A stretch of 64,000 nt of DNA. It comes from Patescibacteria group bacterium (lineage in GTDB: Bacteria > Patescibacteriota > Patescibacteriia > CAIXNZ01). The notes below the pieces were generated by a model. That model did not search any database, was not told where the DNA came from, and saw only the letters and a program-made list of their open reading frames with translations. Location of the stretch: assembly GCA_028714455.1 (NCBI GenBank), contig JAQTMG010000003.1:39834-103833 (forward strand). Reading direction: 5' to 3'. The translations under genes were made by a program, and so were the position numbers. Every line of letters begins with the position of its first letter. Positions within the stretch are counted from its first letter, which is position 1. Below are positions 1 to 64,000 of this stretch, piece after piece.

Positions 1-438
1 CTTGATAATCTCATCCAATTTAGCTTTAATTTGCTCATCAGATATTGTTACTCCGACTTGGTCGGCTATTTTATACATGAAAATATTATCAATCAGCCGA
101 TCTTCCAAAACCGTCTTTTTGAGCTGCGCCAGATCCGGAATATTGGTAAACCCAGCCTTTCTTTGAATATTGAGATATTTATCAGCGGCTTCAAAATTTC
201 TCAAGTAATCATAAAATGGAATAAATTGGCCGTTGACGCGAGCGGCCGGGTACGGAAAAATTTTCGTGATTGCTTCGATGGCGGCGCCGTTCCAGTCAAG
301 TTTATAAATGCCCCAAGCCACCACACCTAAAAATAAAATCAGTAAGATAAGCAAGCCGGCAATTATTCCCGAAATAAATTGAAAAAGAGTTAGTTTCTTC
401 TGCTCTTTTTTGAAAGGATTTTGTAATTTGAATTTCAT
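1..438 (-). CDS. Partial (3'-truncated at window edge) membrane-anchored SurA-N-like chaperone / PpiC-type PPIase-like protein
   Basis: Reverse-complement translation from ATG at 438-436 gives MKFKLQNPFKKEQKKLTLFQFISGIIAGLLILLILFLG.. (N-terminal TM anchor) followed by a SurA-N-like region. It is antisense to the listed +ORF 31..330, which is therefore spurious. Confidence 0.4.
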   Translation of the reverse strand, partial: MKFKLQNPFKKEQKKLTLFQFISGIIAGLLILLILFLGVVAWGIYKLDWNGAAIEAITKIFPYPAARVNGQFIPFYDYLRNFEAADKYLNIQRKAGFTNIPDLAQLKKTVLEDRLIDNIFMYKIADQVGVTISDEQIKAKLDEIIK

Positions 439-442
439 TTGG

Positions 443-835
443 TTATGACTTAAAAAAATAAGACCACCATTTTGATGGATTAGTTTTGTTTGCTTCTAAC
501 AGCGAGGTGTTTTGGGCCTCTGGATTTTCGTTCTGCGGCATGACGACCAGATTTTCACCCGGTTTTTTTAGGCCCATTTTAAGCTTGGCCTCCTGTTCAA
601 TGAAAGTGTCTGACTTGAGATAATCAATCAGCTGACTTAAATCTTGATTTTGCTTCTCAAGATGGCCTATCTCCCCCTGCAAATCGTTAATCTCTGAATT
701 AACGCGATTGCTTTTAATTGTCCCTTCGGCCAGGTAGAATAAGACGGCCAAGAAAATGACAAAGCAAAAAATAAGAAAAAATTTAGAGAATAATAAATCT
801 GGAAAAATTGCTTTTTTTCTCCTGCTTTGCATCAT
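443..835 (-). CDS. Septum formation initiator FtsB/DivIC-like protein (TM + coiled coil)
   Basis: 130 aa with an N-terminal TM segment (LIFCFVIFLAVLFYL), followed by a coiled-coil stretch (NDLQGEIGHLEKQNQDLSQLIDYLK) typical of FtsB/DivIC. Confidence 0.5.
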   Translation of the reverse strand: MMQSRRKKAIFPDLLFSKFFLIFCFVIFLAVLFYLAEGTIKSNRVNSEINDLQGEIGHLEKQNQDLSQLIDYLKSDTFIEQEAKLKMGLKKPGENLVVMPQNENPEAQNTSLLEANKTNPSKWWSYFFKS

Positions 836-858
836 ATATACGCTATTATACTTCTTTT

Positions 859-1599
859 TTAGCGCCTTGTAAACTTAACTTCCTCCATTTCGTCATCGTC
901 CTTTTTATCGCTCTTTTTCAGCTCTTCCGCCAGCATTTTCTTCAGACTTAATTCGCCATAAGTCTCGCTGTACTCCTCAACCAGCTCCGCCAGATTATAA
1001 TCGTCATACTCGGCCATCTTGTCTTGGTTCAAAAATTCATCGGTTAATTTTTCTTTGGCCGCTTCACCGACATTGCTCACCTTTTTAACTTCTAACTTTT
1101 TGCCGGTATCTTGCCTAATCATGTCAACTAGCGTCTGGTTCACCCTGGCCACCTCCGTTATATTTTTGACTACCAGGTCAACGCTCTCGGCCTTAATCCT
1201 GATGGTGCCTAATTTCAAAACTGATTGCCAAAAGCCCTTAACCGAATAAGAGATATCAGAAATTTTTTCATAAGGTATCTCGGAAACGATTTTCTCAAAA
1301 AATCCTTTTTGATCTATGTCAACCACGCGCTGGCTGGTTATCAAAAAAATATTATTGTACCAAATATAAAATTCGCGACTGCCGTAGACTATGCCGGTCA
1401 GCAATAAGGCGCAAAACAAAGCCACGCCGATCTGATCAAGATAGTTAAAAAGCGGATACATCAGAAAAAATGAAAGAAAAATAATCACGACCGTGACGAG
1501 AATCTGTTTCGCGTAGCCGATCAGATGATGGTGTAAAAGCATAATCGGTTCTTCGTCTTCTCGCAGGCTTACTTTTTTAAGAAATTTTTCATTGTTCAT
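859..1599 (-). CDS. Membrane protein with bacterial PH (YdbT/bPH_2-like) domain and acidic C-terminus
   Basis: Two TM helices near the N-terminus, a PH-like region (FLITSQRVVDIDQKGFFEKIVSEIPYEKISDISYSV) and a D/E-rich tail. Confidence 0.4.
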   Translation of the reverse strand: MNNEKFLKKVSLREDEEPIMLLHHHLIGYAKQILVTVVIIFLSFFLMYPLFNYLDQIGVALFCALLLTGIVYGSREFYIWYNNIFLITSQRVVDIDQKGFFEKIVSEIPYEKISDISYSVKGFWQSVLKLGTIRIKAESVDLVVKNITEVARVNQTLVDMIRQDTGKKLEVKKVSNVGEAAKEKLTDEFLNQDKMAEYDDYNLAELVEEYSETYGELSLKKMLAEELKKSDKKDDDEMEEVKFTRR

Positions 1600-1604
1600 A
1601 TTTT

Positions 1605-2777
1605 TTATATAATATTTTTTTCGCTGAATTTGTAGCGCTCGACGCCTTTAATCGCCGCTTCAACTAATTTCTCAAAATCCCAATTTTTTTCTCTCTCAAG
1701 AATTAATTGGAGATTGGCGCGGGTGACCGGATGTTTGGGCATGTAAAGCGAACAGCAATCGTCAAAGGGTTGGATTGAAAGATTGTAGGTCTCTATTTTT
1801 CTGGCGATTTCGATTATCTCTTCTTTATTAAAACCAATCAGCGGCCTGAAAATCGGCAGGCTCGTTACTTGCGAAACGGCTGTTATGTTTTCAACCGTCT
1901 GGGAAGCCACTTGGCCCAGACTTTCGCCAGTCACCAGGGCTAAAATTCCTTCCGTGACTGCGATTTTCTGCGCCAGGCGCAACATCATTCTTCTGTAAAA
2001 TATAACTCGATAGTCATCTGGCGCAACTTTCAATATCTCTTTTTGAATTTCCAAAAAAGGTACTACATACAGCAAGGAATCGTGTTGGTAGCCATTTAGG
2101 ACATTTACTAATTCTTTAACCTTCTCCCTGTTTTCTTTCGGCGTTGCCGGATAAGAATCAAAATGCACGAAAACTATCCGCGCTCCCCTTTTCTGCATTA
2201 AATTAGCGGCGACTGGCGAATCAATACCGCCAGATATCAGACAAAGTAAGGAACCGGAAACGCCGACTGGCAAACCGCCGCGGCCAGAAATTTTGTCAAA
2301 ATAGAGAAAGGCGTAATTATCCACGATGTCTACAAAGCAATTCAAATCAAAATCTGTCAAATCGACTTTCTTTTTCATTTTCTTCATAACAAACTCACCC
2401 AGTTTCTCGGCTATCTTTTGTGAATTGAGAAAAAAACTTTTCTGCGCCCGCCTGACCGTAATTCTGAAAGTCTTGAATTTCTTTTTCTTGACCAAACCGT
2501 AAAGATCTTTCTTTATAATTTCCAGATCCTGCTCCGAATTCCAGGCAAAAGCAAAATATTCAATACCAAACACCTTTTCCAGCTGGTGCTTAATTTTTTC
2601 TAAATCAAAATTCTCTTCTGTCAAAATAATGATCCTGCCGTGCTGATGTCTTAACCAAATCTTACCAAAATCTTTCAGGGCTCTTCTGATGTTTTCAATC
2701 AACTTTGCCTCAAAAAATTTGCGGTTGCCCAGTTTCAGCGCTATCTCGCCATAATGGATGACTATGTATCTCTGCAT
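1605..2777 (-). CDS. thiI: tRNA 4-thiouridine synthase / tRNA sulfurtransferase ThiI
   Basis: THUMP-like N-terminus and a PP-loop motif (SGGIDSPVAA) over 390 aa, the typical ThiI architecture. Confidence 0.85.
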   Translation of the reverse strand: MQRYIVIHYGEIALKLGNRKFFEAKLIENIRRALKDFGKIWLRHQHGRIIILTEENFDLEKIKHQLEKVFGIEYFAFAWNSEQDLEIIKKDLYGLVKKKKFKTFRITVRRAQKSFFLNSQKIAEKLGEFVMKKMKKKVDLTDFDLNCFVDIVDNYAFLYFDKISGRGGLPVGVSGSLLCLISGGIDSPVAANLMQKRGARIVFVHFDSYPATPKENREKVKELVNVLNGYQHDSLLYVVPFLEIQKEILKVAPDDYRVIFYRRMMLRLAQKIAVTEGILALVTGESLGQVASQTVENITAVSQVTSLPIFRPLIGFNKEEIIEIARKIETYNLSIQPFDDCCSLYMPKHPVTRANLQLILEREKNWDFEKLVEAAIKGVERYKFSEKNII

Positions 2778-3061
2778 AAAATTAAATGGGAACTAAAGGA
2801 GATAAAAGAGCTACGGGATAATAGGGACGATAGGATAATAGGTTAAAAAGTTTTTACCTTTTTACCAACCCTTAGCTCTTATTAATCAACTATTTATCTT
2901 AATTCTCTATCCTATTTTCTATATTCTTAATAGTTATTTTAGCAAAATTTAAGCAAAAACAAAAGAGCCACGGCAAATGCCAAGCTCTTTTTCTTATATG
3001 ATTCTCTCAATTTATTGAGAGCTAAATCGTCAACAAGTTGGCAAAAATCAGTTGAGTGAAA

Positions 3062-4387
3062 TCAAGTTGGATTTAAAATCTCCTTCAAAACTTCTCTGGC
3101 AACTTTTCTGTCATCCCAGGGCATTACTTTGCCATTTGATTTAATACTCTGCTCTGTCCCCTTACCAGTGATTAAAACTAAATCCCCTGTTTGCGCCATT
3201 AGACAAGCTTTCTTGATGGCTAATCGCCTATCTGGCTCTTTAATCAAATCAACTTTTTCCGTCTTACCACCCTCTTTTGCGCCAACCGCGATTTCATTAA
3301 GAATTTTTTCAGTCGGCTCATCATAAGAATCCTCGTCGGTCAAAATCGTAATGTCCGCATTTTGGGCAGAAATTTTTCCCAGAACCGGTCTCTTGGCGTG
3401 ATCGCGCACGCCGCCAGCCGAACCAAAGACATGGATAATTCTTTTTATGGGAAACATTTTTAAAGTTTTAAAAAGCGTGCCAAAGGAAACGGGATCGTGC
3501 GCGTAATCGACCAGCACGAAAAATTTCTGCCCCTCATCAATCACCTCCATTCTGCCGGGGATACCAATCACCTCGGCCATAGCGTCTCGGCATTGCACTA
3601 GACTTAGGCCAAAATGCAGACCGACGGTAACCGCGGCCAGCGAGTTATAAACGTTAAACCGGCCAATCAACTTAGTTTTGAACTCAATGCCCGAGACCAT
3701 GAATTCCGTGCCATTGGCCGCCGGCTTCACATCGCCTGCCAAAACTAATTTGGTTTGAACAAGCTGCCTGTTAAACGTAATGCCGTAGCCATATTTTTTG
3801 TCAGCGCTAAAATCATGAAAATATTCCCAACTAGGATCGTCAAGATTTACAATAATCGCTTTTTCAATTTCTTGGCCGTTAATTTTTTTCTTGGAAAATT
3901 TTGAAAGCGAGGCGAAAAGTTCGCCCTTGGCTTTTTGATAATTTTCAAACGAGCCGTGAGCCTCAATATGTTCGGGTGTTAAATTAGTAAAAACCGCCAC
4001 GTCATAATTAATGCCCCAGTTGCGATTTTGCATTATGCCTTCAGACGAGGTTTCAACCACCGCATATTTGCAACCCGCCTTGACCATCTCGCGCAGCATT
4101 TTTTGCAGTTTTGTTCTGCCCTGCATGGTCATGTGAGTGGTGTTAATCCATTCTTTGTCAGCAATTTTAAAATTGGCCGTGGTCATCAAACCGACTTTCT
4201 CATTATTCGCGCTCAAAATTTGGTAAATTAAATTGCTAGTCGTTGTTTTGCCATTAGTACCGGTTACGCCGATCACGATCAGTTCTTTTGAAGGAAAGCC
4301 ATAAACCAGATTCGCCAAAATCGCCCAAAGCTTGTGGTATTGGTTAACTAAATTTTTCGGTATTAATTTTTTGATTAAAGACTTCAT
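3062..4387 (-). CDS. murE: Mur ligase, most consistent with MurE (UDP-MurNAc-L-Ala-D-Glu:diamino acid ligase)
   Basis: GVTGTNGKTTT P-loop. MurE-like central motifs are present (TTANFKI..TTHMT..ETSSEG..VFTNLTPEHIEAHGSFENY). Near the C-terminus a LTDEDSYDEP segment resembles the MurE DNPR region. Confidence 0.7.
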   Translation of the reverse strand: MKSLIKKLIPKNLVNQYHKLWAILANLVYGFPSKELIVIGVTGTNGKTTTSNLIYQILSANNEKVGLMTTANFKIADKEWINTTHMTMQGRTKLQKMLREMVKAGCKYAVVETSSEGIMQNRNWGINYDVAVFTNLTPEHIEAHGSFENYQKAKGELFASLSKFSKKKINGQEIEKAIIVNLDDPSWEYFHDFSADKKYGYGITFNRQLVQTKLVLAGDVKPAANGTEFMVSGIEFKTKLIGRFNVYNSLAAVTVGLHFGLSLVQCRDAMAEVIGIPGRMEVIDEGQKFFVLVDYAHDPVSFGTLFKTLKMFPIKRIIHVFGSAGGVRDHAKRPVLGKISAQNADITILTDEDSYDEPTEKILNEIAVGAKEGGKTEKVDLIKEPDRRLAIKKACLMAQTGDLVLITGKGTEQSIKSNGKVMPWDDRKVAREVLKEILNPT

Positions 4388-4498
4388 AATAAATCAAATT
4401 TATCATAAATCCCAGAATATTTCAACCCATAATCTTGACTGAATTTCTTAATAATGATAATGTCAAATCAGAACATTAAAAACAAAAAGGAGGAAAAA

Positions 4499-4867
4499 AT
4501 GAACGAAAGAAACGATTGGATAGTAAAGATACCTCACTTGTTAAAACCCGCGGCAATAATCGCTATCATTGGTGTAGTCGGGTTGGCTATTTTGGGAATG
4601 GTTCCAAGGCCCCCCTATTCTCATGCGAGCCAGATTGCTCCGAAACCATCATTTGAAATTTCAGTACTCGTTCCTGACCGGGTGATTTTAATCAAGGCGC
4701 ATCAACAGATGCTAAGCACCCGTATCGTAGATACCACAGACAATTTGAGTCTTGGAATCAAGGAAATTTCCAAGAAGTACGACATCAAAAACATTGCGGC
4801 AATTAACCAATATATTGATAACGGCTCGGTGACGGGTTCATTGCTGGTCATTGTTGAGCCAAAGTAA
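4499..4867 (+). CDS. Hypothetical small membrane-anchored/secreted protein
   Basis: AGGAGG RBS 8 nt upstream of ATG 4499 and one TM segment (AAIIAIIGVVGLAILG). The ORF track shows a longer form from 4454. Confidence 0.4.
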   Translation: MNERNDWIVKIPHLLKPAAIIAIIGVVGLAILGMVPRPPYSHASQIAPKPSFEISVLVPDRVILIKAHQQMLSTRIVDTTDNLSLGIKEISKKYDIKNIAAINQYIDNGSVTGSLLVIVEPK

Positions 4868-4883
4868 AAATTTTGCCATCAAA

Positions 4884-4910
4884 GGCGGAAGCAATTCCGC
4901 CTTTTTTATT
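4884..4910 (+). terminator. Rho-independent terminator
   Basis: Perfect hairpin GGCGGAAGCAATTCCGCC followed by TTTTTTATTTTT. Confidence 0.6.
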
Positions 4911-5029
4911 TTTAAATCTTGACTAAAGTTGAAAAATATATTAAAATACGAAGGCAGTATTGTTAACAAAAATCTTTATTTTTGTTATACTTATTTTAAC
5001 CAATTACTGGTTATTTTTTGTTTCAGCAT

Positions 5030-5104
5030 CGCGGGGTAGAGCAGTGGCAGCTCGCCGGGCCCATAACCCGGAGGTCGCGGGTTCAAATCCCGCCCCCGCA
5101 ACCA
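5030..5104 (+). tRNA. Initiator tRNA-fMet (anticodon CAT)
   Basis: Cloverleaf with a C1:A72 mismatch, three G-C pairs in the anticodon stem, loop CCCATAA, T-arm GCGGG-TTCAAAT-CCCGC and an encoded CCA. It is near-identical in architecture to E. coli tRNA-fMet. Confidence 0.85.
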
Positions 5105-5307
5105 GATTCATGGTGGGGGTTTCCGCCGTAGGCGGACCCGCCTCTGGCGGGCAAATCCCGCCCCCGCAACCAGATTCATGGTGGGGGTTTCCGCCGTAGG
5201 CGGACCCGCCTCTGGCGGGCAAATCCCGCCCCCGCAACCAGATTCCTGGTGGGGGTTTCCGCCGTAGGCGGACCCGCCTCTGGCGGGCAAATCCCGCCCC
5301 CGCAACA
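5105..5307 (+). repeat. Three tandem 68-nt direct repeats, each ending in the last 20 nt of tRNA-fMet (AAATCCCGCCCCCGCAACCA)
   Basis: Units at 5105-5172, 5173-5240 and 5241-5307. The third has an A>C change and lacks the CCA. Each unit is GATTCATGGTGGGGGTTTCCGCCGTAGGCGGACCCGCCTCTGGCGGGC plus the tRNA 3' end. Confidence 0.9.
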
Positions 5308-5327
5308 ATGAAAATTAAAATTATTTA

Positions 5328-5400
5328 GATCCGGTAGCTCAGTTGGTAGAGCACCTGCCTTTTAAGCAGGGGGTCCTGGGTTCAATCCCCAGCCGGATCA
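5328..5400 (+). tRNA. tRNA-Lys (anticodon TTT)
   Basis: GATCCGG acceptor, GCTC/GAGC D-stem, anticodon loop CTTTTAA, T-arm CTGGG-TTCAATC-CCCAG; no CCA encoded. Confidence 0.9.
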
Positions 5401-5606
5401 TAGGTTAATGGCTTGCCAAGACTGGCAAGCTTTTTGCGACCCCCTGCTTTATCAAAGCTACACAAAGAAGTCCTGCCTGCCCGCCGTAACGAAGTGAAGG
5501 CGGGGGTTCAATCCCCAGCCGGATCATAGGTTAATAGCTTGCCAAGACTGGCAAGCTTTTTGCGACCCCCTGCTTTATCAAAGCTACACAAAGAAGTCCT
5601 GCCTGC
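5401..5606 (+). repeat. Duplicated ~100-nt segment (tRNA-Lys 3' half + 80-nt downstream unit containing a terminator hairpin)
   Basis: The 80-nt unit TAGGTTAAT(G/A)GCTTGCCAAGACTGGCAAGCTTTTTGCGACCCCCTGCTTTATCAAAGCTACACAAAGAAGTCCTGCCTGCC appears at 5401-5480 and 5527-5606. Between the two copies a second copy of the tRNA 3' end (GGGGTTCAATCCCCAGCCGGATCA, 5503-5526) is preceded by a CCCGCC..GGCGGG hairpin. Confidence 0.85.
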
Positions 5607-5637
5607 CTCTAGCGAAGGCAGACCGGATTATTATAAG

Positions 5638-5664
5638 AATTCCCCCGTCACGGGGAATTTTTTG
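5638..5664 (+). terminator. Rho-independent terminator
   Basis: ATTCCCCCGTCACGGGGAAT hairpin followed by TTTTTT. Confidence 0.55.
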
Positions 5665-5751
5665 ATATTGACATTATCAAAATAATGTGCTAGAATTATT
5701 AATTAGTTGACAGAATCAAAACCAAAAATAAAATCCAAAAGGAGGGAAAAG

Positions 5752-6456
5752 ATGAGGACATTTACCGTAATCACTTCTTTAACCGACGGAGTTCTGAAGC
5801 ATGAAATTTTCGATTTCCTCATCCCCAAAAAGAATGAGGAACGGGCGGGAGAATGGTTTCTCCCTTTCGGTTCCACGCGGATTCCTCTTGGCAAGAGGGA
5901 TCTGGACAAGCTCCTGCAAACTGGCTGGAAGAAAATCCCGTGTTCTGCCAGGGGTGAGAGAAGGTGGAGCGGCCAGAAATCGGCCCAACCGCTGATCTGC
6001 GACAAGTGCGGAGAAAAATATGGCAACTGGCAGCCTTACAAAATCGGATTCGAATGCTTTCACCCGGCAAACGGCGAGATGGTCTTGAGCGACAAAATCA
6101 TCAGTAACGCCTTCTGCCTAAAACTGCGCGACAAGTACACGGAAGAGTACAGCGGTAAGCTTCTGCTTGTCGCGCCTGACAAGGAGCAGGAGGAAGCGCT
6201 CATTCACTGGGATCTCTCGGATCATGCGGCGCTCTTCGAAGATGGGCGAATCATAGCCCAAGACACCTGGCCGTTTCGAACCAACCATTATCTCGTTGCT
6301 CTGAAGCCAGGTTCGAGCCTGCCCGCCATCAAGTCTCATGAACAATCCGCCGCTTACACTCTGGTTCTTTCTTTCGACGGCAACAGCGTCCACGTGACCA
6401 AAAAAGAGTTGGTTGCGAGACAAGAAGTCTCTGACCAGGCTCAAATCTCGGCCTAA
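5752..6456 (+). CDS. Hypothetical protein with Cys cluster (CDKCGEKYGNW..ECFHP), in a GC-rich island
   Basis: AGGAGGG RBS before ATG 5752. Local GC content is clearly above the window average and no known family was recognised. The ORF track gives a longer form from 5707. Confidence 0.5.
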   Translation: MRTFTVITSLTDGVLKHEIFDFLIPKKNEERAGEWFLPFGSTRIPLGKRDLDKLLQTGWKKIPCSARGERRWSGQKSAQPLICDKCGEKYGNWQPYKIGFECFHPANGEMVLSDKIISNAFCLKLRDKYTEEYSGKLLLVAPDKEQEEALIHWDLSDHAALFEDGRIIAQDTWPFRTNHYLVALKPGSSLPAIKSHEQSAAYTLVLSFDGNSVHVTKKELVARQEVSDQAQISA

Positions 6457-6465
6457 GACCAAAAA

Positions 6466-6503
6466 AACAAAAGCCCCTCACTTCCTAGAGCGAGGGGCTT
6501 TTA
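6466..6503. terminator. Bidirectional rho-independent terminator between convergent genes
   Basis: AAAAGCCCCTCAC..GAGGGGCTTTT hairpin flanked by A-run and T-run. Confidence 0.6.
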
Positions 6504-6511
6504 AAATTATA

Positions 6512-7063
6512 TTATTCCATTATAAATACGGCGGCGGCCAGAACAGTGGTCCAAAGTCCGTCTTTATTCCCTTGAGCCGATTGGAAAAAATTAGTGGTTT
6601 TAAAAATATGTCCGCTGGCCTTATATTCTTGTTCCCTCTCCTCCCAGGCCTTGCTGGAATCAAATTCCACGCCCAGTGTCGTAGCTAACATGGTGGCCGC
6701 CACATCCTCGGCATACTCTCCTGATTTTTCGCCGACCTCACCCGTGGCATGATGTTCAGAAAGATAACCATAGTGATTTTCCCTATCTTTTGGCACGGCC
6801 AGACCAATCGCCGCTGAAATTAATCGGTTTGGCTCATTTGTCTCCATGCGCGCCAAAACGCAAAATGTTATTTCGCCTGCTTTTAATAAATTTAAACCGT
6901 CGTCTTTGGGAATCATTTTACATTGAGGCGGAAAGATACTGGAGACTGTCACCAGATTGCATTTTTCAATGCCCGCGTTGCGCAACGCTGATTCAAAAGA
7001 GGCTAGACGATCTTTGTGAATGCCAACGCCTTTGGTGAAAAAAACTTTTGTCGGAATTAACAT
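6512..7063 (-). CDS. pdaD: Pyruvoyl-dependent arginine decarboxylase (PvlArgDC family, archaeal/chlamydial type)
   Basis: 183 aa, the size of PvlArgDC. It starts [14 protein letters not shown] and contains the self-cleavage site motif [10 protein letters not shown] (Ser-Ser serinolysis site of PdaD/AaxB). GC content is elevated. Confidence 0.6.
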
Positions 7064-7199
7064 TTCTTCGAGATTAAAAATTAAATCAATTTAATTATAG
7101 AACTCTCGGCCAAAATATCAATAGTTTTCGCCCTGTGGATAATTAAAAAAACGGCAAACATAAAACCGTCTCGCTAAGCGGGGCGGTTTTTTTATTATA

Positions 7200-9620
7200 T
7201 TATTTTTTATTTTTCTGCAAAATTATTTTTTTCACTTCCAGCCAGAAAATTATCACGAAACTCGAAAGCAGAATCAAGACAAACTCCATAAAAGTGATGG
7301 ACGCCAACTTAAATTCTGAATTTATGACTGGCACACCCAAAATCAGAAATAGAAACACAATCACGGAAACAAGCCACCAATTCATTGTCTTGTTGGTAAA
7401 GACGCCTAACTTGTAGAGCGGAATGGTTTCTGACCTTGAGACATAAGCCAAAATTATGTGACCCAAGATCCAGGCCGTAAAAGCATATGTCTGCAAATGA
7501 ACGATGCTGGCGTCATGCGCGATAGCATAAAGATAAGAAGCCATCACAGCCACAAATAAAGTGATGCCGCCGATAAAAATCTGCGAAATCAATTTGGCGT
7601 CAAAGATCTTGGCCTTGGGATTTCGCGGCGGTCGGTTATAAATAGTCTTTTCAATCGGTTCGCCCACAAATCCGGCTGAAGCGGCCAGGTCCATAAAAAG
7701 TTCTAGCAGGATTATTTGAATGGGAGAAAATGGCAGGGGCAAGCCGAACAAAATAGGGATAAACAGAACGGAAACCAGGGCGACTTTAACTGAAAGATAA
7801 TATCTGACGCTTTTAACCAAGTTGTCATAAAATTTTCTGCCTTCGAAAATCGCGTGCGAGATTGTAATAAAATTATCGTCCGCCAAAACAACGTCAGCCG
7901 CTTCCTTGGCCGCATCAGTTCCTTTGATGCCCATGGCAATGCCAATGTCAGCGCCCTTGAGCGCCAAAGCGTCATTAATACCGTCTCCGGTGACTGCCAC
8001 TACCTCTCCGCCAGCTCTTAACGCCTTGACCAGACGATACTTGTGCTCCGGGAAAGTGCGCGCAAAAACATTAACTTCTTTGGCGACTTTTTCCAGTTCC
8101 TCGTCCGATAGCTTATCAAGGTCAGCTCCGATTAAAACCTTATCGGCTTCGATGCCGACGCTTTTGGCGATGAAAGCCGCGGTCAGCGGATGATCGCCCG
8201 TGACCATGACTGTTCTGATGCCTGCTTTTCTGGCGGTCTCTATCGTATCTTTAACTCCTTGGCGCGGCGGATCTTCCAATGATATCAGACCCACAAATTC
8301 TAAATTCTTTTCCAGTTCACCCACCGATTTATTTTTGTCTGACGCGTTAATTTCTTTTTTGGCCACGCCGATGACTCTCCTGCCTCTTTCCGTCTCTCGC
8401 TGCAAGGCCTTTCTTATTTCATCAAAACCGTCTCTGCACATCGCCAAAACTTCTTCTGGCGCGCCGCTCTCATAAAGAAAAAATTTATTGTTATTTTCGC
8501 GCAAAACGCCTTTTGTTTTTCGGTCATTGCCAAAATTTCTTTCGGAAATAATTTCTCCCAGGTTATCCAGCTTTAGTTCCTTTGCTTTTTGAATGATGGC
8601 GCTGTCAGTCGGAGTCAAGCTGATTTCAGTTGTCGCCAGATAGGCGGCTAATAAAATTTCCTCCTGCTTATTTTCCGGAAAGACTGAAGCGACGTGCATT
8701 TTACCTTCGGTAATGGTACCCGTTTTATCAGTCAGGATTACCGTCGCGTCACCCAGCACTTCGGCCGCTTTAATTTTTTTTACCAAAAAATTTTGTTTGG
8801 AAAGCCGATAAGAGCCAAGACCCAAAATCATTGTGATCAAAATCGGAAACTCCTCGGGAATAATGGCAAAAGCCAGAGCCAGACCGGTCAGGACCATGGT
8901 CTTGGTGTCCTGCCCGCGCAAAAAACCAATGACAGGGATTAAAGCGGAGAATAAGAGCGCGAACCAAACCAATTTGCCCACCAAATCTTTCATGGCCAGC
9001 TGCAGCGGCGTCTTGGGTTCTTTGATTTCCTGCGCCATCAGAGTTATCTTGCCCATTTTGGTGTCAGCGCCGGTTTTTTTTACCTCGCCCTTGCCTTCTC
9101 CGGCCACCACCAGCGTGCCGGCAAAAATTTCATCGCCCGTCTTTTTCTCAACGGCAAATGATTCGCCGGTCAGCGACGACTCGTCAACCTGCAGACTGTA
9201 TGAAGTCAAAATAATTCCGTCGGCCGAGATGCGAGTGCCTGGCGCCAAAATCAGAACATCACCGATGACAACTTCAAAAGTATCAATCTCGGTAATTTTT
9301 TCTTCGCGCAAGACCCTGGTTTTGGGTTCAGAAATTTTTGACAAAGCCGCGATAGCTTTCTTGGCGCGATATTCATTCCAGACCTCGACAAAAACCAAAA
9401 GCATAATCACGATAAAAATCGTAATCGCGTCTTCGACTTTGCCCCAAATGGAATAAATGACACCCACGAAAATCAAAAGCAAAATCATGGGCTCGGTTAT
9501 TTCTTCCTTGGCAATACCCAAAAATCTTACCTCTTTGTGTTTTTTTAAAAGATTGGGGCCGTATTTTTCCAGACGATTTTTTGCCTCGGCCGTTGTCAGG
9601 CCGGTATTTTCCAACGCCAT
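7200..9620 (-). CDS. Cation-transporting P-type ATPase (P2-type, Ca2+/Mg2+-like)
   Basis: 806 aa with the DKTGTITEG phosphorylation motif, VTGDHPLTA, GDGINDALALKGADIGIAMG and 8-10 TM helices. Confidence 0.9.
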   Translation of the reverse strand: MALENTGLTTAEAKNRLEKYGPNLLKKHKEVRFLGIAKEEITEPMILLLIFVGVIYSIWGKVEDAITIFIVIMLLVFVEVWNEYRAKKAIAALSKISEPKTRVLREEKITEIDTFEVVIGDVLILAPGTRISADGIILTSYSLQVDESSLTGESFAVEKKTGDEIFAGTLVVAGEGKGEVKKTGADTKMGKITLMAQEIKEPKTPLQLAMKDLVGKLVWFALLFSALIPVIGFLRGQDTKTMVLTGLALAFAIIPEEFPILITMILGLGSYRLSKQNFLVKKIKAAEVLGDATVILTDKTGTITEGKMHVASVFPENKQEEILLAAYLATTEISLTPTDSAIIQKAKELKLDNLGEIISERNFGNDRKTKGVLRENNNKFFLYESGAPEEVLAMCRDGFDEIRKALQRETERGRRVIGVAKKEINASDKNKSVGELEKNLEFVGLISLEDPPRQGVKDTIETARKAGIRTVMVTGDHPLTAAFIAKSVGIEADKVLIGADLDKLSDEELEKVAKEVNVFARTFPEHKYRLVKALRAGGEVVAVTGDGINDALALKGADIGIAMGIKGTDAAKEAADVVLADDNFITISHAIFEGRKFYDNLVKSVRYYLSVKVALVSVLFIPILFGLPLPFSPIQIILLELFMDLAASAGFVGEPIEKTIYNRPPRNPKAKIFDAKLISQIFIGGITLFVAVMASYLYAIAHDASIVHLQTYAFTAWILGHIILAYVSRSETIPLYKLGVFTNKTMNWWLVSVIVFLFLILGVPVINSEFKLASITFMEFVLILLSSFVIIFWLEVKKIILQKNKK

Positions 9621-9672
9621 AAAAAATTTATTTATTTTTTATAAAATGAGGCGAGTTTTTTATGCTCGCCTC

Positions 9673-9936
9673 TTAAGTAACAACTTTTACTTCATCCTCG
9701 GAAAACGATAGTCCTTTCAGCTCTCTGGGGCCAAGATTTTCTTCATTGAGATATTCAACAATATCCGGATCTAATCTTCTTTTCGCCTCTTCTATGGTGA
9801 CCTCGAAGACCGTCCTTTGTTTGCCTAAAACCACGCTTGCCACAAAAATCTTGCCAATGATCCCTTTCTTTACGCCTTCGGGCAGGTCCCTTCTGTTCAC
9901 CCTGACTATTTCAATGCGCGTAATCTTGTTTCCCAA
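9673..9936 (-). CDS. Hypothetical small protein
   Basis: 87-aa ORF with plausible codon usage (MGNKITRIEIVRVNRRDLPEG..); no family recognised. Confidence 0.35.
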   Translation of the reverse strand: MGNKITRIEIVRVNRRDLPEGVKKGIIGKIFVASVVLGKQRTVFEVTIEEAKRRLDPDIVEYLNEENLGPRELKGLSFSEDEVKVVT

Positions 9937-10025
9937 GTCAGCACCTCCTTTTTATTGAAAAAAGTACAACAATAGCTTATAATTCCATATAAACCTAATA
10001 ATATTTTATATCAAATTATATTTTT

Positions 10026-11189
10026 ATGCAATGGCCCAAAATCGCCTTAACAACCATTGGCTGCAAGCTTAATCAATCAGAAATTCAAGATTTAAAGCAG
10101 GATCTAATTGATGCCGGTTATCTTATTGTTGATAAAAATGAACCGCACGATTTGCATATTATCAACGCCTGTTCAATTACTCACGGCGCCGAACAAATCA
10201 CCCGCCAAAAAATCCGCGAAGCTAAATCTAAAAATCCAAAACTTCAAATATTTGTCATGGGTTGTTTGAATCAACCAATTCCAGAAATCAATAAAGTTTT
10301 CAAAAACAAAAAGGAGGTTTTAAAATTTATCAAAAAAATATATAAAAATACCCAAATTCGTAATTCAAAATTCATAATTCATAATTCCAGAACAAGAGTT
10401 TTGATCAAGGTCCAAGACGGCTGTAACTTCAATTGTGCCTATTGCATCATTACCAAATTCCGCGGCCAATCAAAATCAATTTCTCCAAATAAAATAATCT
10501 CTCAAATCAAACAAAAAGAAAAACAAGGCGCCAAAGAAATCGTTTTAGTCGGCGTTAATATTTTGCTTTATAAATTTGGCACAACCGATTTAGCCGCGCT
10601 GGTTAAAAGAATTTTAGATGAAACAAAAATCCCACGCATCAGATTCAGCTCGCTTGACCCTCGCCTCGTCAATCCCACTTTCCTCAATTTATTTAGGAAT
10701 AAACGCATCTGCCCACATTTGCATTTATCTTTGCAATCCGGCTCCAATAAAATTCTCAAATTAATGAACCGCCATTATACCGCGCAAAGATATTTACAAA
10801 TTATCAAAACCGCCAGAAAAATAAATCCGCTGACTTCAATAACAACGGATATAATTATTGGCTTCCCCGGCGAAACAGAAAAAGATTTTCAAGATACCTT
10901 AAATCTGGTCAAAAAAATAGATTTTCTTAAAATTCACATCTTCCCCTATTCAGCAAGAGGCGCGAGTAAAGAGCAAGGGCAAATTAACGAGAGCGTTAAA
11001 AAACAAAGATTTATAAAATTAAATAAACTCGCCGAAAAACAAAGCCAAAAATTTCTCAAAAAAATGAAAGACAAAATCATGCCCGTGCTTTTTGAACAAA
11101 AAGAAACCGGCTACACGCCAAATTACATTTTGGTCAAAAAGAAAACAAAACAAAATCTGGCGAATAAAATTATAAATGTGAAAATATAA
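10026..11189 (+). CDS. Radical-SAM methylthiotransferase (MiaB/RimO/MtaB family; MtaB-like)
   Basis: N-terminal MTTase domain (IALTTIGCKLNQSE) and a radical-SAM CxxxCxxC motif (GCNFNCAYCII). The tract IRNSKFIIHNS, encoded by an AATTCAT repeat, looks like an insertion. Confidence 0.75.
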   Translation: MQWPKIALTTIGCKLNQSEIQDLKQDLIDAGYLIVDKNEPHDLHIINACSITHGAEQITRQKIREAKSKNPKLQIFVMGCLNQPIPEINKVFKNKKEVLKFIKKIYKNTQIRNSKFIIHNSRTRVLIKVQDGCNFNCAYCIITKFRGQSKSISPNKIISQIKQKEKQGAKEIVLVGVNILLYKFGTTDLAALVKRILDETKIPRIRFSSLDPRLVNPTFLNLFRNKRICPHLHLSLQSGSNKILKLMNRHYTAQRYLQIIKTARKINPLTSITTDIIIGFPGETEKDFQDTLNLVKKIDFLKIHIFPYSARGASKEQGQINESVKKQRFIKLNKLAEKQSQKFLKKMKDKIMPVLFEQKETGYTPNYILVKKKTKQNLANKIINVKI

Positions 11190-11191
11190 AA

Positions 11192-11322
11192 GGCGAAAAC
11201 GGACATTATCGTCGTTGTAGAGACGGGGCATACCCTGTCTCTACGTCATGTATCATATGACGATAATGTAGAGACGCGGTGCACCGCGTCTCTACGGCGT
11301 TTTACGCCGTCCGTTTTCGCCC
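11192..11322. repeat. Structured palindromic repeat (REP/MITE-like), copy 1, double-core
   Basis: Outer 13-bp inverted repeat GGCGAAAACGGAC..GTCCGTTTTCGCC enclosing two 28-bp palindromes: GTAGAGACGGGGCATACCCTGTCTCTAC (11217-11244) and GTAGAGACGCGGTGCACCGCGTCTCTAC (11268-11295). Confidence 0.85.
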
Positions 11323-11405
11323 AAATAACTTTTATAAAAGAAAAACCCCGCACCTTTTGCTAGCAAAAGGTGAGGGGCAAAGTGTACAAGGTACAAGAAT
11401 CAAAG

Positions 11406-11966
11406 TTACGAAACTACGGAACGAGCGCGCAGAATGTCACCGGCACTGCCAGGGTCGCAGCAGCCGATGTACAATCCGCCACCGCCCCATCCCACGCCCG
11501 GCACACCACCATCGGAATCGCAGGAGCCAGAACAGAGTGTCACGTTGTTGATATCAAGATGCTTTCCTGCCGGCCGGTTCCAGTTATAGAAGAGCTCCAT
11601 GACAAGGCGCTCTTCCAGGGTGATGCCGTTGATGCCGCGTTTCTCGCACTCTTTGGCAGAGAGGTTCTTGTTTTCCTTGTCTGCCTCAATTCGGTCTCGC
11701 AGCCAGATGGCATAGGTCTTGTCGGTCTTGCGTACCGAAATAACGGTGTTAAGGTCATCTCTGTACTTCCATGACGTGAAGTGCTCTTTGCACTTATCAA
11801 AGAGACGGTTTGCGGTCAGGCCTGCGGCCATGATGAGTAGCCAGTTGAAGCCCTTCCGCTTTCCGGGCAGAACGATCTTTGAGAAGTCGGCCTTGATGCC
11901 GAAAACTTCTTTGTAGAAACGCTGCCATTCGGCGATCAACTTACTATATTTCCCCTTTTCCGGCAT
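11406..11966 (-). CDS. Hypothetical protein with Gly/Cys-rich C-terminus, in a GC-rich region (likely horizontally acquired)
   Basis: GGAGGG RBS before ATG 11966. Local GC content is far above neighbours. The C-terminus reads CSGSCDSDGGVPGVGWGGGGLYIGCCDPGS. A terminator hairpin GCACCTTTTGC-TAG-CAAAAGGTG lies at 11346-11375. Confidence 0.5.
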   Translation of the reverse strand: MPEKGKYSKLIAEWQRFYKEVFGIKADFSKIVLPGKRKGFNWLLIMAAGLTANRLFDKCKEHFTSWKYRDDLNTVISVRKTDKTYAIWLRDRIEADKENKNLSAKECEKRGINGITLEERLVMELFYNWNRPAGKHLDINNVTLCSGSCDSDGGVPGVGWGGGGLYIGCCDPGSAGDILRARSVVS

Positions 11967-12118
11967 GAACAGTTCCCTCCTTTCGCTTTTGGGATTTTTG
12001 CGTTTTGCCTCTAGGTAACTCGTTTTCGTTTTATAGTCAAAGAAATTTTAATGTTCAGGAATAGTTAAATTTAGCACCTTCTCATTTGAATGTCAAGATA
12101 GAAAAATATTCCAATTCC

Positions 12119-13216
12119 CTACTTCCTCGCCACTTCCGAGATCAAATCCACATATTTTTTCGCCGCGTCTTTATCAATCATGGTCAGGATATTGCGATTC
12201 AAGGTCTGGCGCTCGGCCGGATTTTTCATTAACAAACCTATAGCCACAAAAAATGTTTCCTTATTCAAATCATTTTGTGACAAAATTTTGACCGCGTTAT
12301 ATTTGGCAAAGTATTGAGCGTTAGCTTCTTGATGGCCGGGTAATGGGATTAAAATTGTTGGCTTACCCAAAACCGAAAGTTCAGTGAGCGTTGAAAAACC
12401 GGAACGCGAAATAACCAAATCGGCCATGACTAAAGCATCAAAAATCTCTTTATTCAAAAATTCATAGGAACGATAACGCGCCTCAATCAATTTCATTGAT
12501 TCGCGATTATAAAAATTTTCAAATTGATCAGAAATTCCCTTGCCCTTACCGGTTATATGAATCACCTGATAATTTTCAACTAGTTTGCCAACTGTCTCCA
12601 AAACATTTTCATTTATAATTTGGGCGCCGGTGCCGCCGCCCATAATCAAAATGGTTGGAATGGCCAGATCTAGTTTAAAAAATTGCGCCGCTCTTTCTTT
12701 ACTGCCGCTAAAAACTTCAAGGCGCACCGGGTTGCCTATCTTATATGTTTTTTTGGAATCAAAATTTTTAATCAAATCATCAAAAGTAGTCGTAATTACG
12801 GTGGCTTTTTTCGCCATCAATCTATTGGCTAAACCAACTTCCAGATCCTGCTGATGCACAAAACGCGGCATACCCAATAACCAGGCCGCGTAAATGACTG
12901 GTACGGCCACAAAACTGCCGGCCGTTAAAACAGCATCTGGTTTAAATTTTTTTAAAATGAGGAGACTCTGGAGAAAAGCGGCCAAGACAAAAAAGGGTGT
13001 AAATAAATTAGCTAAAGAAAAATATTGGCGCCACTTGCCCGCGATTATCGGTTTAAAAGGAATCTGATAAGCGCCTAAAAAATCTTTTTCCGGCCCGTTT
13101 TTTGTGCCCAGCCACAAAACCTCGAGATTCGCGTCTCGATTTTTTAATTCTTCAAAAATTGCAACCAGCGGTGAAACGCTTCCCATCGTACCACCTCCCG
13201 CGAATAAAACTTTCAT
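12119..13216 (-). CDS. murG: UDP-GlcNAc:MurNAc-pentapeptide-PP-undecaprenol GlcNAc transferase MurG
   Basis: MKVLFAGGGTMGSVSPLVAI N-terminal Gly-rich motif and GT28 architecture, in dcw context. Confidence 0.85.
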   Translation of the reverse strand: MKVLFAGGGTMGSVSPLVAIFEELKNRDANLEVLWLGTKNGPEKDFLGAYQIPFKPIIAGKWRQYFSLANLFTPFFVLAAFLQSLLILKKFKPDAVLTAGSFVAVPVIYAAWLLGMPRFVHQQDLEVGLANRLMAKKATVITTTFDDLIKNFDSKKTYKIGNPVRLEVFSGSKERAAQFFKLDLAIPTILIMGGGTGAQIINENVLETVGKLVENYQVIHITGKGKGISDQFENFYNRESMKLIEARYRSYEFLNKEIFDALVMADLVISRSGFSTLTELSVLGKPTILIPLPGHQEANAQYFAKYNAVKILSQNDLNKETFFVAIGLLMKNPAERQTLNRNILTMIDKDAAKKYVDLISEVARK

Positions 13217-13243
13217 AAAAATATGATTAATAAATGGTGGAAC

Positions 13244-14359
13244 TTATTCCCTTGTTTGTCTAGAAATATTGATCACAATCCCGCAGGCTGCCATTAAAAC
13301 CACCAGGGCGGTTCCGCCATAGCTGACAAAAGGCAGGGGCACGCCGGTTAAGGGCAGTAAGCCAACCATAGCGCCAATATTAACAAAGGTTTGGATTATA
13401 ATCCAGCTAATCACGCCCACCGTGAACATCTTGGCAAATTTATCCGGCGAACTTTCGGCGATCTTAAACCCGCGATAAGCCAGATACACGTAGGCAAAAA
13501 TTAACAAACTCGAAACTATCCAGCCCATTTCTTCGGCAATGATGGCAAAAATCGAATCGCCTTCAACTTCAGGCAGATATTGAAATTTCTGTCTCGACAT
13601 GCCAAAGCCTCGACCCCAAAACCCGCCGGAGCCGATGGCCAAAAAGGCCTGGTTGATGTGATAACCGATTCCCTGCGGATCCAATTCCGGATGCAAAAAA
13701 ACCGTCAGTCTGGCGGCGCGATAAGGCGCGATCTTGGCCAGACCGATGATGGACAGAAGCGCCGCCGTAATCAAACCGAGAACGTGCAAGATATTGGCCC
13801 CGCCGGCAAAATAAACGGCCAGAGAAAAAGCCACGATAATCGTCATCGTGCCCAGGTCAGGCTGTAAAAATAAAAGTATGGCGATAAGGCCGAGTATTAT
13901 TAAAAACGGAATCAGGCCTTCAGACACATGGCTAACCTTTTTTTCCTCGCGATTTTCCAGCCAGGCCGCCAGATAAATTAGAAAGGTCAGCTTGGCCAAC
14001 TCCGAAGGCTGAAAAGAAAGGCCGAAAATATTTATCCAACTGTTGGCCGTGCCATAATTGGCGCCCACGTGCGGTAAAAAAACCGCCACCAGCAAAACGA
14101 TCGTCAGCACCAGAAGATAAAAAGCGATCTTGCGCCAAAATCTGTAATCGATTATTGAAAAAAGAATGAGAAAAAAAAGTCCGGGCAAAAAACCGTTGAC
14201 CAGCTGATGTTTTAAATAATAATAGTTGTCTTGAAATTTATTAAATGAAATTGCCACGCTAGCCGAAGAAAGCATGATTAAACCAAAGGCCACGATCGCC
14301 GCCAGCGTGATGATAAATTTATAATCGGGTTTATGATAGGATCTGCCGAAAATTTTCAT
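13244..14359 (-). CDS. ftsW: SEDS-family cell division protein FtsW/RodA
   Basis: 371-aa polytopic membrane protein with FtsW/RodA hallmarks, between murD and murG. Confidence 0.85.
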   Translation of the reverse strand: MKIFGRSYHKPDYKFIITLAAIVAFGLIMLSSASVAISFNKFQDNYYYLKHQLVNGFLPGLFFLILFSIIDYRFWRKIAFYLLVLTIVLLVAVFLPHVGANYGTANSWINIFGLSFQPSELAKLTFLIYLAAWLENREEKKVSHVSEGLIPFLIILGLIAILLFLQPDLGTMTIIVAFSLAVYFAGGANILHVLGLITAALLSIIGLAKIAPYRAARLTVFLHPELDPQGIGYHINQAFLAIGSGGFWGRGFGMSRQKFQYLPEVEGDSIFAIIAEEMGWIVSSLLIFAYVYLAYRGFKIAESSPDKFAKMFTVGVISWIIIQTFVNIGAMVGLLPLTGVPLPFVSYGGTALVVLMAACGIVINISRQTRE

Positions 14360-15741
14360 TTGAATTTTTTTACTTCTTTATTAAATTGGTCTCCCCGATC
14401 AAACTCATTAATAAATAGGCCGAAACTAGCCGCGCCAGGAGACAATAAAAATATATCACCGCGTTCCAGCATCTGCTTTGCCTCGTAAAACGCCTCGCTC
14501 ATACTGTCAGCCAAAATTATCTCATTATCAAATTTTGCCCGGCGTAATTCTCTGATTAATTTTTCCGTGGCCGTGCCATTAAATAAAATCAAGTGTTTTG
14601 TTTTTTTCTTAATAACTCTGGCCGCTTCTTTAAAATCAAGCTTCTTGTCAGTGCCGCCAGCCAGCAAAACTACTTTTTTATCAAATGAATTTAGCGCGGC
14701 AACCAGGGCATCAGGCGCAGTGGCTGTCGTGTCGTTGTAAAATTTGACGCCATTTTTAATCGCTACCAATTCAAGGCGACCGCTTAGCCCTTTATATTTT
14801 TTAATTGCCTGTCTAATTATGCTAATCGGCACTTTCATGGCCAGGCTCAAGGTTATGGCCGCTAAAATATTTTCTTCATTATGCTGGCCGATTAATCTGA
14901 CATTTTTTAATTTAATCACGCTAATTATCTTATTGCCTTCCTTAAATTTAAACCAACCGTTCTTGATAAATCCCCCATTTTCTTTTTCACCCAAATTTTT
15001 TCTGGTATACCAAAAAACCCTGGCCTTTGATTTTTTGGCCATGACTCGAGTGTACTCATTATCTCTGTTAAAAACGGCTATGTCATTTCTGCTTTGAAAT
15101 TTCGTAATCAGCGCTTTGGCGCTGGCATAATGAGTCATGCCATCATAAGTATTAAGGTGGTCGCGCAAAACATTGGTCACTAAGGCAAAACGCGGACTGA
15201 TTTTTTTTCGGCCAAGACCTTCCAATTGCCAGGAAGAAAGCTCCAAAACAACTGGCGTGTCTTTTTTAATCTTTGGCAATGATTCCAACGGCGAAATTCT
15301 GATATTGCCGCCAAGCACCGCGTCCTTTTTATATAATTTCATAATCTCGTAGACCAAACCGGTTGTCGTACTCTTCCCCTTAGTACCGGTGATGCCGATG
15401 ATATTTTTCGAAGGGCAGAGTTTAAAAAATAAAGTTAAATCGGTTTCAATCGGAATATGATTGGTTTGGGCAATTCTTAAAAATTCAGAATCGCGGGGTA
15501 CGCCTGGATTTTGAATTATCATGGCCGCCTCTTTAAAATCATTTTTATCATGTCTGCCTAAAACATATTTTATTTTAAATTTCTTCAGTTCTTTGAGGGT
15601 GGACATTAGTTGTTTTCGACTTTTCAAATCAGTGATCGTTAATCTCGCACCTTGCCTGGCTAAAAACTTGGCCACGCCCAAACCGCCTCCGTGCAAACCG
15701 AGACCCATGATGGTTATTTTTTTGTTTTTGAATTCCAGCAT
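14356..15741 (-). CDS. murD: UDP-N-acetylmuramoylalanine--D-glutamate ligase MurD
   Basis: KKITIMGLGLHGGG Rossmann N-terminus and Mur ligase P-loop GITGTKGKSTTT; overlaps ftsW by 4 nt. Confidence 0.85.
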   Translation of the reverse strand: MLEFKNKKITIMGLGLHGGGLGVAKFLARQGARLTITDLKSRKQLMSTLKELKKFKIKYVLGRHDKNDFKEAAMIIQNPGVPRDSEFLRIAQTNHIPIETDLTLFFKLCPSKNIIGITGTKGKSTTTGLVYEIMKLYKKDAVLGGNIRISPLESLPKIKKDTPVVLELSSWQLEGLGRKKISPRFALVTNVLRDHLNTYDGMTHYASAKALITKFQSRNDIAVFNRDNEYTRVMAKKSKARVFWYTRKNLGEKENGGFIKNGWFKFKEGNKIISVIKLKNVRLIGQHNEENILAAITLSLAMKVPISIIRQAIKKYKGLSGRLELVAIKNGVKFYNDTTATAPDALVAALNSFDKKVVLLAGGTDKKLDFKEAARVIKKKTKHLILFNGTATEKLIRELRRAKFDNEIILADSMSEAFYEAKQMLERGDIFLLSPGAASFGLFINEFDRGDQFNKEVKKFK

Positions 15742-15849
15742 ATAAAAATTATATCAATTTATTCGGTTTTTTTCAATAATTTGGCGATAAGACAAAATTA
15801 TTTCATAATAAAATATTCCGTTAAAAATTAAAGCGCAAACCGCGTTTAA

Positions 15850-15990
15850 TGTTCACCGGGGTTTGGGGGCGCAACTAACCTACGTTAGCCGTAGCTAACT
15901 TCGGTTAGCGAAGGCTAAGCGTCTATTTGCATTTGCGACCCCAAAAGTTTTTGGTACTTTTTGCTTACAAAAAGTACGAAAATAATTATT
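15850..15990. ncRNA. Candidate structured small RNA / leader element (unknown class)
   Basis: An outer stem GGGGGCGCAA..TTGCGACCCC encloses nested hairpins GTTAGC-CGTA-GCTAAC and CTTCG-GTTAG-CGAAG. It is followed by the palindromic hairpin GTACTTTTTG-CTTA-CAAAAAGTAC, in a 297-nt gap between murD and the next gene. Confidence 0.25.
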
Positions 15991-16038
15991 TCAATTAAAA
16001 AATCCCTCAAGGCGAGAGATTTTAAATGTTATAAAAAA

Positions 16039-16848
16039 TTAAAATTTCACCGGAATACTCACCATATTTTCTTCAACGCCAGATGCGCTTAAATCGTAAA
16101 TCTCAACAAAACCTTCTTTGGTCGTAGAAAACTCATAATTTATTTTACGAAAAAAACTTCCATAACCATCAGTTCCCAGCTCGGAAAGCGACGCTTGTTC
16201 AGAAATCAAAACTTTGTTACTGGTATTTTTAACGCGGATAAAAACTTTATCGCTGGAAATTTTAGCCGTGCCTGAAACGGTAAAGGGCGAACTTAATTGC
16301 TCATCTGCTTTTGGCGAATTAACGATAATGGCGCCGGAATTTTCAGGCACGCTGGTCGTATTTTTGCTGCATTTTATCAATTGTAAAAGTTGACTATCGC
16401 AGCTGTTATACCAGCCTTCTTTGGTAGTGCCGATGTATTTACAGACTTTGAGGCATTGGCCCTGCTTACATTCTTTTCTAAACAAGGCCCACTCATCGCA
16501 AATACTTTTATCGGAAAAAACGCAGATGCCAAATTGACCGCTATCGTTGGTGTACATTTCAATTTTAGCACCGGCCACCACGCATTCGTCAGAAGCCGGA
16601 TTGGCTATCTGTAAATTTAAATTTGTATTTAATTTTGGCGCCACGGTCGGAGTCGTGTCATTAAGATGGCCGCACCAAGCCGGCGTATAATTCTTGCCCT
16701 GAATACTATTAATCTCATTACAAATTGGCGAAAAAATATCTTTAATAATTTTATAATTCAAAAAATTAACAAAAAAATAAGTCCCCAGGAAAAGGATAAA
16801 TACAATGTTTAAAATGATAGAGAATTTGTTGATGGATCTTTTGTGCAT
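16039..16848 (-). CDS. Hypothetical Cys-rich secreted/membrane-anchored protein
   Basis: N-terminal TM anchor, 13 Cys in the mature part and a C-terminal beta-rich domain. Confidence 0.45.
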   Translation of the reverse strand: MHKRSINKFSIILNIVFILFLGTYFFVNFLNYKIIKDIFSPICNEINSIQGKNYTPAWCGHLNDTTPTVAPKLNTNLNLQIANPASDECVVAGAKIEMYTNDSGQFGICVFSDKSICDEWALFRKECKQGQCLKVCKYIGTTKEGWYNSCDSQLLQLIKCSKNTTSVPENSGAIIVNSPKADEQLSSPFTVSGTAKISSDKVFIRVKNTSNKVLISEQASLSELGTDGYGSFFRKINYEFSTTKEGFVEIYDLSASGVEENMVSIPVKF

Positions 16849-16891
16849 AAAAAATAGTTAATTACTTAATAAGTATACCATTTTTCAAAAG

Positions 16892-16924
16892 AAAAACCCA
16901 CCGCTATTCACGGTGGGTTTTAAA
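16892..16924. terminator. Rho-independent terminator
   Basis: AACCCACCG-CTATTCA-CGGTGGGTT hairpin flanked by A/T runs. Confidence 0.6.
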
Positions 16925-16925
16925 A

Positions 16926-17366
16926 TCAACGCCGGAACGAAAGAGAAATACGCGACCAAATTCCTGTGTGATATTTAAAGGGCGTATTGAAAAAGAACAG
17001 CTCCCCCTCTCCTTGATTGGAAGATGAATCGTAACTGCCGAGATAAAAGATATATGAATACGGGCCCAGGGCTACTTTTGTTCCCTCAAAAATATCACCC
17101 AAGATATAGAGAACAACGAGATCATGATTTACGATACTTCTGTCTTCGGCTCTGGAAATGTGCATCATGGAGTTCGAGATACAATGAATCTCGGCAATGG
17201 CAGAAATAACTTTGCCTGATTTAAATTTTAAGGAAAACGATTGAGCTACCCGATGGGCAAAGGCAGAATACAAATTGTTATGATCCGGACCGCTGGTAAT
17301 TTGTACCTTGCACAATCGAAAGCCATTGACCTCCCTTTGGTGGTTTACCAGATCTTTTCGTTTCAT
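16926..17366 (-). CDS. Hypothetical protein (moderately GC-rich, C-terminal aromatic-rich end)
   Basis: AGGAGG RBS before ATG 17366 (MKRKDLVNHQ..). The ORF track's longer form to 17444 lacks an RBS. Confidence 0.4.
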   Translation of the reverse strand: MKRKDLVNHQREVNGFRLCKVQITSGPDHNNLYSAFAHRVAQSFSLKFKSGKVISAIAEIHCISNSMMHISRAEDRSIVNHDLVVLYILGDIFEGTKVALGPYSYIFYLGSYDSSSNQGEGELFFFNTPFKYHTGIWSRISLSFRR

Positions 17367-17506
17367 GTCTTCCTCCTTGCGCCAAACACGGGCTTTTGCG
17401 CGTGTTTGGGGCGTCTTGAAATGAACATTTACTTTGTCTGTCAAAGTAATCCGCCACCTTGGTCGGATAGTTCAAGTTAACAAAAAAATGGTGTTTTTGT
17501 CAATAG

Positions 17507-17590
17507 GGGCGAAAACGCTTTAACGAAAGTAGAGACGCGGTGCACCGCGTCTCTACAATATAAAATAATTTTTTATAAGCGTTTTCGCCC
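17507..17590. repeat. Structured palindromic repeat, copy 2
   Basis: GGGGCGAAAACGC..GCGTTTTCGCCC outer IR around core GTAGAGACGCGGTGCACCGCGTCTCTAC (17529-17556). Confidence 0.85.
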
Positions 17591-17604
17591 AGCCTCAACA
17601 AATT

Positions 17605-18651
17605 CTAATATATCTTATCCAGCAAAGTTAAAATAATACCAAACACGGCCGTGACCATGCCAATGAGCCAGAACCTCATAACCACTTTGCATTCTGGCCA
17701 GCCAATTGCCTCCAGGTGATGATGAATCGGCGCTGACAAAAAAACTTTTCTCTTAAAAATTTTCTTGGAGCACATCTGAATAATAACGGAAAGTGATTCA
17801 ATGACAAAAGGCAAGCAAATTATAGGCAAGATAAGCGCTGAATTTGTGAGCATGGCAATCACGCCCAGAGTCACGCCCAGCCCCATCGAACCAGTGTCTC
17901 CCATAAAAAAACGAGCTGGCGGAATATTGAACCATAAAAAAGCCAAAAGCGCGCCGACAACCACGCCGCAAAAAGTCGCCAAATCAAATCTGCCTTGAAC
18001 AAAAGCAATCACGCCAAAAGTCGCGAAAGCCGCGGCCAGTAAGCCGCCGGCCAGACCATCCAGGCCGTCAGTCTCGTTGACGGAAAAGGACGTGGCTACG
18101 ATGACAATCATAAAAATTGGGATGTACCACCAGCCGACTTGAAAATCGCCGATAAAAGGTATTCTCATCAGGTCCCAATCAAGTTTGAAAAAAAACCAGA
18201 AAGCGCCGATTAGGGCAATCGCCGAATAAATCAAAAGTTTGTATCTCAATTGCAGTCCGCCGCCTTTTGGTCCCACCCCCCTGACATTTAAAATGTCGTC
18301 AAAAAGTCCCACCAGTGCTGAAGCAACCAAAGCTCCAAGCGGCAAAAATGTCTGCGAGCGAGTCAAAAAATTAAATTTATCAAAAATCGGAATATCCGTG
18401 AATCTCGCCAGATAAAAAGCGCCCAATGATAGTACCAGGACCGTCGCCCAGACCAAAATTCCTCCCATGGTCGGCGTACCGGCCTTGTGCGCGTGCAGGT
18501 TGGACATAATGGGCGCACTCTCGCCGTCACGAATATTTTTCCCCAATTTGTATTTGTACAAAAAATTAGTCAAAAGCGGAGTCCAGACCATGGCCAGCAC
18601 AAACGAAAGAGTCGTGAAGAGAAAAATTTTGATGATGACTAGCGTGTCCAT
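17605..18651 (-). CDS. mraY: Phospho-N-acetylmuramoyl-pentapeptide transferase MraY
   Basis: 348 aa, polytopic, with MraY conserved blocks (KAGTPTMGG, NETDGLDGLA, GDTGSMGLG). Confidence 0.9.
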   Translation of the reverse strand: MDTLVIIKIFLFTTLSFVLAMVWTPLLTNFLYKYKLGKNIRDGESAPIMSNLHAHKAGTPTMGGILVWATVLVLSLGAFYLARFTDIPIFDKFNFLTRSQTFLPLGALVASALVGLFDDILNVRGVGPKGGGLQLRYKLLIYSAIALIGAFWFFFKLDWDLMRIPFIGDFQVGWWYIPIFMIVIVATSFSVNETDGLDGLAGGLLAAAFATFGVIAFVQGRFDLATFCGVVVGALLAFLWFNIPPARFFMGDTGSMGLGVTLGVIAMLTNSALILPIICLPFVIESLSVIIQMCSKKIFKRKVFLSAPIHHHLEAIGWPECKVVMRFWLIGMVTAVFGIILTLLDKIY

Positions 18652-18660
18652 AAAATAAAT

Positions 18661-19047
18661 TTAAATGTTTAAGAGGATGACAAATATCGCAGCCGCGAAT
18701 AAAATTATTTGCAAAAGAGTTTGGGAAATAACCAGGGCATAGCTAATGACTTTTTCCTGAATGTAAAAAAAATATCCCAAAAAACTATTAAAAGCAATTA
18801 TAAAAAGACCCAGCAGCGGAATTACGAACGCCTCATACCAATAGCCGATATTATCAATGCCAAAATAAAGATTGTAGTGTAAATAAATTTGTCCCGAATC
18901 AGTGGTATAAGAAAGAGAATGAAGCTTAAAATATAGAATCGCCCACATCAAAAAATTCAAGGCGAGACTGACTATAAAATTTATCTTAACAATCCTATCT
19001 TCTCTATAAGGATGCTCAAAGAATTTTGAAATATTGTAACCAAGCAT
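18661..19047 (-). CDS. Hypothetical membrane protein
   Basis: Four predicted TM helices. Start taken at MLGYNISKFF to avoid overlap with iscS. Confidence 0.35.
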   Translation of the reverse strand: MLGYNISKFFEHPYREDRIVKINFIVSLALNFLMWAILYFKLHSLSYTTDSGQIYLHYNLYFGIDNIGYWYEAFVIPLLGLFIIAFNSFLGYFFYIQEKVISYALVISQTLLQIILFAAAIFVILLNI

Positions 19048-19051
19048 ATTT

Positions 19052-20281
19052 TTATTTAATCGGCGACATCTTGCGCAAACGGGAAATAATGACGGGCAAA
19101 ACCTCAATTACTTTATCGATTTCTTTTTTGGTCGTAAACTTGCCCAAAGAGAAACGCAGCGAAGCATGGCAAACTTCCGGCGACAAACCCAGCGCCAATA
19201 GAACATGCGAGGGCGCCAGGGAGCCAGAGGCACAGGCAGAGCCCGTGGAAGCCGCGATGCCTTCCAGATCCAGCATCAGCAGCATACTCTCGCCTTCTGC
19301 GTTTTTAAAACTCAAATTAGCGTTGGCCGGCACCCTTTTCGCCATGTCGCCGTTAACGATAGTCTCGGGAATTTTTTTAAGCAAATTTTCAACCAAATAA
19401 TCTCTTAGCTCGCCGATTTGTTTATTAATCTTTTCATTTTCTTTTTTATCGTTGATCATTTCTACGGCTGCGCCCAAACCAACAATCTGCGCCACATTAT
19501 AAGTGCCTGGTCTAATATTATATTCTTGATGGCCGCCAAAAGTAACCGCGCGTAGTGGCGTTCCTTCTTTTATGTAAATCGCCCCAACGCCCTTGGGCCC
19601 ATAAATTTTATGGCCTGAAATTGTAATTAAATCAACGTTTAAATTCTGCACCTTCATATCGCAATAGTGGGCGGCTTGCACGGCATCGGTGTGAAAATAA
19701 ACCTTATCAAAATTTCCAAATTTAGAATTTTTCTTGGCGCGTTCCTCATTTATCTTTTTGATGGCTACTCCGATTTCTTTAATGGGCTGAATCGTGCCGA
19801 TCTCATTATTCACGTACATTATGGAAACCAAAATTGTATTCTCTTTAATAGCTTTAACAACCTCATCAACCTCAACTAACCCCATTTTATCAACCCCAAT
19901 AACAGTCAGTTCTGCTAATCCTTCTTTTTCTAATTCTCTGCACGGTTCCAAAACAGCCGGATGTTCAATGGCCGAAGTTATAATGTGAAATTTTTTGTTC
20001 CAGTTTTCTTTTTTGGCGTAACGAAAAGCCATCAAAAGACCGCGCAAAATCAGATTATTACTTTCTGTGGCGCCAGAAGAAAAAATAACCTCTTTAAATT
20101 TACAGCCAAAGAGTTTGGCGACTTCTTCACGCGCCCAGTCAACGCCCTTCATGGCCTCCTGACCGAAACTATGCTGCGATGAAGCGTTGCCAAAAACATC
20201 TTTATAATACGGCAACATCTTTTTCAACACGATTGGGTCAACCGGTGTTGTGGCGTTATGATCTAAATATATTTTTTGCAT
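19052..20281 (-). CDS. iscS: Cysteine desulfurase (IscS/NifS family)
   Basis: PLP-lysine motif SGHKIYGPKGVGAIY, catalytic Cys region SSGSACASG, 409 aa. Confidence 0.85.
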   Translation of the reverse strand: MQKIYLDHNATTPVDPIVLKKMLPYYKDVFGNASSQHSFGQEAMKGVDWAREEVAKLFGCKFKEVIFSSGATESNNLILRGLLMAFRYAKKENWNKKFHIITSAIEHPAVLEPCRELEKEGLAELTVIGVDKMGLVEVDEVVKAIKENTILVSIMYVNNEIGTIQPIKEIGVAIKKINEERAKKNSKFGNFDKVYFHTDAVQAAHYCDMKVQNLNVDLITISGHKIYGPKGVGAIYIKEGTPLRAVTFGGHQEYNIRPGTYNVAQIVGLGAAVEMINDKKENEKINKQIGELRDYLVENLLKKIPETIVNGDMAKRVPANANLSFKNAEGESMLLMLDLEGIAASTGSACASGSLAPSHVLLALGLSPEVCHASLRFSLGKFTTKKEIDKVIEVLPVIISRLRKMSPIK

Positions 20282-20325
20282 AATATTACGGCTTAGAGCT
20301 CAAAGCCCAGAGCTTTTATAAAAAA

Positions 20326-20556
20326 TTAAACAGCGACAACTTCTTTAATTCCTTTAATTTTTTTCTTCAATTCCGCTTCAATGCCTGCCTTTAAGGTTAA
20401 TTGAGACATCGGACAATGAGCGCAGGCGCCAACTAATTTAACTTTAACAACTCCAGTTTTTTCATCCATATCAACAAGCTGCACATCGCCGCCATCAACC
20501 TGCAAAGATGGCCTTAATTTTTCGATTATTTTTTCTACTTCTTTTTTCATAATCAA
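20326..20556 (-). CDS. Nfu/NifU C-terminal-domain Fe-S carrier
   Basis: 76 aa with a CxxC motif (GACAHCPMS). Confidence 0.7.
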   Translation of the reverse strand: MIMKKEVEKIIEKLRPSLQVDGGDVQLVDMDEKTGVVKVKLVGACAHCPMSQLTLKAGIEAELKKKIKGIKEVVAV

Positions 20557-20593
20557 ATTTTAATTCTAAATTCTCTATTCTCTGTTCTAAATT

Positions 20594-21022
20594 CTAACAA
20601 TGTTCTCCCTCCACTTCTTTTTCTTCCTCTGTCTTTTCGATTGTTTCACCGCGATATTGAGCAATAGCTTTTTTTAAACCCTCGGTAGCCAAAATTGAAC
20701 AATGGATCTTCTCTTTGGGAAGTCCGCCTAATTTTTCGGCAATCTGTTCGCGCGTGATTTTTAAAGCGTCTTTCAGCTTTATGCCTTTGACCATTTCGGT
20801 CAGCATAGAAGTTGAGGCAATGGCCGCGGCGCAACCGAGTGTCTGGAACTTAACATCTTTAATATAATCATCGCCGTCTTTGTCTTTTTCTACCTTTATG
20901 TAGATTTTCATCATATCACCGCAAACGGGATTGCCGACTTCGCCCACCCCGCTCGCATCTTGCATTTCACCCTGATTTTTAGGATGTTTAAAATGCGCCA
21001 TTAAAATATCAGAATAATTCAT
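20594..21022 (-). CDS. iscU: Fe-S cluster scaffold IscU/NifU-like
   Basis: Conserved Cys ligands in GNPVCGD, GCAAAIAS and HCS. Confidence 0.85.
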   Translation of the reverse strand: MNYSDILMAHFKHPKNQGEMQDASGVGEVGNPVCGDMMKIYIKVEKDKDGDDYIKDVKFQTLGCAAAIASTSMLTEMVKGIKLKDALKITREQIAEKLGGLPKEKIHCSILATEGLKKAIAQYRGETIEKTEEEKEVEGEHC

Positions 21023-21105
21023 AATTTAGTAATTGGTTATTAGTTATTGGTTAATTGATTATTATTATAGTAAATTTAAAGAAATATTTCAAATGCTCAA
21101 TTCTA

Positions 21106-21134
21106 TTGACATAGCCCAAAATCTTTGCTAATAT
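21106..21134 (+). promoter_or_regulatory. Sigma70-like promoter upstream of rpmA
   Basis: TTGACA (21106-21111), a 17-nt spacer, then TAATAT (21129-21134). Confidence 0.4.
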
Positions 21135-21192
21135 ACCCTATATCCTAATTTTGATTTCAGAATTCGTAATTCATAATTCATAATTCGAGTTT

Positions 21193-21477
21193 ATGTCACA
21201 TAAAAAAGCAGGTGGCTCCACAGCGTTAGGACGCGATTCACAAGCCAAACGCTTAGGCGTGAAATGTTATGACGGCGAGGTTGTTCGAGCTGGTAATATT
21301 TTAGTGCGCCAGCGCGGTTTTGAGGTCCGACCTGGCCAAAATGTTCAAAGCGGCAAAGACCATACTCTGTTTTCAGTCGTTAATGGCATTGTCAAATTCT
21401 CGCAAAAGAAAATCAAAAAATTCAACGGCGACCTCATTAAAACAAAGTTTGTGCAGGTTTTACCGGAAAAAAAATAA
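21193..21477 (+). CDS. rpmA: 50S ribosomal protein L27
   Basis: [24 protein letters not shown].., typical L27. Confidence 0.9.
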
Positions 21478-21537
21478 AACCACTACTACAAAAACAAAAA
21501 AACTCCGCTTGCTTAGGCGGATTTTTTGTTTGTCTTT

Positions 21538-22224
21538 TTATTTAATGGCAAAAATAAAACCCAAATTATCGGCGAATTTTGATTTTGTAGTTTTAATCTT
21601 AAAATTATTCTGTTTTAAAATATTTTCCAGTTCTTCATGCTTAAAATTTAAAAAATCATGATATTCCAAAATAACCGAATTAATTTTGTCCCAATCGGCT
21701 TGTTTCAAACTATTTAAAACTTCAAATTCAGCGCCCTCGATATCCATTTTTAATAAATCAATTTGATTAACATTATACTTATCACAAATATCGCCAAGAG
21801 TTAAACCTTGAACCTTAACTTTGCGCGCGATTTTTTTGACTAAGTTTTTGTTCAAGCTATGGTCGTGAAAATCTTTGGACACAAAAAAATCGCGTACGCT
21901 GTGCGTGCCAGCCAGCGCTGACGAGACAACATCAACATCCTTAATATTATTTTGCGAAAAATTATTTTCCAGCGCCGCCAAATTTTCCTCATCCGGTTCA
22001 ATCGCAATAATTTTAACTTCTGGGTTTAAAGCTCGCGCGTAAAGACAAAAAAAGCCGGCTTGGCTACCGGCATCAATAATATAATTTTTCGCGCTTCTAA
22101 TTTTTTCTTCAGCAGCTTTGTATTCTCCCAATTTAAAAATTTCTTTAAAAACACTTTTGTCAGCCTGGCTGCGCAAAGTTAAAATTAATTCCCTGCCGCT
22201 TAAAACAATTCTCTCCTCTTTCAT
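21538..22224 (-). CDS. FkbM-family SAM-dependent methyltransferase
   Basis: SAM-binding motif IIDAGSQAGFF and FkbM-like length. Confidence 0.6.
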   Translation of the reverse strand: MKEERIVLSGRELILTLRSQADKSVFKEIFKLGEYKAAEEKIRSAKNYIIDAGSQAGFFCLYARALNPEVKIIAIEPDEENLAALENNFSQNNIKDVDVVSSALAGTHSVRDFFVSKDFHDHSLNKNLVKKIARKVKVQGLTLGDICDKYNVNQIDLLKMDIEGAEFEVLNSLKQADWDKINSVILEYHDFLNFKHEELENILKQNNFKIKTTKSKFADNLGFIFAIK

Positions 22225-22246
22225 AACTTCAAAAAATTTATATTGT

Positions 22247-22930
22247 TTATTCTTCCGAAATTTTGTCAGCCATCTTTTTTATAAAATCTTCAATTACTTC
22301 TGAATCTACTTTTTCGCCAGTTCGCCAAACGCCTTGCTCTAGCAAAAACTCTTTTATCAAGGGATTCGCTTTAATATCCTTAGCGAATTTTACTCCAAAT
22401 TTTTTTGATGTGACATCGCCCTTTTCTATAAATTTTTCCATGATCTCGTTGCTCTGCGATATTACTTCACGGACATATTGATAATAGTCAATAAAATTCT
22501 TAAACTTTGTTAACTTGCCAGCATCTTTAAATTTCTTGAATTTTTCTTCCAAATATTTGAGGATCTTGGGGTCATATTTTTCAAGTCTTTTTAGGCCTCT
22601 TTGCCAAGCAGAATTTTCTTCAGCCAATCGGTCGTTATCATTTTCTACTTCTTTCTCTCTTAGATGACCCAGTTCATGGATAATCACGACAAAACTTAAT
22701 AACACATCACCTCCCGCTGGATATCCTATCTTAAACTCTTTTTTATCATAATCGGTTCTACCATAACCCTGCAATTCAATGGGTATTTCAACTCCTTCTT
22801 CGGCTAAACCCGCAAAAACTTGTTCATTTCTTTTTCTCAATTCCGAATTTTCATCTAAGGCAACTATATTCTCTGGCTTTGGGAAATATTTTTTCTTTTG
22901 CTCTTTTTTTTCACCAAATCGTTCAGCCAT
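22247..22930 (-). CDS. Hypothetical protein with HExxH zinc-peptidase-like motif
   Basis: VVIIHELGHL motif; otherwise unrecognised. Confidence 0.35.
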   Translation of the reverse strand: MAERFGEKKEQKKKYFPKPENIVALDENSELRKRNEQVFAGLAEEGVEIPIELQGYGRTDYDKKEFKIGYPAGGDVLLSFVVIIHELGHLREKEVENDNDRLAEENSAWQRGLKRLEKYDPKILKYLEEKFKKFKDAGKLTKFKNFIDYYQYVREVISQSNEIMEKFIEKGDVTSKKFGVKFAKDIKANPLIKEFLLEQGVWRTGEKVDSEVIEDFIKKMADKISEE

Positions 22931-22969
22931 AATTTATTTTTAAAATTTTTAAATAATAAATTATTAAAA

Positions 22970-24589
22970 TTAGCTAATCGCCGCTTTAATAAATTCCCGA
23001 AAAAGCGGATGTGGTTTTAGCGGCCTGGATTTGAATTCCGGATGGAATTGCGAGCCCACAAAAAATTTGTGACCGACAACCTCAATTATTTCCACCAATT
23101 TGTTATCTGGCGAAGTCCCGGCGATTCTTAAACCCTTTTCGGTTAAAATTTTTCTGTATTCATTATTAAATTCGTAACGGTGTCTGTGGCGCTCGCTGAT
23201 TCTTTTCTGTCCGTAAGCTTTTAAACTAATGGAATCTTTGGCCAAAACGCAAGGATAAGCGCCCAAACGCATAGTGCCACCCATCTTCTTTTCTTCAATT
23301 TTTTTGGCCTGGTCGGCCATAATATGAATTACCGGAAAGGGTGTGCTTTTATTGATTTCCGTGGTGTTGGCATTTTTTAATTTGGCGACGTTGCGGGCAA
23401 ATTCAATTGTGGCCAGTTGCATGCCGTAACAAAGACCCAGATACGGAATATTATTCTCTCGGCAATATTGAATAGCTAAAATCTTGCCTTCAACTCCCCT
23501 ACTGCCAAAACCGCCGGGCACGATAATGCCATCATATTTTTTTAATTCAGCCAGTTTGTCTTCGTCTTTTTCAAATTCTTCGGAATTAATCCAGCAAAGT
23601 ACTGGCCTTTTTTTATAAAACCAGGCAGCGTGCTTGATCGCCTCGATAACCGAGATGTAAGAATCAGCCAGCGTAAAATTACCAGTTGAAAAATACTTAC
23701 CCACGATGCCGATGTGAACTTCGTTCTTGGCTGTTTTGGCGATGCGAACCAACTTCTTCCAATCAGTCAGGTCTTTTTTTCTGCCCTTGAGTTTAAATTT
23801 CTCAAGAATTTTTTCCGCGAATTTTTCTTTTTCAAAATTCAAGGGAACCTCATAAATCACTTCGACGTCCGGCGCCGAGATTGCGTTACCCTTGGCGATG
23901 TTGCAAAAAGTCGCCAGTTTTTCTTTTCTGACTTCATCAAGCGGCACTTCAGCTCGGCATAAAATAAAGTCTGGAAAAATTCCAGCCGAGTTTAATGTGC
24001 GAACCGCCGTCTGGGTAGGCTTGGTCTTCATTTCGCCGATCTTGGAAGGAATCGGCAAATAGCTGACCATGACAAAAACCACGTCAGCGGGAAATTCCGT
24101 CCTTAACATTCTGGCGGCTTCTAAAAACAAAATATTCTGATATTCACCGACTGTACCGCCGATTTCAATTATCGTGAAATCTGCCTTGGCTTTTTTGGCC
24201 GCGGTTTTTATGCGGTTAATAACTTCTTCGGGAACATGAGGCACCACCTCGACACATTTGCCGCCATATTCCAAATTCCTCTCTCTCTGGATGACGCTTA
24301 AATAGACGCGACCGGTGGTCATGTAATTCGTTGAGAGAATATCTTGATCAAGAAATCTTTCGTAATTGCCGATATCCTGATCTGTCTCGTCGCCATCGTC
24401 GGTCACAAAAACTTCGCCATGTTCGGTCGGGTTCATGGTGCCGGCATCAACGTTAATGTATGGGTCAATCTTAATAGCCGTTACTTTATAACCCTTGGTT
24501 TGTAGAATCTTGCCGATCGAGGCGCAAGCGACTCCTTTACCCACGCCAGACATCACGCCGCCGGCCACAAATATATATTTATGTGTCAT
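22970..24589 (-). CDS. pyrG: CTP synthase
   Basis: N-terminal synthetase domain (FVAGGVMSGVGKG) and C-terminal class I glutamine amidotransferase, 539 aa. Confidence 0.9.
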   Translation of the reverse strand: MTHKYIFVAGGVMSGVGKGVACASIGKILQTKGYKVTAIKIDPYINVDAGTMNPTEHGEVFVTDDGDETDQDIGNYERFLDQDILSTNYMTTGRVYLSVIQRERNLEYGGKCVEVVPHVPEEVINRIKTAAKKAKADFTIIEIGGTVGEYQNILFLEAARMLRTEFPADVVFVMVSYLPIPSKIGEMKTKPTQTAVRTLNSAGIFPDFILCRAEVPLDEVRKEKLATFCNIAKGNAISAPDVEVIYEVPLNFEKEKFAEKILEKFKLKGRKKDLTDWKKLVRIAKTAKNEVHIGIVGKYFSTGNFTLADSYISVIEAIKHAAWFYKKRPVLCWINSEEFEKDEDKLAELKKYDGIIVPGGFGSRGVEGKILAIQYCRENNIPYLGLCYGMQLATIEFARNVAKLKNANTTEINKSTPFPVIHIMADQAKKIEEKKMGGTMRLGAYPCVLAKDSISLKAYGQKRISERHRHRYEFNNEYRKILTEKGLRIAGTSPDNKLVEIIEVVGHKFFVGSQFHPEFKSRPLKPHPLFREFIKAAIS

Positions 24590-24662
24590 ATTGATTGAAT
24601 AAGAAATACGAAATAAAAAATACGATTTGTTTATTTCCTATTTCCGATTTCCTATTTCTTAA

Positions 24663-25109
24663 TTATTCCTCTCTAGCGACAGTTAGTCCCAGCTTGGCAC
24701 TGACGCCGCCGCCAAAGTCCAGGGCGACTTCATGGTAACCCAAACTCTTGATCGGCTCTTCAAGCTTTATATATTTAGGCTCAATTTCAAAATTTCTCTC
24801 TTTCAGCTCTTGTGCGATCTTTGACGCGCTCACAGAACCAAAAAGCTTTTTCTTGTCATCGGCCTTGGCTTTTATAATCAACTTGAAATTATTTAATTTT
24901 CTGGCCATCTCTTTAAATTTCAAAGATTGCTTCTGCGCGGCTTTTTCTCTCTGTATTCTGTCGTTTTCCAATTCTTTCACTGTCTTTTTAGTAGCCAGTT
25001 TGGCCAGATTATTGGGCAACAAAAAATTGCGCGCGTAACCTTCCTTAACTTCTTTGGTCTCCCCCATTTTGCCCAGGCCATTGACATTTTTTATTAATAT
25101 AACTTTCAT
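24663..25109 (-). CDS. rplI: 50S ribosomal protein L9
   Basis: MKVILIKNVNGLGKMGETKEVKEGYARNFLLP; start moved to this Met. Confidence 0.8.
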   Translation of the reverse strand: MKVILIKNVNGLGKMGETKEVKEGYARNFLLPNNLAKLATKKTVKELENDRIQREKAAQKQSLKFKEMARKLNNFKLIIKAKADDKKKLFGSVSASKIAQELKERNFEIEPKYIKLEEPIKSLGYHEVALDFGGGVSAKLGLTVAREE

Positions 25110-25129
25110 ATGTATTGATTTTAATACAA

Positions 25130-25513
25130 CTACTCTTTTTTGCCAAATAATCTGCCCCAAAAGCCGCCATTTTCTTCTTCAGCCTCCGCAGCTTTGGCAG
25201 AGGAAGCTTCTTTGTCCTCACCTAAAATTTGAGTATAAATTCTTTGAGCCTCTTGTCTGATAACGTCAGAATCATAATCGCCGCTGTGAGCCGTATAGCC
25301 TTCATAAGAAGCCTTTTTCTGGTCAAGGTGCAAATTCAAAACCAACGGATTCTCCGAATTTACGTACAAATGGAATCTCGGATAAAAATCATTGCGTAGC
25401 CTTCTCACGTAACTAACCTGGCCGGTTTTGCCATCTCTAATCTGCCCATAACCGCAACGTCGGACGAGCAGGTCAGCCGAGACAGAAAGCTTTTGGTTAA
25501 AATCTATTTTCAT
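25130..25513 (-). CDS. Hypothetical protein
   Basis: 127-aa ORF between ctpA-like and rplI with coding-like composition. Confidence 0.35.
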   Translation of the reverse strand: MKIDFNQKLSVSADLLVRRCGYGQIRDGKTGQVSYVRRLRNDFYPRFHLYVNSENPLVLNLHLDQKKASYEGYTAHSGDYDSDVIRQEAQRIYTQILGEDKEASSAKAAEAEEENGGFWGRLFGKKE

Positions 25514-25560
25514 AAAATAGCAAATCGTAAACTCTCGGCTTTTTACCGAGAGTTTTTGTT

Positions 25561-26817
25561 TTATTTATTTGCGTTCTTGCTGGTAAGAATTTGTACCGCC
25601 TTATCAAGCTGCGGATCTTTATTCTCGTTAAAATCCTGATCGGTTAATTTTATCTGAATATCCGGCTCGATCCCCTGCCCGTCAATCGTGTTTTCATTGG
25701 GCGTTAGCCAGAGAGCGATTGTCAACTTGATTGAAGAACCGTCATCCAGCGGAAACAAAGTCTGCACCGAACCCTTGCCAAATGTCTTTTCTCCGACCAG
25801 TGTCGCCAGTTTATAATCCTTAAGAGCGCCGGCAACTATCTCGGAGCCTGAAGCGCTGCCGCCGTTTATCAAAACAACCGTCGGAAAATCTTTAAAAAGA
25901 GCTTTCCCATTTGCGTCATTGGCTTTGAGTTTGCCGTCCGCTGACTTTTCATAAACTACGACTCCCTTATCAACCCATTCACTAGTTACGTCAACGGCCG
26001 TGTCCAAAAAACCGCCAGGGTTGTTTCTCAAATCCAAGACAATCCCCTTGGGATTTTTCGCAATTATTTGATTAACGATCTTGCTAAATTCGGCTGACGT
26101 GTCTTCGTTAAAATATCGCAGATCGATTTGGGCGATGTCGTTGTCCAACATTTTCCAAGTTACGCTCTGGATCTTAATGGTTTGTCTGGTGAGTTTTATT
26201 TCTTTTGGTTTATCCCAGCCCTCGCGATTAATTGTCAAAACGACGTCCGTTCCCCTTTGACCGCGAATTTTATTAACGGCATAATCCAGACTCATGGCTG
26301 TCGTATCCTCGCCGTCGATGGCCAAAATTTTATCGCCTGACTTGAGCCCCGCTTTTTCCGCCGGGGAGCCCGGTAACGAGGCAATAATCGTGATCACGTT
26401 ATTTTTTATGGCTACCTCGGCGCCGATGCCGTCAAAATTTCCCTTTAATTCGTTGGTGAATTTTTGGGTTGTCTCGGGGTCGAAAAAAACAGAGTGCGGA
26501 TCGCCCAGTGAGGCAACACTCCCGGCCATCGCCCCGTAAAGCAATTCTGTCTCGGAAACCGGCTGATGAACGTAATTTTTTTTGATTATGTCCCAGGTCT
26601 GCCAGAACAGATCGAAATTCGCGTTTTTAGATAAAAAGCCGGACCTCATGTTCTGGTTCGTAACCGATCCGCTGACAAAGTTTTGGTTGGTGGAAACGCC
26701 GCTCTGCCTGCCTAAAAAAATGCCGCCCAAAAAAACAAATAGAATCAATAAAATGACTAAGTAATAATTGATGAATTTTTTGAAAAAAATATTCTCTCTC
26801 ATCTTATCCCAAATCAT
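25561..26817 (-). CDS. Carboxyl-terminal processing protease (S41 family) with PDZ domain
   Basis: TM anchor, PDZ domain (GSPAEKAGLKSGDKILAIDGE) and S41 catalytic region (LINGGSASGSEIVAGALKD). Confidence 0.8.
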   Translation of the reverse strand: MIWDKMRENIFFKKFINYYLVILLILFVFLGGIFLGRQSGVSTNQNFVSGSVTNQNMRSGFLSKNANFDLFWQTWDIIKKNYVHQPVSETELLYGAMAGSVASLGDPHSVFFDPETTQKFTNELKGNFDGIGAEVAIKNNVITIIASLPGSPAEKAGLKSGDKILAIDGEDTTAMSLDYAVNKIRGQRGTDVVLTINREGWDKPKEIKLTRQTIKIQSVTWKMLDNDIAQIDLRYFNEDTSAEFSKIVNQIIAKNPKGIVLDLRNNPGGFLDTAVDVTSEWVDKGVVVYEKSADGKLKANDANGKALFKDFPTVVLINGGSASGSEIVAGALKDYKLATLVGEKTFGKGSVQTLFPLDDGSSIKLTIALWLTPNENTIDGQGIEPDIQIKLTDQDFNENKDPQLDKAVQILTSKNANK

Positions 26818-26931
26818 AATATAATATTAATAATAACGTTATTACCATTATACCAGATTTTACTCTATGTTCAAGGTTGCCCCTTGAAAAAAATGCTAAA
26901 ATTTTCTATAATGAGTTTAACAAATAAACCT

Positions 26932-28182
26932 ATGGAACAATATATCATCAACGGCAATAAAGTACTCGGTGGCGAAATAGCTGTAGCCGGAGCCAAAAAC
27001 CAGGCGCTTAAAGTGCTGCCGGCCGCTATTTTATGTCAAAATCCTTGTCTGCTGAAAAACGTGCCGGAAATCGAAGATGTCGAGAGAATGATCGAACTTT
27101 TAACGGATTTGGGCGCCCAAATCACGCGCAAGGGCAAGGGCGAATATGAAATCTCCACTAAGGAAATAAATAAGACAAAATTAAAGCCAGAGCTGGTAAA
27201 AAAGCTCCGCGCCTCAATTATGGTCGCTGGACCGATGCTGGCGCGCTTTGGCGAAGTCACACTCGCTCATCCGGGCGGCTGCATTATTGGACAACGTCCG
27301 ATTGATTTATTTATCGAGGGATTTCAAAAATTAGGAGCGCAGATGTCAGAAGACGGCGATATCTTTACTCTGCGGGCCGAAAAACTAAGAGGCGCTGAAA
27401 TAATTTTGCCTCGCGTCTCTGTCACGGTCACGGAAAATTTGATGATGGCCGCCACTTTAGCCGAAGGGACAACACATATCAAAAATGCCGCCATGGAGCC
27501 AGAGATAGTGGCGCTGGCCGAATTTTTAAATCAGCAGGGTTCAAAAATTAAAGGTGCTGGCACGCCGGAGATTCTCATCGAGGGCGTTAAAGAATTAAAA
27601 GGCGGCGAAGTAAAAATTATTCCGGATCGCATCGAGTGCGGTACTTTTATCATGCTCGGCCTTATCACCAACGGCCAGATAAAAATCACTAACTGTGAGC
27701 CGAAACACATTGAAAATCTTCTCTACTCCCTGGATAAAGCCGGAGCTAAATTAGAAATCGGTCAGGATTATATCGTAACTCATCCTTCTAACCTGAAAGG
27801 CGTAGATATTGTCACTCACGAATATCCTGGCTTCCCCACGGATTTACAGGCACCTTTTACAGTGCTCATGACTCAAGTTAAAGGAACTAGTCTGATTCAT
27901 GAAACGATTTTTCCAGGCCGTTTATTTTACACGGACATACTAAATCAAATGGGCGCCAATATCATTATGTGCGACCCGCATCGCGTGGTGGTCACGGGCC
28001 CGACCAAATTATACGCCAAAAAATTAGTCAGCCCGGACTTGAGAGCCGGCATGGCTCTAATTTTGGCGGCTTTAGTCGCTGAAGGCAGTTCCATTATTGA
28101 AAATATCTATCAGATTAATCGCGGCTATGAAAATATCGTGGCGCGGCTGCAGAAAATCGGCGCCGACATCAAGCAAGTCTAA
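26932..28182 (+). CDS. murA: UDP-N-acetylglucosamine 1-carboxyvinyltransferase MurA
   Basis: GEIAVAGAKNQALKVL, the catalytic Cys-containing loop and EPT fold. Start chosen at MEQYIING; the ORF track extends to 26884. Confidence 0.85.
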   Translation: MEQYIINGNKVLGGEIAVAGAKNQALKVLPAAILCQNPCLLKNVPEIEDVERMIELLTDLGAQITRKGKGEYEISTKEINKTKLKPELVKKLRASIMVAGPMLARFGEVTLAHPGGCIIGQRPIDLFIEGFQKLGAQMSEDGDIFTLRAEKLRGAEIILPRVSVTVTENLMMAATLAEGTTHIKNAAMEPEIVALAEFLNQQGSKIKGAGTPEILIEGVKELKGGEVKIIPDRIECGTFIMLGLITNGQIKITNCEPKHIENLLYSLDKAGAKLEIGQDYIVTHPSNLKGVDIVTHEYPGFPTDLQAPFTVLMTQVKGTSLIHETIFPGRLFYTDILNQMGANIIMCDPHRVVVTGPTKLYAKKLVSPDLRAGMALILAALVAEGSSIIENIYQINRGYENIVARLQKIGADIKQV

Positions 28183-28188
28183 AAAAAT

Positions 28189-29565
28189 ATGACTCTAAAA
28201 ACCAGAAGAATAATCATGTTTGTTTTTATCGGGGCTTTTTTTATAATAGCTCCGATTTTGGTTTTTTATGCCTCGGGTTATCGTTTTGATTTCAAAAGAG
28301 AGAGGGTGATCAAAACCGGCACTCTGATGCTTCAGGCCAATGATGTCAAGGCCAATCTTTATATAAACAATGAATTGTATGAGACGCAATTTAACGACAA
28401 AATTTTTGTGTATAACCTGCTGCCTGGCGATTATGACATTCGGCTGGAAAAAAACGGATATTATTCCTGGGAGAAAAAATTGAGCGTCTACAGCAACACC
28501 ACGACTTTTGCCCAGAATATCATTCTGTTTAAAAAAGAGGTACCGCTGCAAGTCGTCGACGGCAAGATAATTAATTTTTCCATCACGCCGGATTTTCAAA
28601 AATTAGTCTATCTGCTTGAAGTAAATTCATCTTGGAATTTATATGATTACAACATAGGAACCAGAGAAAACGCGCTTTTGGCCGCTCTTACGCCGGGCAA
28701 GAGCTCTGAATTATCTTTCGCGGCCAGCAACAAAAAAATTCTGCTAAAAGTGGGTAGTCAATATTTTGTTTATGACATCGAGAATCAAAAAAGCGGATCC
28801 GATCTTAAAAGCATTATCAGCTTCGCGCCCCAAAATTTAAAATGGGACCTCCAGAGCGACAACCTCTTATACGCGGAGTATAAAAATTCGATCTACAGCG
28901 TCAACATCTTTGACAAAAAAGTGGAAAAAATCTTTGAAAATAAAGAAAACATTAACTCGGAATTTTATCTGGAGGGCAATGACGTTTTTTACATCCAACA
29001 AGAAAAAGATAGAAACACTCTTTACAAATACAATCTGATTTCAAAAACAACCAAAAGAGTTCTTGACCTGGCCGAATCGAAAAACTATTTATTCACAAAA
29101 AGCAATGGCAGTTACATCGGCCTGATTGACAGAGACCACGCTAAATTTTATTTAATCAAAAAAACCAACGAGGGCCAGGAAATCAGCATAAATTCCGGAG
29201 AACCCATAAAAGAGTTTAACGCCAAGGGAGCACTCTGGGACAGGGACGGCAAGCAGGTCTTACTCTATAATGATTTTGAGATTTACATCTACAACCCATC
29301 AACTGGCGAAGAAAACATTATCAATCGATATGGCGAGGTAGTTCAAAAAGCTCTTTGGTACCCAAACCTCTATTATATTGTCATTCAGTTCGACGACTCC
29401 GTGCAGATTATCGATCTGACACTCACTAACGGCACCCACGCGGTTACCGAAATTTTAGGCGCCGACAAAATATCGAATTTTTATCTTGACGAAAACGGCA
29501 ACACGATATTTTTCGACGGCTCGCTGGGCAAACAAGAAGGCCTCTATAAATTAAAAATAAGATAA
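28189..29565 (+). CDS. Hypothetical membrane-anchored protein with PEGA-like domain and C-terminal beta-propeller-like region
   Basis: N-terminal TM segment; PEGA-like segment LPGDYDIRLEKNGYYSWEKKLSV. Confidence 0.4.
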   Translation: MTLKTRRIIMFVFIGAFFIIAPILVFYASGYRFDFKRERVIKTGTLMLQANDVKANLYINNELYETQFNDKIFVYNLLPGDYDIRLEKNGYYSWEKKLSVYSNTTTFAQNIILFKKEVPLQVVDGKIINFSITPDFQKLVYLLEVNSSWNLYDYNIGTRENALLAALTPGKSSELSFAASNKKILLKVGSQYFVYDIENQKSGSDLKSIISFAPQNLKWDLQSDNLLYAEYKNSIYSVNIFDKKVEKIFENKENINSEFYLEGNDVFYIQQEKDRNTLYKYNLISKTTKRVLDLAESKNYLFTKSNGSYIGLIDRDHAKFYLIKKTNEGQEISINSGEPIKEFNAKGALWDRDGKQVLLYNDFEIYIYNPSTGEENIINRYGEVVQKALWYPNLYYIVIQFDDSVQIIDLTLTNGTHAVTEILGADKISNFYLDENGNTIFFDGSLGKQEGLYKLKIR

Positions 29566-29598
29566 CAAAAATACCCCCGCGGAACGGGGGCATTTTTA
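29566..29598. terminator. Bidirectional rho-independent terminator
   Basis: ACCCCCG-CGGAA-CGGGGGC hairpin flanked by an A-run and a T-run. Confidence 0.6.
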
Positions 29599-29602
29599 TA
29601 TT

Positions 29603-30403
29603 CTATTTTTTGAATTCTATTTCATCGCCATAAATTTCCCGAAGCAAAGATTTTACGTCAAATTCTTCAATTATCGCCGCTCTCATATTGGCTCGCAATA
29701 AAGAGGCAAAAGTGCCCGCGTCAGTCCAGGCATGACACAAAATCTCATAAGTCATGCCGCCCGATCTGACGTAAAAATTATTTACGTCGGTGATTTCTAG
29801 TTCTCCCCTGCCAGATGGTTGCAGACTGCTGATAATATCCCAAACTTGCTTATCGTACATGTAAAGCCCGGTCACGGCCAAATTGGATTTTGGTGAAAGA
29901 GGTTTTTCTTCGATCTCCGTTATCTTGCCGCCTTCAATATTAGCCACGCCAAATCTCTCCGGATCAGGAACTTTCTTCAAAAATATCTTTGCGCCACCTA
30001 CCTGTTTTTGAAATTCAATGGCAGCGCCGGCGATATCATCCTCAAAAATATTATCGCCTAAAATCACGATGATTTTCTCATTTCTGGCAAAGTCTTTGGC
30101 CAGGTCCAGGGCCTGCGCGATGCCGCCCGGATTTTTTTGCACGGCAAAACTGAACTTTATGCCAGCGAAATCAGGGTTTTTATCAAAGAGGCGCTTAAAA
30201 TGATCAGCGTGCTCTTTGCCGCTGACAATCATAATATCGTTTAGGCCAGCCTTAATCAGAGTGCGCAGAGGATAATAAATCATGGGCTTGTTAAAAACCG
30301 GCAGTAGATGCTTATTTGTTACGGCAGTGCAGGGAAAAAGTCGCGAACCGGTTCCGCCCGCCAAAATTATACCTTTCATAGGTTTATAATTAGCAATTTT
30401 CAT
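29603..30403 (-). CDS. rfbA: Glucose-1-phosphate thymidylyltransferase (RmlA-like nucleotidyltransferase)
   Basis: GIILAGGTGSRLFP and LGDNIF motifs. The alternative start MKGIILAGG at 30379 may be the true one. Confidence 0.7.
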   Translation of the reverse strand: MKIANYKPMKGIILAGGTGSRLFPCTAVTNKHLLPVFNKPMIYYPLRTLIKAGLNDIMIVSGKEHADHFKRLFDKNPDFAGIKFSFAVQKNPGGIAQALDLAKDFARNEKIIVILGDNIFEDDIAGAAIEFQKQVGGAKIFLKKVPDPERFGVANIEGGKITEIEEKPLSPKSNLAVTGLYMYDKQVWDIISSLQPSGRGELEITDVNNFYVRSGGMTYEILCHAWTDAGTFASLLRANMRAAIIEEFDVKSLLREIYGDEIEFKK

Positions 30404-30496
30404 ATATCAATTTGCAATAAATTTTCAATTTAACAATTTTCAATTTTTTGGCAGTTGATCATTGATAATTGATAATTTAATGAAAATTGTAAATTG

Positions 30497-31348
30497 TTAA
30501 TTGTTAATTGATTTAATATATTCTTTTAACGCCTTCTGCCAATTCCTCGTTTTCGGCAATTTTGTGTTTATTAAAGACGAGTACGGCGGCCTTTTGGCCG
30601 GCAAAGGATATTCTGCCGTCGAGCAGGGCCTGACTTTAACTTTCAGCTTCTGCAACTTGCAGATCTTTTTCGCAAATTCATACCAGGTAATGCCGCCTTT
30701 TTTCGTCTCGTTGGTGATGTGATAAATACCAAAAGGCAAATCATTATTTAAAATATATAAAATTTGCCTGGCCAAGTCAACCGTGTAAGTCGGCTTGCCA
30801 AACTGATCATTGATAACTTTCAACTCTTTTTTTTCTCGGCCCAAGCGTGAAATCGTATCCACGAAATTTTTGCCATGTCTGCCATAAAGCCATGAAGTTC
30901 TAACCAAATAATATTTATCTAGCTTCGCCAGTGCTTTTTCGCCAAGCAGTTTTGAGGCGCCATATATGCTCGATGGCCAAAATTCTTGCGAATTTTCAAT
31001 GTAACCTTTCTTATTTTTTCCGTCAAAGACATAATCAGTGGAGATCTGGACAAAAATGGCCCCTATTTTCCTGGCTATATCAGTCAGATAACCAACTGCT
31101 AACCCGTTCACCATCGTGGCCTTATCAACCTCCTCTTCGCAAGCGTCAACATTAGTAAAAGCAGCGCAATTAAGTATAATATCTGGTTTCAAATCGCCAA
31201 TTTTTGAGTCAACCTGATTTTTATCAATAATATCAATATCATCAAAATCCCAAAGCGTCAAATTATAAAACGAGAAAATCTTGGCTAAATCAGTGGCCAG
31301 CATTCCCTTCGCTCCCAAAATCAATATTTTTTTATTCTTATCTAGCAT
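30497..31348 (-). CDS. rfbD: dTDP-4-dehydrorhamnose reductase
   Basis: KILILGAKGMLATDL Rossmann motif and RmlD-like length and motifs. Confidence 0.7.
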   Translation of the reverse strand: MLDKNKKILILGAKGMLATDLAKIFSFYNLTLWDFDDIDIIDKNQVDSKIGDLKPDIILNCAAFTNVDACEEEVDKATMVNGLAVGYLTDIARKIGAIFVQISTDYVFDGKNKKGYIENSQEFWPSSIYGASKLLGEKALAKLDKYYLVRTSWLYGRHGKNFVDTISRLGREKKELKVINDQFGKPTYTVDLARQILYILNNDLPFGIYHITNETKKGGITWYEFAKKICKLQKLKVKVRPCSTAEYPLPAKRPPYSSLINTKLPKTRNWQKALKEYIKSINN

Positions 31349-31431
31349 GTCTTAAATTTTAGCCGAAAAATTAATTTTTAGCAATAAAAAAGCCCCTATC
31401 AATGATAAGAGCTTTTAGGCGCTTCCTTTCT

Positions 31432-31872
31432 CTACGGCGGCTTATAAGTAGATTCAATCTTTTTAAACAAGATTGCGAGAATTAATCCCGCCCAATATTC
31501 TTCCTTTGGCATTCCTCTGGCTGCCTTAAGCACGCATCTCTTGGCTTCATCCCATTCGCCTTCTTCTTTGAAATAATGTGCCAAAATACCATAGATAAGC
31601 GGCACCTTCTCGTCTTTGTTGATTTCCTTAAGCCACTTGATTATTTGAACCCTGAAAACTGTGGAGTCCAACTTCTTCATCTCCAGATTCATAAAGGCCT
31701 CGAACTCATCCTTGTTGAATTTTTCATTCAGCCGCAGAATCTTTAACCTTACCTCTTCGAGGAATTTGGCATCTTGAGAATTGGCCACCCAGATCACCTC
31801 CTTTTTAAGGTTCTCTTTTTGATTAATAACTATAGCAAAAGCAGCAGTTTTGTCAAGCCATAGATTTGACAA
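31432..31872 (-). CDS. Hypothetical protein
   Basis: 146-aa ORF with coding-like composition. Confidence 0.3.
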   Translation of the reverse strand: MSNLWLDKTAAFAIVINQKENLKKEVIWVANSQDAKFLEEVRLKILRLNEKFNKDEFEAFMNLEMKKLDSTVFRVQIIKWLKEINKDEKVPLIYGILAHYFKEEGEWDEAKRCVLKAARGMPKEEYWAGLILAILFKKIESTYKPP

Positions 31873-31927
31873 TTCAACTTAAATATGCTATAATTATATT
31901 ATAAAATAGTATTTAACTTTATATTTT

Positions 31928-32515
31928 ATGGAACAAATACAACAACCAACAAAAAAACCTATTGGATATAGGGCCTTGTCAGAAAGTCAGCAAGACCCCA
32001 CTCCCAGAAGAAAAAGGGGCGGGATTAAACAAATAGAGATTCCCGAAGAAGAACAACCCATAGATAAGGTAGAGGGTGTTGTAACTTTGGGTGAATTTGA
32101 AGGAGAAACGGGTCGAGAGCGCGAACAAAAAAAGATTCAAGAGTTAGCAATCCTTGAAAAAGGTTTTGAATCAAGCACTCCTGCCGATCTTTATAAATTT
32201 ATCTCCATGGCGGAAAAAATTAAGGAAACAGATCCTGATATTAAAATATTCCCGGAGCTAAGCGACAAATATGACAACCTGATTGGTAAGGCCATGAACT
32301 TACTCAAAACAAAAAATATACTAGATTTGACTACTAAAGAGATCCTGGATTTGAGAAAAAATAAACTGTCACCAGAACAAAATTTCGCGGCCAAAGAAGA
32401 AATAATTAATCGTATAAACACAATTGTATCTATTGCTAAAACGGCCAGAAGTACTGGGCAGATTAAAAAATTTATCGATGACCTGAATACGCTAAAAGAA
32501 TCATTATATCAGTAA
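31928..32515 (+). CDS. Hypothetical protein (charged, helical)
   Basis: 195-aa ORF followed by a strong terminator. Confidence 0.35.
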   Translation: MEQIQQPTKKPIGYRALSESQQDPTPRRKRGGIKQIEIPEEEQPIDKVEGVVTLGEFEGETGREREQKKIQELAILEKGFESSTPADLYKFISMAEKIKETDPDIKIFPELSDKYDNLIGKAMNLLKTKNILDLTTKEILDLRKNKLSPEQNFAAKEEIINRINTIVSIAKTARSTGQIKKFIDDLNTLKESLYQ

Positions 32516-32517
32516 TA

Positions 32518-32554
32518 TAAAAAAATCGTCCCGCTTATGGGACGATTTTTTTGT
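32518..32554. terminator. Bidirectional terminator
   Basis: ATCGTCCC-GCTTAT-GGGACGAT hairpin between an A7 run and a T7 run; overlaps the stop codon of the VanZ-like gene. Confidence 0.6.
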
Positions 32555-32981
32555 TTAGCTTTAAGAGTTCTTTGTGCCGGTGGTTAATATATATGAGCCA
32601 GGCCGAAATTAACGCTCCGGTTGAATCAATTAAAACGTCTCGATAAGTTCCGACCCTATTTAAGGTAAATGTCTGGTGGAATTCATCGGAGATGGCGTAC
32701 AAAATTGTGAAAATTAATGCCCAAACTATATTCCAGATATAATGCCTCTTCTCTGTTTGCCCCAAAATACGAAAAATCAGGAGGGTTAAGACCGCGTATT
32801 CAAACATGTGGGCTATCTTTCTTAAAATAAATTCCCAGATGTCAGTCGCAACTATAAAGTTAAGCGATTTTGAGGATAAATAATAAATCGCCAGCATCCA
32901 GATGATCGCTGACGCCCATTTTTCATAACTCTGAAAATTTTTATTGGCCAAAATTTTCTCAATTTTTGATTTCAAGCCCAT
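32535..32981 (-). CDS. VanZ-like family membrane protein
   Basis: Four TM helices plus VanZ motifs (RKIAHMFEYAVL, SDEFHQ). Confidence 0.55.
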   Translation of the reverse strand: MGLKSKIEKILANKNFQSYEKWASAIIWMLAIYYLSSKSLNFIVATDIWEFILRKIAHMFEYAVLTLLIFRILGQTEKRHYIWNIVWALIFTILYAISDEFHQTFTLNRVGTYRDVLIDSTGALISAWLIYINHRHKELLKLNKKIVP

Positions 32982-32983
32982 AT

Positions 32984-33991
32984 TTATCTTTCTTCGTACT
33001 GTTTTTTATAATAATCTTTATATTCCCCAGATTTAATTTTTTTCCACCACTGCTGATTATTTTTGTACCATTCAACCGTTTGCCTCAAACCATCTTCAAA
33101 TTTAATCCGCGGCTGCCAGTCCAGCTCTTTTTTTATTTTGGAAAAATCAACGGCATAGCGCCTGTCATGCCCTGCCCTGTCTTTGACATATTCAATCATT
33201 TCTTCGCCCTGGCCAAATTCATTTAAAATAAATTCTGTGATTTCCAAATTTGTTTTTTCACTGGCGCCGCCCAGACAATATGTTTCGCCAATTTTGCCAT
33301 TGTGCAAAATCAAATCAACTCCCCTATTATGGTCATCGACATGTATCCAGTCGCGCACATTCAAACCATCACCATAAACCGGCACTTTTTTCCCCTCAAT
33401 TAAATTGGTCACAAAAAGTGGAATCAATTTCTCGGGAAACTGATATGGTCCATAATTATTTGAGCAATTGGAAATAGTAATCGGTAGGCCAAAACTATGA
33501 TAATAAGAGCGCACCAGATGGTCAGAAGCCGCTTTACTGGCCGAATACGGGCTTCTGGGGTCATAGGGCGTTTTTTCATTAAAAGCCTTGTCTTCGGGGC
33601 CCAATGAACCGAAAACCTCATCAGTAGAAACGTGGTGAAATCTTTTATTACCATTTAATTTGGCGGCATCCAATAAAGTTCTTGTGCCCTCGATATTTGT
33701 TTTCACAAAATCACCGCTGTCAATTATTGAACGGTCAACGTGAGTTTCCGCGGCAAAATTAATAATTGCGTCGACTTCTCCAACTAATTTATTCACCAAA
33801 TCAAAGTCGCATATATCACCTTTCACAAATTTATAATTGGAATTATTCTCAATGTCTTTCAAATTCTCCAAATTGCCGGCATAAGTCAATTTGTCCAAAT
33901 TAACAATCTGATCATTTGGATGATTTTTCAAATAATAGCGTATAAAGTTTGAACCGATAAACCCGGCGCCGCCGGTAATAAGTAGTTTCAT
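32984..33991 (-). CDS. rfbB: dTDP-glucose 4,6-dehydratase
   Basis: MKLLITGGAGFIGSNF and catalytic YSASKA with RmlB-like length; start moved to MKLLITGG. Confidence 0.85.
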   Translation of the reverse strand: MKLLITGGAGFIGSNFIRYYLKNHPNDQIVNLDKLTYAGNLENLKDIENNSNYKFVKGDICDFDLVNKLVGEVDAIINFAAETHVDRSIIDSGDFVKTNIEGTRTLLDAAKLNGNKRFHHVSTDEVFGSLGPEDKAFNEKTPYDPRSPYSASKAASDHLVRSYYHSFGLPITISNCSNNYGPYQFPEKLIPLFVTNLIEGKKVPVYGDGLNVRDWIHVDDHNRGVDLILHNGKIGETYCLGGASEKTNLEITEFILNEFGQGEEMIEYVKDRAGHDRRYAVDFSKIKKELDWQPRIKFEDGLRQTVEWYKNNQQWWKKIKSGEYKDYYKKQYEER

Positions 33992-34203
33992 AGTATTATG
34001 AACCACGAAATTTTTTCACGAAAGGCACTAAAATTTCGTGTTATTTAGTGAATTATTTTCGTGTTTCAGATATCAATATTTATAAATCCAATTTATCAAA
34101 AAAACCATAATAAATCAACCCAAAATAAAAAGTCCCGCCGCGAGTGCAACGGGACTTAAAATTGAATTTTTCAAAAGTTCAAAAACATCAAGATTTCAAG
34201 GGT

Positions 34204-34999
34204 TCAAAAACTGAACTTCCGAGATAGGACAACGCGCAAGTCGTCATCGGAGCAATCGACCAAGCCGCCGCTGACAATGAGGCCACCGGAACCAAAGACG
34301 CCGACACCGACGCGGTTGTCATTGGAAGCCGCCGTAGCACCCCAATGGTACCAGTCTTCCGCAATTCGCTCGCCGTTATTGACCATAAAAATGGTCAGGA
34401 TGGCTTCGGCAAAGGCTGCCTCATGACAACGTTCGTAGCCCGCGCCCAGTTCGGTTATCGCTTTTCCCTGCTCCACCCAATTCATGTTGGCGAACTGGCC
34501 GCGGAAGTTGATGAGGTAATAGCCGGTTTGGGGCCTGAAAGTCGCCCACTTGTCCTCGTCGCTCTCGAGCCACCAGTCGTCGTTGGCAAAGGTGTCAAAA
34601 CAGGGCTGTTCGGCCCTATTAACGCCGCGCTTTTCTCTCTGCTCGCGCAGAGAAAGGCCATTGATGTAAACTAGACGCCAATCTTCGCCTTGTTCATTCT
34701 CTTTAGCCGCGTGACGCAAGGTTGCCTTGGAATAGAGGACTTTATCGTCTTTTGGCGACTCCAGTCCCCAGACCCCGGCAGATTGCTTTGCGACAATAAC
34801 ATTATCCCTCCCAAAAAGACGTAAAATAAACTCCCAATCTGGATATTCCCTGGCCTCAAAGGGATTTTTGTGGTCAATCAATGCCTGCAGATGGTCCGTA
34901 TCCAAAGAACCTCGTTTGAGCTGCGAAAAAATTTCCGCCATTTGGTTAATCACCTTTTGACCTGCCCTTACGGACAAATCTTCCTGACGATCTTTCATC
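34204..34999 (-). CDS. Hypothetical protein in a strongly GC-rich island (likely horizontally acquired)
   Basis: GGAGG RBS before ATG 34999 (MKDRQEDLS..). GC content is far above flanks and no family was recognised. A terminator hairpin GTCCCG..CGGGAC lies at 34136-34162. Confidence 0.45.
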
Positions 35000-35247
35000 G
35001 CCTTTCCTCCTTTGCCTTTTTCAAGGCATGTTTTTTCGCCCATACGGACGATGTTTTGTGGTTAGTTAACCAGTTACGCGTTTTTATCTCAAATTTACAA
35101 AGAACTTATTGATTTAAAAATGTATCACTTTTTTATAAAGATGTCAATTAATACAGATGCGCTAACTAGCTGGATCGCGCGAACACTTTAGTGTGAGCCA
35201 GTCTAGTCGACACTAAAGTGTCTCTGCGAGTAGTGGCGTAAACGCAA

Positions 35248-35925
35248 TTATTTCTCGCCCTCAACCTCTTGCCAAAACCTGTCAAAAAATTTCACCATAA
35301 AATCGTGTCTTTCTTGAGCAAATTTTTTGCCTGTTTTGGTTAAAATTTTATCTTTAATCCTTTTTAATTTAAATTCATATTCCATAATGCCAGTGTCATC
35401 GACAGTATAAGAGCGATCAATTCCTCTCTGCGCATAATATTTTTCCTTGCCAGTATAAAGCGCGGTTTTATGATAGCCAGCAAAGAGAAAATCTCGGCCG
35501 ATTCCCACTGCGCCAATTGAATCTAATTTATCAGCATCATAAATTACCTTGGCTTCAATTGTTTTTGGCGCTAAACTTTTACGAAAGCGATGCGCTTCGA
35601 TACAATGTAAAATATTATCAATTTGCTCTTTGTCTAATTTATATTTTTTCAAAATCGGCTTGGCTAATTTGGCGCTTTCCTGCGCGTGACAAATTTTGCC
35701 CTTGCTTTGCATTTCTTTTTTTCTGGCAATGTCATGCCATAAAGCAGCGATTTCAATCACGCCCAAATCAGCTTTTTCTTTTTTGCCAATTTGCAAAGCC
35801 AGATTTCTCACGCGCTCAACATGCGTCCAGTCATGGCAACCGCTGGCGCCGATAAAATATTTTTTAGCTTCTTTTTCTATGGCTAAAATTATTTTTTTAG
35901 TAATTTTCATTTTATCTATATTCAA
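35248..35925 (-). CDS. HD-domain phosphohydrolase
   Basis: HD-domain motif (H..HD) within CHDWTHVERV, plus a downstream His (WHDIAR). Confidence 0.65.
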   Translation of the reverse strand: MNIDKMKITKKIILAIEKEAKKYFIGASGCHDWTHVERVRNLALQIGKKEKADLGVIEIAALWHDIARKKEMQSKGKICHAQESAKLAKPILKKYKLDKEQIDNILHCIEAHRFRKSLAPKTIEAKVIYDADKLDSIGAVGIGRDFLFAGYHKTALYTGKEKYYAQRGIDRSYTVDDTGIMEYEFKLKRIKDKILTKTGKKFAQERHDFMVKFFDRFWQEVEGEK

Positions 35926-36430
35926 TTAATTCCTTGCTATCTCTCAAAATTTTATTATCTAATTTTTCTTTGGGGTCAGGATAGCCGACCAATAGTAAAG
36001 AGATTGGTTTAAATTTTCTCTGGATATTAAATAATTTCTGGATATCTTCTTCTTTTCGAATATCATTAAATTTATGGCCAGACAAATAAACACAACCCAG
36101 GCCAAGATCGTGAATTATTAAAGCCATATTTTGTGACGCCAAAACTCCATCTTCTACAAAACTGATTGGTGATTTTTCCATGTCCACGCAAATTACTATT
36201 ATTAAATTACACGATAGAATTGCGTCCTTATTATATTTATGATTTATTTGAGAAAATTTGTTTATCAAATCCCTATTTTTTACAATAAAAAATTGCCAGG
36301 GTTGAGAGTTCTCTGAAGAAGGAGCGCACCTACCAGCATCTATAATTTTTTCAATTATTTCAGCGGGGATATCCTTAGCTAAAAATTTCCTTCTAGATCT
36401 TCGGGTTTTAATACATTGAAAAGCTTCCAT
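35912..36430 (-). CDS. Nitroreductase-family protein
   Basis: TRRSRRKF..RCAPSSENSQPWQF N-terminal signature. Confidence 0.7.
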   Translation of the reverse strand: MEAFQCIKTRRSRRKFLAKDIPAEIIEKIIDAGRCAPSSENSQPWQFFIVKNRDLINKFSQINHKYNKDAILSCNLIIVICVDMEKSPISFVEDGVLASQNMALIIHDLGLGCVYLSGHKFNDIRKEEDIQKLFNIQRKFKPISLLLVGYPDPKEKLDNKILRDSKELIEYR

Positions 36431-36433
36431 GGT

Positions 36434-36832
36434 TTAATAAATAATTTTATTCCTTAATTTCTTTTTTTCCGATATTTTCTTTTTAGTCGTAATCCTCTTT
36501 TCTTTTGAACCATGAGTCGGCTTGGTCGCAATCCTTTTTATTTCCGGCGTTAAAATTTTATTAACCAGCCAATTCAATTTTTCGATTACAGATTCTTTAT
36601 TTTGTATCTGCGAGCGTTCGCTTTGCGCGTATAAAACCAATTCTCCTTTTTCAGTAATTTTATCGCCCAATTTGTGCAAAAGCAGATATTTTTGTTCAGG
36701 CGCCAAAATATGGGAATTATACAAATCCCATTTCAAAACGGCTTTGGTAGCAACCTTATTCACATTTTGCCCGCCCTTGCCGCCGCTGCGAGCAAAAGTA
36801 ATCTCTAATTCTTTTTCGGGAATTATAATCAT
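36434..36832 (-). CDS. arfB: Peptidyl-tRNA hydrolase ArfB (RF-1 domain, GGQ motif) ribosome rescue factor
   Basis: SGGKGGQNVNKV GGQ motif, 132 aa, with a basic C-terminal tail. Confidence 0.75.
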   Translation of the reverse strand: MIIIPEKELEITFARSGGKGGQNVNKVATKAVLKWDLYNSHILAPEQKYLLLHKLGDKITEKGELVLYAQSERSQIQNKESVIEKLNWLVNKILTPEIKRIATKPTHGSKEKRITTKKKISEKKKLRNKIIY

Positions 36833-36879
36833 AAAAAAATTATTATTCCTTTCACTAATACCTAATCCCTAATACCCAA

Positions 36880-37296
36880 TCACTTAATATTTTCCCTTAT
36901 TTTTTGGGAAACCTCTTCTGCCTCTTTGGCTTTATAACTTTTACCTGGCCAGTGCTGTAAGCCATCCTCGGCAGTTCTGGGCACGATATGCCAGTGTAAA
37001 TGTGGCACAATCTGACCGGCCAACCTGCCGTTATTTAATTCCAGATTAAAGGCATCATAACCCAGGCCAGCCAAAACCGCCTTGGCAATTTTTTGTGTGG
37101 CCAAAATCATGGCTGCCAATGTTTCTTCATCGGCATCCAAAAGATTAACAAAATGTTTTTTGGGCATCACCAATGCGTGGCCGGGATTAACCGGGTGAAT
37201 ATCCAAAATCGCGAGAATTTTATCATCTTCATAAACTTTCGTAGCTGGTATTTCGCCGGCGATAATTTGGCAAAAAAGGCAATCTTCATTGGGCAT
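36880..37296 (-). CDS. HIT-family nucleotide hydrolase
   Basis: Histidine triad HLHWHIV. Confidence 0.8.
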   Translation of the reverse strand: MPNEDCLFCQIIAGEIPATKVYEDDKILAILDIHPVNPGHALVMPKKHFVNLLDADEETLAAMILATQKIAKAVLAGLGYDAFNLELNNGRLAGQIVPHLHWHIVPRTAEDGLQHWPGKSYKAKEAEEVSQKIRENIK

Positions 37297-37321
37297 ATGT
37301 GTTTTAGTAAATAATTAAATA

Positions 37322-37750
37322 TTAAGAATTTATGATTTTAGCCGCCTCTTCGTAAAACCATCTTAGGGCATATTCCTGCGCGCTGGATTTACTGCCTTTG
37401 AGAATATCTCTGATTGTCATCATAATATTGCTTGGATCGGTAGATCCAATCCTGCGCGTCGCCTCCAAACAATAATTTAACTTTCTAATTATCTCTTTCA
37501 TTTCTGTCTCTGACATTTTCTCTTTTTTGAGATCTTCAAGTATCTCCAGATATTGCTTGTAAATTGGCGCCAGATATTTTTTAATGAATAATTCTTTTTC
37601 TTCTTTTTTAACCCAGCCCGTACTCAAGGCGTAATCGACTGATTCATCGACATAATCCCCCTCCGATTTTATTTTTAAGTCTTCTTCGATTTTTTTTCTT
37701 GATCTTTCTTCCGTCGACGGTTGAAGAGGATTTAATTTTTCTTTATTCAT
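37322..37750 (-). CDS. Hypothetical protein
   Basis: 142-aa ORF with coding-like composition. Confidence 0.3.
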   Translation of the reverse strand: MNKEKLNPLQPSTEERSRKKIEEDLKIKSEGDYVDESVDYALSTGWVKKEEKELFIKKYLAPIYKQYLEILEDLKKEKMSETEMKEIIRKLNYCLEATRRIGSTDPSNIMMTIRDILKGSKSSAQEYALRWFYEEAAKIINS

Positions 37751-37794
37751 AATATATAAGGTATAAGGCTTAAATTTTAAATTAAAAATTATAA

Positions 37795-38460
37795 TTATTT
37801 TTTAATATCGTCAGTTAGTCGGGGATAATTCAAACTGGTATATTGCCAATTTTCAGGCAAGCCATGCTTCAAATGATTATAAACTGTATAATTATAATGA
37901 TGATCCCAGTCCCTTTGCTTTTTTAAATGATTTTGATGAAAGCGGATAAAGTGGTCGTAAAAAGATAATTGCCATTTAAATTTTGGGTAAGGACTGCTAT
38001 TGCCAAATTTTTTTATAAATTCTTCCTTATAATGTTCAAGGTTTATTTTCCTCTCATTAAAATCATCAAAATTCCCATTAAATAAATTAAGCAACCTCAT
38101 CCTCATCCTTCGTAGGCGAAACGACGTCGTTTCGCCTACGAAGAGCGGTGAATTTTGATTAATCGTATATCCCATCACAATATTAACATTGCGTGAAAAA
38201 TTTTCTTTTAACGATTTGATTATTTTTGAAATATTATATTGGTTATTAGGTTCAATTATTAAATTAATATGATCATAAATTATGGAAAAGGCATACAGCT
38301 TAAATCCCTTTAATTGTTTACAAATCCCTAAATTCTCAATAAACAAGCTGCAAAAAATCGTCTCTTTAAAATATGGGAAATTATTCTTCGTCTTGATTAC
38401 GATGTAATATATAGCACCTGGAAAATATATCCGCTTAGAATAATTTTTGTGCAATTTCAT
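37795..38460 (-). CDS. IS200/IS605-family Y1 transposase-like protein (RAYT-like, HuH degenerate) carrying an in-frame palindromic insertion
   Basis: N-terminal YYIVIKTKNNFPYF, a degenerate HuH (DHINLI) and a C-terminal SFYDHFIR..Y motif shared with the paralogs at 53983 and 56300. A 38-bp perfect palindrome CTTCGTAGGCGAAACGACG/CGTCGTTTCGCCTACGAAG at 38111-38148 is translated in-frame (SFRLRRMRMR). Confidence 0.5.
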   Translation of the reverse strand: MKLHKNYSKRIYFPGAIYYIVIKTKNNFPYFKETIFCSLFIENLGICKQLKGFKLYAFSIIYDHINLIIEPNNQYNISKIIKSLKENFSRNVNIVMGYTINQNSPLFVGETTSFRLRRMRMRLLNLFNGNFDDFNERKINLEHYKEEFIKKFGNSSPYPKFKWQLSFYDHFIRFHQNHLKKQRDWDHHYNYTVYNHLKHGLPENWQYTSLNYPRLTDDIKK

Positions 38461-38483
38461 TTTATTTTTGTTTTAATTGAAAA

Positions 38484-38783
38484 TTATTTTAAGCCATCAA
38501 AAACCGTAACTTCTCCGTCATCATATTCCCCCGTTTCAAATCCATCATAAACAAAATGGTCCCCATCCTGAAAAAACCAAAGCGAAAATTTTTTATCTAG
38601 AGTGATGATAAAGCCGCGGGAACTATCGGATAACGGCTGAATATCAATTCTTTCGCAATCAGAAAATAATCTTTCGGCATAACCTATTTTTTTAGGGTCA
38701 AAATTATTTTCCAAAACCGCCTGTCTTAAAAAACTCCTTGGAAAAAATTTAATATATAATTTAGTCAACCAATCTATCTTCAT
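38484..38783 (-). CDS. Hypothetical protein
   Basis: ORF overlapping rfbC; start chosen at MKIDWLTK. Confidence 0.3.
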   Translation of the reverse strand: MKIDWLTKLYIKFFPRSFLRQAVLENNFDPKKIGYAERLFSDCERIDIQPLSDSSRGFIITLDKKFSLWFFQDGDHFVYDGFETGEYDDGEVTVFDGLK

Positions 38784-38785
38784 AA

Positions 38786-39238
38786 TTACACTATTTTGAA
38801 CGGCGAAACAGGATCTGCCTCCCACCTAATTTCATCAACTTCCTCTTTTTTTCCTTCGCCTTTATAAAGTTTATCGGGCAAATTAATGACCAGACCGGGT
38901 TCGGTTGAAATACATTTATAACCGTGAACAACGCCAGGCGGCACAATAACCATGGTCGGCTCATTTTCGCCAACGGTTAATTTAAAATTTTGACCCCTTG
39001 TTTCGCTGTCTTCCCTGTTATCCCAAAGAAAAAGCTCAAAAATCCCAGGACCGGGAAAAATAAAAAAGTCGCTCTGAAATTTGTGTTCATGCGGACCGCG
39101 CGCTATGCCCGGCTTTGTCACCGAAAGATAACTCATGGCTGGTTTATAATCTGACTCGTCACTGCGCCAAAATTCAGCCAGATAACCGCGGCTGTCAGAA
39201 AGTTTTTCTAATTTTTTAATAATCACTCCAGAAATCAT
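38786..39238 (-). CDS. rfbC: dTDP-4-dehydrorhamnose 3,5-epimerase-like cupin (RmlC family)
   Basis: SDSRGYLAEFW and RGPHEHK motifs typical of RmlC. Confidence 0.6.
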   Translation of the reverse strand: MISGVIIKKLEKLSDSRGYLAEFWRSDESDYKPAMSYLSVTKPGIARGPHEHKFQSDFFIFPGPGIFELFLWDNREDSETRGQNFKLTVGENEPTMVIVPPGVVHGYKCISTEPGLVINLPDKLYKGEGKKEEVDEIRWEADPVSPFKIV

Positions 39239-39239
39239 A

Positions 39240-39629
39240 TTATTCTTTTTTAATTGAAGTAAATAAAAAGGTAACGCAAATTATGGCCGCGCAGGCGCCG
39301 ACCAAAATACTCAAGTAGCCCATGCCCTGCAAAAAATAAATGACAAATATGCCAAAAAGTGTTGAGAGCAAAATCATCGTGGAATAATCCAGAAATTTCA
39401 TTTTCTTCTGTTCGCCTTCTTCTTTCGGATAAAATAAAACTGTAATCGCGCCGAGAATCAATAAAATCGCCAAATAAATTCCCAGATTAATATAGTTCAA
39501 AAAAATTCTTGGCTTAAAATATTCAATAAAAGCAAAAATGGTGAGAATCGCGAACATCGCCAAAAATAAATCGCGAATAATTATCAAAATTATTTTCTTA
39601 AAATTATCGGGCAAATTGAACTTTGGCAT
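39240..39629 (-). CDS. Hypothetical membrane protein
   Basis: Four TM helices. Confidence 0.35.
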   Translation of the reverse strand: MPKFNLPDNFKKIILIIIRDLFLAMFAILTIFAFIEYFKPRIFLNYINLGIYLAILLILGAITVLFYPKEEGEQKKMKFLDYSTMILLSTLFGIFVIYFLQGMGYLSILVGACAAIICVTFLFTSIKKE

Positions 39630-40188
39630 AATTGTAATAATTTAATAAATTATTATATAAACCTTCTTGTAAAAGCGGCGCGCGCTCTAATGTTATTTTA
39701 ACACGCCTAATGAAAACCGGCTTGTCCGCGCTCAAACCAGGAATTGAAATCATAAAGCGCAGTTTTCCCTTATTTATATTTTTACCAGCCATATCATAGA
39801 CCAAGCTACTGATTTTGTATCCGTCATCTGCCGAAGAACTATTATCAAGCGGCTTTAACTCCCAATCAGCGCCGATATTTGGTCCAATTTTTATTTTGTA
39901 TTTAAAATCATCTTTATATTCTATTTCTAAATCGGCTTTCTGGAAATCGCGAGGCAAAGATAAATCAAAATAAACAGGATCGTCCAAAACCTCGGGCGTC
40001 GAATCAATATTAATTAAACCCTGCGGTTTTAAAATGGAAAAATATGGAGTAAATTCTTTGAAGTCAGTAGAAACGATCAGTTTGCCGCTCCAAACCAGAT
40101 CCCGCGCGATTAAAAAAAATGCCAGGCATAATGATAAAAAAATAACCGCGGCGACAATGATAGCTGGAATGTTTTTTTGATTATTCAT
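39604..40188 (-). CDS. Hypothetical membrane-anchored protein
   Basis: N-terminal TM segment followed by a beta-rich domain. Confidence 0.35.
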   Translation of the reverse strand: MNNQKNIPAIIVAAVIFLSLCLAFFLIARDLVWSGKLIVSTDFKEFTPYFSILKPQGLINIDSTPEVLDDPVYFDLSLPRDFQKADLEIEYKDDFKYKIKIGPNIGADWELKPLDNSSSADDGYKISSLVYDMAGKNINKGKLRFMISIPGLSADKPVFIRRVKITLERAPLLQEGLYNNLLNYYNYAKVQFAR

Positions 40189-41818
40189 TGGAAAATTTAA
40201 TTTTATATAAATAATCGGTGTTCAAAATCCAAGCCCCAAAAATCAACGTTAAATTATTTTTCGTCAGCTCCTGCCTGACTGACGCGGTCTCACCATTACT
40301 GGTTGAAAAATAATAGAGCGGAACCCCCGTGTTGAGTAATTTCGACAAACTTTTTACTTCACTGGAATTGAAAATCACGACCTTTCTTTCTGGAAAAAAT
40401 ATCTTATCGCTGCGCTGACTGACAATAACCGCGTTGTTTTCGGTCATACCGATAACAATCTTATCAATTTTTGTGTAATCGGCTATATTTTGTTTAATCT
40501 TTATAAGATTGTCATTGCCGGAAATAAAAACTACGTTGATTGACAGAGCCAAGAATAAAATTATCAAAAATAAACTTAAAAGCAAACGAATCTTTTTGTT
40601 CTGAAAAAGATTAATTAAATAAACAAAAAATAAAACGGCGAAAGGCAGCGATAAAATATAAATCGGCAAAAAATACCGCACGTACGAAATACCAATCATG
40701 TTTAAGGCCAGAGTCAATTTATCTTCAAATAACCAGCTGCCATAATAAATGGTCAGGTACAGACTGGCGAAAATTGAGCACGCGGCAAAAACTATCTGAT
40801 CTTTTTTCGCCTTTATTTTCCAAAGCACGAGTATGCCAAGCAGCGCCGGCAAAGAAAGCCACCAAAAAAGTGCAAAATAATATTTTATGATATTAATAAA
40901 AGCCAGGCCGGGATTAAAACCAAAAGGCAGGAAAAGAAACCCGACAAAATTTAGAATCAAGGCGTCGTTACCTACTCTGAATTCGGCTGGCAGTTGCGAA
41001 ATTAAATTTCCACCCTGACCCAAGCGCAGATAACCAAAAGATAAGAAGCTGCCGTAGGTTTCGGCGTTGCACAAAAGAATCGGCAAAAAAACCAAAGCCA
41101 TCACGGCCAAAAAAATTATGGCATACCACCACTCGATTTTTTTGTAATAAATTGCCAGCAGCGCGATAACAATGGGTAAAACCCAGAAAAATTCATTTGT
41201 TCTTATTGTTAAAGCCAGTGAAATGAAAAACGAACTCAAAATCAAAAACAATATATTATTTTTTTTGTTAAACTTATCAATTTTAATAAGATAATAAAAA
41301 CCTATTATCAAAAAAGTCAGAAAGCTAACATTGGGCAACATGAAAAAACTGGCATAATACCACCAGGCCGGATTAATAAAAAATAAAAGCGCTGACAAAA
41401 AACCAATTCTCTTTCCAAAAATTAATTTAATCAATTTATAAAAATAAATACCCGCGATTATTGCCAAAAGGGGTGTCAGTAAAACAACCAGATCAAGGCC
41501 GACCACTTTCCCTATCAGGCCATAAATTAAAAGCATGCCCAAAAAAGAACCTGGCACCAAAGCCCCTTGATAAACGTTAAAGCTGCGCGGCTTGACTACT
41601 TCATCGGCAATCAAATTAAGAGGCTCTGAAACCGATAAATTGCTGGTCTGGATATAATTTTTGATGAAAAAATAGTTGGCCGTTTCGTCGGGCCAGGTGA
41701 ATTTTGCCGATAAATTATTATAAATCAAAAAAGAATAAACAAAAAAGAAAATAACCGCCAGCGCAGCTAAAATTAAGGAAATTATCACATTATTGAATTT
41801 TTTGCGGATTACCTCCAT
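40181..41818 (-). CDS. GT-C-fold polytopic membrane glycosyltransferase-like protein (ArnT/PMT-like)
   Basis: 545 aa with more than 10 TM helices. It has aromatic-rich loops and the typical GT-C/PMT_2 topology. Confidence 0.45.
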   Translation of the reverse strand: MEVIRKKFNNVIISLILAALAVIFFFVYSFLIYNNLSAKFTWPDETANYFFIKNYIQTSNLSVSEPLNLIADEVVKPRSFNVYQGALVPGSFLGMLLIYGLIGKVVGLDLVVLLTPLLAIIAGIYFYKLIKLIFGKRIGFLSALLFFINPAWWYYASFFMLPNVSFLTFLIIGFYYLIKIDKFNKKNNILFLILSSFFISLALTIRTNEFFWVLPIVIALLAIYYKKIEWWYAIIFLAVMALVFLPILLCNAETYGSFLSFGYLRLGQGGNLISQLPAEFRVGNDALILNFVGFLFLPFGFNPGLAFINIIKYYFALFWWLSLPALLGILVLWKIKAKKDQIVFAACSIFASLYLTIYYGSWLFEDKLTLALNMIGISYVRYFLPIYILSLPFAVLFFVYLINLFQNKKIRLLLSLFLIILFLALSINVVFISGNDNLIKIKQNIADYTKIDKIVIGMTENNAVIVSQRSDKIFFPERKVVIFNSSEVKSLSKLLNTGVPLYYFSTSNGETASVRQELTKNNLTLIFGAWILNTDYLYKIKFSNE

Positions 41819-41857
41819 TTGCTCTTAATTTTAGCAAAAATATGCTAAAATTGAAAT

Positions 41858-43912
41858 ATGGCAAAGATAATAAAACTAATTAGCTTTTTTTGTTTACTTT
41901 TAGCGGTTTTGATCAATTTTGACTGGTTAAAAATTCCAGCCTTAAGTATAATTTTAGGCTTGGTTTATTTTTTAATCTTTGGCTATCTGCTGGGGAAAAA
42001 TATCTTCAAAAGCCAGGAAGTTAGTTTCCAAACAATTCTCGGCATTTTCTCATTGATTTCTCTCTACTCCCTACTGGGAGCTGTCATCTATTATCTCTAC
42101 CAACTTGATACTTTAGCTATCAACGTTTTGCTCGTCATAATCTCTGGCTGTATTCTCTATCCAGAAATTGTAACTGAAAGCAAAATGCCAGAAATAAAAT
42201 GGCCAAAAACAAACCCGGCTTCAATTATTTTAACTATCACCTACCTTATAATCACCGCTGCCAGCTTTATCGTTCTTTGGCATTCGCAAACCACCGAAGC
42301 CATTTTTACTCCCTGGCAGGTCATACCCAGAGAATTTTTCGCGCTTTATGTTTTGGCCACAGTCAATTTATTACTAATAATTTTTAGAAATAAAAATTTT
42401 CTCACCCCGTTTTTGATTGTTATGCATTACTTTCTGACAATCAGCGTGGCACTCATAATTTACAAGCTCGGCTATGGCTTTGATCCTTTCATTCACCAGG
42501 CCACGGAAAAAGTAATTTTTGACAAAGGTCTAATTTTGCCAAAACCATTTTATTATCTTGGACAATATTCTCTGGTTGTTTTCCTGGCTAAATTTTTACA
42601 ACAATCGGTTGATTTAATTGACAAACTCCTGCTGCCCATCTTACTTTCAGTATTTTTGCCTTACACGATTTACAAGAGTTTAAAAAAAACTTTTGACTGG
42701 CAAAAAAGCATTACTTTAATTTTGGGATTAAGTTTCCTGCTTCTTCCTTTCGGCCTTTTTATCGCCACCACGCCGCAAGCTCTGGCGGGATTTTATTGTC
42801 TGGTAATTATTTTCTTGTCTTTTTTATATTTTCAGAATAAACAAATTCCTCTGGCCGCTCTTATTTTATTGGCTCTGACGACCATTGCCATCCATCCAAT
42901 CGCCGGCCTGCCGATTTTAATCTACCTTATTATTCTGTATCTTGTAAAAAACTTAAATAATCTCGCGGTGAAAATAATCTTGCCGATTTTCTGCGCGCTC
43001 TCGGCTTTTATTTTGCCGATTGCCTTGCTTTTCAATTCATTTATCTCAATAAACAAAGTCAGCTGGCTGCCAAATTCAGTCAGCTTCATTGATTGGCCCA
43101 GCATCTTTATGACTCAATTCAGATTTTTTCCTGATCTGGCTTATCTTTACCGAAATTTTATCTATTGGCTTTTCATTCTGATTGCCCTAATCACCTTCGC
43201 CTATTTAATTAAAACGAAAAGGGCCAAAATCTTTGTCGCGTCACTCATAACTTTTGCCATTCTGGTTATCAACGCTTTTTTACTAAATTTTATTAAAGTT
43301 AATTACATTATTAATTACGAACAAGGCGATTTTAGTCGACGAGTCTGGCAAATAGCTTTTTATTTTCTGCTACCGATTGTTTGTTATGGACTTTATTTCT
43401 TCATTCAAAAAGCCTGGCAAAAATCCGCTGTCTATAAAATATTTTTAATCGTTTCTCTTACCCTTTCTCTCACTCTTTGCTTATATTTAAGTTATCCGCG
43501 CTTTGATGACTATGACAACAGCAAGTTTATCAATGTCAGCGCCGCGGATTTTCAAGCCGTTCAATTCATCGACAAAGACAGCGCCGGACAAAATTACATT
43601 GTGCTGGTCAACCAGATGACCAGTGCCGCCGCCCTGCAAACATTTGGCTTCACAAATTATTACAACAATAATTATTTTTACCCGATTCCAACCGGCGGCG
43701 ATCTTTATAAATATTATGAAAAAATGATTTACACCGAGACCTCAAAAAAAACAATGGTCGCGGCCATGGATTTTGCCAAAGTAAAACTCGCCTATTTTGT
43801 CTTGCCGACTTATCTTAAAACATTTACACAAATCGACCAGAAAGCCGAGAGCAGCGCCGATATGGTCTATAACATCGGCGATAAGATCTATATTTACAAG
43901 TACTCAAAATAA
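41858..43912 (+). CDS. Large polytopic membrane protein (possible GT-C-like glycosyltransferase / YfhO-like)
   Basis: 684 aa with more than 12 TM helices, divergent from the preceding GT-C-like gene. Confidence 0.4.
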   Translation: MAKIIKLISFFCLLLAVLINFDWLKIPALSIILGLVYFLIFGYLLGKNIFKSQEVSFQTILGIFSLISLYSLLGAVIYYLYQLDTLAINVLLVIISGCILYPEIVTESKMPEIKWPKTNPASIILTITYLIITAASFIVLWHSQTTEAIFTPWQVIPREFFALYVLATVNLLLIIFRNKNFLTPFLIVMHYFLTISVALIIYKLGYGFDPFIHQATEKVIFDKGLILPKPFYYLGQYSLVVFLAKFLQQSVDLIDKLLLPILLSVFLPYTIYKSLKKTFDWQKSITLILGLSFLLLPFGLFIATTPQALAGFYCLVIIFLSFLYFQNKQIPLAALILLALTTIAIHPIAGLPILIYLIILYLVKNLNNLAVKIILPIFCALSAFILPIALLFNSFISINKVSWLPNSVSFIDWPSIFMTQFRFFPDLAYLYRNFIYWLFILIALITFAYLIKTKRAKIFVASLITFAILVINAFLLNFIKVNYIINYEQGDFSRRVWQIAFYFLLPIVCYGLYFFIQKAWQKSAVYKIFLIVSLTLSLTLCLYLSYPRFDDYDNSKFINVSAADFQAVQFIDKDSAGQNYIVLVNQMTSAAALQTFGFTNYYNNNYFYPIPTGGDLYKYYEKMIYTETSKKTMVAAMDFAKVKLAYFVLPTYLKTFTQIDQKAESSADMVYNIGDKIYIYKYSK

Positions 43913-43999
43913 GGGGCGAAAACGCTTTCACGTAAAAAACGCTGCCGTAGAGACAGGGTATACCCTGTCTCTACTTTTTATTCAAGGCGTTTTCGCCCC
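43913..43999. repeat. Structured palindromic repeat, copy 3
   Basis: GGGGCGAAAACGC..GCGTTTTCGCCCC outer IR around core GTAGAGACAGGGTATACCCTGTCTCTAC (43947-43974). Confidence 0.85.
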
Positions 44000-44030
44000 A
44001 AAGAAAAAGCCCCATCAATTGATAGGGCTT
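43999..44030 (-). terminator. Rho-independent terminator of the RT gene
   Basis: GCCCTATCAATTGATGGGGC hairpin followed by TTTTTCTTT on the minus strand, abutting the RT stop codon. Confidence 0.55.
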
Positions 44031-45256
44031 TTAATATTTCCCAATATTTTTTACGTAAGTTCCTGCTTCGCCCGAATAACGAATCAAAAAAACGTCATAA
44101 AGAACCGCGTCTACCTCTTGCCACAAATTCTCGGCCGTTTCTCTAATAATGAAACACTGCATGCCGCTTAGCTTAAGATACAACGGCCAAATTTTTGTCT
44201 CAAAATCATCCTTTTGTTCAAGCGCTTTTTTTAGGTTAAAAATGGTCAGGCGCAAACGCAACTTAAACTTCCGAGTATTGCGCACCTGGCCATCAACCAC
44301 ATTCAGTCCTAACGTGTGCAGAATATGCCCTCGTCTGGCAAAATATGATTTATGCAAATAGTAGCGCTGATAATAGGCTCCTTTATTTTGCCACCAACCA
44401 TCTGGGTCAGGCGCCTCTTTCAGTTCATAACCCCTTTTAGCGATACGAAAAACCGCTGAAATAACGGGCGCATGCCACACAATGCAACCGCGATATTTCT
44501 CAATATCTTCCTGACCCGCTGGTTTCACAAAGTAATCGTCAGCGGAGGGATCATCTGGCCGTTCTTCGCCGCGCTCAATGTGTCTTTTTTTTGTTTCCGG
44601 CCAAAATTCTGGCGCTGTGATAAAAATGTTGTCCGCGTAACGTACGTAAGTACCCCTGATGTTCTTGGCTAGCTCGGAAAGCTCGTAATCAAAGGGTTCA
44701 AAACAAAAATCAAACAAGCGCGGGCTGGTTGGCGCGCCTTGTGGCAAACCAAAAGCCGGTAGCCCCTTTTTCTTTTGATTAAACCAGGTCGTCAAACAGG
44801 TCAAATAATAAGAGGCGTAATAACCGTACTTTTTTGACTTGAAAAAATTGAAGACCGCGCGACCGCTTGTCGAAGGAAAAGCATCCTTCACGTCAGTCGT
44901 AAAAACCGCCTGGTCTGCCTTAGCAATAGCCAATGCCGCCTCTTTGACTCCACCGCCAGAAAATCCATAGACATTTCTATGACGGTCCAGCGGCTCAAGA
45001 ATATTTTTGTTGACAGCCCGCTGAATTGTCATCAAATCAGGGTGCGGAATCTGTAAAATTCTTCTGCCGCCGCTTCTTTTAGCAATTGTAATGGTTGAAT
45101 AAAGCCATGGACTCCTGACAATTGCCGCCCACAAAATTCTACGGAATTTTTCGAAATCATTAAAAGGATAATTCAGTTCAGCGAACAAATACCAGGCTGC
45201 TTTTCTGCCTGATTCCCTTAATAAGGGATTTTTAATGCGCTCACGCGATTTCAACA
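44031..45256 (-). CDS. Stand-alone reverse transcriptase (retron/DRT-like; motif C = YADN)
   Basis: RT motifs in order: 1/2 RRILQIPHPDLMTIQRAV, A FTTDVKDAF, B' GLPQGAPTSPRLFD, C YVRYADNIF. The proposed start is TTG 45256, 8 nt after AGGAGG; the ORF track's ATG 45383 would add 42 aa lacking an RBS. GC content is elevated. No maturase, endonuclease or other fused domain was recognised. Confidence 0.75.
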
Positions 45257-45294
45257 ATATTATCACCTCCTTTCCATGTTTTTTGTTTTCAAAG

Positions 45295-45695
45295 AAAAGG
45301 GAGGGGTAAATTCCCCTCCCACCGCTGGTTACTCGCGAATCGCAAGCTGTGCGTGTACCGATCAAGAACCGGGTGATTTGCATATTGCCGTCAGAATTCT
45401 GACAGCCCCTTTCGGCTATTTTAGGATCTCTTAGGGTTCCGGCAATAAAGCTAACTGTCTTGATCTAATTTCGGATTTTAGGGTTAGGGAGGGGTGCAAG
45501 ATTTATACATTTACTTCAAGTTTTGGTTATCCCCTCTCCTTCTAATTAAACCGAATTACCGAGCCAGTTACCTTCGCCGAAAATTATCTAGAGAAGGATA
45601 CGCAGTTTATGTACCTAACTCAAGTTTCGGCTAATCCTTCTCTTTATCCTATTTGGCCTCAAAGCTCGCTAACCAGCGAATGATAATACTTTAGT
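45295..45695 (-). ncRNA. Candidate RT-associated structured ncRNA (about 380 nt) directly upstream of and co-oriented with the RT
   Basis: Minus-strand promoter-like TTGACT-17 nt-TAAAGT at 45716-45688. Two paralogous long hairpins have conserved loops (AAACTTGA..GTA.ATAAA) and different, individually complementary stems (GAGAAGGAT/ATCCTTCTC versus GGAGAGGGG/CCCCTCC). There is a 14-bp palindrome GTCAGAATTCTGAC. The 3' end is a GC-rich hairpin GGGAGGGG-AATTTA-CCCCTCCC followed by TTTTCTTTG just before the RT RBS. Confidence 0.4.
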
Positions 45696-45766
45696 TAAAA
45701 TTTATTAAAAAGTCAAGAAAAAAAGAACCTACATTTACGGGGCTCTTTTAATTTATTTTAACCTAT

Positions 45767-47158
45767 CTATTGTATTTTCCCGTCAATTACCGAGACCGCG
45801 TTTGAGCAACTAAAATTATCCGAGTTATCCACACTGCAAACTTTATAATAATATGCTCCCACGCTGGTGATGTTAACTTCTTTGTCTAAATAATTTTCCT
45901 CCTTGATTTTTCTGGTCGTAAGTTTATCGGCTGAATACGCAGGTGACATATTATAAGCCGAACGCAAAATCGCATACTCTTTAAAATCAGAATCAGAATT
46001 TTTCGTCCAGTTTAAATTAACGCCGCTTTCAGAAATGGTGGCTGACAAAACCGGCGCCCGGGGCGGAGTCGTATCTTTAACTTCTTCGGCTTGGCCAAAC
46101 TGCGCGCCGATAACGTTGCCGCAAGCTACGTTGCCATCCAGCTTCACCACGCAGATTCTATAATAATATTTCTTGCCCTGCTCTGGCGAGGCATCGAGAT
46201 AAGAATTGGTTTCTTTGCCATCAAAAGATTTAATCGAACCATCGGCTGGAAATTTCGGCGAGGCGTTTGTTTCAGATCTGACGATTTGATAATTTTTGAA
46301 ATCATCGCGATTGTAGACAGACCAGGCCAGATAAATACCATTCTCTTTATTGGTCAGAGTTAAAAGTAGGCTGTCAATGACTGTTTCAAATTTGGGAGCG
46401 GTTTGGACTGCCGGGTTTAAACCTTTGTCTAAATCAAAATTCCATTTGTACCAAGGGTCGCTTTGCTGCAAGCCGGCGCTGGCAAAATTATCAATTTTTA
46501 ATATGTCTTTTTTGGCCGCAGACAAATTCAGACTGGCTTTTTCGTTCGGATCTAGACGCATGCCGACAATCAAATTATTATCGGCGTCTCGCGCTTCAAC
46601 TTCCACTTTTTTGTCAATCGCCAATACGGTTACGCTTTTTGACGCCGTCTCATTAATTACTTCGAATTTCGTGCCAAGCGCGGTTACTATCGCGTTTTGG
46701 GCCATAACCTTATAATTCGCGCCAACGCTCAAGTTGTAATAAACCCTGCCCTGCGTCTGCTTGACTATAAAATTTGTTTCGTCGGTATCTTGAAAAATGA
46801 TTTCCGTATTTTCCGCCAGCCTGATTATCGAGCCGTTTTCAAAATTCAAAATCGCTCGGCCATCGGCTGCCGTCTTTATTTTATCGCCCCGATGAATTAT
46901 CGTGTCAACGACTGCGGTCGCGTAATCTTTGTTTTCCACTGACATCTGGACGCCGCCGTAAATGCCAGACAGGCTCATTAAAATATTTTTACTTGACGCT
47001 ACCTGATTATTTTCGGCGGCCGGTTTCCCGATTTCAATTTTCGAAAAATAATTCGTGTAAAACCAGTATAAGAAAAATCCCGCGGCGACAATCACTCCGG
47101 CCGCGATCAGCCACTTGACGGGACTGGCCTTTCTTTTGTAATAATAAATCGCGCTCAT
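45767..47158 (-). CDS. Membrane-anchored FecR-domain protein with fibronectin-III-like repeats
   Basis: TM anchor, FecR-like segment DGRAILNFENGSIIRLAENTEIIF and two FN3-like Cys-containing modules. Confidence 0.45.
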   Translation of the reverse strand: MSAIYYYKRKASPVKWLIAAGVIVAAGFFLYWFYTNYFSKIEIGKPAAENNQVASSKNILMSLSGIYGGVQMSVENKDYATAVVDTIIHRGDKIKTAADGRAILNFENGSIIRLAENTEIIFQDTDETNFIVKQTQGRVYYNLSVGANYKVMAQNAIVTALGTKFEVINETASKSVTVLAIDKKVEVEARDADNNLIVGMRLDPNEKASLNLSAAKKDILKIDNFASAGLQQSDPWYKWNFDLDKGLNPAVQTAPKFETVIDSLLLTLTNKENGIYLAWSVYNRDDFKNYQIVRSETNASPKFPADGSIKSFDGKETNSYLDASPEQGKKYYYRICVVKLDGNVACGNVIGAQFGQAEEVKDTTPPRAPVLSATISESGVNLNWTKNSDSDFKEYAILRSAYNMSPAYSADKLTTRKIKEENYLDKEVNITSVGAYYYKVCSVDNSDNFSCSNAVSVIDGKIQ

Positions 47159-48333
47159 AGACTCAAAAGCTTATAAATATATTTTTTGATATCAAATTCC
47201 TGTGCCTTTATTTTAGCATTTTCCGAGAGATGAGAAAAATTGCCGATGTTTTGCAGGCTCAAATTCAGCTTGTTCAACAGACTAATCCTGTTGTTCGGTT
47301 CAAACAAATAGCCGCAAACGCCTTCCTGAATCAACTCGGGAATGCCGCCGATTGACGAGGCGATGACAGGTGTGGCGAATTTAAAGCTGTCATAAATCAC
47401 GCTCGGAGAATTTTCATAGCAAAGTGAAGGCACAATCGTGTAATGAACTTTTTTAAAAACCTCTCTGCCCAGCAGATTCGAGGAGATAAAGCCCAAAAAC
47501 TCGACCCAGTCGGCGTTCTCATATTTCTTTTTTAATTCATCTTCCAGACTCCCTCGACCCACCACCAAAAGCCGGCACTTGCCATTTTTATTAAATTCGG
47601 AAAAAACGTCCAGCAAAAAGGAGATGCCTTTATGCTTTTCCAGCTGACCCAGAAATAAATAATTTATTTTGTCATCTTCCAATTTTTTGTGCCAATTCGC
47701 GTCTTCCAAAATAATCGGGTTGGGCAAAACAACTTCTTTGGATTTTTTGAAAAAACCGCGCTGATGATAAAAATCCAAAAGCCATTTTGACGGGGAGACC
47801 ACGACCTCGGGGTTATTAAATAATTTCTGACAAATTTTGGCGTAAATTCGCGAAAGCCAACCCTCGCCTTCTTGACCGTAAATTATCAGACCAGAGGGAT
47901 TGACCAGTTGAACATCGTGAAGCGTATGAATATTTTTTAAACCCAAACTTTTAACGGCCGTGGGCGTTAAATAGCCAATACCTTTTAAATTATGCGTTAA
48001 AACAAGGTCTGGTTTTTCCTGCCGCAGGATTTCCTTAACTTGAAAATACGAATGTAAATTAAAAGCATCAATAATGTGCCACAAAAATCTTTTCCAGGCG
48101 GGTTGTTTGCCTATTTCCACAAATGAAAACAGGTTCAGAGGATAAAAACGATATATTTTAATATCATCCATCAGCGAAACAAAGAATTTTTTCTTGTCCT
48201 TGTGCCTGGAAATTGTGATAACAAAAACATCATGGCCGTCTTTTTTTAGTTCTTTGACAATGTTCGAAAATACAACCTCGGCCCCTCCCCGTTTATATGG
48301 CTTATACAAACTATTTATCAACGCAATTTTCAT
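47155..48333 (-). CDS. Glycosyltransferase family 4 (GT-B)
   Basis: MKIALINSLYKPYKRGGAEV N-terminus and a C-terminal E-X7-E-like region. Confidence 0.7.
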   Translation of the reverse strand: MKIALINSLYKPYKRGGAEVVFSNIVKELKKDGHDVFVITISRHKDKKKFFVSLMDDIKIYRFYPLNLFSFVEIGKQPAWKRFLWHIIDAFNLHSYFQVKEILRQEKPDLVLTHNLKGIGYLTPTAVKSLGLKNIHTLHDVQLVNPSGLIIYGQEGEGWLSRIYAKICQKLFNNPEVVVSPSKWLLDFYHQRGFFKKSKEVVLPNPIILEDANWHKKLEDDKINYLFLGQLEKHKGISFLLDVFSEFNKNGKCRLLVVGRGSLEDELKKKYENADWVEFLGFISSNLLGREVFKKVHYTIVPSLCYENSPSVIYDSFKFATPVIASSIGGIPELIQEGVCGYLFEPNNRISLLNKLNLSLQNIGNFSHLSENAKIKAQEFDIKKYIYKLLSL

Positions 48334-48451
48334 ATGCCTGAATTTACGAATATACTAATGTTAATTTTATTAAATTCCGAATCATTTGTTCTCAATTCTT
48401 TAGTATTCTTTATTCTAACCTCATATAACTTCATAAACATCATAAACTCCA

Positions 48452-49630
48452 TTAACTCTTGAGCAAATCTTCATAAATACCAACCAGCCTCCTAATCAAA
48501 TATTCCTGGCCAAAATATTTTTCAGCCTTTTGCCTACCCTGCTGGCCCATTTTTTCCCGAAGCTGATCGTCTGACAATAATTTGCTGACTCGGTTCGCCA
48601 AATCACCTTCATTTTTAACCTCAAAAAGAAAACCGTCAACCCCATCGCTAATCACACTGCGCACACCAGGCAAGTTTGAAGCGACTACCGGCTTGCCGCA
48701 GGCCATAGCTTCAATCAGGGTAATGCCAAACGCTTCGGATCTGTCAACCGAGGGCAGGACAACCAGATCGGCGAGGTTATAATAGTCGGCGATTTTTTCG
48801 TCCGTGACTGGATCAGCGAAAATTATTTTCCCGGCCAGACCCGCCTTGGACACTTCGTCTTTATATTTATTTTTTAGATTCCCCTCACCGACAATCAATA
48901 GCTTAACGTGATAATTAGAATCCTGACCGCCCGAATAATCGAGAACGTTGAAAGAATCAATCAAAAATTTAATGCCCTTGAAATAATGGGCCTTATCCAG
49001 CGCGCCGACAAATAGCATGACTCTATCAATTTCTGAATTTATTCCATATTTATAGAGCAGCTCCTTATTTTTCTTGGAGGGAAAAAACTTTTCCAAGTCA
49101 ACGCTCGGCGGCAATTCCAAAAATTTTTCCGGAGTTTTGGCCACCAGGGCGTTAATATTCGAGGTCTGCGCGTAGTCAAGCGAGGTGACAATAACTTTAT
49201 CAGCGGAATTTATTATGCGAGGCATGATGAACTTGGTATGAAAACTAAAAAATGGTTTCATAAAAATTCCGCCCACCACATCCATATGATAAGTGATCAC
49301 CAGATTTATTTTGCTCTCGTTTAATAGCTTAGCCAGCCAAACCACTTCAGCGCCGCCAAAAAAGGGATAATGCAAGTGCACAATATCAAAATCTTTTAAG
49401 GACCAGAGCAATTGCGGCAAAAAAGCGCCGTTGCCGAGCCGGCCAAAAGTCGAGAGCCGCTTAATCTCAAACTCATCGCTCTTATAATTTTTATCATCTA
49501 CGTTATAAAGCGGCGTAAAAACCGTGACTTGGTGCCCCAATTTGGCCAAACCTAATGATTCCTCGGCGGCCATATTACTGATACCGCCTTTGTAGGGCTT
49601 AAACCGACAAACTATTTGAGCTATTTTCAT
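48452..49630 (-). CDS. Glycosyltransferase family 4 (GT-B)
   Basis: GT4 hallmarks: C-terminal E-X7-E-like region (SEAFGITLIEAMACGKPVV) and an N-terminal GGxxxxxxE-like motif. Confidence 0.7.
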   Translation of the reverse strand: MKIAQIVCRFKPYKGGISNMAAEESLGLAKLGHQVTVFTPLYNVDDKNYKSDEFEIKRLSTFGRLGNGAFLPQLLWSLKDFDIVHLHYPFFGGAEVVWLAKLLNESKINLVITYHMDVVGGIFMKPFFSFHTKFIMPRIINSADKVIVTSLDYAQTSNINALVAKTPEKFLELPPSVDLEKFFPSKKNKELLYKYGINSEIDRVMLFVGALDKAHYFKGIKFLIDSFNVLDYSGGQDSNYHVKLLIVGEGNLKNKYKDEVSKAGLAGKIIFADPVTDEKIADYYNLADLVVLPSVDRSEAFGITLIEAMACGKPVVASNLPGVRSVISDGVDGFLFEVKNEGDLANRVSKLLSDDQLREKMGQQGRQKAEKYFGQEYLIRRLVGIYEDLLKS

Positions 49631-49716
49631 AATAATACTAATTTACTAATTCATGTTAATTATATGGATATTCACCGATCGGTATTATTCGTAATTATCC
49701 GTTTATTAGTATCCAA

Positions 49717-50760
49717 CTACCAAACTATCAAGTGTTTTATTATTTGCCAATATAAATTAAAAACCGGATTGGCGATTTTCTTTATAAAAAAATTATCAAT
49801 TTCCTGAAATTCAATTCTGCCGGTAAAAAATTTTATAACCTCTTTATCCCCTGTTACTCTTTTTGCCCGTTTCTCCCTTCTTTCTCTTCTGATTTTCTTC
49901 CACGTCTTCGGCTTTAAAAAATATCCGCAAACTTTTAACTTCTCTAACCAAAAACCAGACTTGATTGAAAAAATGAATAAACCGATTTCCATCAAGAGCC
50001 AAGTCGGAAAAATTAAAATCAAAGTGCCCAGTTTATAATTTTCCAAAAGGCAGATCAAACGGTTTCTTTCCATGAAATAATATTTTTTGATGCTCTTGGA
50101 AAATTGATATTTATGATAAACAACTGCCTCTGGCACAAGTAAAATATCGTAGCCGGCCAGCCTCGCGCGCCAACCCAAGTCAAGATCCTCGTGGTACATG
50201 AAAAAATCCGGGTCGAAAAGACCAATCTTTTTTAAAACCTCGGTCTTGATTAAAACCGCGGCGCCGCTGGCGTAAGCGATTTCCCTGGGCGTCAAATTCC
50301 CGCTAAACTTCTGGTAACCGCCGCTGGAAAAACCAAAGCCCAAAAAATGAATTGAATTGCCCAGCGAATTAACCTTATCTTTTTCCGGCCAGAGCATCAA
50401 TCGCGGTTGTACCGCCGCGACTCTCTCGTCTCTCAAAACCGAAATTAATTTATTGAGAGAATCGGGCTCTGAAACCGTATCCTGATTGATGAGATAAACA
50501 AAATCAAAGCTCTCGGCCACGGCTTTTTCCAGGGCCAGATTATTACCAGCCGCAAAACCCAAATTTTCTTTGTTGATTATCAAATCGACAGCCGGATAAT
50601 TATGCTTGACAAATTCAAGCGAGTCATCGGTTGAGGCGTTATCAACTAAAAATATTTTTAAATCCTCTTTCGGGTAATCCAAATTCAAGAGTGACTTCAG
50701 GCAATCGTCAAGATATTCCCTGCCGTTGAAATTAACGATTATTACCGCGACTTTATCCAT
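49717..50760 (-). CDS. Glycosyltransferase family 2 (GT-A) with C-terminal TM segments
   Basis: AVIIVNFNG, DNASTDDS and a DxD-like region. Confidence 0.7.
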   Translation of the reverse strand: MDKVAVIIVNFNGREYLDDCLKSLLNLDYPKEDLKIFLVDNASTDDSLEFVKHNYPAVDLIINKENLGFAAGNNLALEKAVAESFDFVYLINQDTVSEPDSLNKLISVLRDERVAAVQPRLMLWPEKDKVNSLGNSIHFLGFGFSSGGYQKFSGNLTPREIAYASGAAVLIKTEVLKKIGLFDPDFFMYHEDLDLGWRARLAGYDILLVPEAVVYHKYQFSKSIKKYYFMERNRLICLLENYKLGTLILIFPTWLLMEIGLFIFSIKSGFWLEKLKVCGYFLKPKTWKKIRRERREKRAKRVTGDKEVIKFFTGRIEFQEIDNFFIKKIANPVFNLYWQIIKHLIVW

Positions 50761-50817
50761 ATAGTTTTAAAAAGGTAGAGACGGCTCTACCCTTTTATTT
50801 ATAATATTTTTCAGGTG

Positions 50818-51846
50818 TTAGCCTTTTATTTCCGTGTGATTCCAGTCAACCAAAACTTTATGCGCCTTGGCGAATTCAATCGTCTCGGCCAGACCCTGGT
50901 CAAGAGTCACGACCGGGAACCATTCCAGCTTATCTTTGGCCAGACTGATATTCGGTATGCTCAAGCGAGACATGAAAAGCAGCGGATCTGAATATTGTAT
51001 TTCTGATTTTGAGCCGGTCATTTTTATAATCATTTTAGCCACGTCTGAAACTTTATATTCCTGTGAGGCGCCTACGTTAAACGGGCCTGCCTCGCTTGAG
51101 GCCATCATTTTCAGCGCCGCGTCAATCGCGTCTGAAACATAGCAAAGCGTCATGGTAAATTTTGTGTCTCCGTAAATCTTAAGCGGCTGATTATCCAAAG
51201 CCGCCACGATAAAATCCGGAATCATATGACCGACAAACAGGGGCATGCGCGGCCCATAAGTCGTAAAGATTCTTAAAATTTTCGCGTCAAGGCCGTAAAA
51301 TTGTTTGTAAGTGTAGACTAATGTTTCGGCAAACCTCTTGCCTTCGTCATAACAGGCGCGGGGTGTCAAGGGACTGGTGGCGTGATAACTTTCTTCAGCA
51401 ACAATCGGCTTTTTCTCGTCGCGCGGTCCATAAACAACGGAAGAAGAAAAATGCAAAAATTTGGCCTTGTATTTGATGGCCAGCTCAAGGCCTCTGATAG
51501 TGCCCAGGCTGTTGGTCTTGGCGCTCTCAACGATTGTCTCGGAAAAATTTTTGGGGCTGGTCGGGCAGGCCAGATTATAAATCTCCTGAATGCCCTGAAA
51601 TTTCACCTTGAATCTTTCTAGCTCTTTATATTTTTCCAAATCAATAAGATTGTTGACATCATCGTTAATAAAAATAAAATTTTCCTGCGACATTAGATTT
51701 TCAATGTTCTCGCGTTTGCCAGAAATAAAATTATCAACGCAAATCACATTATTATCGGCAACTAACTTATCGCAAAGATGAGAGCCTAAAAATCCGGCTC
51801 CTCCCAAAACCAGAATGTTTTTCTTGGCAAAAACTCCGTTTGGCAT
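50818..51846 (-). CDS. NAD-dependent epimerase/dehydratase (UDP-glucuronate decarboxylase/UXS-like)
   Basis: ILVLGGAGFLGSHLCDKL Rossmann motif and a YDEGKR catalytic motif. Confidence 0.65.
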   Translation of the reverse strand: MPNGVFAKKNILVLGGAGFLGSHLCDKLVADNNVICVDNFISGKRENIENLMSQENFIFINDDVNNLIDLEKYKELERFKVKFQGIQEIYNLACPTSPKNFSETIVESAKTNSLGTIRGLELAIKYKAKFLHFSSSVVYGPRDEKKPIVAEESYHATSPLTPRACYDEGKRFAETLVYTYKQFYGLDAKILRIFTTYGPRMPLFVGHMIPDFIVAALDNQPLKIYGDTKFTMTLCYVSDAIDAALKMMASSEAGPFNVGASQEYKVSDVAKMIIKMTGSKSEIQYSDPLLFMSRLSIPNISLAKDKLEWFPVVTLDQGLAETIEFAKAHKVLVDWNHTEIKG

Positions 51847-51970
51847 ATTGTTGTAATTCTTAATTAATAATTACTAATTTTAATAATTTTAAATTAGTCA
51901 TTAAATAAAAATTTAAAATTAATCATTGATGTATATATATTTTATCAAAAATAACGGAATAGATAAAGGG

Positions 51971-52396
51971 TTAATTTTTGGCTAACTTTAAATCTTTTTT
52001 GAACGTCCAATATTTATTGGCGAAAAAATTCCAAAATAAACCCAGGGCGATGGCCACAAGCTTGGCCAGAAGGTCAAAAACGTTCAGATATTTTACGCTA
52101 AAATAAAAGATGGCGTTGTACAAAATAAAGTAAAAAATCGCTATCAAAAAAAATTTCAGATACTGGCTGGCCAGCTTATTTTCAAAATTGCCAAACGTCC
52201 AGTACTTATTCGCGAAAAAACTGAAAGTCATGGCCACCAGCACCGAGACGATGTTGGCGTAAAGAAAATACAAACCCAGCGCTCGGCTAAAAAATAAATA
52301 GACACCATAATCGATAATGGTGTTAAGGATTCCGACCAGGCAAAATTTTAAAAACTGCCTGACGATTTCTTTTTTTGTATATTTTTCAATCATCAA
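51971..52396 (-). CDS. GtrA-family membrane protein
   Basis: 141 aa with four TM helices and GtrA-like motifs (FLKFCLVGILNTIIDYGVY, KYWTF repeated twice). Confidence 0.65.
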   Translation of the reverse strand: MMIEKYTKKEIVRQFLKFCLVGILNTIIDYGVYLFFSRALGLYFLYANIVSVLVAMTFSFFANKYWTFGNFENKLASQYLKFFLIAIFYFILYNAIFYFSVKYLNVFDLLAKLVAIALGLFWNFFANKYWTFKKDLKLAKN

Positions 52397-53982
52397 TTTA
52401 AATTGGCTGCTGAAAAAAGACCCTTATCGGCGTCAATCGAGGTTGCGCCGGCGATTTCAGCGGCCAGATCATAAGCCGCCGAGCTGTCAATCGGAGCGCC
52501 GCTTTGATAATTGGCGAAAAATGAATCCGGCACGTCCTTAACTTTATTTTGCCAAGCAGATCCGAAAATCGAGAGTGCCAGGTCCTCTGATTTAACCCAG
52601 CGCAAAACCCCGCCGCGAGAAACCGCATAGACTTTGGGATCGGTGGCGATTTTCACCAAACTGCCTGGCTTGAGATTCACCACGCCGCCAAATGGAATCT
52701 CCGCCAAACTCGCGTCAGATATTTTTTGCACGCCGCTAAAATCAAGATACCAGCTTAGATAGGTCTGTTTATCTGGAAAGGCGTAGCGCTTGCCGTCAGC
52801 GCCATGATAATAAACCGTATCTTGAGACCCTTTGATGAGCGGATTGGCTACCGGCACGACGTTCAGAGCTTGAAAAATTTTAACCGGATTAATCAGCCCG
52901 TGACCCATTTCACCGGCAAATTGCGGACTGTTCGCGTCCAGGTTATCGGCATTATTTAAAATCAAGTCCATTATTTCCTGGCCGTTTAAACTCGGCTTAA
53001 ACGATTTAATAAGCGCCGCGAGTCCCGAGACGACCGGTGCCGCTAGCGAAGTGCCTGAATATCCCCCGCCGAAATAAGCGCTAAACGAGGCGTTGTTCGC
53101 GTCAAATAAAAGCGTGCCCCAAAAATCCTCGCCTGGCGCTATCACGTCAATGCAACTTGAACCAAAATTGGAAAAATTGGCGAGCCGGTCGTTTTTATCG
53201 CTGGCGCCCACGCCGAGCACGATGTTCTCGCCGTTAGTCCCCTGGAAACAGACCGGATACATTTTGATAGAATCCAGATTGATTGAATGGCCGAAAGAAC
53301 TTTCATTACCGGCGGCCGCTATAACCAGAATGTTATTTATATAAGCCCTCTCCACGGCTTTTTCCAGCGAAGCGTCGTAAGTGTCGCCGACAAAACTTAG
53401 ATTTATAATACTCGCCCCGTTATCAATGGCGTAATTGACGGCTCTGACCACGTCCGAAGTATCGCCCGCGCCGTTTTCATTCAAGACGCGCAGCGGCATA
53501 ATTTTTACGGTCCAGGCCAGGCCGACCGTCCCAAAACCATTATTGCCGACGGCGCCGATTACTCCGGCAATCAGAGTGCCGTGCAAGATCGCCTCCTTGG
53601 TACAGGTGGAAGCGGCCAGACAGTTCTCGCCAAATTTCGGCGTCGGATTATTATTATTTTCAATAAAATCCCAACCGTTGAGATCGTCAATATAGCCATT
53701 ATGATCATTGTCAATTCCGTCATTGGCAATTTCCTTTTGATTTACCCATATATTGTCATGCAAATCGGGGTGTGAAATGTCCACGCCAGAGTCAATCACG
53801 GCCACGATAACACTGCCGCTGCCCGTTTCCTGACCCCAGACTTTTGGCATCTGTAAATCGCTTAAATACCACTGTTTGGAATAATCGGAATCGTTTGGCA
53901 CCAATTCCGCGGCCAAACAAAAATTGCCCAAAGAAAACAGGGTCATAAAAATAATTAACTTTAAAATATTTTTATTTTTCAT
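52393..53982 (-). CDS. Secreted subtilisin-like serine protease (S8) with C-terminal shared ~115-aa domain
   Basis: Signal peptide; catalytic Asp, His and Ser regions (DSGVDISHPDL, HGTLIAGVIGAVGN, GTSLAAPVVSGLAAL); C-terminal domain homologous to those in 54576..56273 and 57099..61037. Confidence 0.85.
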   Translation of the reverse strand: MKNKNILKLIIFMTLFSLGNFCLAAELVPNDSDYSKQWYLSDLQMPKVWGQETGSGSVIVAVIDSGVDISHPDLHDNIWVNQKEIANDGIDNDHNGYIDDLNGWDFIENNNNPTPKFGENCLAASTCTKEAILHGTLIAGVIGAVGNNGFGTVGLAWTVKIMPLRVLNENGAGDTSDVVRAVNYAIDNGASIINLSFVGDTYDASLEKAVERAYINNILVIAAAGNESSFGHSINLDSIKMYPVCFQGTNGENIVLGVGASDKNDRLANFSNFGSSCIDVIAPGEDFWGTLLFDANNASFSAYFGGGYSGTSLAAPVVSGLAALIKSFKPSLNGQEIMDLILNNADNLDANSPQFAGEMGHGLINPVKIFQALNVVPVANPLIKGSQDTVYYHGADGKRYAFPDKQTYLSWYLDFSGVQKISDASLAEIPFGGVVNLKPGSLVKIATDPKVYAVSRGGVLRWVKSEDLALSIFGSAWQNKVKDVPDSFFANYQSGAPIDSSAAYDLAAEIAGATSIDADKGLFSAANLN

Positions 53983-54564
53983 TTAATATTCAATGAAATC
54001 TGTTTTAAAAATTGATTGATCACCGATTTCATAATTTCGCCAGGAAGAATAGGGATATTTTGAAATATCTTCAACTAAGCGAGCAGAAATCGGATTGTTG
54101 TGGATATAATTTAATTTTTCGTTAAATTTCTTGCCAGAATAGATATTAAAGTCGTAAAAACTGGGCTGCCAGATTCTCCTCATCCTCCGGGTAGCCAAGG
54201 CCCCTGCGCCTTGGCTTTTTAAGGGCAAGGCGTATGAGCCTTGCCTACCTATAAAAGAGATGGGTGGGTCTTGCCGACCCGACATGGAATCAAATAAATA
54301 TTCATTAATCAACCTGGAACTATATCCTTTCACCCCGTGCATTATTCTGGAAATGGTTAATTTCGGATTTTCAAAATAAACCAACAAATGGACATGGTCA
54401 GGCATAATACAATACCCATATATCTTCAAATTAAATTTTTTCCGATAATAATCGAGGTTATCTAAAAACAACCGACAGCATTTATCATCTGTAAAAAATT
54501 TTTGTCTGCCGTGTGTATTGGCCGTTACAAAATGGATATGACCCAAATCATTAAATCTGTGCAT
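53983..54564 (-). CDS. IS200/IS605-family Y1 transposase-like protein (RAYT-like) with in-frame structured insertion
   Basis: HuH motif MPDHVHLLV and C-terminal YDFNIY..NYIHNNPISARL (RAYT-like). A roughly 110-bp insert at 54178-54290 contains hairpins CCAAGGC..GCCTTGG and GGCAAGGC..GCCTTGCC and is translated in-frame (RRMRRIWQ..). Confidence 0.6.
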   Translation of the reverse strand: MHRFNDLGHIHFVTANTHGRQKFFTDDKCCRLFLDNLDYYRKKFNLKIYGYCIMPDHVHLLVYFENPKLTISRIMHGVKGYSSRLINEYLFDSMSGRQDPPISFIGRQGSYALPLKSQGAGALATRRMRRIWQPSFYDFNIYSGKKFNEKLNYIHNNPISARLVEDISKYPYSSWRNYEIGDQSIFKTDFIEY

Positions 54565-54575
54565 CTAATTTCCGT

Positions 54576-56273
54576 CTACGTGTGCGGCACAATTACAATC
54601 TTATCCTCGCTAATCGAAGTCGCGTTCGCCGTTGCTGTCAGCGGACTGAAATCTCCCACTAACGCGATGTCCGCGCCAACATTATAGTTCACGAAAAACG
54701 CGTCGGCCACGTCTTGGACTAAAGTGGCCCAATTATCGCCATAAAGAGCTTTGGCCAGCGCTTCGGTTTTTATCCAGCGCAAAGTACCGTGGGCATCAAC
54801 CGCGTACACTTTCGGATCAGTTGTGATTTTTATCAATTTTACACCCGGCTTATACGTCACATTGCCGCCGATGGAGATGGCCGCGAGTTGCGCGTCGGTA
54901 ATCGTCTTGACTGTTGAAAAATCCGGATACCAGGTCAAATACGTATTGAGCGTGGGAAAAACATAGCGCTTGCCGTCAGTGGCATAATAATAAACAGCCG
55001 GACCCGATGCCTTAATCAAATCGCCGTAAGAAATATTGGCCCCGACCAGTCCGGGCGCGTTAATCGTAATTGAGAGAGTGCCGATAACCTGATTATCCAC
55101 TTTAACTGATACTGTCTTAACGCCCAAAGAGGTGGATCTTGCTTCAAAAATTATTTTGCCGTTCACGTCTGAATTATTATTAGGAATAGTGATGATAACT
55201 CCCGAACTGGCGTCGACCACGATTTGTTTATTGGGAAGTGGCTGCCCCATGGAATCCTTAATGGTCACGGTAATGGTTGATTTATCTAAGCCATCATTGG
55301 CCAAAACGATTTTATCGGCCGCGACCGAGGAATTGGAGACCGAGAATGTCTGCGCGTGCGCGCTGACTGTAATCGAGCCTGTCTGCGTAAAATTTCCCCA
55401 GCCATCATGGGCCTGCAAACTGATGGTGTGCGTGCCGTCGCTGATGTTTTCCCAGTCGTAACGCCAGGTGTAAAAATTAACATCCATTTCCTGCACTGGA
55501 TATTCCTGACCGTCAATAAAGATATTGAAATCGCGGATATAACTGCCGCCCTCGTCTCTGGCCATGCCCTGGATCATTAAGCTGTTGGTGTTTAAAATCT
55601 GGCCGTCAAATAAATTGGTAATAACCAGTTTGGGTCCGAACATATCAATGGAATAGGTGCTGACTACCTGGCTGTTCGCGTTTGTCACATTGTCATCGGT
55701 CGGTCCGTTATTTTTGGCAGCCGTGAAAACGCCGAAATCGCCCACGTCAAAAAGGCCATTGGCATTATTGTCCGTAAGAATCGGAATCTGCATCAAAATC
55801 GTGGCCGTACTCGTGTAGTCGGAGAATGTTTCTACGGAGACAAAAAATCTTTTGCCAATGCTTGCGCTTTCATTCAAATTTTGAATATACCAAGATTCAT
55901 AAGTCGTGGTGTAATTAAAATTGCCGATTACCCGGTCAACACCCATGCCTTGAAATCCGGCTGGCCCGTCATCGGCCCAGAGCGTCATGTATTTTATATG
56001 GCTTAAATAATTGGCCGTGCCCAGATTTTTCAAGCCGAGAGCGTTAAGCGTGTCTGTGCCGCTGATATTAAGCGTGAAATCCATAATCAGGCCGTCAAAA
56101 GTCGCTCGATAAAAAGTCGCGTAAGGCGCCTGCAGGTTAATAACTGAACTGGTGGTAAAGGCCAGAGATGGCTGCGCGCCCAAAATCGTCAGCGCCAAAA
56201 TCGCGATGATGATAAAAATTTTTCTTCCGCCAAAGGCAGACCCGCCTCTGACGGGCATAATGTTTTTTTGCAT
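54576..56273 (-). CDS. Membrane-anchored surface protein with Ig-like (Big) domains and C-terminal shared ~115-aa domain
   Basis: N-terminal TM/signal, Big-like beta-sandwich repeats and a C-terminal block AVYYYATDGKRYVFP..DPKVYAV..LRWIKTE. Confidence 0.5.
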   Translation of the reverse strand: MQKNIMPVRGGSAFGGRKIFIIIAILALTILGAQPSLAFTTSSVINLQAPYATFYRATFDGLIMDFTLNISGTDTLNALGLKNLGTANYLSHIKYMTLWADDGPAGFQGMGVDRVIGNFNYTTTYESWYIQNLNESASIGKRFFVSVETFSDYTSTATILMQIPILTDNNANGLFDVGDFGVFTAAKNNGPTDDNVTNANSQVVSTYSIDMFGPKLVITNLFDGQILNTNSLMIQGMARDEGGSYIRDFNIFIDGQEYPVQEMDVNFYTWRYDWENISDGTHTISLQAHDGWGNFTQTGSITVSAHAQTFSVSNSSVAADKIVLANDGLDKSTITVTIKDSMGQPLPNKQIVVDASSGVIITIPNNNSDVNGKIIFEARSTSLGVKTVSVKVDNQVIGTLSITINAPGLVGANISYGDLIKASGPAVYYYATDGKRYVFPTLNTYLTWYPDFSTVKTITDAQLAAISIGGNVTYKPGVKLIKITTDPKVYAVDAHGTLRWIKTEALAKALYGDNWATLVQDVADAFFVNYNVGADIALVGDFSPLTATANATSISEDKIVIVPHT

Positions 56274-56299
56274 ATTTTTTAAAATTATAATTTTAATAA

Positions 56300-56878
56300 T
56301 TAATTTAAAATGTTAAATTCAACCGCCTCTTTGGGATTATCACGATCAAATTCCCAATTTACCGGATTATTGGCAATATATCCTTTTATCCGCGCGTAAT
56401 CTTCATCGTTTTTGATAATGTGTTCGTAATAATTATCTTGCCATTTGAAATCAAGGTTATTTTCATGGCATTTGCGCGTAACGGCACCTTTAAATGTATT
56501 AACGACAGACGATAATGATTTTGGTTTGACGTGGCCAAATTTATTCCGTGTAGAGACAGGGTATACCCTGTCTCTACAATTTTTTGCAAAATCATTTTCG
56601 TCGCATTCAATTTCAATTATCCCATGAACATGATTTGGCATGATTATCCAATCGTCCAATCTTATATTATTAAAATGCTTTGGTATCTCCAACCAACAAT
56701 CAAAAACGACTTTCCCAACCTCCGATAAATAAACATTATTATCCTTAATTTCACCCAAATCGTATATTCTGTCTTTGGTGCAAATTGTCACGAAATAAAA
56801 ACCTCCTTTGGCATAATCCCATTCCATCAAACGCATACTCGCCACGCGATATTTATTTTTAAAATATTCGTCCCCCAT
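56300..56878 (-). CDS. IS200/IS605-family Y1 transposase-like protein (RAYT-like) carrying a copy of the GTAGAGAC palindromic repeat in-frame
   Basis: HuH motif MPNHVHGII and C-terminal WQDNYYEHIIKNDEDYARIKGYIANNP (RAYT-like). The core GTAGAGACAGGGTATACCCTGTCTCTAC lies at 56549-56576 inside the ORF, translated RDRVYPVSTR. Confidence 0.6.
   Translation of the reverse strand: MGDEYFKNKYRVASMRLMEWDYAKGGFYFVTICTKDRIYDLGEIKDNNVYLSEVGKVVFDCWLEIPKHFNNIRLDDWIIMPNHVHGIIEIECDENDFAKNCRDRVYPVSTRNKFGHVKPKSLSSVVNTFKGAVTRKCHENNLDFKWQDNYYEHIIKNDEDYARIKGYIANNPVNWEFDRDNPKEAVEFNILN
56549..56576. repeat. Structured palindromic repeat core, copy 4 (intragenic)
   Basis: Identical to the core of copy 3; no outer GGGGCGAAAACG inverted repeat. 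Confidence 0.85.
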
Positions 56879-57036
56879 TTTTTATTTTTATTTTCCTACC
56901 TCTATTTTACACCAAAAACCCAATATTAACCAAACACAACCCCCGCGTTCTCCCCTCCTTTTCAAGGAGGGGTTCGGCCTGCCTGCCAAAGCTTCAGCGC
57001 AGGCGGGGCAGGTGGGGTAAAAAATTTCCCCAATCA

Positions 57037-57068
57037 AAACAGCCCCGCGAGCGCGGGGCTGTTTTTTC
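57037..57068 (-). terminator. Rho-independent terminator of the adhesin gene
   Basis: CAGCCCCGCG-AG-CGCGGGGCTG hairpin flanked by A and T runs. Confidence 0.6.
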
Positions 57069-57098
57069 TATATCAACGAATCAACAAATTTAGATCAA

Positions 57099-60000
57099 TT
57101 AGGGCTTCACTAAGGCGTTGGCATAAATGCCGCCGCGGAAGATGACATCATCCTCAACATAGTTACCACCATTGTAATTGATACTCCAATTCAGGTTAGG
57201 TGTTGATGCAGCAGCGTCGTTTAACAGAAGCTGGACTGAATCACCAAGGTTAGTCATAGCAGCGGTATTACCGTAAATATACAGTTTCTTGGTCTGACCC
57301 TTTGGTATGACAAAGTCCTTCTGGGCAAACAAGAATGCAGCAGCAGCAGGAGTACAGATATCTGTTGCGGCCAGAGTGGCATTATCCAAGATATTACCAT
57401 CTTCATCCTTCAAAACAAGGCCGGCGCTAGGTCCAGCGGTGCAGTGAGAAGAGATAGTAATCTTCAGTGTGTTTGCGCCAACGACTGGAAGAGTTGGACC
57501 ATCGAAAGTAACATCATCATTATTATCAGCCTTAACATTGAAGATAGCTAACAAAGTGTTAGCACCTGGTACTAGAGCGCCTGATGGCGAACTAGCATTC
57601 AAGCTGAAGTATGGTCGTGACTCATAAGCGAAATGGGTAGCAGGAATTGCTGCTTGCGCATTGGCTGTCTGTTGGCCAGATGACTTACCAGTTACATGGA
57701 TATCACCGGCGGCAAAAACTCGAGCCTGGATAGGATCGGCGTTACCTACGGTAACAGCATCAACCGGAGCGACATCAATTTTAACTGTCAAGGTAACACT
57801 GCCATTGGCCGGAATAGTAACTGTGTTGTCAGCCAAGACAAAGGTGGCTACAGATCCGCCAGAAGCAACAGCAACAGGATCGGTGATAGCACCGCCGTCA
57901 GCTCTTGAACTTGAATATAGATACCAGCTAGTTGCTACTGGTCCAAGAAGCGCTGTGGTTCTGTTAGTTCTAGCCCAAGTACCAGTTGTACCAACGACTG
58001 TAACAACAGTAGCAGATGACACAGTAAAGTTATTAACGCCGAAAGTAGTAACCGTGAAAGGACCGCTGCCTAATACTGGAGTAGAATCGGTTCCGCTCAA
58101 TCTGACAGTGTCACCGGTTGCGAGACCATGACCAGCGGAAGTAATAACTGGTAATGCTGTCCAGGTGCCTGCCGTAGCTGATGTTACACAACCAACGGGG
58201 GCGGCATAAGTAAAGGTAGCAGCGCCAGTTGTTGTAGCAGCAAATGTACCATTACATGTGCCATAAGCAGCGCCATTGACTGTAATGTTTATTGTAGAAC
58301 CAACAACTATTGGCAATGTGTGGTTAACAGCAGAAGTTACAGTTACTGTGCCAGCGGCCGAAACGATACCAGTAGTAGCACCAGTTGTTAAGCTGATTGC
58401 AGTGATAGCACCATTAGTACCTGTATCAGTCACCCTTACATCGTCAATGTCTAAATCCTCAACATTGTTAGCCTGTAATTTATAGACGGCCACAGTTTGC
58501 TTTGTTGAGCTAGCTATTAGCAATGATTTGCTTGGTGATGAAGCGTCTAATGATGTAGTTAAGATACCGGCAGCCGAATCAGTCATTTGCTGACCAGCGC
58601 CGCTATAAGCTACTGCAGGTGTGTTGCCTGTAGATTTGCCCGAAGCGGTTACGGCAGAAACATTCATGGTATGTCTATTTGGAGTAACAGTGTCACCCAG
58701 AGTAGACAAATCACCAACCACCGCAATCTTTACATAGCTACCCTTTGGCACAGTAATAACTTGAGTCAAAGAAATGGCTTTTGTAGCGGGGCTAACACCA
58801 GCAGCTGGCTGTTCATTGTTAGAGACTTTGGTCTCATACGCGTCGCCGCGTGTTGAGCTAGCTGGAGTTAAATCAGCCCAGATTGATAAATTCTGAATCT
58901 CTCTAAAGTCAGCACCTACTACAACGCTAGTAAAGGTGTCTCTAACTGTAACTGCGGAAACTCTCACATCTTCGCCAGAAGCAGTTGCGTCTAATGAAGC
59001 AGTTGCCCAGACAAAGTTTTGAGTACCGACAGCCACAGTGCGAGCGGCGGGTTGAGTTAAAGTTGCAGCACTCAAGGCAACAGCCAATATAGTTTGGACA
59101 TTGCCGTTTGCTGCAGCTGTAGAGATCGTCATGTTGTCCCTAGTGTTCATGCCAGTAGCAGTGATGTCAGTATTTGGAGTAGCAATATCAGCGCGAATAG
59201 TGCCGACAGCAGCTACGCCTGCGTTAGCAATAATATCAGTCTTAAAGGTGAATTTATGAGTACCTGTTGGCACAATATATGTATCTGTAAATACAGCGCA
59301 AACGCCAACAAAGCCGCAAGTAGCGCCAGTAGCATCATTGGTTATTGCTCTTGGACCAGCAATCGTGCTGCCAGTTTCATCAACCAATTTAGCGTTTGTT
59401 ATATTTGCCGGTAATAGACCTCCACCTAGAGTCAATTTAACTATAGTTCTTGTAATTTTGGCTGCTTCACCTCTAACTTCAAAAGCCCAAGTCGTCAAGG
59501 GCTGTTCTGAAGCTTGAGTGATATTGCCAGTTGCAGGAGAAGAGACATCCTTAGTTATATTTAAGATGCCGGTATTAACTGTTTGGTCAGTACCCTTACC
59601 ATCCCAACCATTAAGTATGACTGGAGTAAGGTAGAAACCATAAGTATTACCCTTAACAGTAACTAGGGCGTCTGTACCATCGGTTAAATCAAGGTTCAGA
59701 GTATTACCCGAACCGCTGACCACGTCGGTGTAGACCTGGAAAATATGTTTTGCGCCCTTTGGAATCACTACGTTCAAGGTACTAAAAGTAACTCTTGAAT
59801 TAGCATCAAAGGCAGCGACAGTTCCCAGAGTTCTACCCTCTGTCAAGCTGTACAATTCAATGTTGGCATAATCAACATTGCTAGCCGTACCAGCTTCTAA
59901 CAAGCTGATGGTCTCAACTGTTAGATCTTCGCCGGGACCAGCATTAACTTCAAATTGAGAAACCTGGACCCTCTTAGAGCCAGCGTCTGGCTTGCTGTCT

Positions 60001-61037
60001 GGCGGCAAAGCGTTTTTATCAACGCTAACAGAGCCTAAATCAGCCACCAAAACTACACTCATATAATTTCCCATAACAGGGAAAGCGCCAGTTACGGTGC
60101 CAGCATCCAAAACAACATCAGAAGCTGTTGAAATACCTAGAGCGATTGTATTGCCCCAAGGTGCCAAGCCAATACTTGCTCTGATAAAATAAGAAACAGA
60201 GGTATTGGCAGGGATAGATAATGATGGCACAAAAGTAACTAAAGCTTTGCTATTTGAACCCAAGCTAGCTACGCTACCAACAGTTGCGCCATTCATAGCC
60301 ACTAATTTGATGTTTGAAACATCATCATTAGAGCTTAAGCCAGTGCGTGTGATGTACATTGACTTAACTGTAGCAGCGGTATTGCCTGCGCTTAAAGTAA
60401 TTTTAGTAAAATTAGCAGAAGCAGTATCAGCTACCGTAGAAGCAGCTGGAGTATCAGAAGCCAAAGAAACATTTAGATTGCCACCTGTTGTAACTGAACC
60501 AGCTAAGCCCTTATCAACGTTAATTGATTGAGCGCCAGCTGTTGCGGCAGATGGAGAATAATCAGAAGCATTGTTTATCGGTGCGCCAACAGTGTAGTTG
60601 GTGAAAAATGCGTCTGACACATCCTCAACCTTGCTTGTCCAGGTTGCTCCGTACAAAGTAGAAGCAATGGATTCAGTAGTAATCCATCTTAATTGACCAT
60701 TAGCGGCTACGGCATAAACTTTGGGGTCAGTGGTAATTTTTACCATCTTAACGCCTGGTTTATAAGTAACGTTGCCTCCAATAGCGATAGTAGCTAATTC
60801 GCCGTCAGTGATTGTTCTCACTGTGGAAAAATCAGCGTACCATGTCTTGTATGTCTTCTCATTTGGGAAAACATATCTCTTGCCATCAGCACCGTAGTAA
60901 TAAACGGCTGGTAAAGATGCCTTGATCAAATCGCCCGAGCTGAAAGTTACAGCTTGCGCGCTTGGAACAAAGCCTGCCAAACCGATTGACCACATAATGG
61001 TCACCACCACAATACTGACAGTAAAAAACTTTTTCAT
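57099..61037 (-). CDS. Giant secreted surface protein/adhesin (Thr/Ala/Gly/Val-rich beta-sandwich repeats) with N-terminal shared ~115-aa domain
   Basis: Signal peptide MKKFFTVSIVVVTIMWSIGLAGFVPSAQA (start moved to this Met; the ORF track extends to 61121). It has an N-terminal AVYYYGADGKRYVFP block and roughly 1200 aa of low-complexity Ig-like repeats. Confidence 0.6.
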   Translation of the reverse strand: MKKFFTVSIVVVTIMWSIGLAGFVPSAQAVTFSSGDLIKASLPAVYYYGADGKRYVFPNEKTYKTWYADFSTVRTITDGELATIAIGGNVTYKPGVKMVKITTDPKVYAVAANGQLRWITTESIASTLYGATWTSKVEDVSDAFFTNYTVGAPINNASDYSPSAATAGAQSINVDKGLAGSVTTGGNLNVSLASDTPAASTVADTASANFTKITLSAGNTAATVKSMYITRTGLSSNDDVSNIKLVAMNGATVGSVASLGSNSKALVTFVPSLSIPANTSVSYFIRASIGLAPWGNTIALGISTASDVVLDAGTVTGAFPVMGNYMSVVLVADLGSVSVDKNALPPDSKPDAGSKRVQVSQFEVNAGPGEDLTVETISLLEAGTASNVDYANIELYSLTEGRTLGTVAAFDANSRVTFSTLNVVIPKGAKHIFQVYTDVVSGSGNTLNLDLTDGTDALVTVKGNTYGFYLTPVILNGWDGKGTDQTVNTGILNITKDVSSPATGNITQASEQPLTTWAFEVRGEAAKITRTIVKLTLGGGLLPANITNAKLVDETGSTIAGPRAITNDATGATCGFVGVCAVFTDTYIVPTGTHKFTFKTDIIANAGVAAVGTIRADIATPNTDITATGMNTRDNMTISTAAANGNVQTILAVALSAATLTQPAARTVAVGTQNFVWATASLDATASGEDVRVSAVTVRDTFTSVVVGADFREIQNLSIWADLTPASSTRGDAYETKVSNNEQPAAGVSPATKAISLTQVITVPKGSYVKIAVVGDLSTLGDTVTPNRHTMNVSAVTASGKSTGNTPAVAYSGAGQQMTDSAAGILTTSLDASSPSKSLLIASSTKQTVAVYKLQANNVEDLDIDDVRVTDTGTNGAITAISLTTGATTGIVSAAGTVTVTSAVNHTLPIVVGSTINITVNGAAYGTCNGTFAATTTGAATFTYAAPVGCVTSATAGTWTALPVITSAGHGLATGDTVRLSGTDSTPVLGSGPFTVTTFGVNNFTVSSATVVTVVGTTGTWARTNRTTALLGPVATSWYLYSSSRADGGAITDPVAVASGGSVATFVLADNTVTIPANGSVTLTVKIDVAPVDAVTVGNADPIQARVFAAGDIHVTGKSSGQQTANAQAAIPATHFAYESRPYFSLNASSPSGALVPGANTLLAIFNVKADNNDDVTFDGPTLPVVGANTLKITISSHCTAGPSAGLVLKDEDGNILDNATLAATDICTPAAAAFLFAQKDFVIPKGQTKKLYIYGNTAAMTNLGDSVQLLLNDAAASTPNLNWSINYNGGNYVEDDVIFRGGIYANALVKP

Positions 61038-61415
61038 AAGTAAATTCTTTAAATTGCTCTCGATCCAGAATCTGGCTGCTGGAAAATAAGGTTTTGACAT
61101 CCGTCTTCGCTTCGCCTCCAAGCCAACTCGGAGTCGACCTTTGCCAAAGCAAATGGGATCCCTATAGTCCGCTTAACCAAACCGTGAAAAGAGAGTGTTA
61201 ATTAGCTTCTTACCTCGCGGTAAGAAAATCCTCGGCCTTGCGGCCTCGGTTTTACTCACACCTTTCGGTATGAGCCAGCCCCAAACCGTCTGGTTTAGGG
61301 GTGGATGAACCACACTGCGATAATCACCAAATTCCAAGCATCAAATCCCAAACAATATGGATAGTAGTTATAACAGTGTGATTCACCCAAATATATTTAA
61401 TTATTAATTTTCAAT

Positions 61416-62753
61416 TTAACTCTTTGTCTCTGTTTCTATCGCCTCGACCTTGGCAGAATCTGCTGGTTTGTCCGCCTCCTGATTTTCAACCGGCGCGACC
61501 AGGTACTGGCTGTTGGCGTCAATAACTTTATTAATGGTTGATAAAATATCATCGGCCTGATTTACCTGCACAAAGGCCTGCGAGACCGAGTTGCTCTTCA
61601 GATATTCCTCGGCTTTGGCCAACAGTTTTTCTATCTGGGCCGGCTTATCTTTCATCTCTTCAATAGTCGGCAAAACCTCGACTGGCGCTTCTGGTTCTAG
61701 CGCGGAAATATCGCTGTTGATATTCGTATTTGAATTGGTATTTAAATTTACATTCGAATTGGTGTTTAAATCAGTTCCGGAATTTGTATTTGTGTTGGCA
61801 TTTGAATTTGACTGTTCCTTATCAGCCTCGGTCGTAGTTGTTTTAGTCTTATCGATTGCCGTTGCCGCGTCCTCTTGCTTTTTCTCTGCCTCGACTTTGG
61901 CCGCTGCTTCAGCTTCGGCTTTAGCCTTGGCTGCTTCGGCTTTGGCCAGTTCCTCGGCTTTGGCCTTATTATCAATAATAGTCTGAATGTCTGTCTTGGC
62001 CCCCTCATTGTCTTTTTTCAAGCCCTCGATTCTTTCGCTAAGTTTCAATTTGAGCTCATCAAGTGAAACGTCTTCACTGCCGCTTTCAAATTCGTTAAGC
62101 ATAACTGAAAGCGCTTTATCGCCGGTTGCCTTGGAAACAATAATAGCGTCTGTCGTGTTGGAATCAGACTTAATTTCATCGCTCCTTAAAAGATCAACGT
62201 AGACGCTGGCCTGGCGGTCAACCATGTCAGCCAATTTCAAGGCCTTGCCTTTATCAGTCATTTCCAGCTTGGCCAGATTGCTTTTCACGTTCGCCATGTT
62301 CTCCTGATATTTTTTCAGAGGCAGTTCAAGTTTGGACTTATCGTTTGTTCGGCTCATCACTTTCTTCGCTTCATCCAAACGCAGACCGGCAAAGGACATT
62401 TCCAGATTTGTTTTCTTCTCATCGTTAAGCGCCAGATTAACCTGCAGGCGCTCGCCTGTCAGTTTTAAGCCCCAAAGCAAATCACCGGGCAAACTATTTT
62501 TAGTGGCGCCGACTCCGGCCGCCCAGATGCCGGAAACCGCGATCAGAATCGCGAAAGTCATGGCGACAGGCCTTAATATGGTAAAAGCAAATTTTTGAGC
62601 CAACACTTTTGACAATTTATTTGAATCAAGCTCACTTGTCTGGGCGATAATTTGGGCATGCAAAATCTCCCGGCTTTTTTCTTTCCAGGTTTGGTTGGGC
62701 AAAATCTTATTTTGCAAATTATTGAGTTGTCGCAAGAGTTCTTTTTTCTTCAT
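61416..62753 (-). CDS. Putative anti-sigma factor-like membrane protein with low-complexity (TNxN) C-terminus
   Basis: Immediately downstream of the ECF sigma gene; one TM segment (FAFTILRPVAMTFAILIAVSGIWAAGVGA); coiled-coil and Asn/Thr repeats. Confidence 0.4.
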   Translation of the reverse strand: MKKKELLRQLNNLQNKILPNQTWKEKSREILHAQIIAQTSELDSNKLSKVLAQKFAFTILRPVAMTFAILIAVSGIWAAGVGATKNSLPGDLLWGLKLTGERLQVNLALNDEKKTNLEMSFAGLRLDEAKKVMSRTNDKSKLELPLKKYQENMANVKSNLAKLEMTDKGKALKLADMVDRQASVYVDLLRSDEIKSDSNTTDAIIVSKATGDKALSVMLNEFESGSEDVSLDELKLKLSERIEGLKKDNEGAKTDIQTIIDNKAKAEELAKAEAAKAKAEAEAAAKVEAEKKQEDAATAIDKTKTTTTEADKEQSNSNANTNTNSGTDLNTNSNVNLNTNSNTNINSDISALEPEAPVEVLPTIEEMKDKPAQIEKLLAKAEEYLKSNSVSQAFVQVNQADDILSTINKVIDANSQYLVAPVENQEADKPADSAKVEAIETETKS

Positions 62754-62771
62754 TATATTAGAAGTTGAAAT

Positions 62772-63341
62772 TTATTTTTTTGGCTCCTTGGCCACGAGTT
62801 CCTTAAGGGTGTTTAACGCTCGGTAGAGCAGCACCCTCACGTTGCCTTTTTTCTTTTCAATGATTTCGGCAATTTCGCCTATTGATAGATTCTCAATGTA
62901 GCGCAAGACAATTACTTCCCTGTATTCATCTTTCAGTTCCCGCAATTTTGTTTCCAGATCTTCTATGTCCAGGCCGACATCTATTTTTTCTAAGCTGCTT
63001 GTCGCCGCGCCCATTCTTTCATCTAAATTATCTTTCTCTTTTTCCAAAGATATTTCCGTTCCCTTGCTGGCTCTTCGGTAATAATCAACGATTAAATTTC
63101 TGGCGGTCTTGTAGAAAAATGCGTTCAAATTTTTTACTTTTTTTCCGTCCGCGATGTACTGCCAGGTTTTCAAAAATACTTCGGAGGAAAGGTCCTGGGC
63201 ATCTTCCGCGTTGGCAACTTTAAAAAAAATAAAGCGATAAATCCTGTCCAGATACAAATCGTAAACCTTGCTAAAGGCCTCCGGATCTTTATTCTTCGCT
63301 TTAAACAGTAAGTATTGATTTTTAAGTAAATTACCTTTCAT
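62772..63341 (-). CDS. RNA polymerase sigma factor, ECF (sigma-70 group 4) family
   Basis: Region 2 (FSKVYDLYLDRIYRFIFFKV) and region 4 HTH (LSIGEIAEIIEKKKGNVRVLLYRALNTLK). Confidence 0.85.
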   Translation of the reverse strand: MKGNLLKNQYLLFKAKNKDPEAFSKVYDLYLDRIYRFIFFKVANAEDAQDLSSEVFLKTWQYIADGKKVKNLNAFFYKTARNLIVDYYRRASKGTEISLEKEKDNLDERMGAATSSLEKIDVGLDIEDLETKLRELKDEYREVIVLRYIENLSIGEIAEIIEKKKGNVRVLLYRALNTLKELVAKEPKK

Positions 63342-63550
63342 CTTATAAGACGTAAAATTAAAAAAAATGTTACAGTTTTGTGCATAACATTTTCTTGAAA
63401 ATATGTTTCTAGGTGTTTTTGGGCATATGAGATTATCCTAATTATAAATCAAGGACAGAAATAAATCAAGCAAAATGTCAAGGCGTTAAATTAACAAAAT
63501 TTCGCTGAAATTAAGGCCTTTTATCCAAAATCAACTGTGTAAAACTTTCC

Positions 63551-63617
63551 TTGCCAATATTATTGTTATTTGTGCTATAATATTAGTAATAGTCTAATTG
63601 TCTAGATTATTCTAGAC
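63551..63617 (+). promoter_or_regulatory. Putative promoter (TTGCCA .. TGcTATAAT) with palindromic operator GTCTAGATTATTCTAGAC
   Basis: -35-like TTGCCA 63551-63556, extended -10 TGCTATAAT 63573-63581, and an 18-bp palindrome 63600-63617 just upstream of the HTH gene. Confidence 0.3.
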
Positions 63618-63640
63618 AAAAATACATATTATCACAACTT

Positions 63641-63919
63641 ATGCCGGAAATCAATTCAATTAGGATCTCTGTCTCCGAAGCCGCCCGCTTATTTGGCATT
63701 GACCCCAAAACAGTCAGACGAGCGCTGAAGGCGCAAGAGCTGCGCTATATAGTCGTACGCGGCCGGTACAAGCTTCATTTTGAGAGTCTGGTCAAGTGGT
63801 CGCAAAAGAAACCCACGGTTAAAAATAAGAGCGATAAATTCGGGCTGGGCCAGTATGTAGAAAAGTGGAAAATAAATAACAAGCACTACTCCCCTAATCC
63901 GAAGCAGCTGGAAAAATAA
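63641..63919 (+). CDS. Small HTH DNA-binding protein (excisionase/MerR-like HTH_17)
   Basis: SVSEAARLFGIDPKTVRRAL helix-turn-helix, 92 aa. It is followed by the palindrome GGCTCGAACACTTAAGTGTTCGAGCC at 63971-63996. Confidence 0.5.
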   Translation: MPEINSIRISVSEAARLFGIDPKTVRRALKAQELRYIVVRGRYKLHFESLVKWSQKKPTVKNKSDKFGLGQYVEKWKINNKHYSPNPKQLEK

Positions 63920-64000
63920 TATTGGCCGCTAATTACGCTCAACTAACTTTGCCAACCTTCCCCCAAAAGGCTCGAACACTTAAGTGTTCGAGCCGTGATT

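Follow-up and report, generated by a model that had tools for sequence, protein, structure and literature searches.

Classical REPs occur in hundreds of copies per genome. REP dimers with 1-2-bp spacers and in-frame REP insertions inside genes are known (PMC3733652). Elements of the IS200/IS605 family enter single-stranded DNA on the 3' side of a 4-5-nt word, with a preference for highly transcribed genes (PMC5027513). In the literature found, REPs and REPINs have no association with tRNA T-loops or tRNA remnants. The locus described here probably has this combination: a REP-like miniature element inside an amplified tRNA remnant, which would represent small, lineage-specific selfish or junk DNA. 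It lies in the window, the whole 64-kb stretch of DNA analysed here, which originates from a metagenome-assembled genome of a Patescibacteria group bacterium. The locus contains the following features.

4919-4947 and 4963-4991, plus strand: two sigma-70-like promoter matches upstream of tRNA-fMet, 10/12 matches each
5030-5104, plus strand: functional initiator tRNA-fMet gene (ARAGORN, Rfam)
5105-5172, plus strand: unit 1, composed of a linker (5105-5111), a remnant of the tRNA variable loop and T-stem 5' strand (5112-5121, GGTGGGGGTT), a double hairpin (5122-5151) and a copy of the 3' parts of the tRNA T-loop, T-stem and acceptor stem (5152-5172)
5122-5151, no strand assigned: 30-nt double-hairpin element, TCCGCC-GTA-GGCGGA + CCCGCC-TCT-GGCGGG
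5173-5240, plus strand: unit 2, same sequence as unit 1, double hairpin at 5190-5219
5241-5306, plus strand: unit 3, double hairpin at 5258-5287, running on into the AT-rich spacer 5307-5327
5328-5400, plus strand: tRNA-Lys(TTT), in the same operon as tRNA-fMet (ARAGORN, Rfam)

Both ARAGORN and Rfam (tRNA, 63.9 bits) call a tRNA-Met(CAT) at 5030-5104. It is assigned to the initiator type because of the C1xA72 mismatch and the three G-C pairs of the anticodon stem. CCA is encoded in this gene; the gene of the relatives ends with GCAAC-A instead. Directly 3' of it, three 68-nt units are arranged head-to-tail at 5105-5306 with one mismatch. The first-pass annotation had reported three such repeats here, and their coordinates and unit sequence proved correct in three ways: Tandem Repeats Finder reports 5084-5306 (period 68, 3.3 copies, 99% matches, score 439), the repeat search finds three copies of 100/100/99% identity at a spacing of 68 nt, and the 40-nt core of the unit occurs three times against zero expected in shuffles. 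The two GC hairpins noticed in each unit are likewise real, being 15 nt each with perfect 6-bp stems and 3-nt loops. The units are contiguous and identical without unique spacers, and the array was rightly not taken for a CRISPR. The sole sequence difference among the units is A5178 versus C5246, the latter in unit 3. Unit 3 ends with GCAAC-AATG, and tRNA-fMet and units 1 and 2 end with GCAACCA. The private nucleotide and the distinct 3' junction of unit 3 argue against a simple collapse or expansion in assembly. The scan for promoters and terminators finds none inside the array, and the two tRNAs and the units between them are therefore expected to share one transcript. ARAGORN and Rfam, both at gathering thresholds and at E<=10, leave the units uncalled, and the Rfam matches are the two tRNAs only.

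Each unit is composed of a 7-nt linker and a degenerate partial copy of tRNA-fMet, with the 30-nt hairpin in its T-loop. The remnant reads GGTGGGGGTT/CAAATCCCGCCCCCGCAAC (the slash is the junction), compared with GGTCGCGGGTT/CAAAT… in the true tRNA-fMet gene, and the hairpin site is TT^CAAAT, between T55 and C56 of the remnant T-loop. If the 30 nt are taken out, the units read GGT-GGGGGTT/CAAATCCCGCCCCCGCAAC versus GGTCGCGGGTT/CAAATCCC… in the true tRNA. The junction in the unit of the relative L002 is …GGGGTT/CAAATCCCGC. In the relative L067, the unit has the junction ATGGGTT/CAAATCCCACCGTCGGCT, compared with GTGGGTT CAAATCCCACCGTTGGCT in the tRNA-Thr of L001. The partial tRNA-fMet copy is approximately 29 nt long and forms a direct repeat adjoining the intact tRNA, and the relatives L065 and L066 represent the empty site. 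The earlier reading of the units as duplicates of the tRNA 3' end holds insofar as they are tRNA-gene remnants, but the tRNA part is not limited to the last 21 nt, as GGTGGGGGTT is also tRNA. What had been seen as a T-arm-like GGCGGG-CAAAT-CCCGCC is really a junction, at which the 3' arm of hairpin 2 meets the 3' half of the T-loop that the element interrupts. The short T-stem remnant in the inner segment was exposed by anchoring on the T-loop after hairpin removal. When the inner 47 nt are aligned locally with the tRNA 5' half or with an inverted tRNA, in search of a degraded copy, the result is no better than for shuffles. Nor is GGTGGGG the 5' strand of an acceptor stem in a minimal pseudo-tRNA: what is retained in the Thr units is the T-stem of tRNA-Thr (ATGGGTT) and not its acceptor strand, and GGGTT runs directly into CAAAT. 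CCGCCGTA was also considered as a dispersed motif, and its other six matches in the window are unrelated coding sequence.

The orthologous site was compared among relatives. L065 and L066 (84% Mur identity, identical gene order) have Met-AAGC-Lys, with only 4 nt between the two tRNAs. L002 has one unit in this spacer and the window has three; L063, L001 and L003 have other spacers between the tRNAs. The occupied/empty polymorphism which the first-pass annotation had proposed to look for is therefore found, and the comparison shows the 68-nt array to be an insertion polymorphism, for which a syntenic relative provides the clean empty site. On the Mur tree the distribution of the unit is patchy. 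L065 (91.9%), the sister of L002, is without it, and it is absent in four of the five close relatives. The fMet unit is carried by two lineages only, and the comparison between the window and L002, in which 9 of the first 13 nt of the unit differ, is effectively a single data point. The 68-nt unit type is not found in 241 million metagenome records. A second locus with the whole unit is seen neither in the window nor in the relatives, nor in those records. The tRNA-fMet/tRNA-Lys cassette is a local hot spot: seven relatives show six different spacer states, plus an inversion, plus remnants of four tRNA species.

The downstream side of the cassette contains a further array of the same kind, which the first-pass annotation did not mention. 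Its features are as follows.

5378-5607, plus strand: second array, a 126-nt unit x1.8 that re-creates the 3' 23 nt of tRNA-Lys (copy at 5504-5526)
5411-5434 and again 5537-5560: terminator-like hairpin in the tRNA-Lys array
5438-5449 and 5564-5575: 12-nt antisense match to tRNA-Lys
5480-5504: second hairpin family, CCCGCC-13 nt-GGCGGG, in the Lys remnant GTCCTG/../GGTTCAATCC
5603-5628, plus strand: third, degenerate tRNA-Lys remnant, CTGCC-TCTAGCGAA-GGCAG-A-CCGGAT, read from the sequence; it has the motif CCTGCCTGCC in common with the tRNA-Lys unit
5640-5656, plus strand: terminator-like hairpin at the end of the tRNA locus

The double hairpin is not restricted to the array. The 64-kb window contains four copies, three of them inside the array, and the census of hairpins in the window gives 7 against 0.9 expected. 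The fourth copy is close to a RAYT-like gene, one of three in the window.

56226-56255, minus strand: further 30-nt double-hairpin copy, 29/33 identity to the unit copy including flanks, E 2e-4 to 1e-3
53983-54564, minus strand: RAYT gene, NF047646 112.9 bits against the NCBIfam cutoff of 80, PF01797 E 7e-15
56300-56878, minus strand: RAYT-like Y1 (HUH) transposase gene, PF01797, NF047646 63 bits (under the cutoff of 80), syntenic with the relative L072
37795-38460, minus strand: third RAYT-like gene, under the NCBIfam cutoff, with a long GC palindrome inside the ORF

The copy at 56226-56255 is an exact in-frame insertion after the ATG of a Big_1/invasin-like surface-protein ORF (54576-56273). 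The orthologue in L072 is without the 30 nt, and no target duplication is seen at the window site. In L003, the element is present at 10143-10172 (the end of ThiI), where its sister L067 is empty. The copy at 5759-5788 of L067 is 27/30 identical to the L003 copy, yet it is at a different site. Each of these two sites is filled in one of the sister genomes and vacant in the other. The element is also seen in a tRNA-Thr remnant in two relatives (L067 and L003), and the L002 fMet unit and the L067 Thr unit have 21 nt of exact identity in common. Four of the five independent sites have similar flanks (TT/CAAAT, TT/CAAAT, CT/CATAAT and TT/CATAC), and target duplication is absent, in a sample of five sites, which is small. 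As single-stranded DNA the element folds on either strand (-13.4/-13.1 kcal/mol, z -4.6/-4.0). Over six copies, 95.8% of the stem cells are paired and 7 of the 12 pairs are changed on both sides. The covariation score is 0.578 versus 0.17 and is reached by none of 500 shuffles; slid controls give 33-49%. These comparisons show that the double hairpin is a discrete element which has also entered other sites, among them two protein genes whose frame it preserves, with no target duplication seen. Its presence or absence differs between sister genomes, its two stems are kept by compensatory changes, and it is found in the T-loops of two different tRNA species.

The RAYT-like gene at 56300-56878 may be the mobilising enzyme. 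The hairpin copy at 56226-56255, a degenerate doublet, lies 43 nt downstream of its stop. No doublet is seen upstream of this gene, none comparable is seen at the other two RAYT genes, and none is present at the orthologous RAYT loci of L072 and L073. The link between RAYT and the hairpin is thus weak: two of the three RAYT genes have no adjacent copy, and the third has one on a single side. The idea that 56300-56878 is an IS200-like element with two GC hairpin regions as its ends is weakened, as the syntenic locus of L072 is without both hairpins. No recorded protein is identical to the window's Mur ligase, to its 137-aa ORF or to the RAYT paralogue P0121 in exact look-ups.

On balance, each 68-nt unit probably derives from the 3' part of the initiator tRNA gene, as a remnant without function that carries a hairpin and was amplified to three. 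A 30-nt GC-rich REP-like double hairpin would have entered the T-loop of a tRNA-fMet remnant at TT^CAAAT, and the composite unit would then have been amplified to three head-to-tail copies. Each unit is bounded by direct repeats of 19-21 nt, and slippage or unequal recombination between these might have raised the number of units from one to three. The same process could also remove units precisely, which would explain the patchy distribution of zero, one and three units. Amplification by recombination and repeated insertion of whole units cannot be discriminated by sequence alone, and recombination is the simplest. The element may be moved on single-stranded DNA by one of the RAYT-type HUH tyrosine transposases of the genome. 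On the complementary strand it lies 3' of ATTTG/ATTATG, as with elements of the IS200/IS605 type, which insert 3' of a fixed 4-5-nt word. Insertions into the T-loop of a live tRNA would be lethal and purged, leaving the element visible in remnants only. The units would be transcribed in the tRNA-fMet/tRNA-Lys precursor and discarded in processing.

The first partial tRNA copy could be a relic duplication of the att type, or a rearrangement provoked by the hairpin element. A hairpin element is present in all tRNA remnants seen in Falkowbacteria; among the loci seen there, neither a hairpin-free tRNA remnant nor a remnant-free hairpin at a tRNA is found. Because remnant and hairpin always occur together, they may be causally linked rather than sequential, and the two-step account leaves this unexplained. 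The CCCGC/GCGGG stems of hairpin 2 are the T-stem sequence of tRNA-fMet. Part of the element could have been formed at the T arm by palindrome-forming template switches, hairpin 2 being of local origin.

The whole 68-nt unit could instead be an HUH-type mini-transposon that targets the T-loop of the live initiator tRNA, which we regard as unlikely. Its minus strand would start after ATTTG and end with …GGGATTTG. The unit would bring a replacement for the 3' part of the T-loop and the 3' end of the acceptor stem, and insertion would be harmless and regenerate the target, so that repeated insertion would build an array; this too seems unlikely. TT^CAAAT is found at both boundaries of the unit, each unit ends in the word preceding it, and the element family prefers TT^CA(T)AA sites. 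Insertion on the 3' side of a fixed word, with no duplication, is the mode of IS200/IS605 elements (PMC5027513), and RAYT genes are present. The L002 array is bounded by the original tRNA 3' end and the ancestral AAGC junction, as insertion into the T-loop predicts. However, the Thr units of L067 and L003 follow an intact tRNA-Thr at a distance of 10-29 nt; the T-loop of that tRNA (TTCAATC) is without the target, and the units carry the 3' end of a different Thr allele. At non-tRNA sites the bare 30-nt element has moved alone, and the lack of any second whole-unit locus in the sequences searched also counts against mobility of the unit. The identical copies are equally well explained by unequal crossing-over. 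The first-pass annotation had proposed repeated site-specific integration at this tRNA, with the 48-nt non-tRNA part as a remnant of the element end. In its classical form, the integrating element would be a genomic island, an ICE or a phage, inserted by a tyrosine integrase at the T-loop or 3' end of tRNA-fMet, and the 48 nt would be left over after deletion. The duplicate from the T arm to the discriminator is the kind of identity block that tRNA-integrating elements leave (PMC9897764). Empty sites in relatives, and plain truncated tRNA-fMet copies on the unrelated metagenome contigs L055 and L061, also fit. Such an origin is nevertheless very unlikely. No integrase or recombinase is found among the 46 ORFs scanned across the 64-kb window or among the called genes of the relatives, and none adjoins the locus in any relative. 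The 48 nt are not an element end: 10 nt are the T-stem 5' strand and thus tRNA-derived, and 30 nt are the independently mobile double hairpin, which is also seen at non-tRNA sites. Three integrations would each need a deletion to the same base pair, and amplification of one unit is far simpler. For the inner sequence, no match to phages or viruses is meaningful. In the viral search, the duplication pattern and the Lys hairpin give 0 matches each, and phage blastn returns tRNA homology only. The four matches of the inner motif are all on contigs of 59-72% GC without tRNA context and can be ascribed to chance.

The units might alternatively be a functional array of tRNA-like RNAs, processed to discrete small RNAs that would serve, for example, as decoys for tRNA-binding enzymes or as processing or stability modules, an option close to the stable structural RNA suggested at first. 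The units are within the tRNA transcription unit without internal promoter or terminator. A unit folds as a stable three-way junction with a free ACCA tail (-35.5 kcal/mol, z -2.5), and in the hairpin stems L002 and the window either agree or differ by compensated changes. We judge this highly improbable. The unit is patchy, being absent from the nearest relatives, including the sister of the only other carrier, and its type is absent from the metagenome scan. The hairpins are also seen in protein-coding genes and at unrelated sites, so the stem conservation belongs to the mobile element. The L002 unit does not have the same closing stem, the start of the unit differs between the carriers as described above, and no Rfam or tRNA model matches. 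Least probable of all is that mis-assembly of short reads across the repeat created the array or set its number of units. The source is a metagenome-assembled genome, and such assemblies are prone to errors at tandem repeats. Against this, the unit is present at the same position in L002, an independent genome, unit 3 has its private nucleotide and 3' junction, and analogous 3 x 76-nt arrays are present in two independent samples (L049 and L053). By reasoning only, the periodic stretch of approximately 160 nt is shorter than k plus the period for commonly used large k-mers. The amplified tRNA remnant with a REP-like element is accordingly the reading we prefer.

A different arrangement is seen in other phyla. 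There, small GIY-YIG nuclease genes adjoin tRNA-fMet or tRNA-Pro, and partial tRNA copies with hairpins lie on their flanks, in tandem arrays as well. The association of GIY-YIG with a partial tRNA copy is strong in 8 of 15 metagenome contigs. In the GIY-YIG contigs (L048-L060), CTCATAA is retained in the partial tRNA copy as a remnant of the anticodon loop. The arrangement may represent a distinct selfish element that targets tRNAs and is as yet undescribed. As an account of the present locus, a GIY-YIG homing element was rejected: the profile search finds nothing in the window or in L001-L003, the unit architecture differs, and the units lack CTCATAA.

For annotation, these results mean that the array should not be labelled as a phage or island scar, a CRISPR or a novel RNA gene. 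Genomes of the Candidate Phyla Radiation (CPR), usually seen as streamlined, host an active family of 30-nt double hairpins, which enter T-loops and, with the frame preserved, protein genes. Should the RAYT link hold, target choice by HUH enzymes in structured, highly transcribed DNA could be studied here in a compact system. If the self-restoring mini-transposon were real after all, it would be an IS200/IS605-style counterpart of integrases that carry a tRNA 3' end in attP, and REP-like elements of CPR bacteria would have a dedicated refuge in tRNA T-loops.

The locus can be compared with several known systems. Its resemblance to att-site duplication is the direct repeat from the T arm to the 3' end beside an intact tRNA, with an empty site in relatives (PMC9897764). 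The repeats here are separated by 7-9 nt and the 30-nt hairpin, whereas approximately 9-23 kb of integrated DNA lies between them in the examples (PMC9897764). In addition, there is no integrase here and the arrangement is a tandem triplication. The phage T4/T6 SegB system also has tandem tRNA-containing units of unstable copy number, which arise from break-induced homologous recombination (PMC13096335), but those units are approximately 700 nt compared with 68 nt, the units here contain no complete tRNA or ORF, and no GIY-YIG gene is present in the window or its relatives. Rickettsia palindromic elements, mitochondrial double hairpins and yeast mitochondrial GC clusters are likewise GC-rich hairpins in AT-rich compact genomes (PMC3733652, PMC2800124, PMC4478555). 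They insert into intergenic DNA, into RNA genes and in frame into proteins, and they stay in transcripts (PMC3733652, PMC2800124, PMC4478555). They differ in their hosts (Rickettsia and organelles) and have no reported link to T-loops or tandem tRNA remnants.

IS200/IS605 elements resemble the double hairpin in their hairpin-defined ends and the lack of target-site duplication (PMC5027513, PMC3201880). A short fixed word may also lie at the insertion, ATTTG/ATTATG, which is TT^CA(T)AAT on the other strand and is supported by four of the five sites. The preference of those elements for highly transcribed RNA genes is a further likeness (PMC5027513, PMC3201880). The 30-nt element has no transposase or ORF and could only be a non-autonomous derivative.

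REP/REPIN-RAYT systems differ from this family in several respects. The copy number is very low in the sequence available here (four in 64 kb), and the 15-nt hairpins are shorter than typical REPs. The RAYT here is not flanked on both sides, and the adjacency is not conserved at orthologous loci. REPs have a GTAG/CGTC terminal tag (PMC3733652), and no fixed tag is seen here: GTAG is in the loop/stem of the window unit and of the copies at L003 10143 and L067 5759, but not in those of L002, the L067 Thr unit and the Big_1 copy. The likenesses are as follows. The double hairpin is a GC-rich imperfect palindrome within the 20-40 bp or so of REPs and folds in single-stranded DNA, and the genome has a RAYT gene above the NCBIfam cutoff (53983-54564). 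Short GC-rich palindromes in an AT-rich genome and paired hairpins without a spacer are seen in both (PMC3733652, PMC3116915), as are in-frame insertions in ORFs and presence/absence variation among close relatives (PMC3733652, PMC3116915). Finally, the RAYT genes are at fixed syntenic positions, and one copy of the element adjoins a RAYT gene.

The window is a chromosome segment of 40% GC from a metagenome-assembled genome of Candidatus Falkowbacteria (Patescibacteria/CPR), and its Mur ligase is 72–86% identical to those of other Falkowbacteria. Two tRNA genes, called by both ARAGORN and Rfam, enclose the repeats:

5030–5104: tRNA-Met(CAT)
5105–5306: three 68-nt units
5328–5400: tRNA-Lys(TTT)

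The tRNA-Met gene has initiator features, a C1xA72 mismatch and a GGG/CCC anticodon stem. Tandem Repeats Finder reports directly 3′ of it a period of 68 nt, 3.3 copies and 99% matches (score 439). A repeat search gives three copies (100/100/99% identity), and the core 40-mer of the unit occurs three times, against zero in shuffles. The first-pass annotation, which read the repeats as probable scars of iterated integration at tRNA-fMet, described them accurately. The first bases of the unit, CA, provide an encoded CCA for the tRNA of the window and for units 1 and 2; the relatives have no encoded CCA. Two promoter-like sites are located 5′ of tRNA-fMet and terminator-like hairpins 3′ of tRNA-Lys, and neither type of signal was found inside the array. 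Therefore, the units are probably part of the tRNA precursor, to be removed in processing. A three-way-junction fold of the unit is stable (−35.5 kcal/mol), and its closing stem is not common to the unit of the relative L002; the fold is a by-product.

Seven relatives with the same Mur ligase neighbourhood were recovered for comparison. The states of the tRNA-fMet/tRNA-Lys interval are as follows, with Mur ligase identities in parentheses:

L065/L066 (84%, identical gene order): a clean empty site; the two tRNA genes are 4 nt apart (GCAAC-AAGC-GACTCGG)
L002 (82%): a single unit, made up of 49 nt and a 19-nt tRNA-end copy and followed by the AAGC junction seen in L065/L066
Window: three units between tRNA-fMet and tRNA-Lys
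L062/L063 (86%): unrelated AT-rich spacer of 122 nt
L001 (83%) and L003 (72%): GC hairpin and a copy of the 13 nt at the tRNA-Lys 5′ end

The empty, one-unit and three-unit states bear out the proposed insertion and its empty-site polymorphism. The matrix of Mur identities makes sisters of L002 and L065 (91.9%), of which only L002 has the unit, and of L001 and L063 (88.5%), of which only L001 has the Lys-5′ element. A metagenome scan for two tRNA-fMet 3′ ends 30–60 nt apart, which would catch any window-type unit, returned 15 contigs with no such unit. In the 48 tRNAs sampled without bias in the retrieved loci, tRNA-end copies among Mur-selected loci are seen only at the Met-Lys cassette. These facts indicate that the array is a lineage-restricted insertion, gained and lost, and not a conserved gene.

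The orientation of the cassette with respect to the Mur ligase gene also varies: it is reversed between L002 (4046–4264) and its sister L065 (4103–4252), and likewise between L001 and both the window and L003, and the cassette is a rearrangement hot spot. For the ORFs flanking it, 5707–6456 (+, 249 aa) and 4454–4867 (+, 137 aa), neither Pfam nor NCBIfam has a matching family. L065 has both of them and L062/L063 have neither; there, PvlArgDC and Mur are the immediate neighbours of the tRNAs. The two ORFs may be accessory genes gained at this locus. The sequence GGCGGGCAGGC is located inside the 249-aa ORF, at 6317–6327.

In a naive comparison of both strands, the inner sequence of the unit does not significantly resemble the remainder of tRNA-fMet. 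Against the window, blastn-short gives one significant non-self match to the unit, from unit positions 17–49 (both hairpins) to 56225–56257 (29/33, E 2e-4). This copy is at the very beginning of a Big_1/invasin-like ORF (54576–56273, minus strand), and a Y1-transposase gene ends 43 nt upstream of it. In the orthologous locus L072, with the same gene order and from the same sample as the empty-site genome, the ORF starts with ATG AAA AAA TTT ATC ATC. Right after the ATG, the window ORF has an exact 30-nt insertion, CCCGTCAGAGGCGGG + TCTGCCTTTGGCGGA, which adds 10 codons in frame without target duplication. A structural census of zero-gap 15+15-nt GC doublets finds five independent sites:

fMet units of the window and L002
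Start of the Big_1 ORF
tRNA-Thr-linked unit in the relative L067, with a 33-nt variant in L003
L003 10143–10172, end of the ThiI ORF; the ThiI-bPH junction is empty in the sister genome L067
L067 5759–5788; 27/30 identical to the L003 copy, at another position and without counterpart in L003

Over six copies, the stems are 95.8% paired, against 33–49% in slid controls, and in 7 of the 12 pairs both sides change. For covariation, the score of 0.578 compares with 0.17 in shuffles, none of 500 reaching it. Either strand folds as ssDNA into two perfect hairpins (z −4.0 to −4.6). With the insertion point marked by a slash, the flanks are TT/CAAAT (twice), CT/CATAAT, TT/CATAC and TT/TTTAC; seen from the other strand, insertion is 3′ of ATTTG/ATTATG. 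The double hairpin is a separate element, found also at non-tRNA sites, and not an element end as was suggested for the inner part. The L003 copy provides the last codons and stop of ThiI (…TTT CCC GCG TAG), the second case after Big_1 of an element absorbed into a coding sequence.

The units were re-read after deletion of the 30-nt element and compared with true tRNA genes (slash, deletion point):

Window fMet unit: …CAT GGT-GGGGGTT/CAAATCCCGCCCCCGCAAC; true tRNA, GGTCGCGGGTT/CAAATCCCGCCCCCGCAAC
L002 fMet unit: …CCCAGAGG…GGTT/CAAAT…; true tRNA, CCCGGAGGTCGCGGGTT/CAAAT…
L067 Thr unit: ATGGGTT/CAAATCCCACCGTCGGCT; true L001-type tRNA-Thr, GTGGGTT CAAATCCCACCGTTGGCT

Each unit is thus a partial tRNA copy that starts in the variable loop/T-stem 5′ strand and ends at the discriminator, with the element in the T-loop between T55 and C56. 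The earlier view of the repeats as a tRNA remnant holds in this form. The GGCGGG-CAAAT-CCCGCC once called T-arm-like is instead the 3′ arm of hairpin 2 beside the 3′ half of the split T-loop. On primary sequence, 21 nt (ATCCCGCTTTGCGGGACAAAT) are identical in the L002 fMet and L067 Thr units, and thus one element family entered the T-loops of two tRNA species. The resident tRNA-Thr of L067, with T-loop TTCAATC and acceptor AGGGGGC, is not the source of the Thr remnant, which derives from another tRNA-Thr allele.

Remnant and element make up one unit, which, once present, would be bounded by direct repeats of 19–21 nt. Unequal recombination or slippage between them is the likeliest source of both arrays and precise deletions, and would explain the three near-identical copies and the patchy distribution (three units in the window, one in L002, none in its sister). 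Three separate integrations are accordingly unlikely. Re-insertion of the whole 68-nt unit into the live T-loop, bringing a replacement 3′ end, is an attractive though less likely alternative, which neither the Thr units nor the bare 30-nt insertions fit. The proposed integrase scar is not supported. The Pfam scans, covering 46 ORFs (the 63-ORF non-overlapping set in part), find housekeeping genes (dcw cluster, ThiI, CTP synthase, sugar-nucleotide enzymes, glycosyltransferases) and no integrase, serine recombinase or GIY-YIG nuclease among those 46. Blastn against 50,697 phage records gives tRNA homology only, scans of viral contigs find neither the duplication pattern nor the Lys-unit hairpin, and the sole Rfam hits, at gathering thresholds as well as E<=10, are the two tRNAs. 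Four viral-contig matches to the inner motif, all high-GC, were rejected as chance. The window also has an RVT_1 reverse transcriptase gene (44031–45383, minus strand), which NCBIfam matches best to retron-type RT models, in each case with a score under the curated cutoff. It could belong to a retron, a DRT or a DGR-type system.

A second array, overlooked before, is located 3′ of tRNA-Lys (5378–5607; 126-nt unit, 1.8 copies) and re-creates the last 23 nt of tRNA-Lys (copy 5504–5526). A third, degenerate remnant at 5603–5628 extends the region to 5378–5628. These remnants carry a second hairpin family, CCTGCCCGCC-13 nt-GGCGGG (5480–5504). In the window and L002 this hairpin lies 3′ of tRNA-Lys, and in L001 and L003 it is 5′ of that gene in opposite orientation (28/31, E 7e-5). 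In the latter two, it adjoins the 13-nt Lys 5′ copy (L001 5732–5783). Since a hairpin element is present in all Falkowbacteria tRNA remnants seen, including those of tRNA-Lys, there is a hint that hairpins provoke the rearrangements. A 12-nt exact antisense match to tRNA-Lys 5364–5375 (anticodon-stem/variable-loop) is seen at 5438–5449 and 5564–5575, downstream of the terminator, with a score reached by 1/500 shuffles. It co-varies with tRNA-Lys (G/C in the window, A/T at the same position in L002, ~4303–4314), and either the pairing is under selection or an inverted piece of the tRNA has been kept in step with the gene.

The GGCGGGCAGGCA module is also beside a split tRNA-Gly in L067 (5990–6290, minus strand). 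There, a 35-nt 5′ fragment of the ancestral gene comes first, then a complete tRNA-Gly whose acceptor stem differs, and then 178 nt of spacer containing a GC hairpin module; the 3′ fragment of the ancestral gene (CCGTATCCCGCTA) is last, immediately ahead of tRNA-Thr. The arrangement suggests that a tRNA gene was replaced by an inserted cassette carrying its own copy.

Metagenome contigs of unrelated, GC-richer bacteria (L048–L054, L059, L060) have 1–3 tandem partial copies after tRNA-fMet, each with a retained anticodon-loop remnant, CTCATAA, and a GC palindrome after it; tRNA-Pro is followed likewise in L048/L050. A small GIY-YIG nuclease ORF (PF01541, E 1e-12 to 1e-15) directly adjoins the copies, with its stop codon inside the tRNA remnant. 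Examples are:

L051 1398–1900
L049 3030–3618
L050 3360–3900 (minus strand)

In L050, the true tRNA-Pro and the GIY-YIG ORF are between 5′ and 3′ partial pseudo-tRNA-Pro, which have the palindrome GGTCGCCGCGGCGAC in common. These loci look like a tRNA-targeting selfish element, of which no description was found in the literature searched. Further metagenome contigs (L047/L056, L057 and L058) have copies of the tRNA-fMet 3′ end whose inner parts are unrelated both to those of the window and to those of the GIY-YIG loci; TTTGTA..GTAGGGTCTTGARCAAATCC is common to L047 and L057, and a terminator-like hairpin is seen in L058. Short tandem duplications of the tRNA-fMet end therefore arose several times independently.

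Pfam scans find three IS200-like Y1 genes in the window. The REP-associated tyrosine transposase (RAYT) model NF047646 is the best NCBIfam model for all three proteins; one passes its curated cutoff of 80 bits (112.9) and two do not (63 and 57), and the ORFs of these two contain GC palindromes. The RAYT at 56300–56878 is in synteny with L072, in keeping with the single-copy state and vertical inheritance described for RAYTs (10.1101/2022.05.22.493013). In-frame GC palindromes are seen in RAYT-like ORFs at 56550–56577, L072 ~594–621, ~38108–38145 and ~54180–54300. At one shared position, the RAYT orthologues of the window and L072 read GTAGAGAC-(AGGGTATACCCT or GCGCCATGGCGC)-GTCTCTAC, with a conserved, GTAG-tagged outer stem and an inner part that differs and is still palindromic. 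A nested REP is one possible reading, and a site for binding or autoregulation another. P0121, a 186-aa RAYT annotated on the source contig outside or overlapping the window, is only 92% identical to the 56300–56878 product, and is either a near-identical paralogue elsewhere on that contig or a different gene call.

IS200/IS605 transposases act on ssDNA hairpins, insert 3′ of a fixed 4–5-nt word without target duplication and prefer highly transcribed RNA genes (PMC5027513, PMC3201880), and REP dimers with 1–2-bp spacers and in-frame intragenic REPs are documented (PMC3733652). This known biology fits an HUH mechanism. The adjacency of element and RAYT is a single case, not conserved in L072 or the related locus L073, and unlike REPs the 30-nt element has no fixed GTAG/CGTC tag; mobilisation by the RAYT is conceivable, with the balance leaning against it. 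Tandem amplification at a tRNA locus is demonstrated for the GIY-YIG nuclease SegB, where it is induced by breaks, depends on recombination and is unstable (PMC13096335), and a T-loop nick or break by an HUH enzyme could amplify units in a similar manner. All three components of the finding are known: a partial copy of a tRNA gene (PMC9897764), a miniature element of the REP-like, double-hairpin kind (PMC3733652, PMC3116915, PMC2800124) and tandem amplification. The combination and the site are new, a 30-nt double hairpin recurrent in the tRNA T-loops of a CPR lineage with a tandem array as the outcome.

Follow-up and report, generated by a model that had tools for sequence, protein, structure and literature searches.

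A repeated tRNA-Lys gene end with a terminator-bearing trailer and a GC-rich hairpin element at its junction in a Patescibacteria genome

Introduction

In a 64-kb stretch of DNA from a Falkowbacteria-like genome of the Patescibacteria (hereafter the window, 64,000 nt at its full length), the last nucleotides of the tRNA-Lys gene and the sequence following them are present twice, which raises the question of how a gene end came to be copied together with a terminator and what kind of element, if any, left the copy behind. An earlier note, made from the sequence only, had described this repeat, called the tRNA pair to which it belongs a recombination hot spot and pointed to integrase att cores as its possible source. 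The repeat was followed up here by its layout, by the state of the site in related genomes and by the distribution of the hairpin found at its junction; related loci and contigs are named by handles (L003, L175 and so on) where they have to be told apart.

Results

Layout of the repeat

Table 1. Positions of the features discussed, numbered from the first nucleotide of the window
Feature	Positions	Strand	Evidence
Initiator-type tRNA-Met(CAT)	5030-5104		ARAGORN; Rfam
tRNA-fMet array, 3.3 copies of a 68-nt unit	5084-5306	+
tRNA-Lys(UUU), intact, no encoded CCA	5328-5400	+	ARAGORN; Rfam RF00005, 74.8 bits
A1, 3'-terminal 23 nt of tRNA-Lys (G51 in the T stem through discriminator A73), copy 1	5378-5400	+
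D1, 81-nt trailer of unit 1	5401-5481	+
Intrinsic-terminator hairpin and T run of D1	5411-5435	+
Stretch GACCCCCTGCTT of D1, complementary to tRNA positions 37-48	5438-5449	+
Last 8 nt of D1, TGCCTGCC, which are the 5' tail of hairpin element H1	within 5401-5481	+
H1 hairpin element, 31 nt, joining unit 1 to the second tRNA-end copy	5474-5504	+
A2, exact second copy of the 3' 23 nt of tRNA-Lys	5504-5526	+
D2, second copy of the 81-nt trailer (terminator hairpin 5537-5561)	5527-5607	+
S2, short variant hairpin CTGCC-TCTAGCGAA-GGCAG, after unit 2	5599-5621	+
Probable leftover of displaced tRNA end (ACCGGAT, cf. GCCGGAT) and native terminator TTCCCCCGTCACGGGGAATTTTTT	5622-5665	+
H2 double-hairpin copy, 45 nt past the stop codon of the RAYT-like gene	56225-56257	+
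RAYT-like Y1 (HUH) transposase gene	56300-56878	-	Pfam Y1_Tnp 25.7 bits, cutoff 23
H1, the other copy in the window, upstream of the RAYT-like gene by about 100 nt	56977-57007	+	R1 25.5 bits, E 5e-4

The repeat finder, TRF and direct comparison all gave a direct repeat of 104 nt (5378-5481 and 5504-5607) with a period of 126 nt and one mismatch, each copy being made of 23 nt of the tRNA-Lys end, from the T stem onwards, and an 81-nt terminator-bearing trailer (Table 1). The recurrence of the 23 nt downstream and the terminator hairpin within the duplicated unit are as the earlier note had described them, with coordinates right to within 1 nt; the single G/A difference that it reported was also found (G5410 vs A5536), the trailer being 81 nt long rather than the 80 nt given. 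The last 22 nt of tRNA-Lys occur exactly twice in the window, with none expected in shuffles. The terminator hairpin, GCTTGCCA-AGAC-TGGCAAGC followed by TTTTT, folds as DNA at -9.3 kcal/mol (z = -3.7), and A5536, which is the state of L003, adds an A-T pair to its stem.

Between the two copies, a GC hairpin is closed by the 22-nt spacer at 5482-5503 (CGCCGTAACGAAGTGAAGGCGG), and the final 8 nt of the trailer serve as its 5' tail. The 126-nt unit consists of the tRNA-Lys last 23 nt, the trailer and the H1 stem-loop. After unit 2, a regex scan showed the short variant S2 in the place of the full H1 (weak match of 10.4 bits to R1, the covariance model of H1; DNA fold of -6 kcal/mol). The segment beyond S2 probably includes a remnant of the original tRNA-Lys end, and its native terminator (5640-5665, also found by the terminator scan) is the homologue of the terminator directly 3' of tRNA-Lys in L175. 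The distal trailer (5444-5481) could be read as a degenerate copy of tRNA positions 27-51, with matches at both ends (CCTGC, GTCCTG); the beginning of the promoter downstream, in the form seen in L177, can be aligned to this stretch too, and the stretch shares TTATCAAA with window positions 5668-5696.

On the 3' side of the array lies a GC-richer gene of 234 aa, and the GC of 5.7-7.0 kb is 0.45-0.53 vs about 0.33-0.40 in the flanking non-tRNA segments (4.2-5.0 and 6.8-7.6 kb), in agreement with the GC-rich adjoining segment noted before. In Rfam 15 only the tRNA passes; permissive searches, run on 4900-5750 and on 20 H1 loci, yielded no credible match to hairpin or unit. A tRNA-like mini-gene was considered and rejected: in the tRNA-fMet unit, GGTGGGG can pair with the acceptor 3' strand, but the L003 unit is mismatched at that place and the Lys unit has no 5' acceptor partner.

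A sister array at tRNA-fMet

The neighbouring initiator tRNA carries an array of its own, the unit of which is formed by the 3' end of the tRNA, starting in the T loop and 19-21 nt long, a 19-nt spacer and a 30-nt double hairpin, H2. One such unit is present in L003 and none in L002, L004, L175 and L177, the array size among genomes being 0, 1 or 3 units. In some relatives the tRNA pair is inverted with respect to its flanks.

The site in related genomes

L175 is the closest relative (86% identity in the Mur ligase); there, tRNA-Lys is directly followed by the homologue of the 5640-5665 terminator, and the empty-site comparison that had been proposed earlier was thereby provided with an empty site. 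In L177, the first 43 nt of the trailer follow tRNA-Lys with neither duplication nor hairpin, and the terminator stem carries a compensatory change of T-A to C-G. L003, a separate assembly, has one unit, with the same 126-nt spacing between its two tRNA-Lys 3' ends, both of which match its own tRNA allele; this unit is followed by a terminator that in L002 stands directly 3' of tRNA-Lys. In L002 and L004, the hairpin modules are on the 5' side of tRNA-Lys instead. Derivation of the 3'-side structure from the 5'-side one by inversion via acceptor-stem repeats was rejected, as the sequences do not fit; no inverted tRNA fragment was found in the 5'-side insert of L002 (longest match 6 nt). Altogether, the tRNA-Lys ends are in six different states in six related genomes, the window, assembled with two units, included; the 126-nt unit is absent, single or double, and no larger insert lies between the repeats. 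The description of the tRNA pair as a recombination hot spot is borne out. No exact-protein matches were found for the 137-aa protein, the Mur ligase, P0001 and P0026.

H1 as a mobile hairpin family

H1, of sequence TGCCTGCC-CGCC-GTA-AC-GAA-GT-GAA-GGCGGG, is scored at 39.9 bits (E 2e-7) by R1 at 5474-5504, and at least 120 metagenome loci match the motif that defines the family, TGCCTGCCCGCCG-N10-13-AGGCGGG. The structure of H1 is conserved, since its inner 3-bp stem shows compensatory changes: 28 double-sided changes were counted vs 8.7 +/- 5.5 in shuffles, 0 of 500 of which reached the observed number. Host contigs range in GC from 0.29 to 0.64. Of the canonical metagenome copies, 40 out of 75 lie in long open frames that are real genes, among them IleRS-like, AspRS-like, enolase, P-type ATPase, AdoHcyase and glycosyltransferase genes; there, H1 is inserted in frame, is read in several frames and occupies linkers or N-termini. 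Direct repeats of 7-11 nt adjoin about one in ten copies (33 repeats of at least 8 nt observed vs about 9 expected). H1 is a conserved, structured element present in many uncultivated bacteria, and it is mobile in its own right. Only chance-level matches, in GC-rich records, were obtained in cultured plasmids and phages.

In the 64-kb window, R1 finds H1 only at the tRNA-Lys junction and at 56977-57007, the latter copy being about 90% identical to metagenome copies. H2 outside the tRNA-fMet array is likewise restricted to one position, 56225-56257, where 33 nt are 88% identical to the tRNA-fMet unit (E 0.002) and form an in-frame insertion, PVRGGSAFGG, in the N-terminus of a Big_1 protein gene. 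H2 is a discrete insertion there; the syntenic Big_1 gene in L173 lacks it.

RAYT-like genes in the window

These only other copies of H1 and H2 in the window flank the same gene (56300-56878), one on each side, the gene resembling those of REP-associated tyrosine transposases (RAYT). The best NCBIfam match of its product is REP_Tyr_transpos (63 bits, below the cutoff of 80), and it has 1764 homologues, some of them named RayT by JGI. The window holds three Y1_Tnp genes in all: REP_Tyr_transpos scores 112.9 on the product of 53983-54564, above the cutoff, and is also the best match, below cutoff, for 37795-38460. H1 or H2 was not seen flanking the RAYT homologues of L168, L169, L171 and L173, and a tblastn search found no RAYT within a few kb in the 120 H1 loci.

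Hairpins at the ends of other tRNA genes

The same architecture, in which a partial tRNA end, a GC hairpin at the break and an intact gene stand together, was found at several other tRNAs. Partial copies with a GC hairpin at the break occur at the tRNA-Lys 5' end in L002 and L004, at both ends of tRNA-Cys in L086, at tRNA-Thr in L164 (with H1 itself at the break), at both halves of tRNA-Ser in L147 (with an H2-type double hairpin) and, with other GC hairpins, at tRNA-Ala in L051 and tRNA-Gln in L168; in L114, H2 is joined to a tRNA fragment running from the T loop to the 3' end. H1 was repeatedly located at the very point where an intact tRNA gene and a truncated copy of its end are separated. 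By the same test, hairpin-capped partial ends are present at 6 of the 27 tRNAs in H1-bearing and RAYT-bearing loci (L048-L173) and at none of the 11 tRNAs in unrelated loci. Several hairpin types are clustered together in L114 and L064. Reading of the junctions revealed no common target sequence before the breakpoints (TCCT, GGTT, CTTG, GACT).

Discussion

A probable scar of a hairpin element

Taken together, the position of a mobile hairpin at the junction, its recurrence at broken tRNA ends and the empty and one-unit sites of relatives favour, with a probability of about 55%, the reading of the repeat as the scar of a small selfish GC-rich hairpin DNA, a REP/RPE-like element, at the end of a tRNA gene. 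With equal confidence, the hairpin element is linked to the insertion or duplication at the tRNA end, the unit having then been amplified by unequal recombination. Under this mechanism, the initial insertion or duplication at the stem-loop of the tRNA would go back to the hairpin element, either because a RAYT-type HUH transposase moved H1 on single-stranded DNA or because replication stalled at the hairpin, and only events leaving an intact tRNA copy could have survived. The unit sits inside the T-stem region of the gene; the tRNA-end copy that it brings completes a functional tRNA with a working terminator, and the displaced tRNA end would now lie behind the hairpin. The second unit of the window may have arisen by unequal recombination or slippage between the 23-nt repeats, and the structure as a whole would have no function beyond supplying the terminator.

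Several observations sit uneasily with this reading. RAYT homologues in four other loci (L168, L169, L171, L173) stand without flanking H1 or H2, and no RAYT lies near any of the 120 H1 loci. The breakpoints share no target sequence, and H1, unlike classical REP and IS200/IS605 elements, is often intragenic and has short flanking repeats at some sites. The hairpins behind the two units are not alike (H1 vs S2), and a simple tandem duplication explains the window incompletely. As long duplications (at least 14 nt) accompany only 3 of 119 H1 copies, the association with tRNA could be secondary, a redundant copy having existed before the hairpin landed in it. Between the window and L003, conservation of the trailer equals that of the tRNA (73/81 vs 65/73 identical), and the trailer's 12-nt stretch complementary to the tRNA changes together with the tRNA between the two; a purely neutral scar predicts neither the conservation nor the joint change.

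Tandem duplication, integration and function as alternatives

A plain tandem duplication, in which replication slippage or unequal crossing-over acted on a locus that is structured and highly transcribed and the hairpin was a passive bystander or a later insertion into a redundant copy, is unlikely. It would account for copies that are 99% identical, arranged head to tail with a constant period, for the 3.3 identical units of the tRNA-fMet array and for the variation of copy number among relatives; the resemblance of the trailer, possibly of its distal part too, to the native tRNA-Lys flank as in L177 and the rarity of long flanking duplications at H1 copies are also in its favour. It does not, however, explain why the same hairpin families stand exactly at the junction in about 12 independent tRNA-end duplications in different organisms. 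The L003 unit, moreover, is followed by a different native terminator, unlike what an in-place tandem duplication would give, and in the window the first and the last unit are followed by different sequences.

An integrase reading, along the line to which the earlier note pointed, takes the repeats for remnant att sites of an island or prophage that carried the tRNA-Lys 3' end, entered the T arm, duplicated a 23-nt core and was later deleted almost entirely. The likeness to tRNA-targeting tyrosine integrases is real: a direct repeat starting in a tRNA stem-loop, with a copy of the 3' segment restoring the interrupted gene, is the classical signature of integration, the breakpoints of the related cases fall in the T loop and the anticodon loop, which are the usual crossover sites, the displaced fragments of L086 and L004 deviate at acceptor positions from the intact gene, as pieces of another allele would, and the 234-aa gene 3' of the array is GC-richer than its surroundings. 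Nevertheless, this origin was judged improbable and the claim was not upheld. Only 103 nt lie between the repeats, with no cargo, and no tyrosine or serine recombinase was found among about 50 window ORFs scanned with Pfam or NCBIfam; no more core copies were detected beyond the 234-aa gene or elsewhere in the window. Since the same small unit is kept in L003, this origin would call for separate, almost complete deletions at Lys, fMet and several other tRNAs. Tandem arrays of units are a further difference, and the mirror-image duplications at 5' ends (L002, L004, L051, L168) are not what such integrases produce. An integrase att core does not fit because the junction is filled by H1, a mobile hairpin found elsewhere in the window only beside the RAYT-like gene.

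A functional RNA or regulatory module, in which read-through transcripts would use the trailer and the additional tRNA end (for instance for processing or 3' protection, or as a decoy or anti-tRNA), was considered quite improbable. Such a role would be in keeping with the tRNA-like conservation of the trailer, with compensatory changes that keep the hairpin stems paired and with the 12-nt complementarity to the anticodon stem and variable region, which was unmatched in 2000 shuffles and includes a matching C/T change. Against it, the complementary stretch of each unit lies behind a strong terminator; the stretch is dispensable in L177 and L175, the complementarity in L177 amounting to only 6 nt; the covariation comes from one site in two genomes; and there is no Rfam match, no tRNA-like fold of the units kept in L003 and no conserved downstream gene.

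A wrong expansion of the repeat in assembly is hardly credible: although the window is part of a metagenome-assembled genome (MAG) and a Logan contig from another run ends at window position 5618, immediately past copy 2, the two copies are told apart by one base and by the hairpins that follow them, the 126-nt period is shorter than a read pair, and the same architecture was assembled independently in another species (L003).

Comparison with known elements

The preferred reading, that of a hairpin-element scar, invites comparison with known small palindromic elements. Nothing on such hairpin elements in Patescibacteria was found in the literature searched. Like REP/BIME sequences with their RAYT (TnpA-REP) transposases, and like REPINs, H1 and H2 are short GC-rich imperfect palindromes in an AT-rich genome, occur in clusters of several hairpin types and are accompanied in the window by RAYT-family genes, one of them hairpin-flanked; H1 keeps its structure by compensatory changes. 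H1 as an ordinary dispersed REP of the host genome was nevertheless rejected, its copy number of 2 in 64 kb being very low; the sequence moreover appears in contigs of GC 0.29-0.64 and is not species-specific, and other RAYT loci are without H1 or H2. Classical REP and IS200/IS605 elements are extragenic and make no target duplication, whereas about half of the H1 copies are inside coding genes and some have flanking repeats of 7-11 nt. To our knowledge, a link to duplicated tRNA ends is not a described property of REP elements.

The likeness to Rickettsia palindromic elements (RPEs) lies in palindromes without coding capacity, apparently selfish, that are inserted in frame in housekeeping genes in different frames and also in or beside RNA genes; H1 in frame in conserved genes and H2 in a Big_1 gene whose L173 counterpart lacks it are of this type. 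RPEs are, however, roughly 100-150 nt long vs about 30 nt for H1 and H2, whose hosts are uncultivated Patescibacteria-like lineages, and the likeness is one of features.

With the subterminal hairpins of the miniature elements derived from IS200/IS605 (PATEs), H1 has in common the direct orientation, the presence of the Y1 HUH transposase family in the genome and a right-hand hairpin foot that coincides with the element boundary. It differs in having flanking duplications and no fixed target tetranucleotide (TCCT, GGTT, CTTG and GACT at the junctions), and the left end of the unit would fall in host tRNA sequence.

Mitochondrial GC clusters, double-hairpin elements and repetitive hairpin-forming elements, as presented in the titles and abstracts of two papers (PMC4478555, PMC2800124), are also tiny GC-rich hairpins, sometimes double, of AT-rich compact genomes; they are found between and within genes, and their mobility was deduced from presence/absence polymorphism. 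H1 and H2 differ from them in being bacterial and in having candidate transposases nearby, and common descent is unsupported; tRNA-end duplication is unmentioned in those titles and abstracts.

Going considerably further, it is possible, though doubtful, that H1 and H2 represent an undescribed class of hairpin elements of about 30 nt in Patescibacteria-like bacteria, mobilised on single-stranded DNA by RAYT-type Y1 transposases. Such elements would enter tRNA stem-loops as miniature gene-restoring cassettes that bring a terminator and a duplicate of the gene end, sometimes a whole replacement tRNA (L147), and would also colonise housekeeping proteins in frame.

If the link to tRNA ends is true, it shows how tiny selfish hairpins can persist in streamlined genomes with single-copy tRNA genes, their survival depending on association with events through which the gene end is rebuilt and a terminator provided. 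It would also account for the places where assemblies of Patescibacteria MAGs break and for their odd "partial tRNA" calls, and flag insertions of 10-11 residues in housekeeping proteins as element-derived, and H1, H2 and the tRNA T arm would be a concrete substrate for testing the many RAYT-like genes of these bacteria. As the copy number of the unit varies among close relatives, it could serve as a strain marker.

Organization of the tRNA-Lys repeat

The 3' end of the tRNA-Lys gene forms part of a direct repeat, each copy of which consists of the final 23 nt of the tRNA, from G51 in the T stem to A73, and an 81-nt trailer, the copies being separated by a 22-nt spacer that folds with the last trailer bases into a GC-rich hairpin of 31 nt, H1. 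The earlier note had described this duplication, and re-derivation of the coordinates confirmed it to within one base; the 64-kb window holds no tRNA-Lys 3'-end copies beyond these two. Copy 2 is followed by a shorter hairpin (S2), the sequence ACCGGAT, similar to the tRNA end GCCGGAT, and a second terminator, and the hairpins behind units 1 and 2 are not alike. The 126-nt unit (tRNA end, trailer and H1 stem-loop) restores the tRNA-Lys gene end and supplies a terminator. Behind tRNA-fMet lies an array of 3.3 identical 68-nt units, composed of the tRNA from T loop to 3' end, a 19-nt spacer and a 30-nt double hairpin, H2. A contig of an independent run (Logan, SRR22315509) equals the window from 5618 onward, with PvlArgDC and neighbouring genes identical, and terminates exactly behind repeat unit 2; a repeat at which short-k assemblies break would be expected to give such an end.

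Within the trailer, GACCCCCTGCTT (5438-5449 and 5564-5575) is complementary to tRNA-Lys positions 37-48, a 12-nt length reached in none of 2000 shuffles. The trailer of the relative L003 carries GACCCTCTGCTT, which fits that genome's own tRNA-Lys, and the complementarity in L177 is just 6 nt. Possible sources of this complementarity are a decayed copy of the 5' strand of the anticodon stem, selection acting on read-through RNA, and chance at a single site. From the window to L003, the trailer shows the same degree of conservation as tRNA-Lys itself.

Features of the window and of the loci compared with it (L numbers)
Locus	Feature	Coordinates	Strand	Remarks
Window	tRNA-Met(CAT), initiator-type	5030-5104		
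Window	tRNA-fMet array	5084-5306		
Window	tRNA-Lys(UUU)	5328-5400		
Window	Direct repeat	5378-5481, 5504-5607		104 nt, period 126, single mismatch G5410/A5536
Window	Intrinsic-terminator hairpin at trailer start	5411-5435		GCTTGCCA-AGAC-TGGCAAGC-TTTTT
Window	Spacer between copies	5482-5503		
Window	H1	5474-5504, 56977-57007		
Window	S2	5599-5621		
Window	Second terminator	5640-5665		
Window	234-aa gene	5752-6456		
Window	RAYT-like Y1 transposase genes	37795-38460, 53983-54564, 56300-56878	-	
Window	Retron-type reverse transcriptase	44031-45383	-	450 aa; retron St85 model 111.7 bits, below cutoff
Window	Big_1-domain secreted protein	54576-56273	-	
Window	H2 outside the array	56225-56257		
L175 (with L174, L176)	tRNA-Lys locus			Mur ligase 86%; terminator AATTCCCCGTGTTGCGAGGAAATTTTTT directly after tRNA-Lys, homologous to window 5640-5665; empty site; fMet units absent
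L177	tRNA-Lys locus			Mur ligase 84%; gene order of window; fMet-AAGC-Lys, first 43 nt of trailer, then promoter of 229-aa gene
L003	tRNA-Lys locus			Mur ligase 82%; one unit: tRNA-Lys, 81-nt trailer, hairpin, second copy of own tRNA end (GGGTTCGATCCCCAGCCGAGTCA), different terminator
L002	tRNA-Lys locus			Mur ligase 83%; directly after tRNA-Lys, the terminator found at end of L003 structure
L002, L004	Upstream of tRNA-Lys			Mur ligase 83%, 72%; same hairpin, opposite orientation, preceded by copy of tRNA's first 13 nt
L164	tRNA-Thr			12 nt of 5' end plus at least 42 nt of flank; H1 loop (GTAACGAAGTAAA) nearly that of window
L086	tRNA-Cys			5' fragment with H1; 3' fragment from T loop with H2-like double hairpin
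L147	tRNA-Ser	1560-2230	-	5' half (positions 1-35) and double hairpin, 290 nt, intact gene, same double hairpin, 3' half (36-end)
L051	tRNA-Ala	330-420		27-nt copy of 5' end; GC hairpin of other sequence
L168	tRNA-Gln	19870-19975		12-nt copy of 5' end; GC hairpin of other sequence
L114	tRNA fragment			T loop to 3' end, joined to H2

State of the locus in related genomes

The comparative empty-site analysis proposed for the locus was carried out and revealed an empty site in L175. L177 has neither duplication nor hairpin at tRNA-Lys, and its terminator stem shows a compensatory T-A to C-G change. The L003 trailer is identical to that of the window at 73 of 81 positions. At tRNA-fMet the window has 3.3 units; L003 has a single unit, with compensatory changes in its hairpin, and L002, L004, L175 and L177 have none. 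With respect to its flanks, the tRNA pair of L002 and L003 has the opposite orientation to that in the window, L004, L175 and L177. Since relatives thus differ in number of units, side of the hairpin and orientation of the tRNA pair, the locus is indeed a recombination hot spot, as had been claimed. The unit has been added to a simpler ancestral arrangement; its copy number is variable and its boundary carries a mobile, structured hairpin. In each genome the two tRNA-end copies carry the acceptor allele of their own host (CCGGATC in the window, CCGAGTC in L003), a sequence agreement that would fit either duplication of host sequence or gene conversion.

In L002 and L003 the block promoter-tRNA-fMet-tRNA-Lys-terminator (window 4868-5752) is inverted with respect to the Mur ligase and PvlArgDC. 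The adjoining 137-aa and 234-aa genes are found in only some of the relatives, the latter being without family match and of higher GC than its surroundings.

Truncated tRNA ends elsewhere

Several tRNA genes in contigs bearing H1 or RAYT (REP-associated tyrosine transposase) genes are likewise accompanied by a truncated copy of their end, and the point of truncation coincides with a GC hairpin; in all cases this hairpin abuts the truncated copy on the side toward the intact gene. Such end copies accompany 6 of 27 tRNAs in H1- or RAYT-bearing loci (L048-L173) against 0 of 11 in unrelated loci, the same test being applied to both. In L086, both fragments of tRNA-Cys have G-C at 6:67 and the intact gene has A-T. 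The two tRNA-Ser halves of L147 break at the identical anticodon position, and it looks as if the old gene had been split by a hairpin-bounded segment that brought in a replacement tRNA. The hairpins of the Patescibacteria-like contigs L168 and L051 differ in sequence, and therefore the phenomenon is not bound to one hairpin family.

H1 as an element of its own

A metagenome scan with the pattern TGCCTGCCCGCCG-N10-13-AGGCGGG returned at least 120 loci. Among the matches listed, the loop follows the consensus [A/T]AGCYTYRGCGN, canonical copies reside in contigs of 0.29-0.64 GC, and 40 of 75 of them fall inside spans of 150 or more codons free of stops. The inner 3-bp stem shows covariation: double-sided changes number 28, where shuffles give 8.7 +/- 5.5 (0/500), a signal that collapses in slid controls. 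Pfam identifies the H1-bearing spans as genuine genes, for class I and class II aminoacyl-tRNA synthetases, P-type ATPase, AIR-synthase-related protein, AdoHcyase, glycosyltransferase and enolase; in enolase, H1 lies between the two domains. Across these genes, several frames of the element are used. Direct repeats of 7-11 nt abut about one tenth of the copies among the matches listed, where flanking repeats of at least 8 nt number 33 against about 9 expected. No H1 family exists in Rfam, and plasmid and phage collections gave no real match. The H1 covariance model finds exactly two copies in the window and one each in L002, L003 and L004, adjoining tRNA-Lys.

In-frame H1 copies of 32 nt occur in conserved housekeeping genes of L049, L074, L099, L105, L125, L153, L154 and others, contributing about 11 residues such as PAFAKASAGRQ or LPARRSLGEGG.

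Association with RAYT-like genes

The window, part of a contig from a metagenome-assembled genome, represents ordinary chromosomal DNA of a Patescibacteria bacterium near Candidatus Falkowbacteria, with genes for DivIC, ThiI, two Mur ligases, MraY, FtsW, MurG, CTP synthase, L9 and sugar-nucleotide enzymes. An integrase/att origin, which the earlier note had raised for the duplication, is not supported, no tyrosine or serine recombinase being present among the approximately 50 window ORFs scanned. Within the 64 kb, neither hairpin type occurs except at the two tRNA genes and to either side of the RAYT-like gene at 56300-56878, where H1 lies about 100 nt upstream and the sole H2 outside the array lies 45 nt past the stop codon (88% identity to the array double hairpin over 33 nt, E 0.002). 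This H2 is a 30-nt in-frame insertion (PVRGGSAFGG) in the N-terminus of the Big_1-domain protein, and the syntenic gene of L173 is without it; H2-type hairpins are also present in L086, L105, L114 and L147. The flanking hairpins are the strongest, if indirect, pointer to the RAYT family as the enzyme involved, a pointer weakened because RAYT homologues in L168, L169, L171 and L173 adjoin hairpins of other kinds or none. Conservation of the RAYT-then-Big_1 gene order in L173 suggests that this RAYT-like gene is resident rather than mobile. The 64 kb hold three RAYT-like genes, although the genome is small and streamlined.

Relation to known systems and proposed origin

The closest known kinds are REP/BIME sequences with RAYTs, Rickettsia-type in-frame palindromic elements, integrase-type tRNA att duplications, and mitochondrial GC clusters and double-hairpin elements (PMC4478555, PMC2800124). 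The tRNA-Lys unit mimics the gene-restoring logic of integrative elements but differs from att duplications in that an integrase is absent from the ORFs scanned. Unlike REPs, the hairpins are low-copy and frequently intragenic, and unlike IS200/IS605 derivatives they have flanking repeats and no fixed target. In its behaviour the hairpin element resembles a REP- or RPE-type selfish hairpin, and the finding falls among known kinds of selfish palindromic DNA. The literature searched, a limited collection, yielded no description of such elements in Patescibacteria; the main interest lies in the connection, in streamlined genomes, of tiny hairpin elements with RAYT-like genes and with tRNA gene ends that have been rebuilt.

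In the likeliest course, the hairpin element would first have caused an insertion or duplication at a tRNA stem-loop, acting as single-stranded DNA through a RAYT-type HUH transposase or by replication stalling. Only events leaving an intact tRNA copy would have persisted, because the genomes appear to hold few or single copies per tRNA gene. Unequal recombination between the 23-nt repeats probably produced the second unit, and the far end of the array, with S2, ACCGGAT and the native terminator, is presumably the original tRNA end in decayed form. As candidate routes, the whole 126-nt unit could have been actively transposed, the hairpin could have inserted into a partial duplicate already present, or homologous recombination, with a single crossover inside the repeated tRNA end, could have carried the unit from strain to strain.

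Other repeats in the window

AT-rich 7-8-mers are repeated in short tandem runs in intergenic parts of the window (10355-10387, 21156-21186, 24632-24658, 30455-30512, 36855-36889) and directly beside many metagenomic H1 copies (flanks in L079, L117, L062 and L065). The intergenic stretch 15850-15950 contains repeated GTTAGC/CGAAGG motifs and a weak H1-like match (15888-15915, 12 bits), behind which stands TTTGCGACCCC, a sequence shared with the tRNA-Lys trailer; this stretch could be related, in degenerate form, to the hairpin elements.

Follow-up and report, generated by a model that had tools for sequence, protein, structure and literature searches.

Do two genes that converge beside a pair of tRNA genes in a metagenome-assembled Patescibacteria (CPR) genome constitute a single acquired island, or do they have separate histories? 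The window, by which we mean the whole 64-kb stretch of that genome analyzed here, contains the convergent ORFs 5752..6456(+) and 6512..7063(-), recorded by NCBI as MDD5341257.1 ("hypothetical protein") and MDD5341258.1 ("arginine decarboxylase, pyruvoyl-dependent"). An earlier note had proposed that both belong to one GC-rich island, the minus-strand gene encoding a pyruvoyl-dependent arginine decarboxylase (PvlArgDC) and the plus-strand gene a Cys-cluster protein that matched nothing recognizable. We conclude that the decarboxylase is an ordinary conserved native gene of this Patescibacteria lineage, and that of the two genes only the plus-strand gene (hereafter the orphan gene) behaves like an acquired element.

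Gene order around the convergent pair

The architecture described in the earlier note is borne out (Table 1): the two genes converge on a shared bidirectional terminator, and the adjoining tRNA-Met and tRNA-Lys genes are each followed by duplications of their own 3′ ends. The 68-nt repeat copies after tRNA-Met are 99-100% identical to one another, and a single unit is predicted to fold into an 8-bp stem closing two hairpins with the ACCA tail left free (dG -35.5, z -2.5); no such repeats occur in L005, L006, or L017 (L numbers denote related loci). The copies of the tRNA-Lys duplication, 5378-5481 and 5504-5607, each comprise the last 23 nt of tRNA-Lys and 81 nt downstream, and the hairpin within them (GCTTGCCAAGACTGGCAAGC) is homologous to a single copy following tRNA-Lys in L006. 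Beyond the duplication, i) the short hairpin TTCCCCCGTCACGGGGAA is similar to the tRNA-Lys/ArgDC terminator of L005, a genome without the orphan gene; ii) nucleotide similarity of the window to L002, L003, and L004 begins at 5656-5667; and iii) a AAAGCCCCTC..GAGGGGCT hairpin, like the terminator shared by the convergent genes, follows the L004 homolog of the orphan gene.

Table 1. Coordinates of features at the tRNA/decarboxylase locus
Feature	Position	Strand	Basis or remark
tRNA-Met (CAU)	5030..5104	+	ARAGORN; Rfam RF00005, 63.9 bits
Tandem 68-nt repeats, x3	5084..5306	+	Each = last 21 nt of tRNA-Met (ending ..ACCA) + 47 nt
tRNA-Lys (UUU)	5328..5400	+	ARAGORN, Rfam; 3′ end toward orphan-gene cassette
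Tandem duplication, tRNA-Lys 3′ end + downstream hairpin	5378..5607	+	104 nt, spacing 126
Short GC hairpin + T-run	5640..5657	.	Left edge of cassette
Promoter-like site TTGACA-17-TAGAAT, TG (extended -10)	5668..5696	+	11/12 consensus positions
Ribosome-binding site AGGAGGG (predicted)	5740..5746	+	5 nt 5′ of ATG 5752
Orphan gene, 234-aa cytoplasmic all-beta protein (predicted), rare family	5752..6456	+	Family profile, AlphaFold2 model
Zinc-ribbon-like insertion, about residues 60-105	5929..6066	+	Putative ligands C64, C83, C86, H104 (CPxR..CxxCG..HP)
Bidirectional intrinsic terminator	6468..6503	.	15-pair stem, 7 GC pairs, T-runs both sides; common to both convergent genes
PvlArgDC proenzyme, 183 aa	6512..7063	-	PF01862, TIGR00286
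Predicted self-cleavage site, Ser41-Ser42 codons	6938..6943	-	VTVSS|IF; aligned with M. jannaschii Ser52-Ser53 (PDB 1n2m, 2qqd)
Promoter-like site TTGATA-16-TATAAT for decarboxylase	7094..7121	-	11/12 consensus positions
Predicted terminator hairpin	7162..7190	.	3′ of P-type ATPase gene; divides ATPase from decarboxylase unit
P2-type cation ATPase	7200..9620	-	Pfam + NCBIfam matches

Given its own promoter-like site, the decarboxylase gene is probably a monocistronic unit. The ATPase gene adjoins it in L005 and L006 and not in L017, and L004 has neither gene at the same locus; the two are not a functional pair.

A native decarboxylase of probable biosynthetic role

By its profile matches the 6512..7063 product is a full-length member of the PvlArgDC family, as the earlier note had recognized from its size, N-terminus, and VTVSSIF motif; this is already annotated, and routine. 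The match to PF01862 spans profile positions 1-161/161 (E 8.4e-60, 201.8 bits against a cut-off of 22.7), that to TIGR00286 scores 130.7 bits (cut-off 106.95), and that to a second NCBI equivalog model, NF009064, lies 2.5 bits below its cut-off (204.5 against 207); the product is MDD5341258.1 at 100% identity, and has more than 8000 homologs. In alignment with the Methanocaldococcus jannaschii enzyme (1n2m, 2qqd), Asn36 corresponds to Asn47, Glu103 to Glu109, and Glu24 to Asp35; the aligned Asn, Ser-Ser, and Glu presumably have the same roles in processing and the active site as in the M. jannaschii structures. Self-cleavage of the 183-aa proenzyme would fall between Ser41 and Ser42, and Ser42 would become the pyruvoyl cofactor.

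It is very improbable that the two genes are one horizontally acquired GC-rich island integrated beside the tRNA pair, and that proposal is already contradicted by the conserved position and composition of the decarboxylase. Indeed, the window, L003, and L006/L007 all have the two genes side by side and converging, the tRNA 3′-end duplications lie next door, and PvlArgDC must have crossed between domains at some time, because the enzymes of CPR bacteria and those of DPANN archaea interleave, at 71-81% identity. The two-gene island nevertheless fails because the decarboxylase is compositionally native, conserved in position, and separable from the orphan gene. Specifically, i) measured against 63 long ORFs of the window (mean GC 0.405, sd 0.050; mean GC3 0.441, sd 0.080), the decarboxylase has a GC of 0.451 (+0.9 sd, matching the 0.452 of the neighboring P-type ATPase), a GC3 of 0.440 equal to the mean, a codon-bias rank of 44/64, and tetranucleotide distances of z -0.3 to -1.3, so that the markedly high GC ascribed to both genes holds for the orphan gene and not for the decarboxylase, and of the two only the former is atypical in base composition; ii) its position in the dcw (cell-wall/division) region is kept in four relatives (L005, L006/L007, and L017, Ca. 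Falkowbacteria), the order in each being MurG ... ArgDC - tRNA-Lys/Met - MurE, and L005 and L017 lack the orphan gene; iii) the genes do not travel together, the orphan family occurring without a decarboxylase in at least 7 other contexts; and iv) the two genes have separate promoter-like sites, with neither an integrase nor a flanking repeat. The decarboxylase is 80-92% identical to its relatives (80-89% in the four same-position genomes) against 68-86% for neighboring core genes; its conservation equals or exceeds that of the cell-wall genes around it.

CPR bacteria and DPANN archaea have been reported to exchange polyamine genes (PMC10407285), and the 71-81% identity of their decarboxylases is a further case of it; a literature search found no paper connecting PvlArgDC with CPR bacteria.

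The antiporter pairing of PvlArgDC is a chlamydial (AaxABC) feature. No APC-type or arginine/agmatine antiporter (AaxC/AdiC) is encoded in the 64-kb window, just as the earlier note had it; the multi-pass membrane proteins found there are a P-type ATPase, FtsW, MraY, a PMT_2-like protein, GtrA, and a 17-segment protein without a Pfam match. None adjoins the decarboxylase in the five related contexts compared (L005, L006, L017, L019, and L020, comprising three CPR lineages, one further Patescibacteria, and one archaeon), and the missing antiporter is normal rather than an anomaly. No agmatinase or agmatine deiminase was found among the annotated window genes or beside the decarboxylase in the five other contexts, the search space for downstream polyamine genes and transporters being 64 kb of genome.

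Most likely, the decarboxylase makes agmatine for polyamine supply: cytoplasmic arginine would be converted to agmatine, which would be used as a polyamine or polyamine precursor, and the enzyme would stand outside any antiporter-coupled acid-resistance system. Acid resistance or energy gain through AaxABC-like arginine/agmatine exchange, by means of a transporter whose gene lies in another part of the genome, strikes us as improbable, since an APC-type transporter is found neither in the window nor next to the gene in the five related contexts, and since the decarboxylase is set among cell-wall and tRNA-modification housekeeping genes and is equally conserved; such a role would accord with that of AaxB in Chlamydia, where it serves arginine/agmatine exchange and acid resistance (PMC2720952), with the visible part of the genome being only 64 kb, and with an Aa_trans-type permease located 6.7 kb from the decarboxylase in L020. 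In a CPR lineage that makes very little for itself, agmatine synthesis would then be a conserved function, and probably an important one.

The orphan gene: protein and base composition

The 5752..6456 ORF is a real gene with a predicted promoter, ribosome-binding site, and terminator of its own. Equivalent promoter-like sites can be recognized by eye in L004 (TTGACA-17-TACAAT) and L006 (TTGACT-17-TATGAT), and because all close homologs begin MRTFTVIT or MKAFTVIT, NCBI's 249-aa version, which starts at TTG 5707, is over-extended. The family is tiny (42 proteins in 5.8 billion) and, as the earlier note had anticipated, the protein has no match in any family library. An AlphaFold2 model built from the 42 sequences has a pLDDT of 81.9 (an earlier three-sequence model with a pLDDT of 39.5 was discarded), and a fold search with it returned no neighbor. 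The Cys cluster appears to be a zinc site of the CCCH type, carried on an insertion that is optional in the family: the four putative ligands are invariant in a six-sequence alignment, and the insertion, missing from most of the 42 family members, is where the model is most confident (pLDDT 90-95). With 44-60% identity among relatives where core genes show 68-92%, the gene evolves fast.

We also considered whether the gene is a target of the window's reverse transcriptase in a diversity-generating retroelement, and rejected this since no template/variable repeat pair involves it; nor was a conserved partner gene found for the family. A 409-aa ORF downstream of the family gene in L015 carries a weak paralogous stretch.

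The GC of the orphan gene is 0.52 and its GC3 0.62 (about +2 sd), the second-highest GC3 in the window, with a codon-bias rank of 8/64 and a GC1 of 0.54 that reflects residues with GC-rich codons. Two other single genes of the window are equally or more GC-rich (11406..11966, 0.535; 34204..35043, 0.515), and its ribosomal protein genes do not have raised GC3. A structured RNA does not account for the peak, Rfam detecting only the two tRNAs and the ORF being conserved across 42 proteins. Over the 14 loci compared, the family's GC exceeds that of its flanks by 0.10-0.24 in most low-GC hosts: the difference is +0.10 in the window, +0.14 in L006, +0.18 in L011, +0.235 in L016, and +0.16 to +0.18 in L025-27, small in L008 (+0.04) and L015 (+0.05), and about 0 in L023/L024; in L023 the gene equals its phage-like contig in GC.

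Distribution and origin of the orphan gene

The orphan gene is present in L003, L004, and L006/L007 and absent in L005 and L017; relative to L005, the window has an extra ~0.85 kb in the stretch bounded by the terminator hairpin of tRNA-Lys and the stop codon of the decarboxylase. Conversely, L005, L017, L019, and L020 have the decarboxylase without the orphan gene, the family occurs without the decarboxylase in L004, L008, L011, L015, L016, L023, and L025-27, and most members have no decarboxylase within 5-8 kb. This distribution, together with the ability of the M. jannaschii PvlArgDC to process itself without helpers, makes it extremely unlikely that the orphan protein works together with the decarboxylase (as a regulator, antizyme-like inhibitor, or processing factor), even though the two genes are convergent, adjacent, and share a terminator in three lineages.

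The family tends to adjoin tRNA genes. In four independent contexts the 3′ side of a tRNA adjoins the family gene: tRNA-Lys in the window and L006, tRNA-Leu in L008, tRNA-Arg in L026/27, and tRNA-Asn in L015. Mobile-element genes near family loci include an rve transposase in L002 and, at the L026 locus, a large serine recombinase, an HNH nuclease, and a methyltransferase. The 59-kb contig L023 carries small ORFs on the same strand, and in the 5.8 kb seen three of them match phage families; two of these PHROG matches are annotated (PAPS reductase, holin) and one is weak and without annotated function. The orphan protein itself had no match in a PHROGs search, and no relatives were found among IMG/VR viral contigs, GenBank phages, or PLSDB plasmids; scans of genome contigs and of metagenome contigs each gave two loci, the latter on contigs already in the set. 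In the window there is no integrase, transposase, or flanking att-type repeat bounding the cassette and no recombinase within 5 kb of the gene; both tRNA-Lys 3′ repeat copies lie upstream in tandem, with no repeat downstream, and no att-type repeats surround the family genes in L006, L015, or L027. The family gene of L008 is flanked by arrays of short repeats.

We think it probable, if by no means assured, that a native decarboxylase unit and an independent, self-contained orphan cassette of mobile-element origin have converged on one terminator by chance. The cassette (~5660..6505(+)) would consist of promoter, ribosome-binding site, 234-aa ORF, and terminator, with tRNA-Lys (its 3′ side) at one end and the stop codon of the decarboxylase at the other, and the two monocistronic units would simply happen to share that terminator. 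It could be a moron-like gene derived from a mobile element, probably a phage, of a kind repeatedly dropped or exchanged at tRNA 3′ flanks; such a source would account for a GC that has stayed foreign in low-GC hosts. Our best guess is that the protein would be a zinc-dependent binder of nucleic acid or protein in element-host conflict.

The occupation of the same tRNA-Lys/decarboxylase site in the window, L003, and L006/L007 also fits vertical descent combined with fast evolution and loss in L005. We nonetheless judge it rather unlikely that the orphan gene is a lineage-specific gene of the host, passed down vertically and evolving fast, with a GC held high by selection (for amino-acid content, mRNA stability, or expression) rather than by mobility. 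Fast divergence is also seen in other small hypothetical genes of the vicinity (33-41% identity), the GC1 has an explanation in the residues encoded, and the window neighborhood lacks mobility genes; yet two lineages have both kept a GC3 of 0.62-0.66 although identity between their proteins is down to 44%, a divergence at which synonymous sites should have drifted to the host GC3 of 0.32-0.44, the ribosomal protein genes show no comparable rise, and distant members occur in unrelated genomes beside four tRNA species and recombinases, and in a phage-like contig of equal GC.

We wish to stress that a broader proposal is tentative and still somewhat doubtful: the 234-aa protein could stand for a novel type of minimal mobile unit of ultra-small bacteria, namely one GC-rich gene forming a cassette with promoter and terminator of its own, encoding a previously unseen all-beta fold with an optional CCCH zinc ribbon, repeatedly brought from a phage or other mobile pool to the 3′ flanks of tRNA-Lys, Leu, Arg, and Asn or exchanged there, and acting in phage-host or symbiont-host conflict. 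With its tiny family, absence of fold relatives, consistent GC spike, and preference for tRNA flanks, the orphan gene is the more useful lead of the two; if mobile, it opens a way into studying gene flow and conflict systems of CPR bacteria, a group with few characterized mobile elements.

Like PdaD of M. jannaschii (PF01862, TIGR00286), the decarboxylase is a small single-domain proenzyme with a full-length family match and the self-processing and active-site Asn, Ser-Ser, and Glu kept; neither has a transporter partner, so that a biosynthetic role is expected. It differs in that the pairwise match is weak (E 3e-9, 112 residues), the C-terminal part is longer (183 aa against 165 aa), Glu replaces Asp35, and the enzyme falls in a tight subfamily that CPR bacteria share with DPANN archaea (71-89% identity). 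It shares with chlamydial AaxB, of the AaxABC arginine:agmatine exchange system, the status of a bacterial PvlArgDC in a reduced genome, but the window and related loci lack the AaxC antiporter and AaxA porin, and the gene here sits amid cell-wall and tRNA genes. The orphan cassette resembles tRNA-gene-targeted genomic islets in its location on a tRNA 3′ side, with tRNA 3′-end duplications nearby and variability among relatives, and departs from them in having no integrase or bracketing direct repeat and in its size of only ~0.85 kb and one gene. Unlike phage morons, which are single genes of foreign composition that bring their own promoter and terminator, the window cassette is not part of a prophage but has a tRNA gene on one side and a housekeeping gene on the other, and has no match in phage or viral collections; like them, it has a strong promoter-like site and a terminator, a GC well above that of its flanks, a patchy distribution among close relatives, and relatives of its own in a phage-like contig and beside recombinases.

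Composition and layout of the two genes

The earlier note had described the orphan gene, which encodes a Cys-cluster protein, and the neighboring pyruvoyl-dependent arginine decarboxylase (PvlArgDC or ArgDC) gene as both markedly GC-rich, an observation borne out only in part: against 63 long window ORFs (mean GC 0.405, sd 0.050; mean GC3 0.441, sd 0.080), the orphan gene is indeed GC-rich, whereas the decarboxylase has an average GC3, a below-average tetranucleotide distance, and the same GC as the adjacent ATPase gene (0.452). Of the pair, the orphan gene alone has an unusual composition. Two further window genes, each on its own, equal or exceed it in GC: a 186-aa orphan ORF (11406-11966, minus strand) with the window's top GC (0.535), GC3 (0.668), and codon bias, and a 279-aa ORF (34204-35043, minus strand; GC 0.515) without a match in Pfam. 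The former, without a match in Pfam or NCBIfam, lies between MurG and MtaB, a place left empty in the related loci L005 and L017; it may represent another single-gene insertion of high GC.

Features of the orphan gene and decarboxylase locus (GC3, third-position GC; rank, codon-bias rank over 64 genes)
Feature	Position	Strand	Remarks
tRNA-Met	5030-5104		upstream of orphan gene
Three 68-nt tandem repeats	5084-5306		directly after tRNA-Met, including its last 21 nt
tRNA-Lys	5328-5400		upstream of orphan gene
104-nt tandem duplication, spacing 126	5378-5481, 5504-5607		tRNA-Lys 3' end plus 81 nt with terminator hairpin
Promoter-like TTGACA-17-TAGAAT	5668-5696	+	orphan gene
RBS AGGAGGG	5740-5746	+	orphan gene
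Orphan gene ORF	5752..6456	+	convergent with decarboxylase; GC 0.52, GC3 0.62, rank 8/64
15-pair hairpin, T-runs both sides	6468-6503		inside 55-bp spacer
Decarboxylase ORF	6512..7063	-	convergent with orphan gene; GC 0.451, GC3 0.440, rank 44/64
Promoter-like TTGATA-16-TATAAT	7121-7094	-	decarboxylase
Terminator of ATPase gene	7162-7190		upstream of decarboxylase

The described layout was confirmed: the stop-facing ORFs converge on a common terminator in a spacer of 55 bp, next to a tRNA pair with 3'-end duplications. The separate promoter-like sites, and the ATPase gene's own terminator, therefore make the two genes separate monocistronic units. The 68-nt units are 99-100% identical, each ending in the last 21 nt of tRNA-Met (..CCCGCAACCA), and fold as a tRNA-like minihelix (8-bp stem, two GC hairpins, free ACCA tail; dG -35.5, z -2.5); none was found in L005, L006, or L017. 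Recent slippage may have produced them, or they may be pseudo-tRNA elements. The hairpin downstream of tRNA-Lys is single copy in L006 versus two copies here; with a mere 22 nt between its copies, this duplication was rejected as a pair of att sites flanking an insert.

NCBI already lists both proteins, encoded on a single contig (110,823 bp) of a MAG named "Patescibacteria group bacterium": MDD5341258.1, "arginine decarboxylase, pyruvoyl-dependent", and MDD5341257.1, a 249-aa "hypothetical protein" called from TTG 5707. The RBS, together with close homologues that all begin MRTFTVIT/MKAFTVIT, supports ATG 5752 (234 aa) as the true start, 5707-5751 being an over-call.

Elsewhere in the window lie a 450-aa reverse transcriptase (44031-45383, minus strand; RVT_1, E 6e-12), which may be of group II intron, retron, or diversity-generating type, with no long template/variable repeat pair seen in the window; two palindromic hairpins (11258-11298, after MtaB, and 43944-43984, adjoining the reverse transcriptase gene) whose common motif, GTAGAGAC...GTCTCTAC, may be a terminator or repeat element that recurs; and a 1340-aa ORF of highly unusual composition (57099-61121, minus strand; GC2 0.515 versus 0.346 for GC3, z of the tetranucleotide distance as high as 4.5) with one hydrophobic, N-terminal segment, probably a repetitive surface protein.

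Gene order around the decarboxylase

L005 reads MurD-FtsW-MurG-MtaB-89aa-ATPase-ArgDC-tRNA-Lys-tRNA-Met-MurE, with an ArgDC 89% identical to the window's; L006/L007 (84%) are similarly ordered, but lack MtaB at that point and have an additional 136-aa ORF, as well as a 229-aa gene between decarboxylase and tRNA-Lys; and L017, from Ca. Falkowbacteria, reads MurG-MtaB-ArgDC-tRNAs-MurE (80%), with neither the ATPase nor an additional gene beside ArgDC. In a comparison with shared core proteins, identity to the window is 84-92% for the decarboxylase versus 68-86% for those proteins. This shared order and high identity make the decarboxylase a stable, constrained resident of the clade's dcw region; with its native composition, and with only the orphan gene unusual, the proposed two-gene island is not supported. 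A functional link between the two is also unlikely, because each commonly occurs without the other. In L004 the orphan gene is joined straight to a 92-aa gene and MtaB, and the locus therefore has no decarboxylase or ATPase.

The MurG-MurE interval takes variable inserts: the P2-type cation ATPase and 87-aa genes (7200-9936) occur in L005 and L006 but not in L017, whereas L004 has the 92-aa gene without the ATPase or the decarboxylase. Compared with the other loci, L017 carries the tRNA pair inverted. The interval is a hot spot of rearrangement within the dcw region.

A rare orphan family and its proposed mobility

That the plus-strand protein resembles nothing recognizable held up. Word seeding against 5.8 billion proteins turned up three hits including the query, and an exhaustive profile scan over 1.84 billion cluster representatives likewise gave three; a six-sequence profile enlarged the family to 42 (152-274 aa), none with a meaningful match in Pfam, PHROGs, PADLOC, or NCBIfam or any match to PDB sequences. 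The alignment has a conserved beta-rich core; the Cys cluster lies in an insertion (~residues 60-105) limited to a subset, where invariant C64, C83, C86, and H104 indicate a predicted CCCH zinc site, and C102 is confined to the window's subfamily. In L015, a 409-aa ORF (6503-7732) directly 3' of a family member shows weak similarity over one stretch (hmmsearch E 8e-5, 12-sequence set), suggesting a tandem paralogue beside tRNA-Asn.

The orphan gene is missing from L005 and L017, occupies the window site in L003 (60% identity) and L006/7 (44%), is differently arranged in L004 (56%), adjoins an rve transposase in L002, and diverges far faster than core genes. Its GC excess over the flanks is a family trait: +0.235 in L016 (0.61 vs 0.38), +0.18 in L011, +0.16 to +0.18 in L025-27, +0.14 in L006, +0.13 in L004, +0.12 in L002, +0.10 in the window, +0.04 and +0.05 in L008 and L015, and ~0 in L023 and L024. 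L023 is a 59-kb contig (GC 0.45-0.50) with many small same-strand ORFs and three PHROG matches (PAPS reductase, holin, and one weak, to a family of unknown function).

Family genes abut the 3' side of a tRNA in four independent contexts: tRNA-Lys (352 nt from the 3' end in the window, 118 in L006), tRNA-Leu (349, L008), tRNA-Arg (512, L026/27), and tRNA-Asn (147, L015, the tRNA facing the end of the two-gene paralogous pair); no tRNA lies near the gene in L011 or L016. Assuming ~45 tRNA genes/Mb, a random gene lies within 600 nt of a tRNA 3' end in a few percent of cases, and adjacency in 4 of 7 informative contexts is unlikely by chance (P ~2e-4, our estimate). L026 has mobility genes just upstream of its tRNA, encoding a large serine recombinase, HNH nuclease, DNA methyltransferase, and HTH protein. 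In L008, downstream of tRNA-Leu, ~300-nt short-repeat arrays (7660-7966 and 8769-9256; AAGCGTAAA.. then TTTTCGCTTTTAG..) flank P0124, a distant family member, and form ~105-nt direct repeats (75% identity) on its two sides.

The edges of the cassette are visible: similarity to L002, L003, and L004 starts at 5656-5667, directly after a hairpin (5640-5657) resembling the L005 tRNA-Lys/ArgDC terminator. L004 has a similar terminator (AAAGCCCCTC..GAGGGGCT), and the promoter-like site, including TGn extended -10 elements, is conserved in L004 and L006.

The main rival explanation is a fast-evolving vertical gene, and occupancy of one site in three lineages does count against mobility, as do the lack of an integrase or bracketing repeat around the gene in the window and of relatives in viral, phage, and plasmid collections. 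Yet copies just 44% identical keep a GC3 of 0.62-0.66 in hosts of 0.32-0.44, a pattern poorly explained by a gene passed down vertically for long and consistent with one that a GC-richer mobile pool has repeatedly delivered, or replaced allelically. Mobility is also favored by i) tRNA adjacency, ii) nearby recombinases, iii) the GC match to a phage-like contig, and iv) patchy distribution; on balance, we hold with moderate confidence that the orphan gene is mobile and moron-like, resembling phage single genes with their own promoter and terminator. The gene is genuine, its protein is rare and has no fold match, and it behaves unusually in genomes; it merits a family-wide survey.

Identity and probable role of the decarboxylase

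The PvlArgDC assignment proved correct: the protein matches the full PF01862 profile (E 8.4e-60), clears the TIGR00286 equivalog cut-off (falling 2.5 bits under that of NF009064), and aligns Ser41-Ser42, Asn36, and Glu103 with Ser52-Ser53, Asn47, and Glu109 of the M. jannaschii enzyme (PDB 1n2m, 2qqd), but has Glu24 where that enzyme has Asp35. Among more than 8000 homologues scored, the closest named are from CPR bacteria (Falkowbacteria, Patescibacteria) and DPANN archaea (Woesearchaeota, Pacearchaeota). CPR-DPANN exchange of polyamine decarboxylase genes has been proposed for SpeD-derived enzymes, unrelated to PvlArgDC (PMC10407285). The CPR/DPANN PvlArgDCs (including P0043, P0051, P0077, P0094, and that of L019) are 71-81% identical and interleave without separation by domain in pairwise identities, which suggests inter-domain transfer of the subfamily; the L019 contig, with RtcB and Archease as neighbors, looks truly archaeal. 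The decarboxylase belongs to a known family, carries an annotation already, and sits where it normally does.

The archaeal PvlArgDC is biosynthetic. Pairing with an antiporter, which the earlier note took to be usual for these enzymes, is a feature of the chlamydial AaxABC system alone (PMC2720952). As the note had observed, no APC antiporter is among the annotated window genes (most long ORFs scanned or recognized by sequence), nor is an agmatinase, agmatine deiminase, or aminopropyltransferase, and none of the four adjoins the decarboxylase in L005, L006, L017, L019, or L020. Unlike antiporter-paired AaxABC, then, and with the biosynthetic archaeal enzyme as guide, we would assign the decarboxylase to cytoplasmic agmatine synthesis for polyamine supply.
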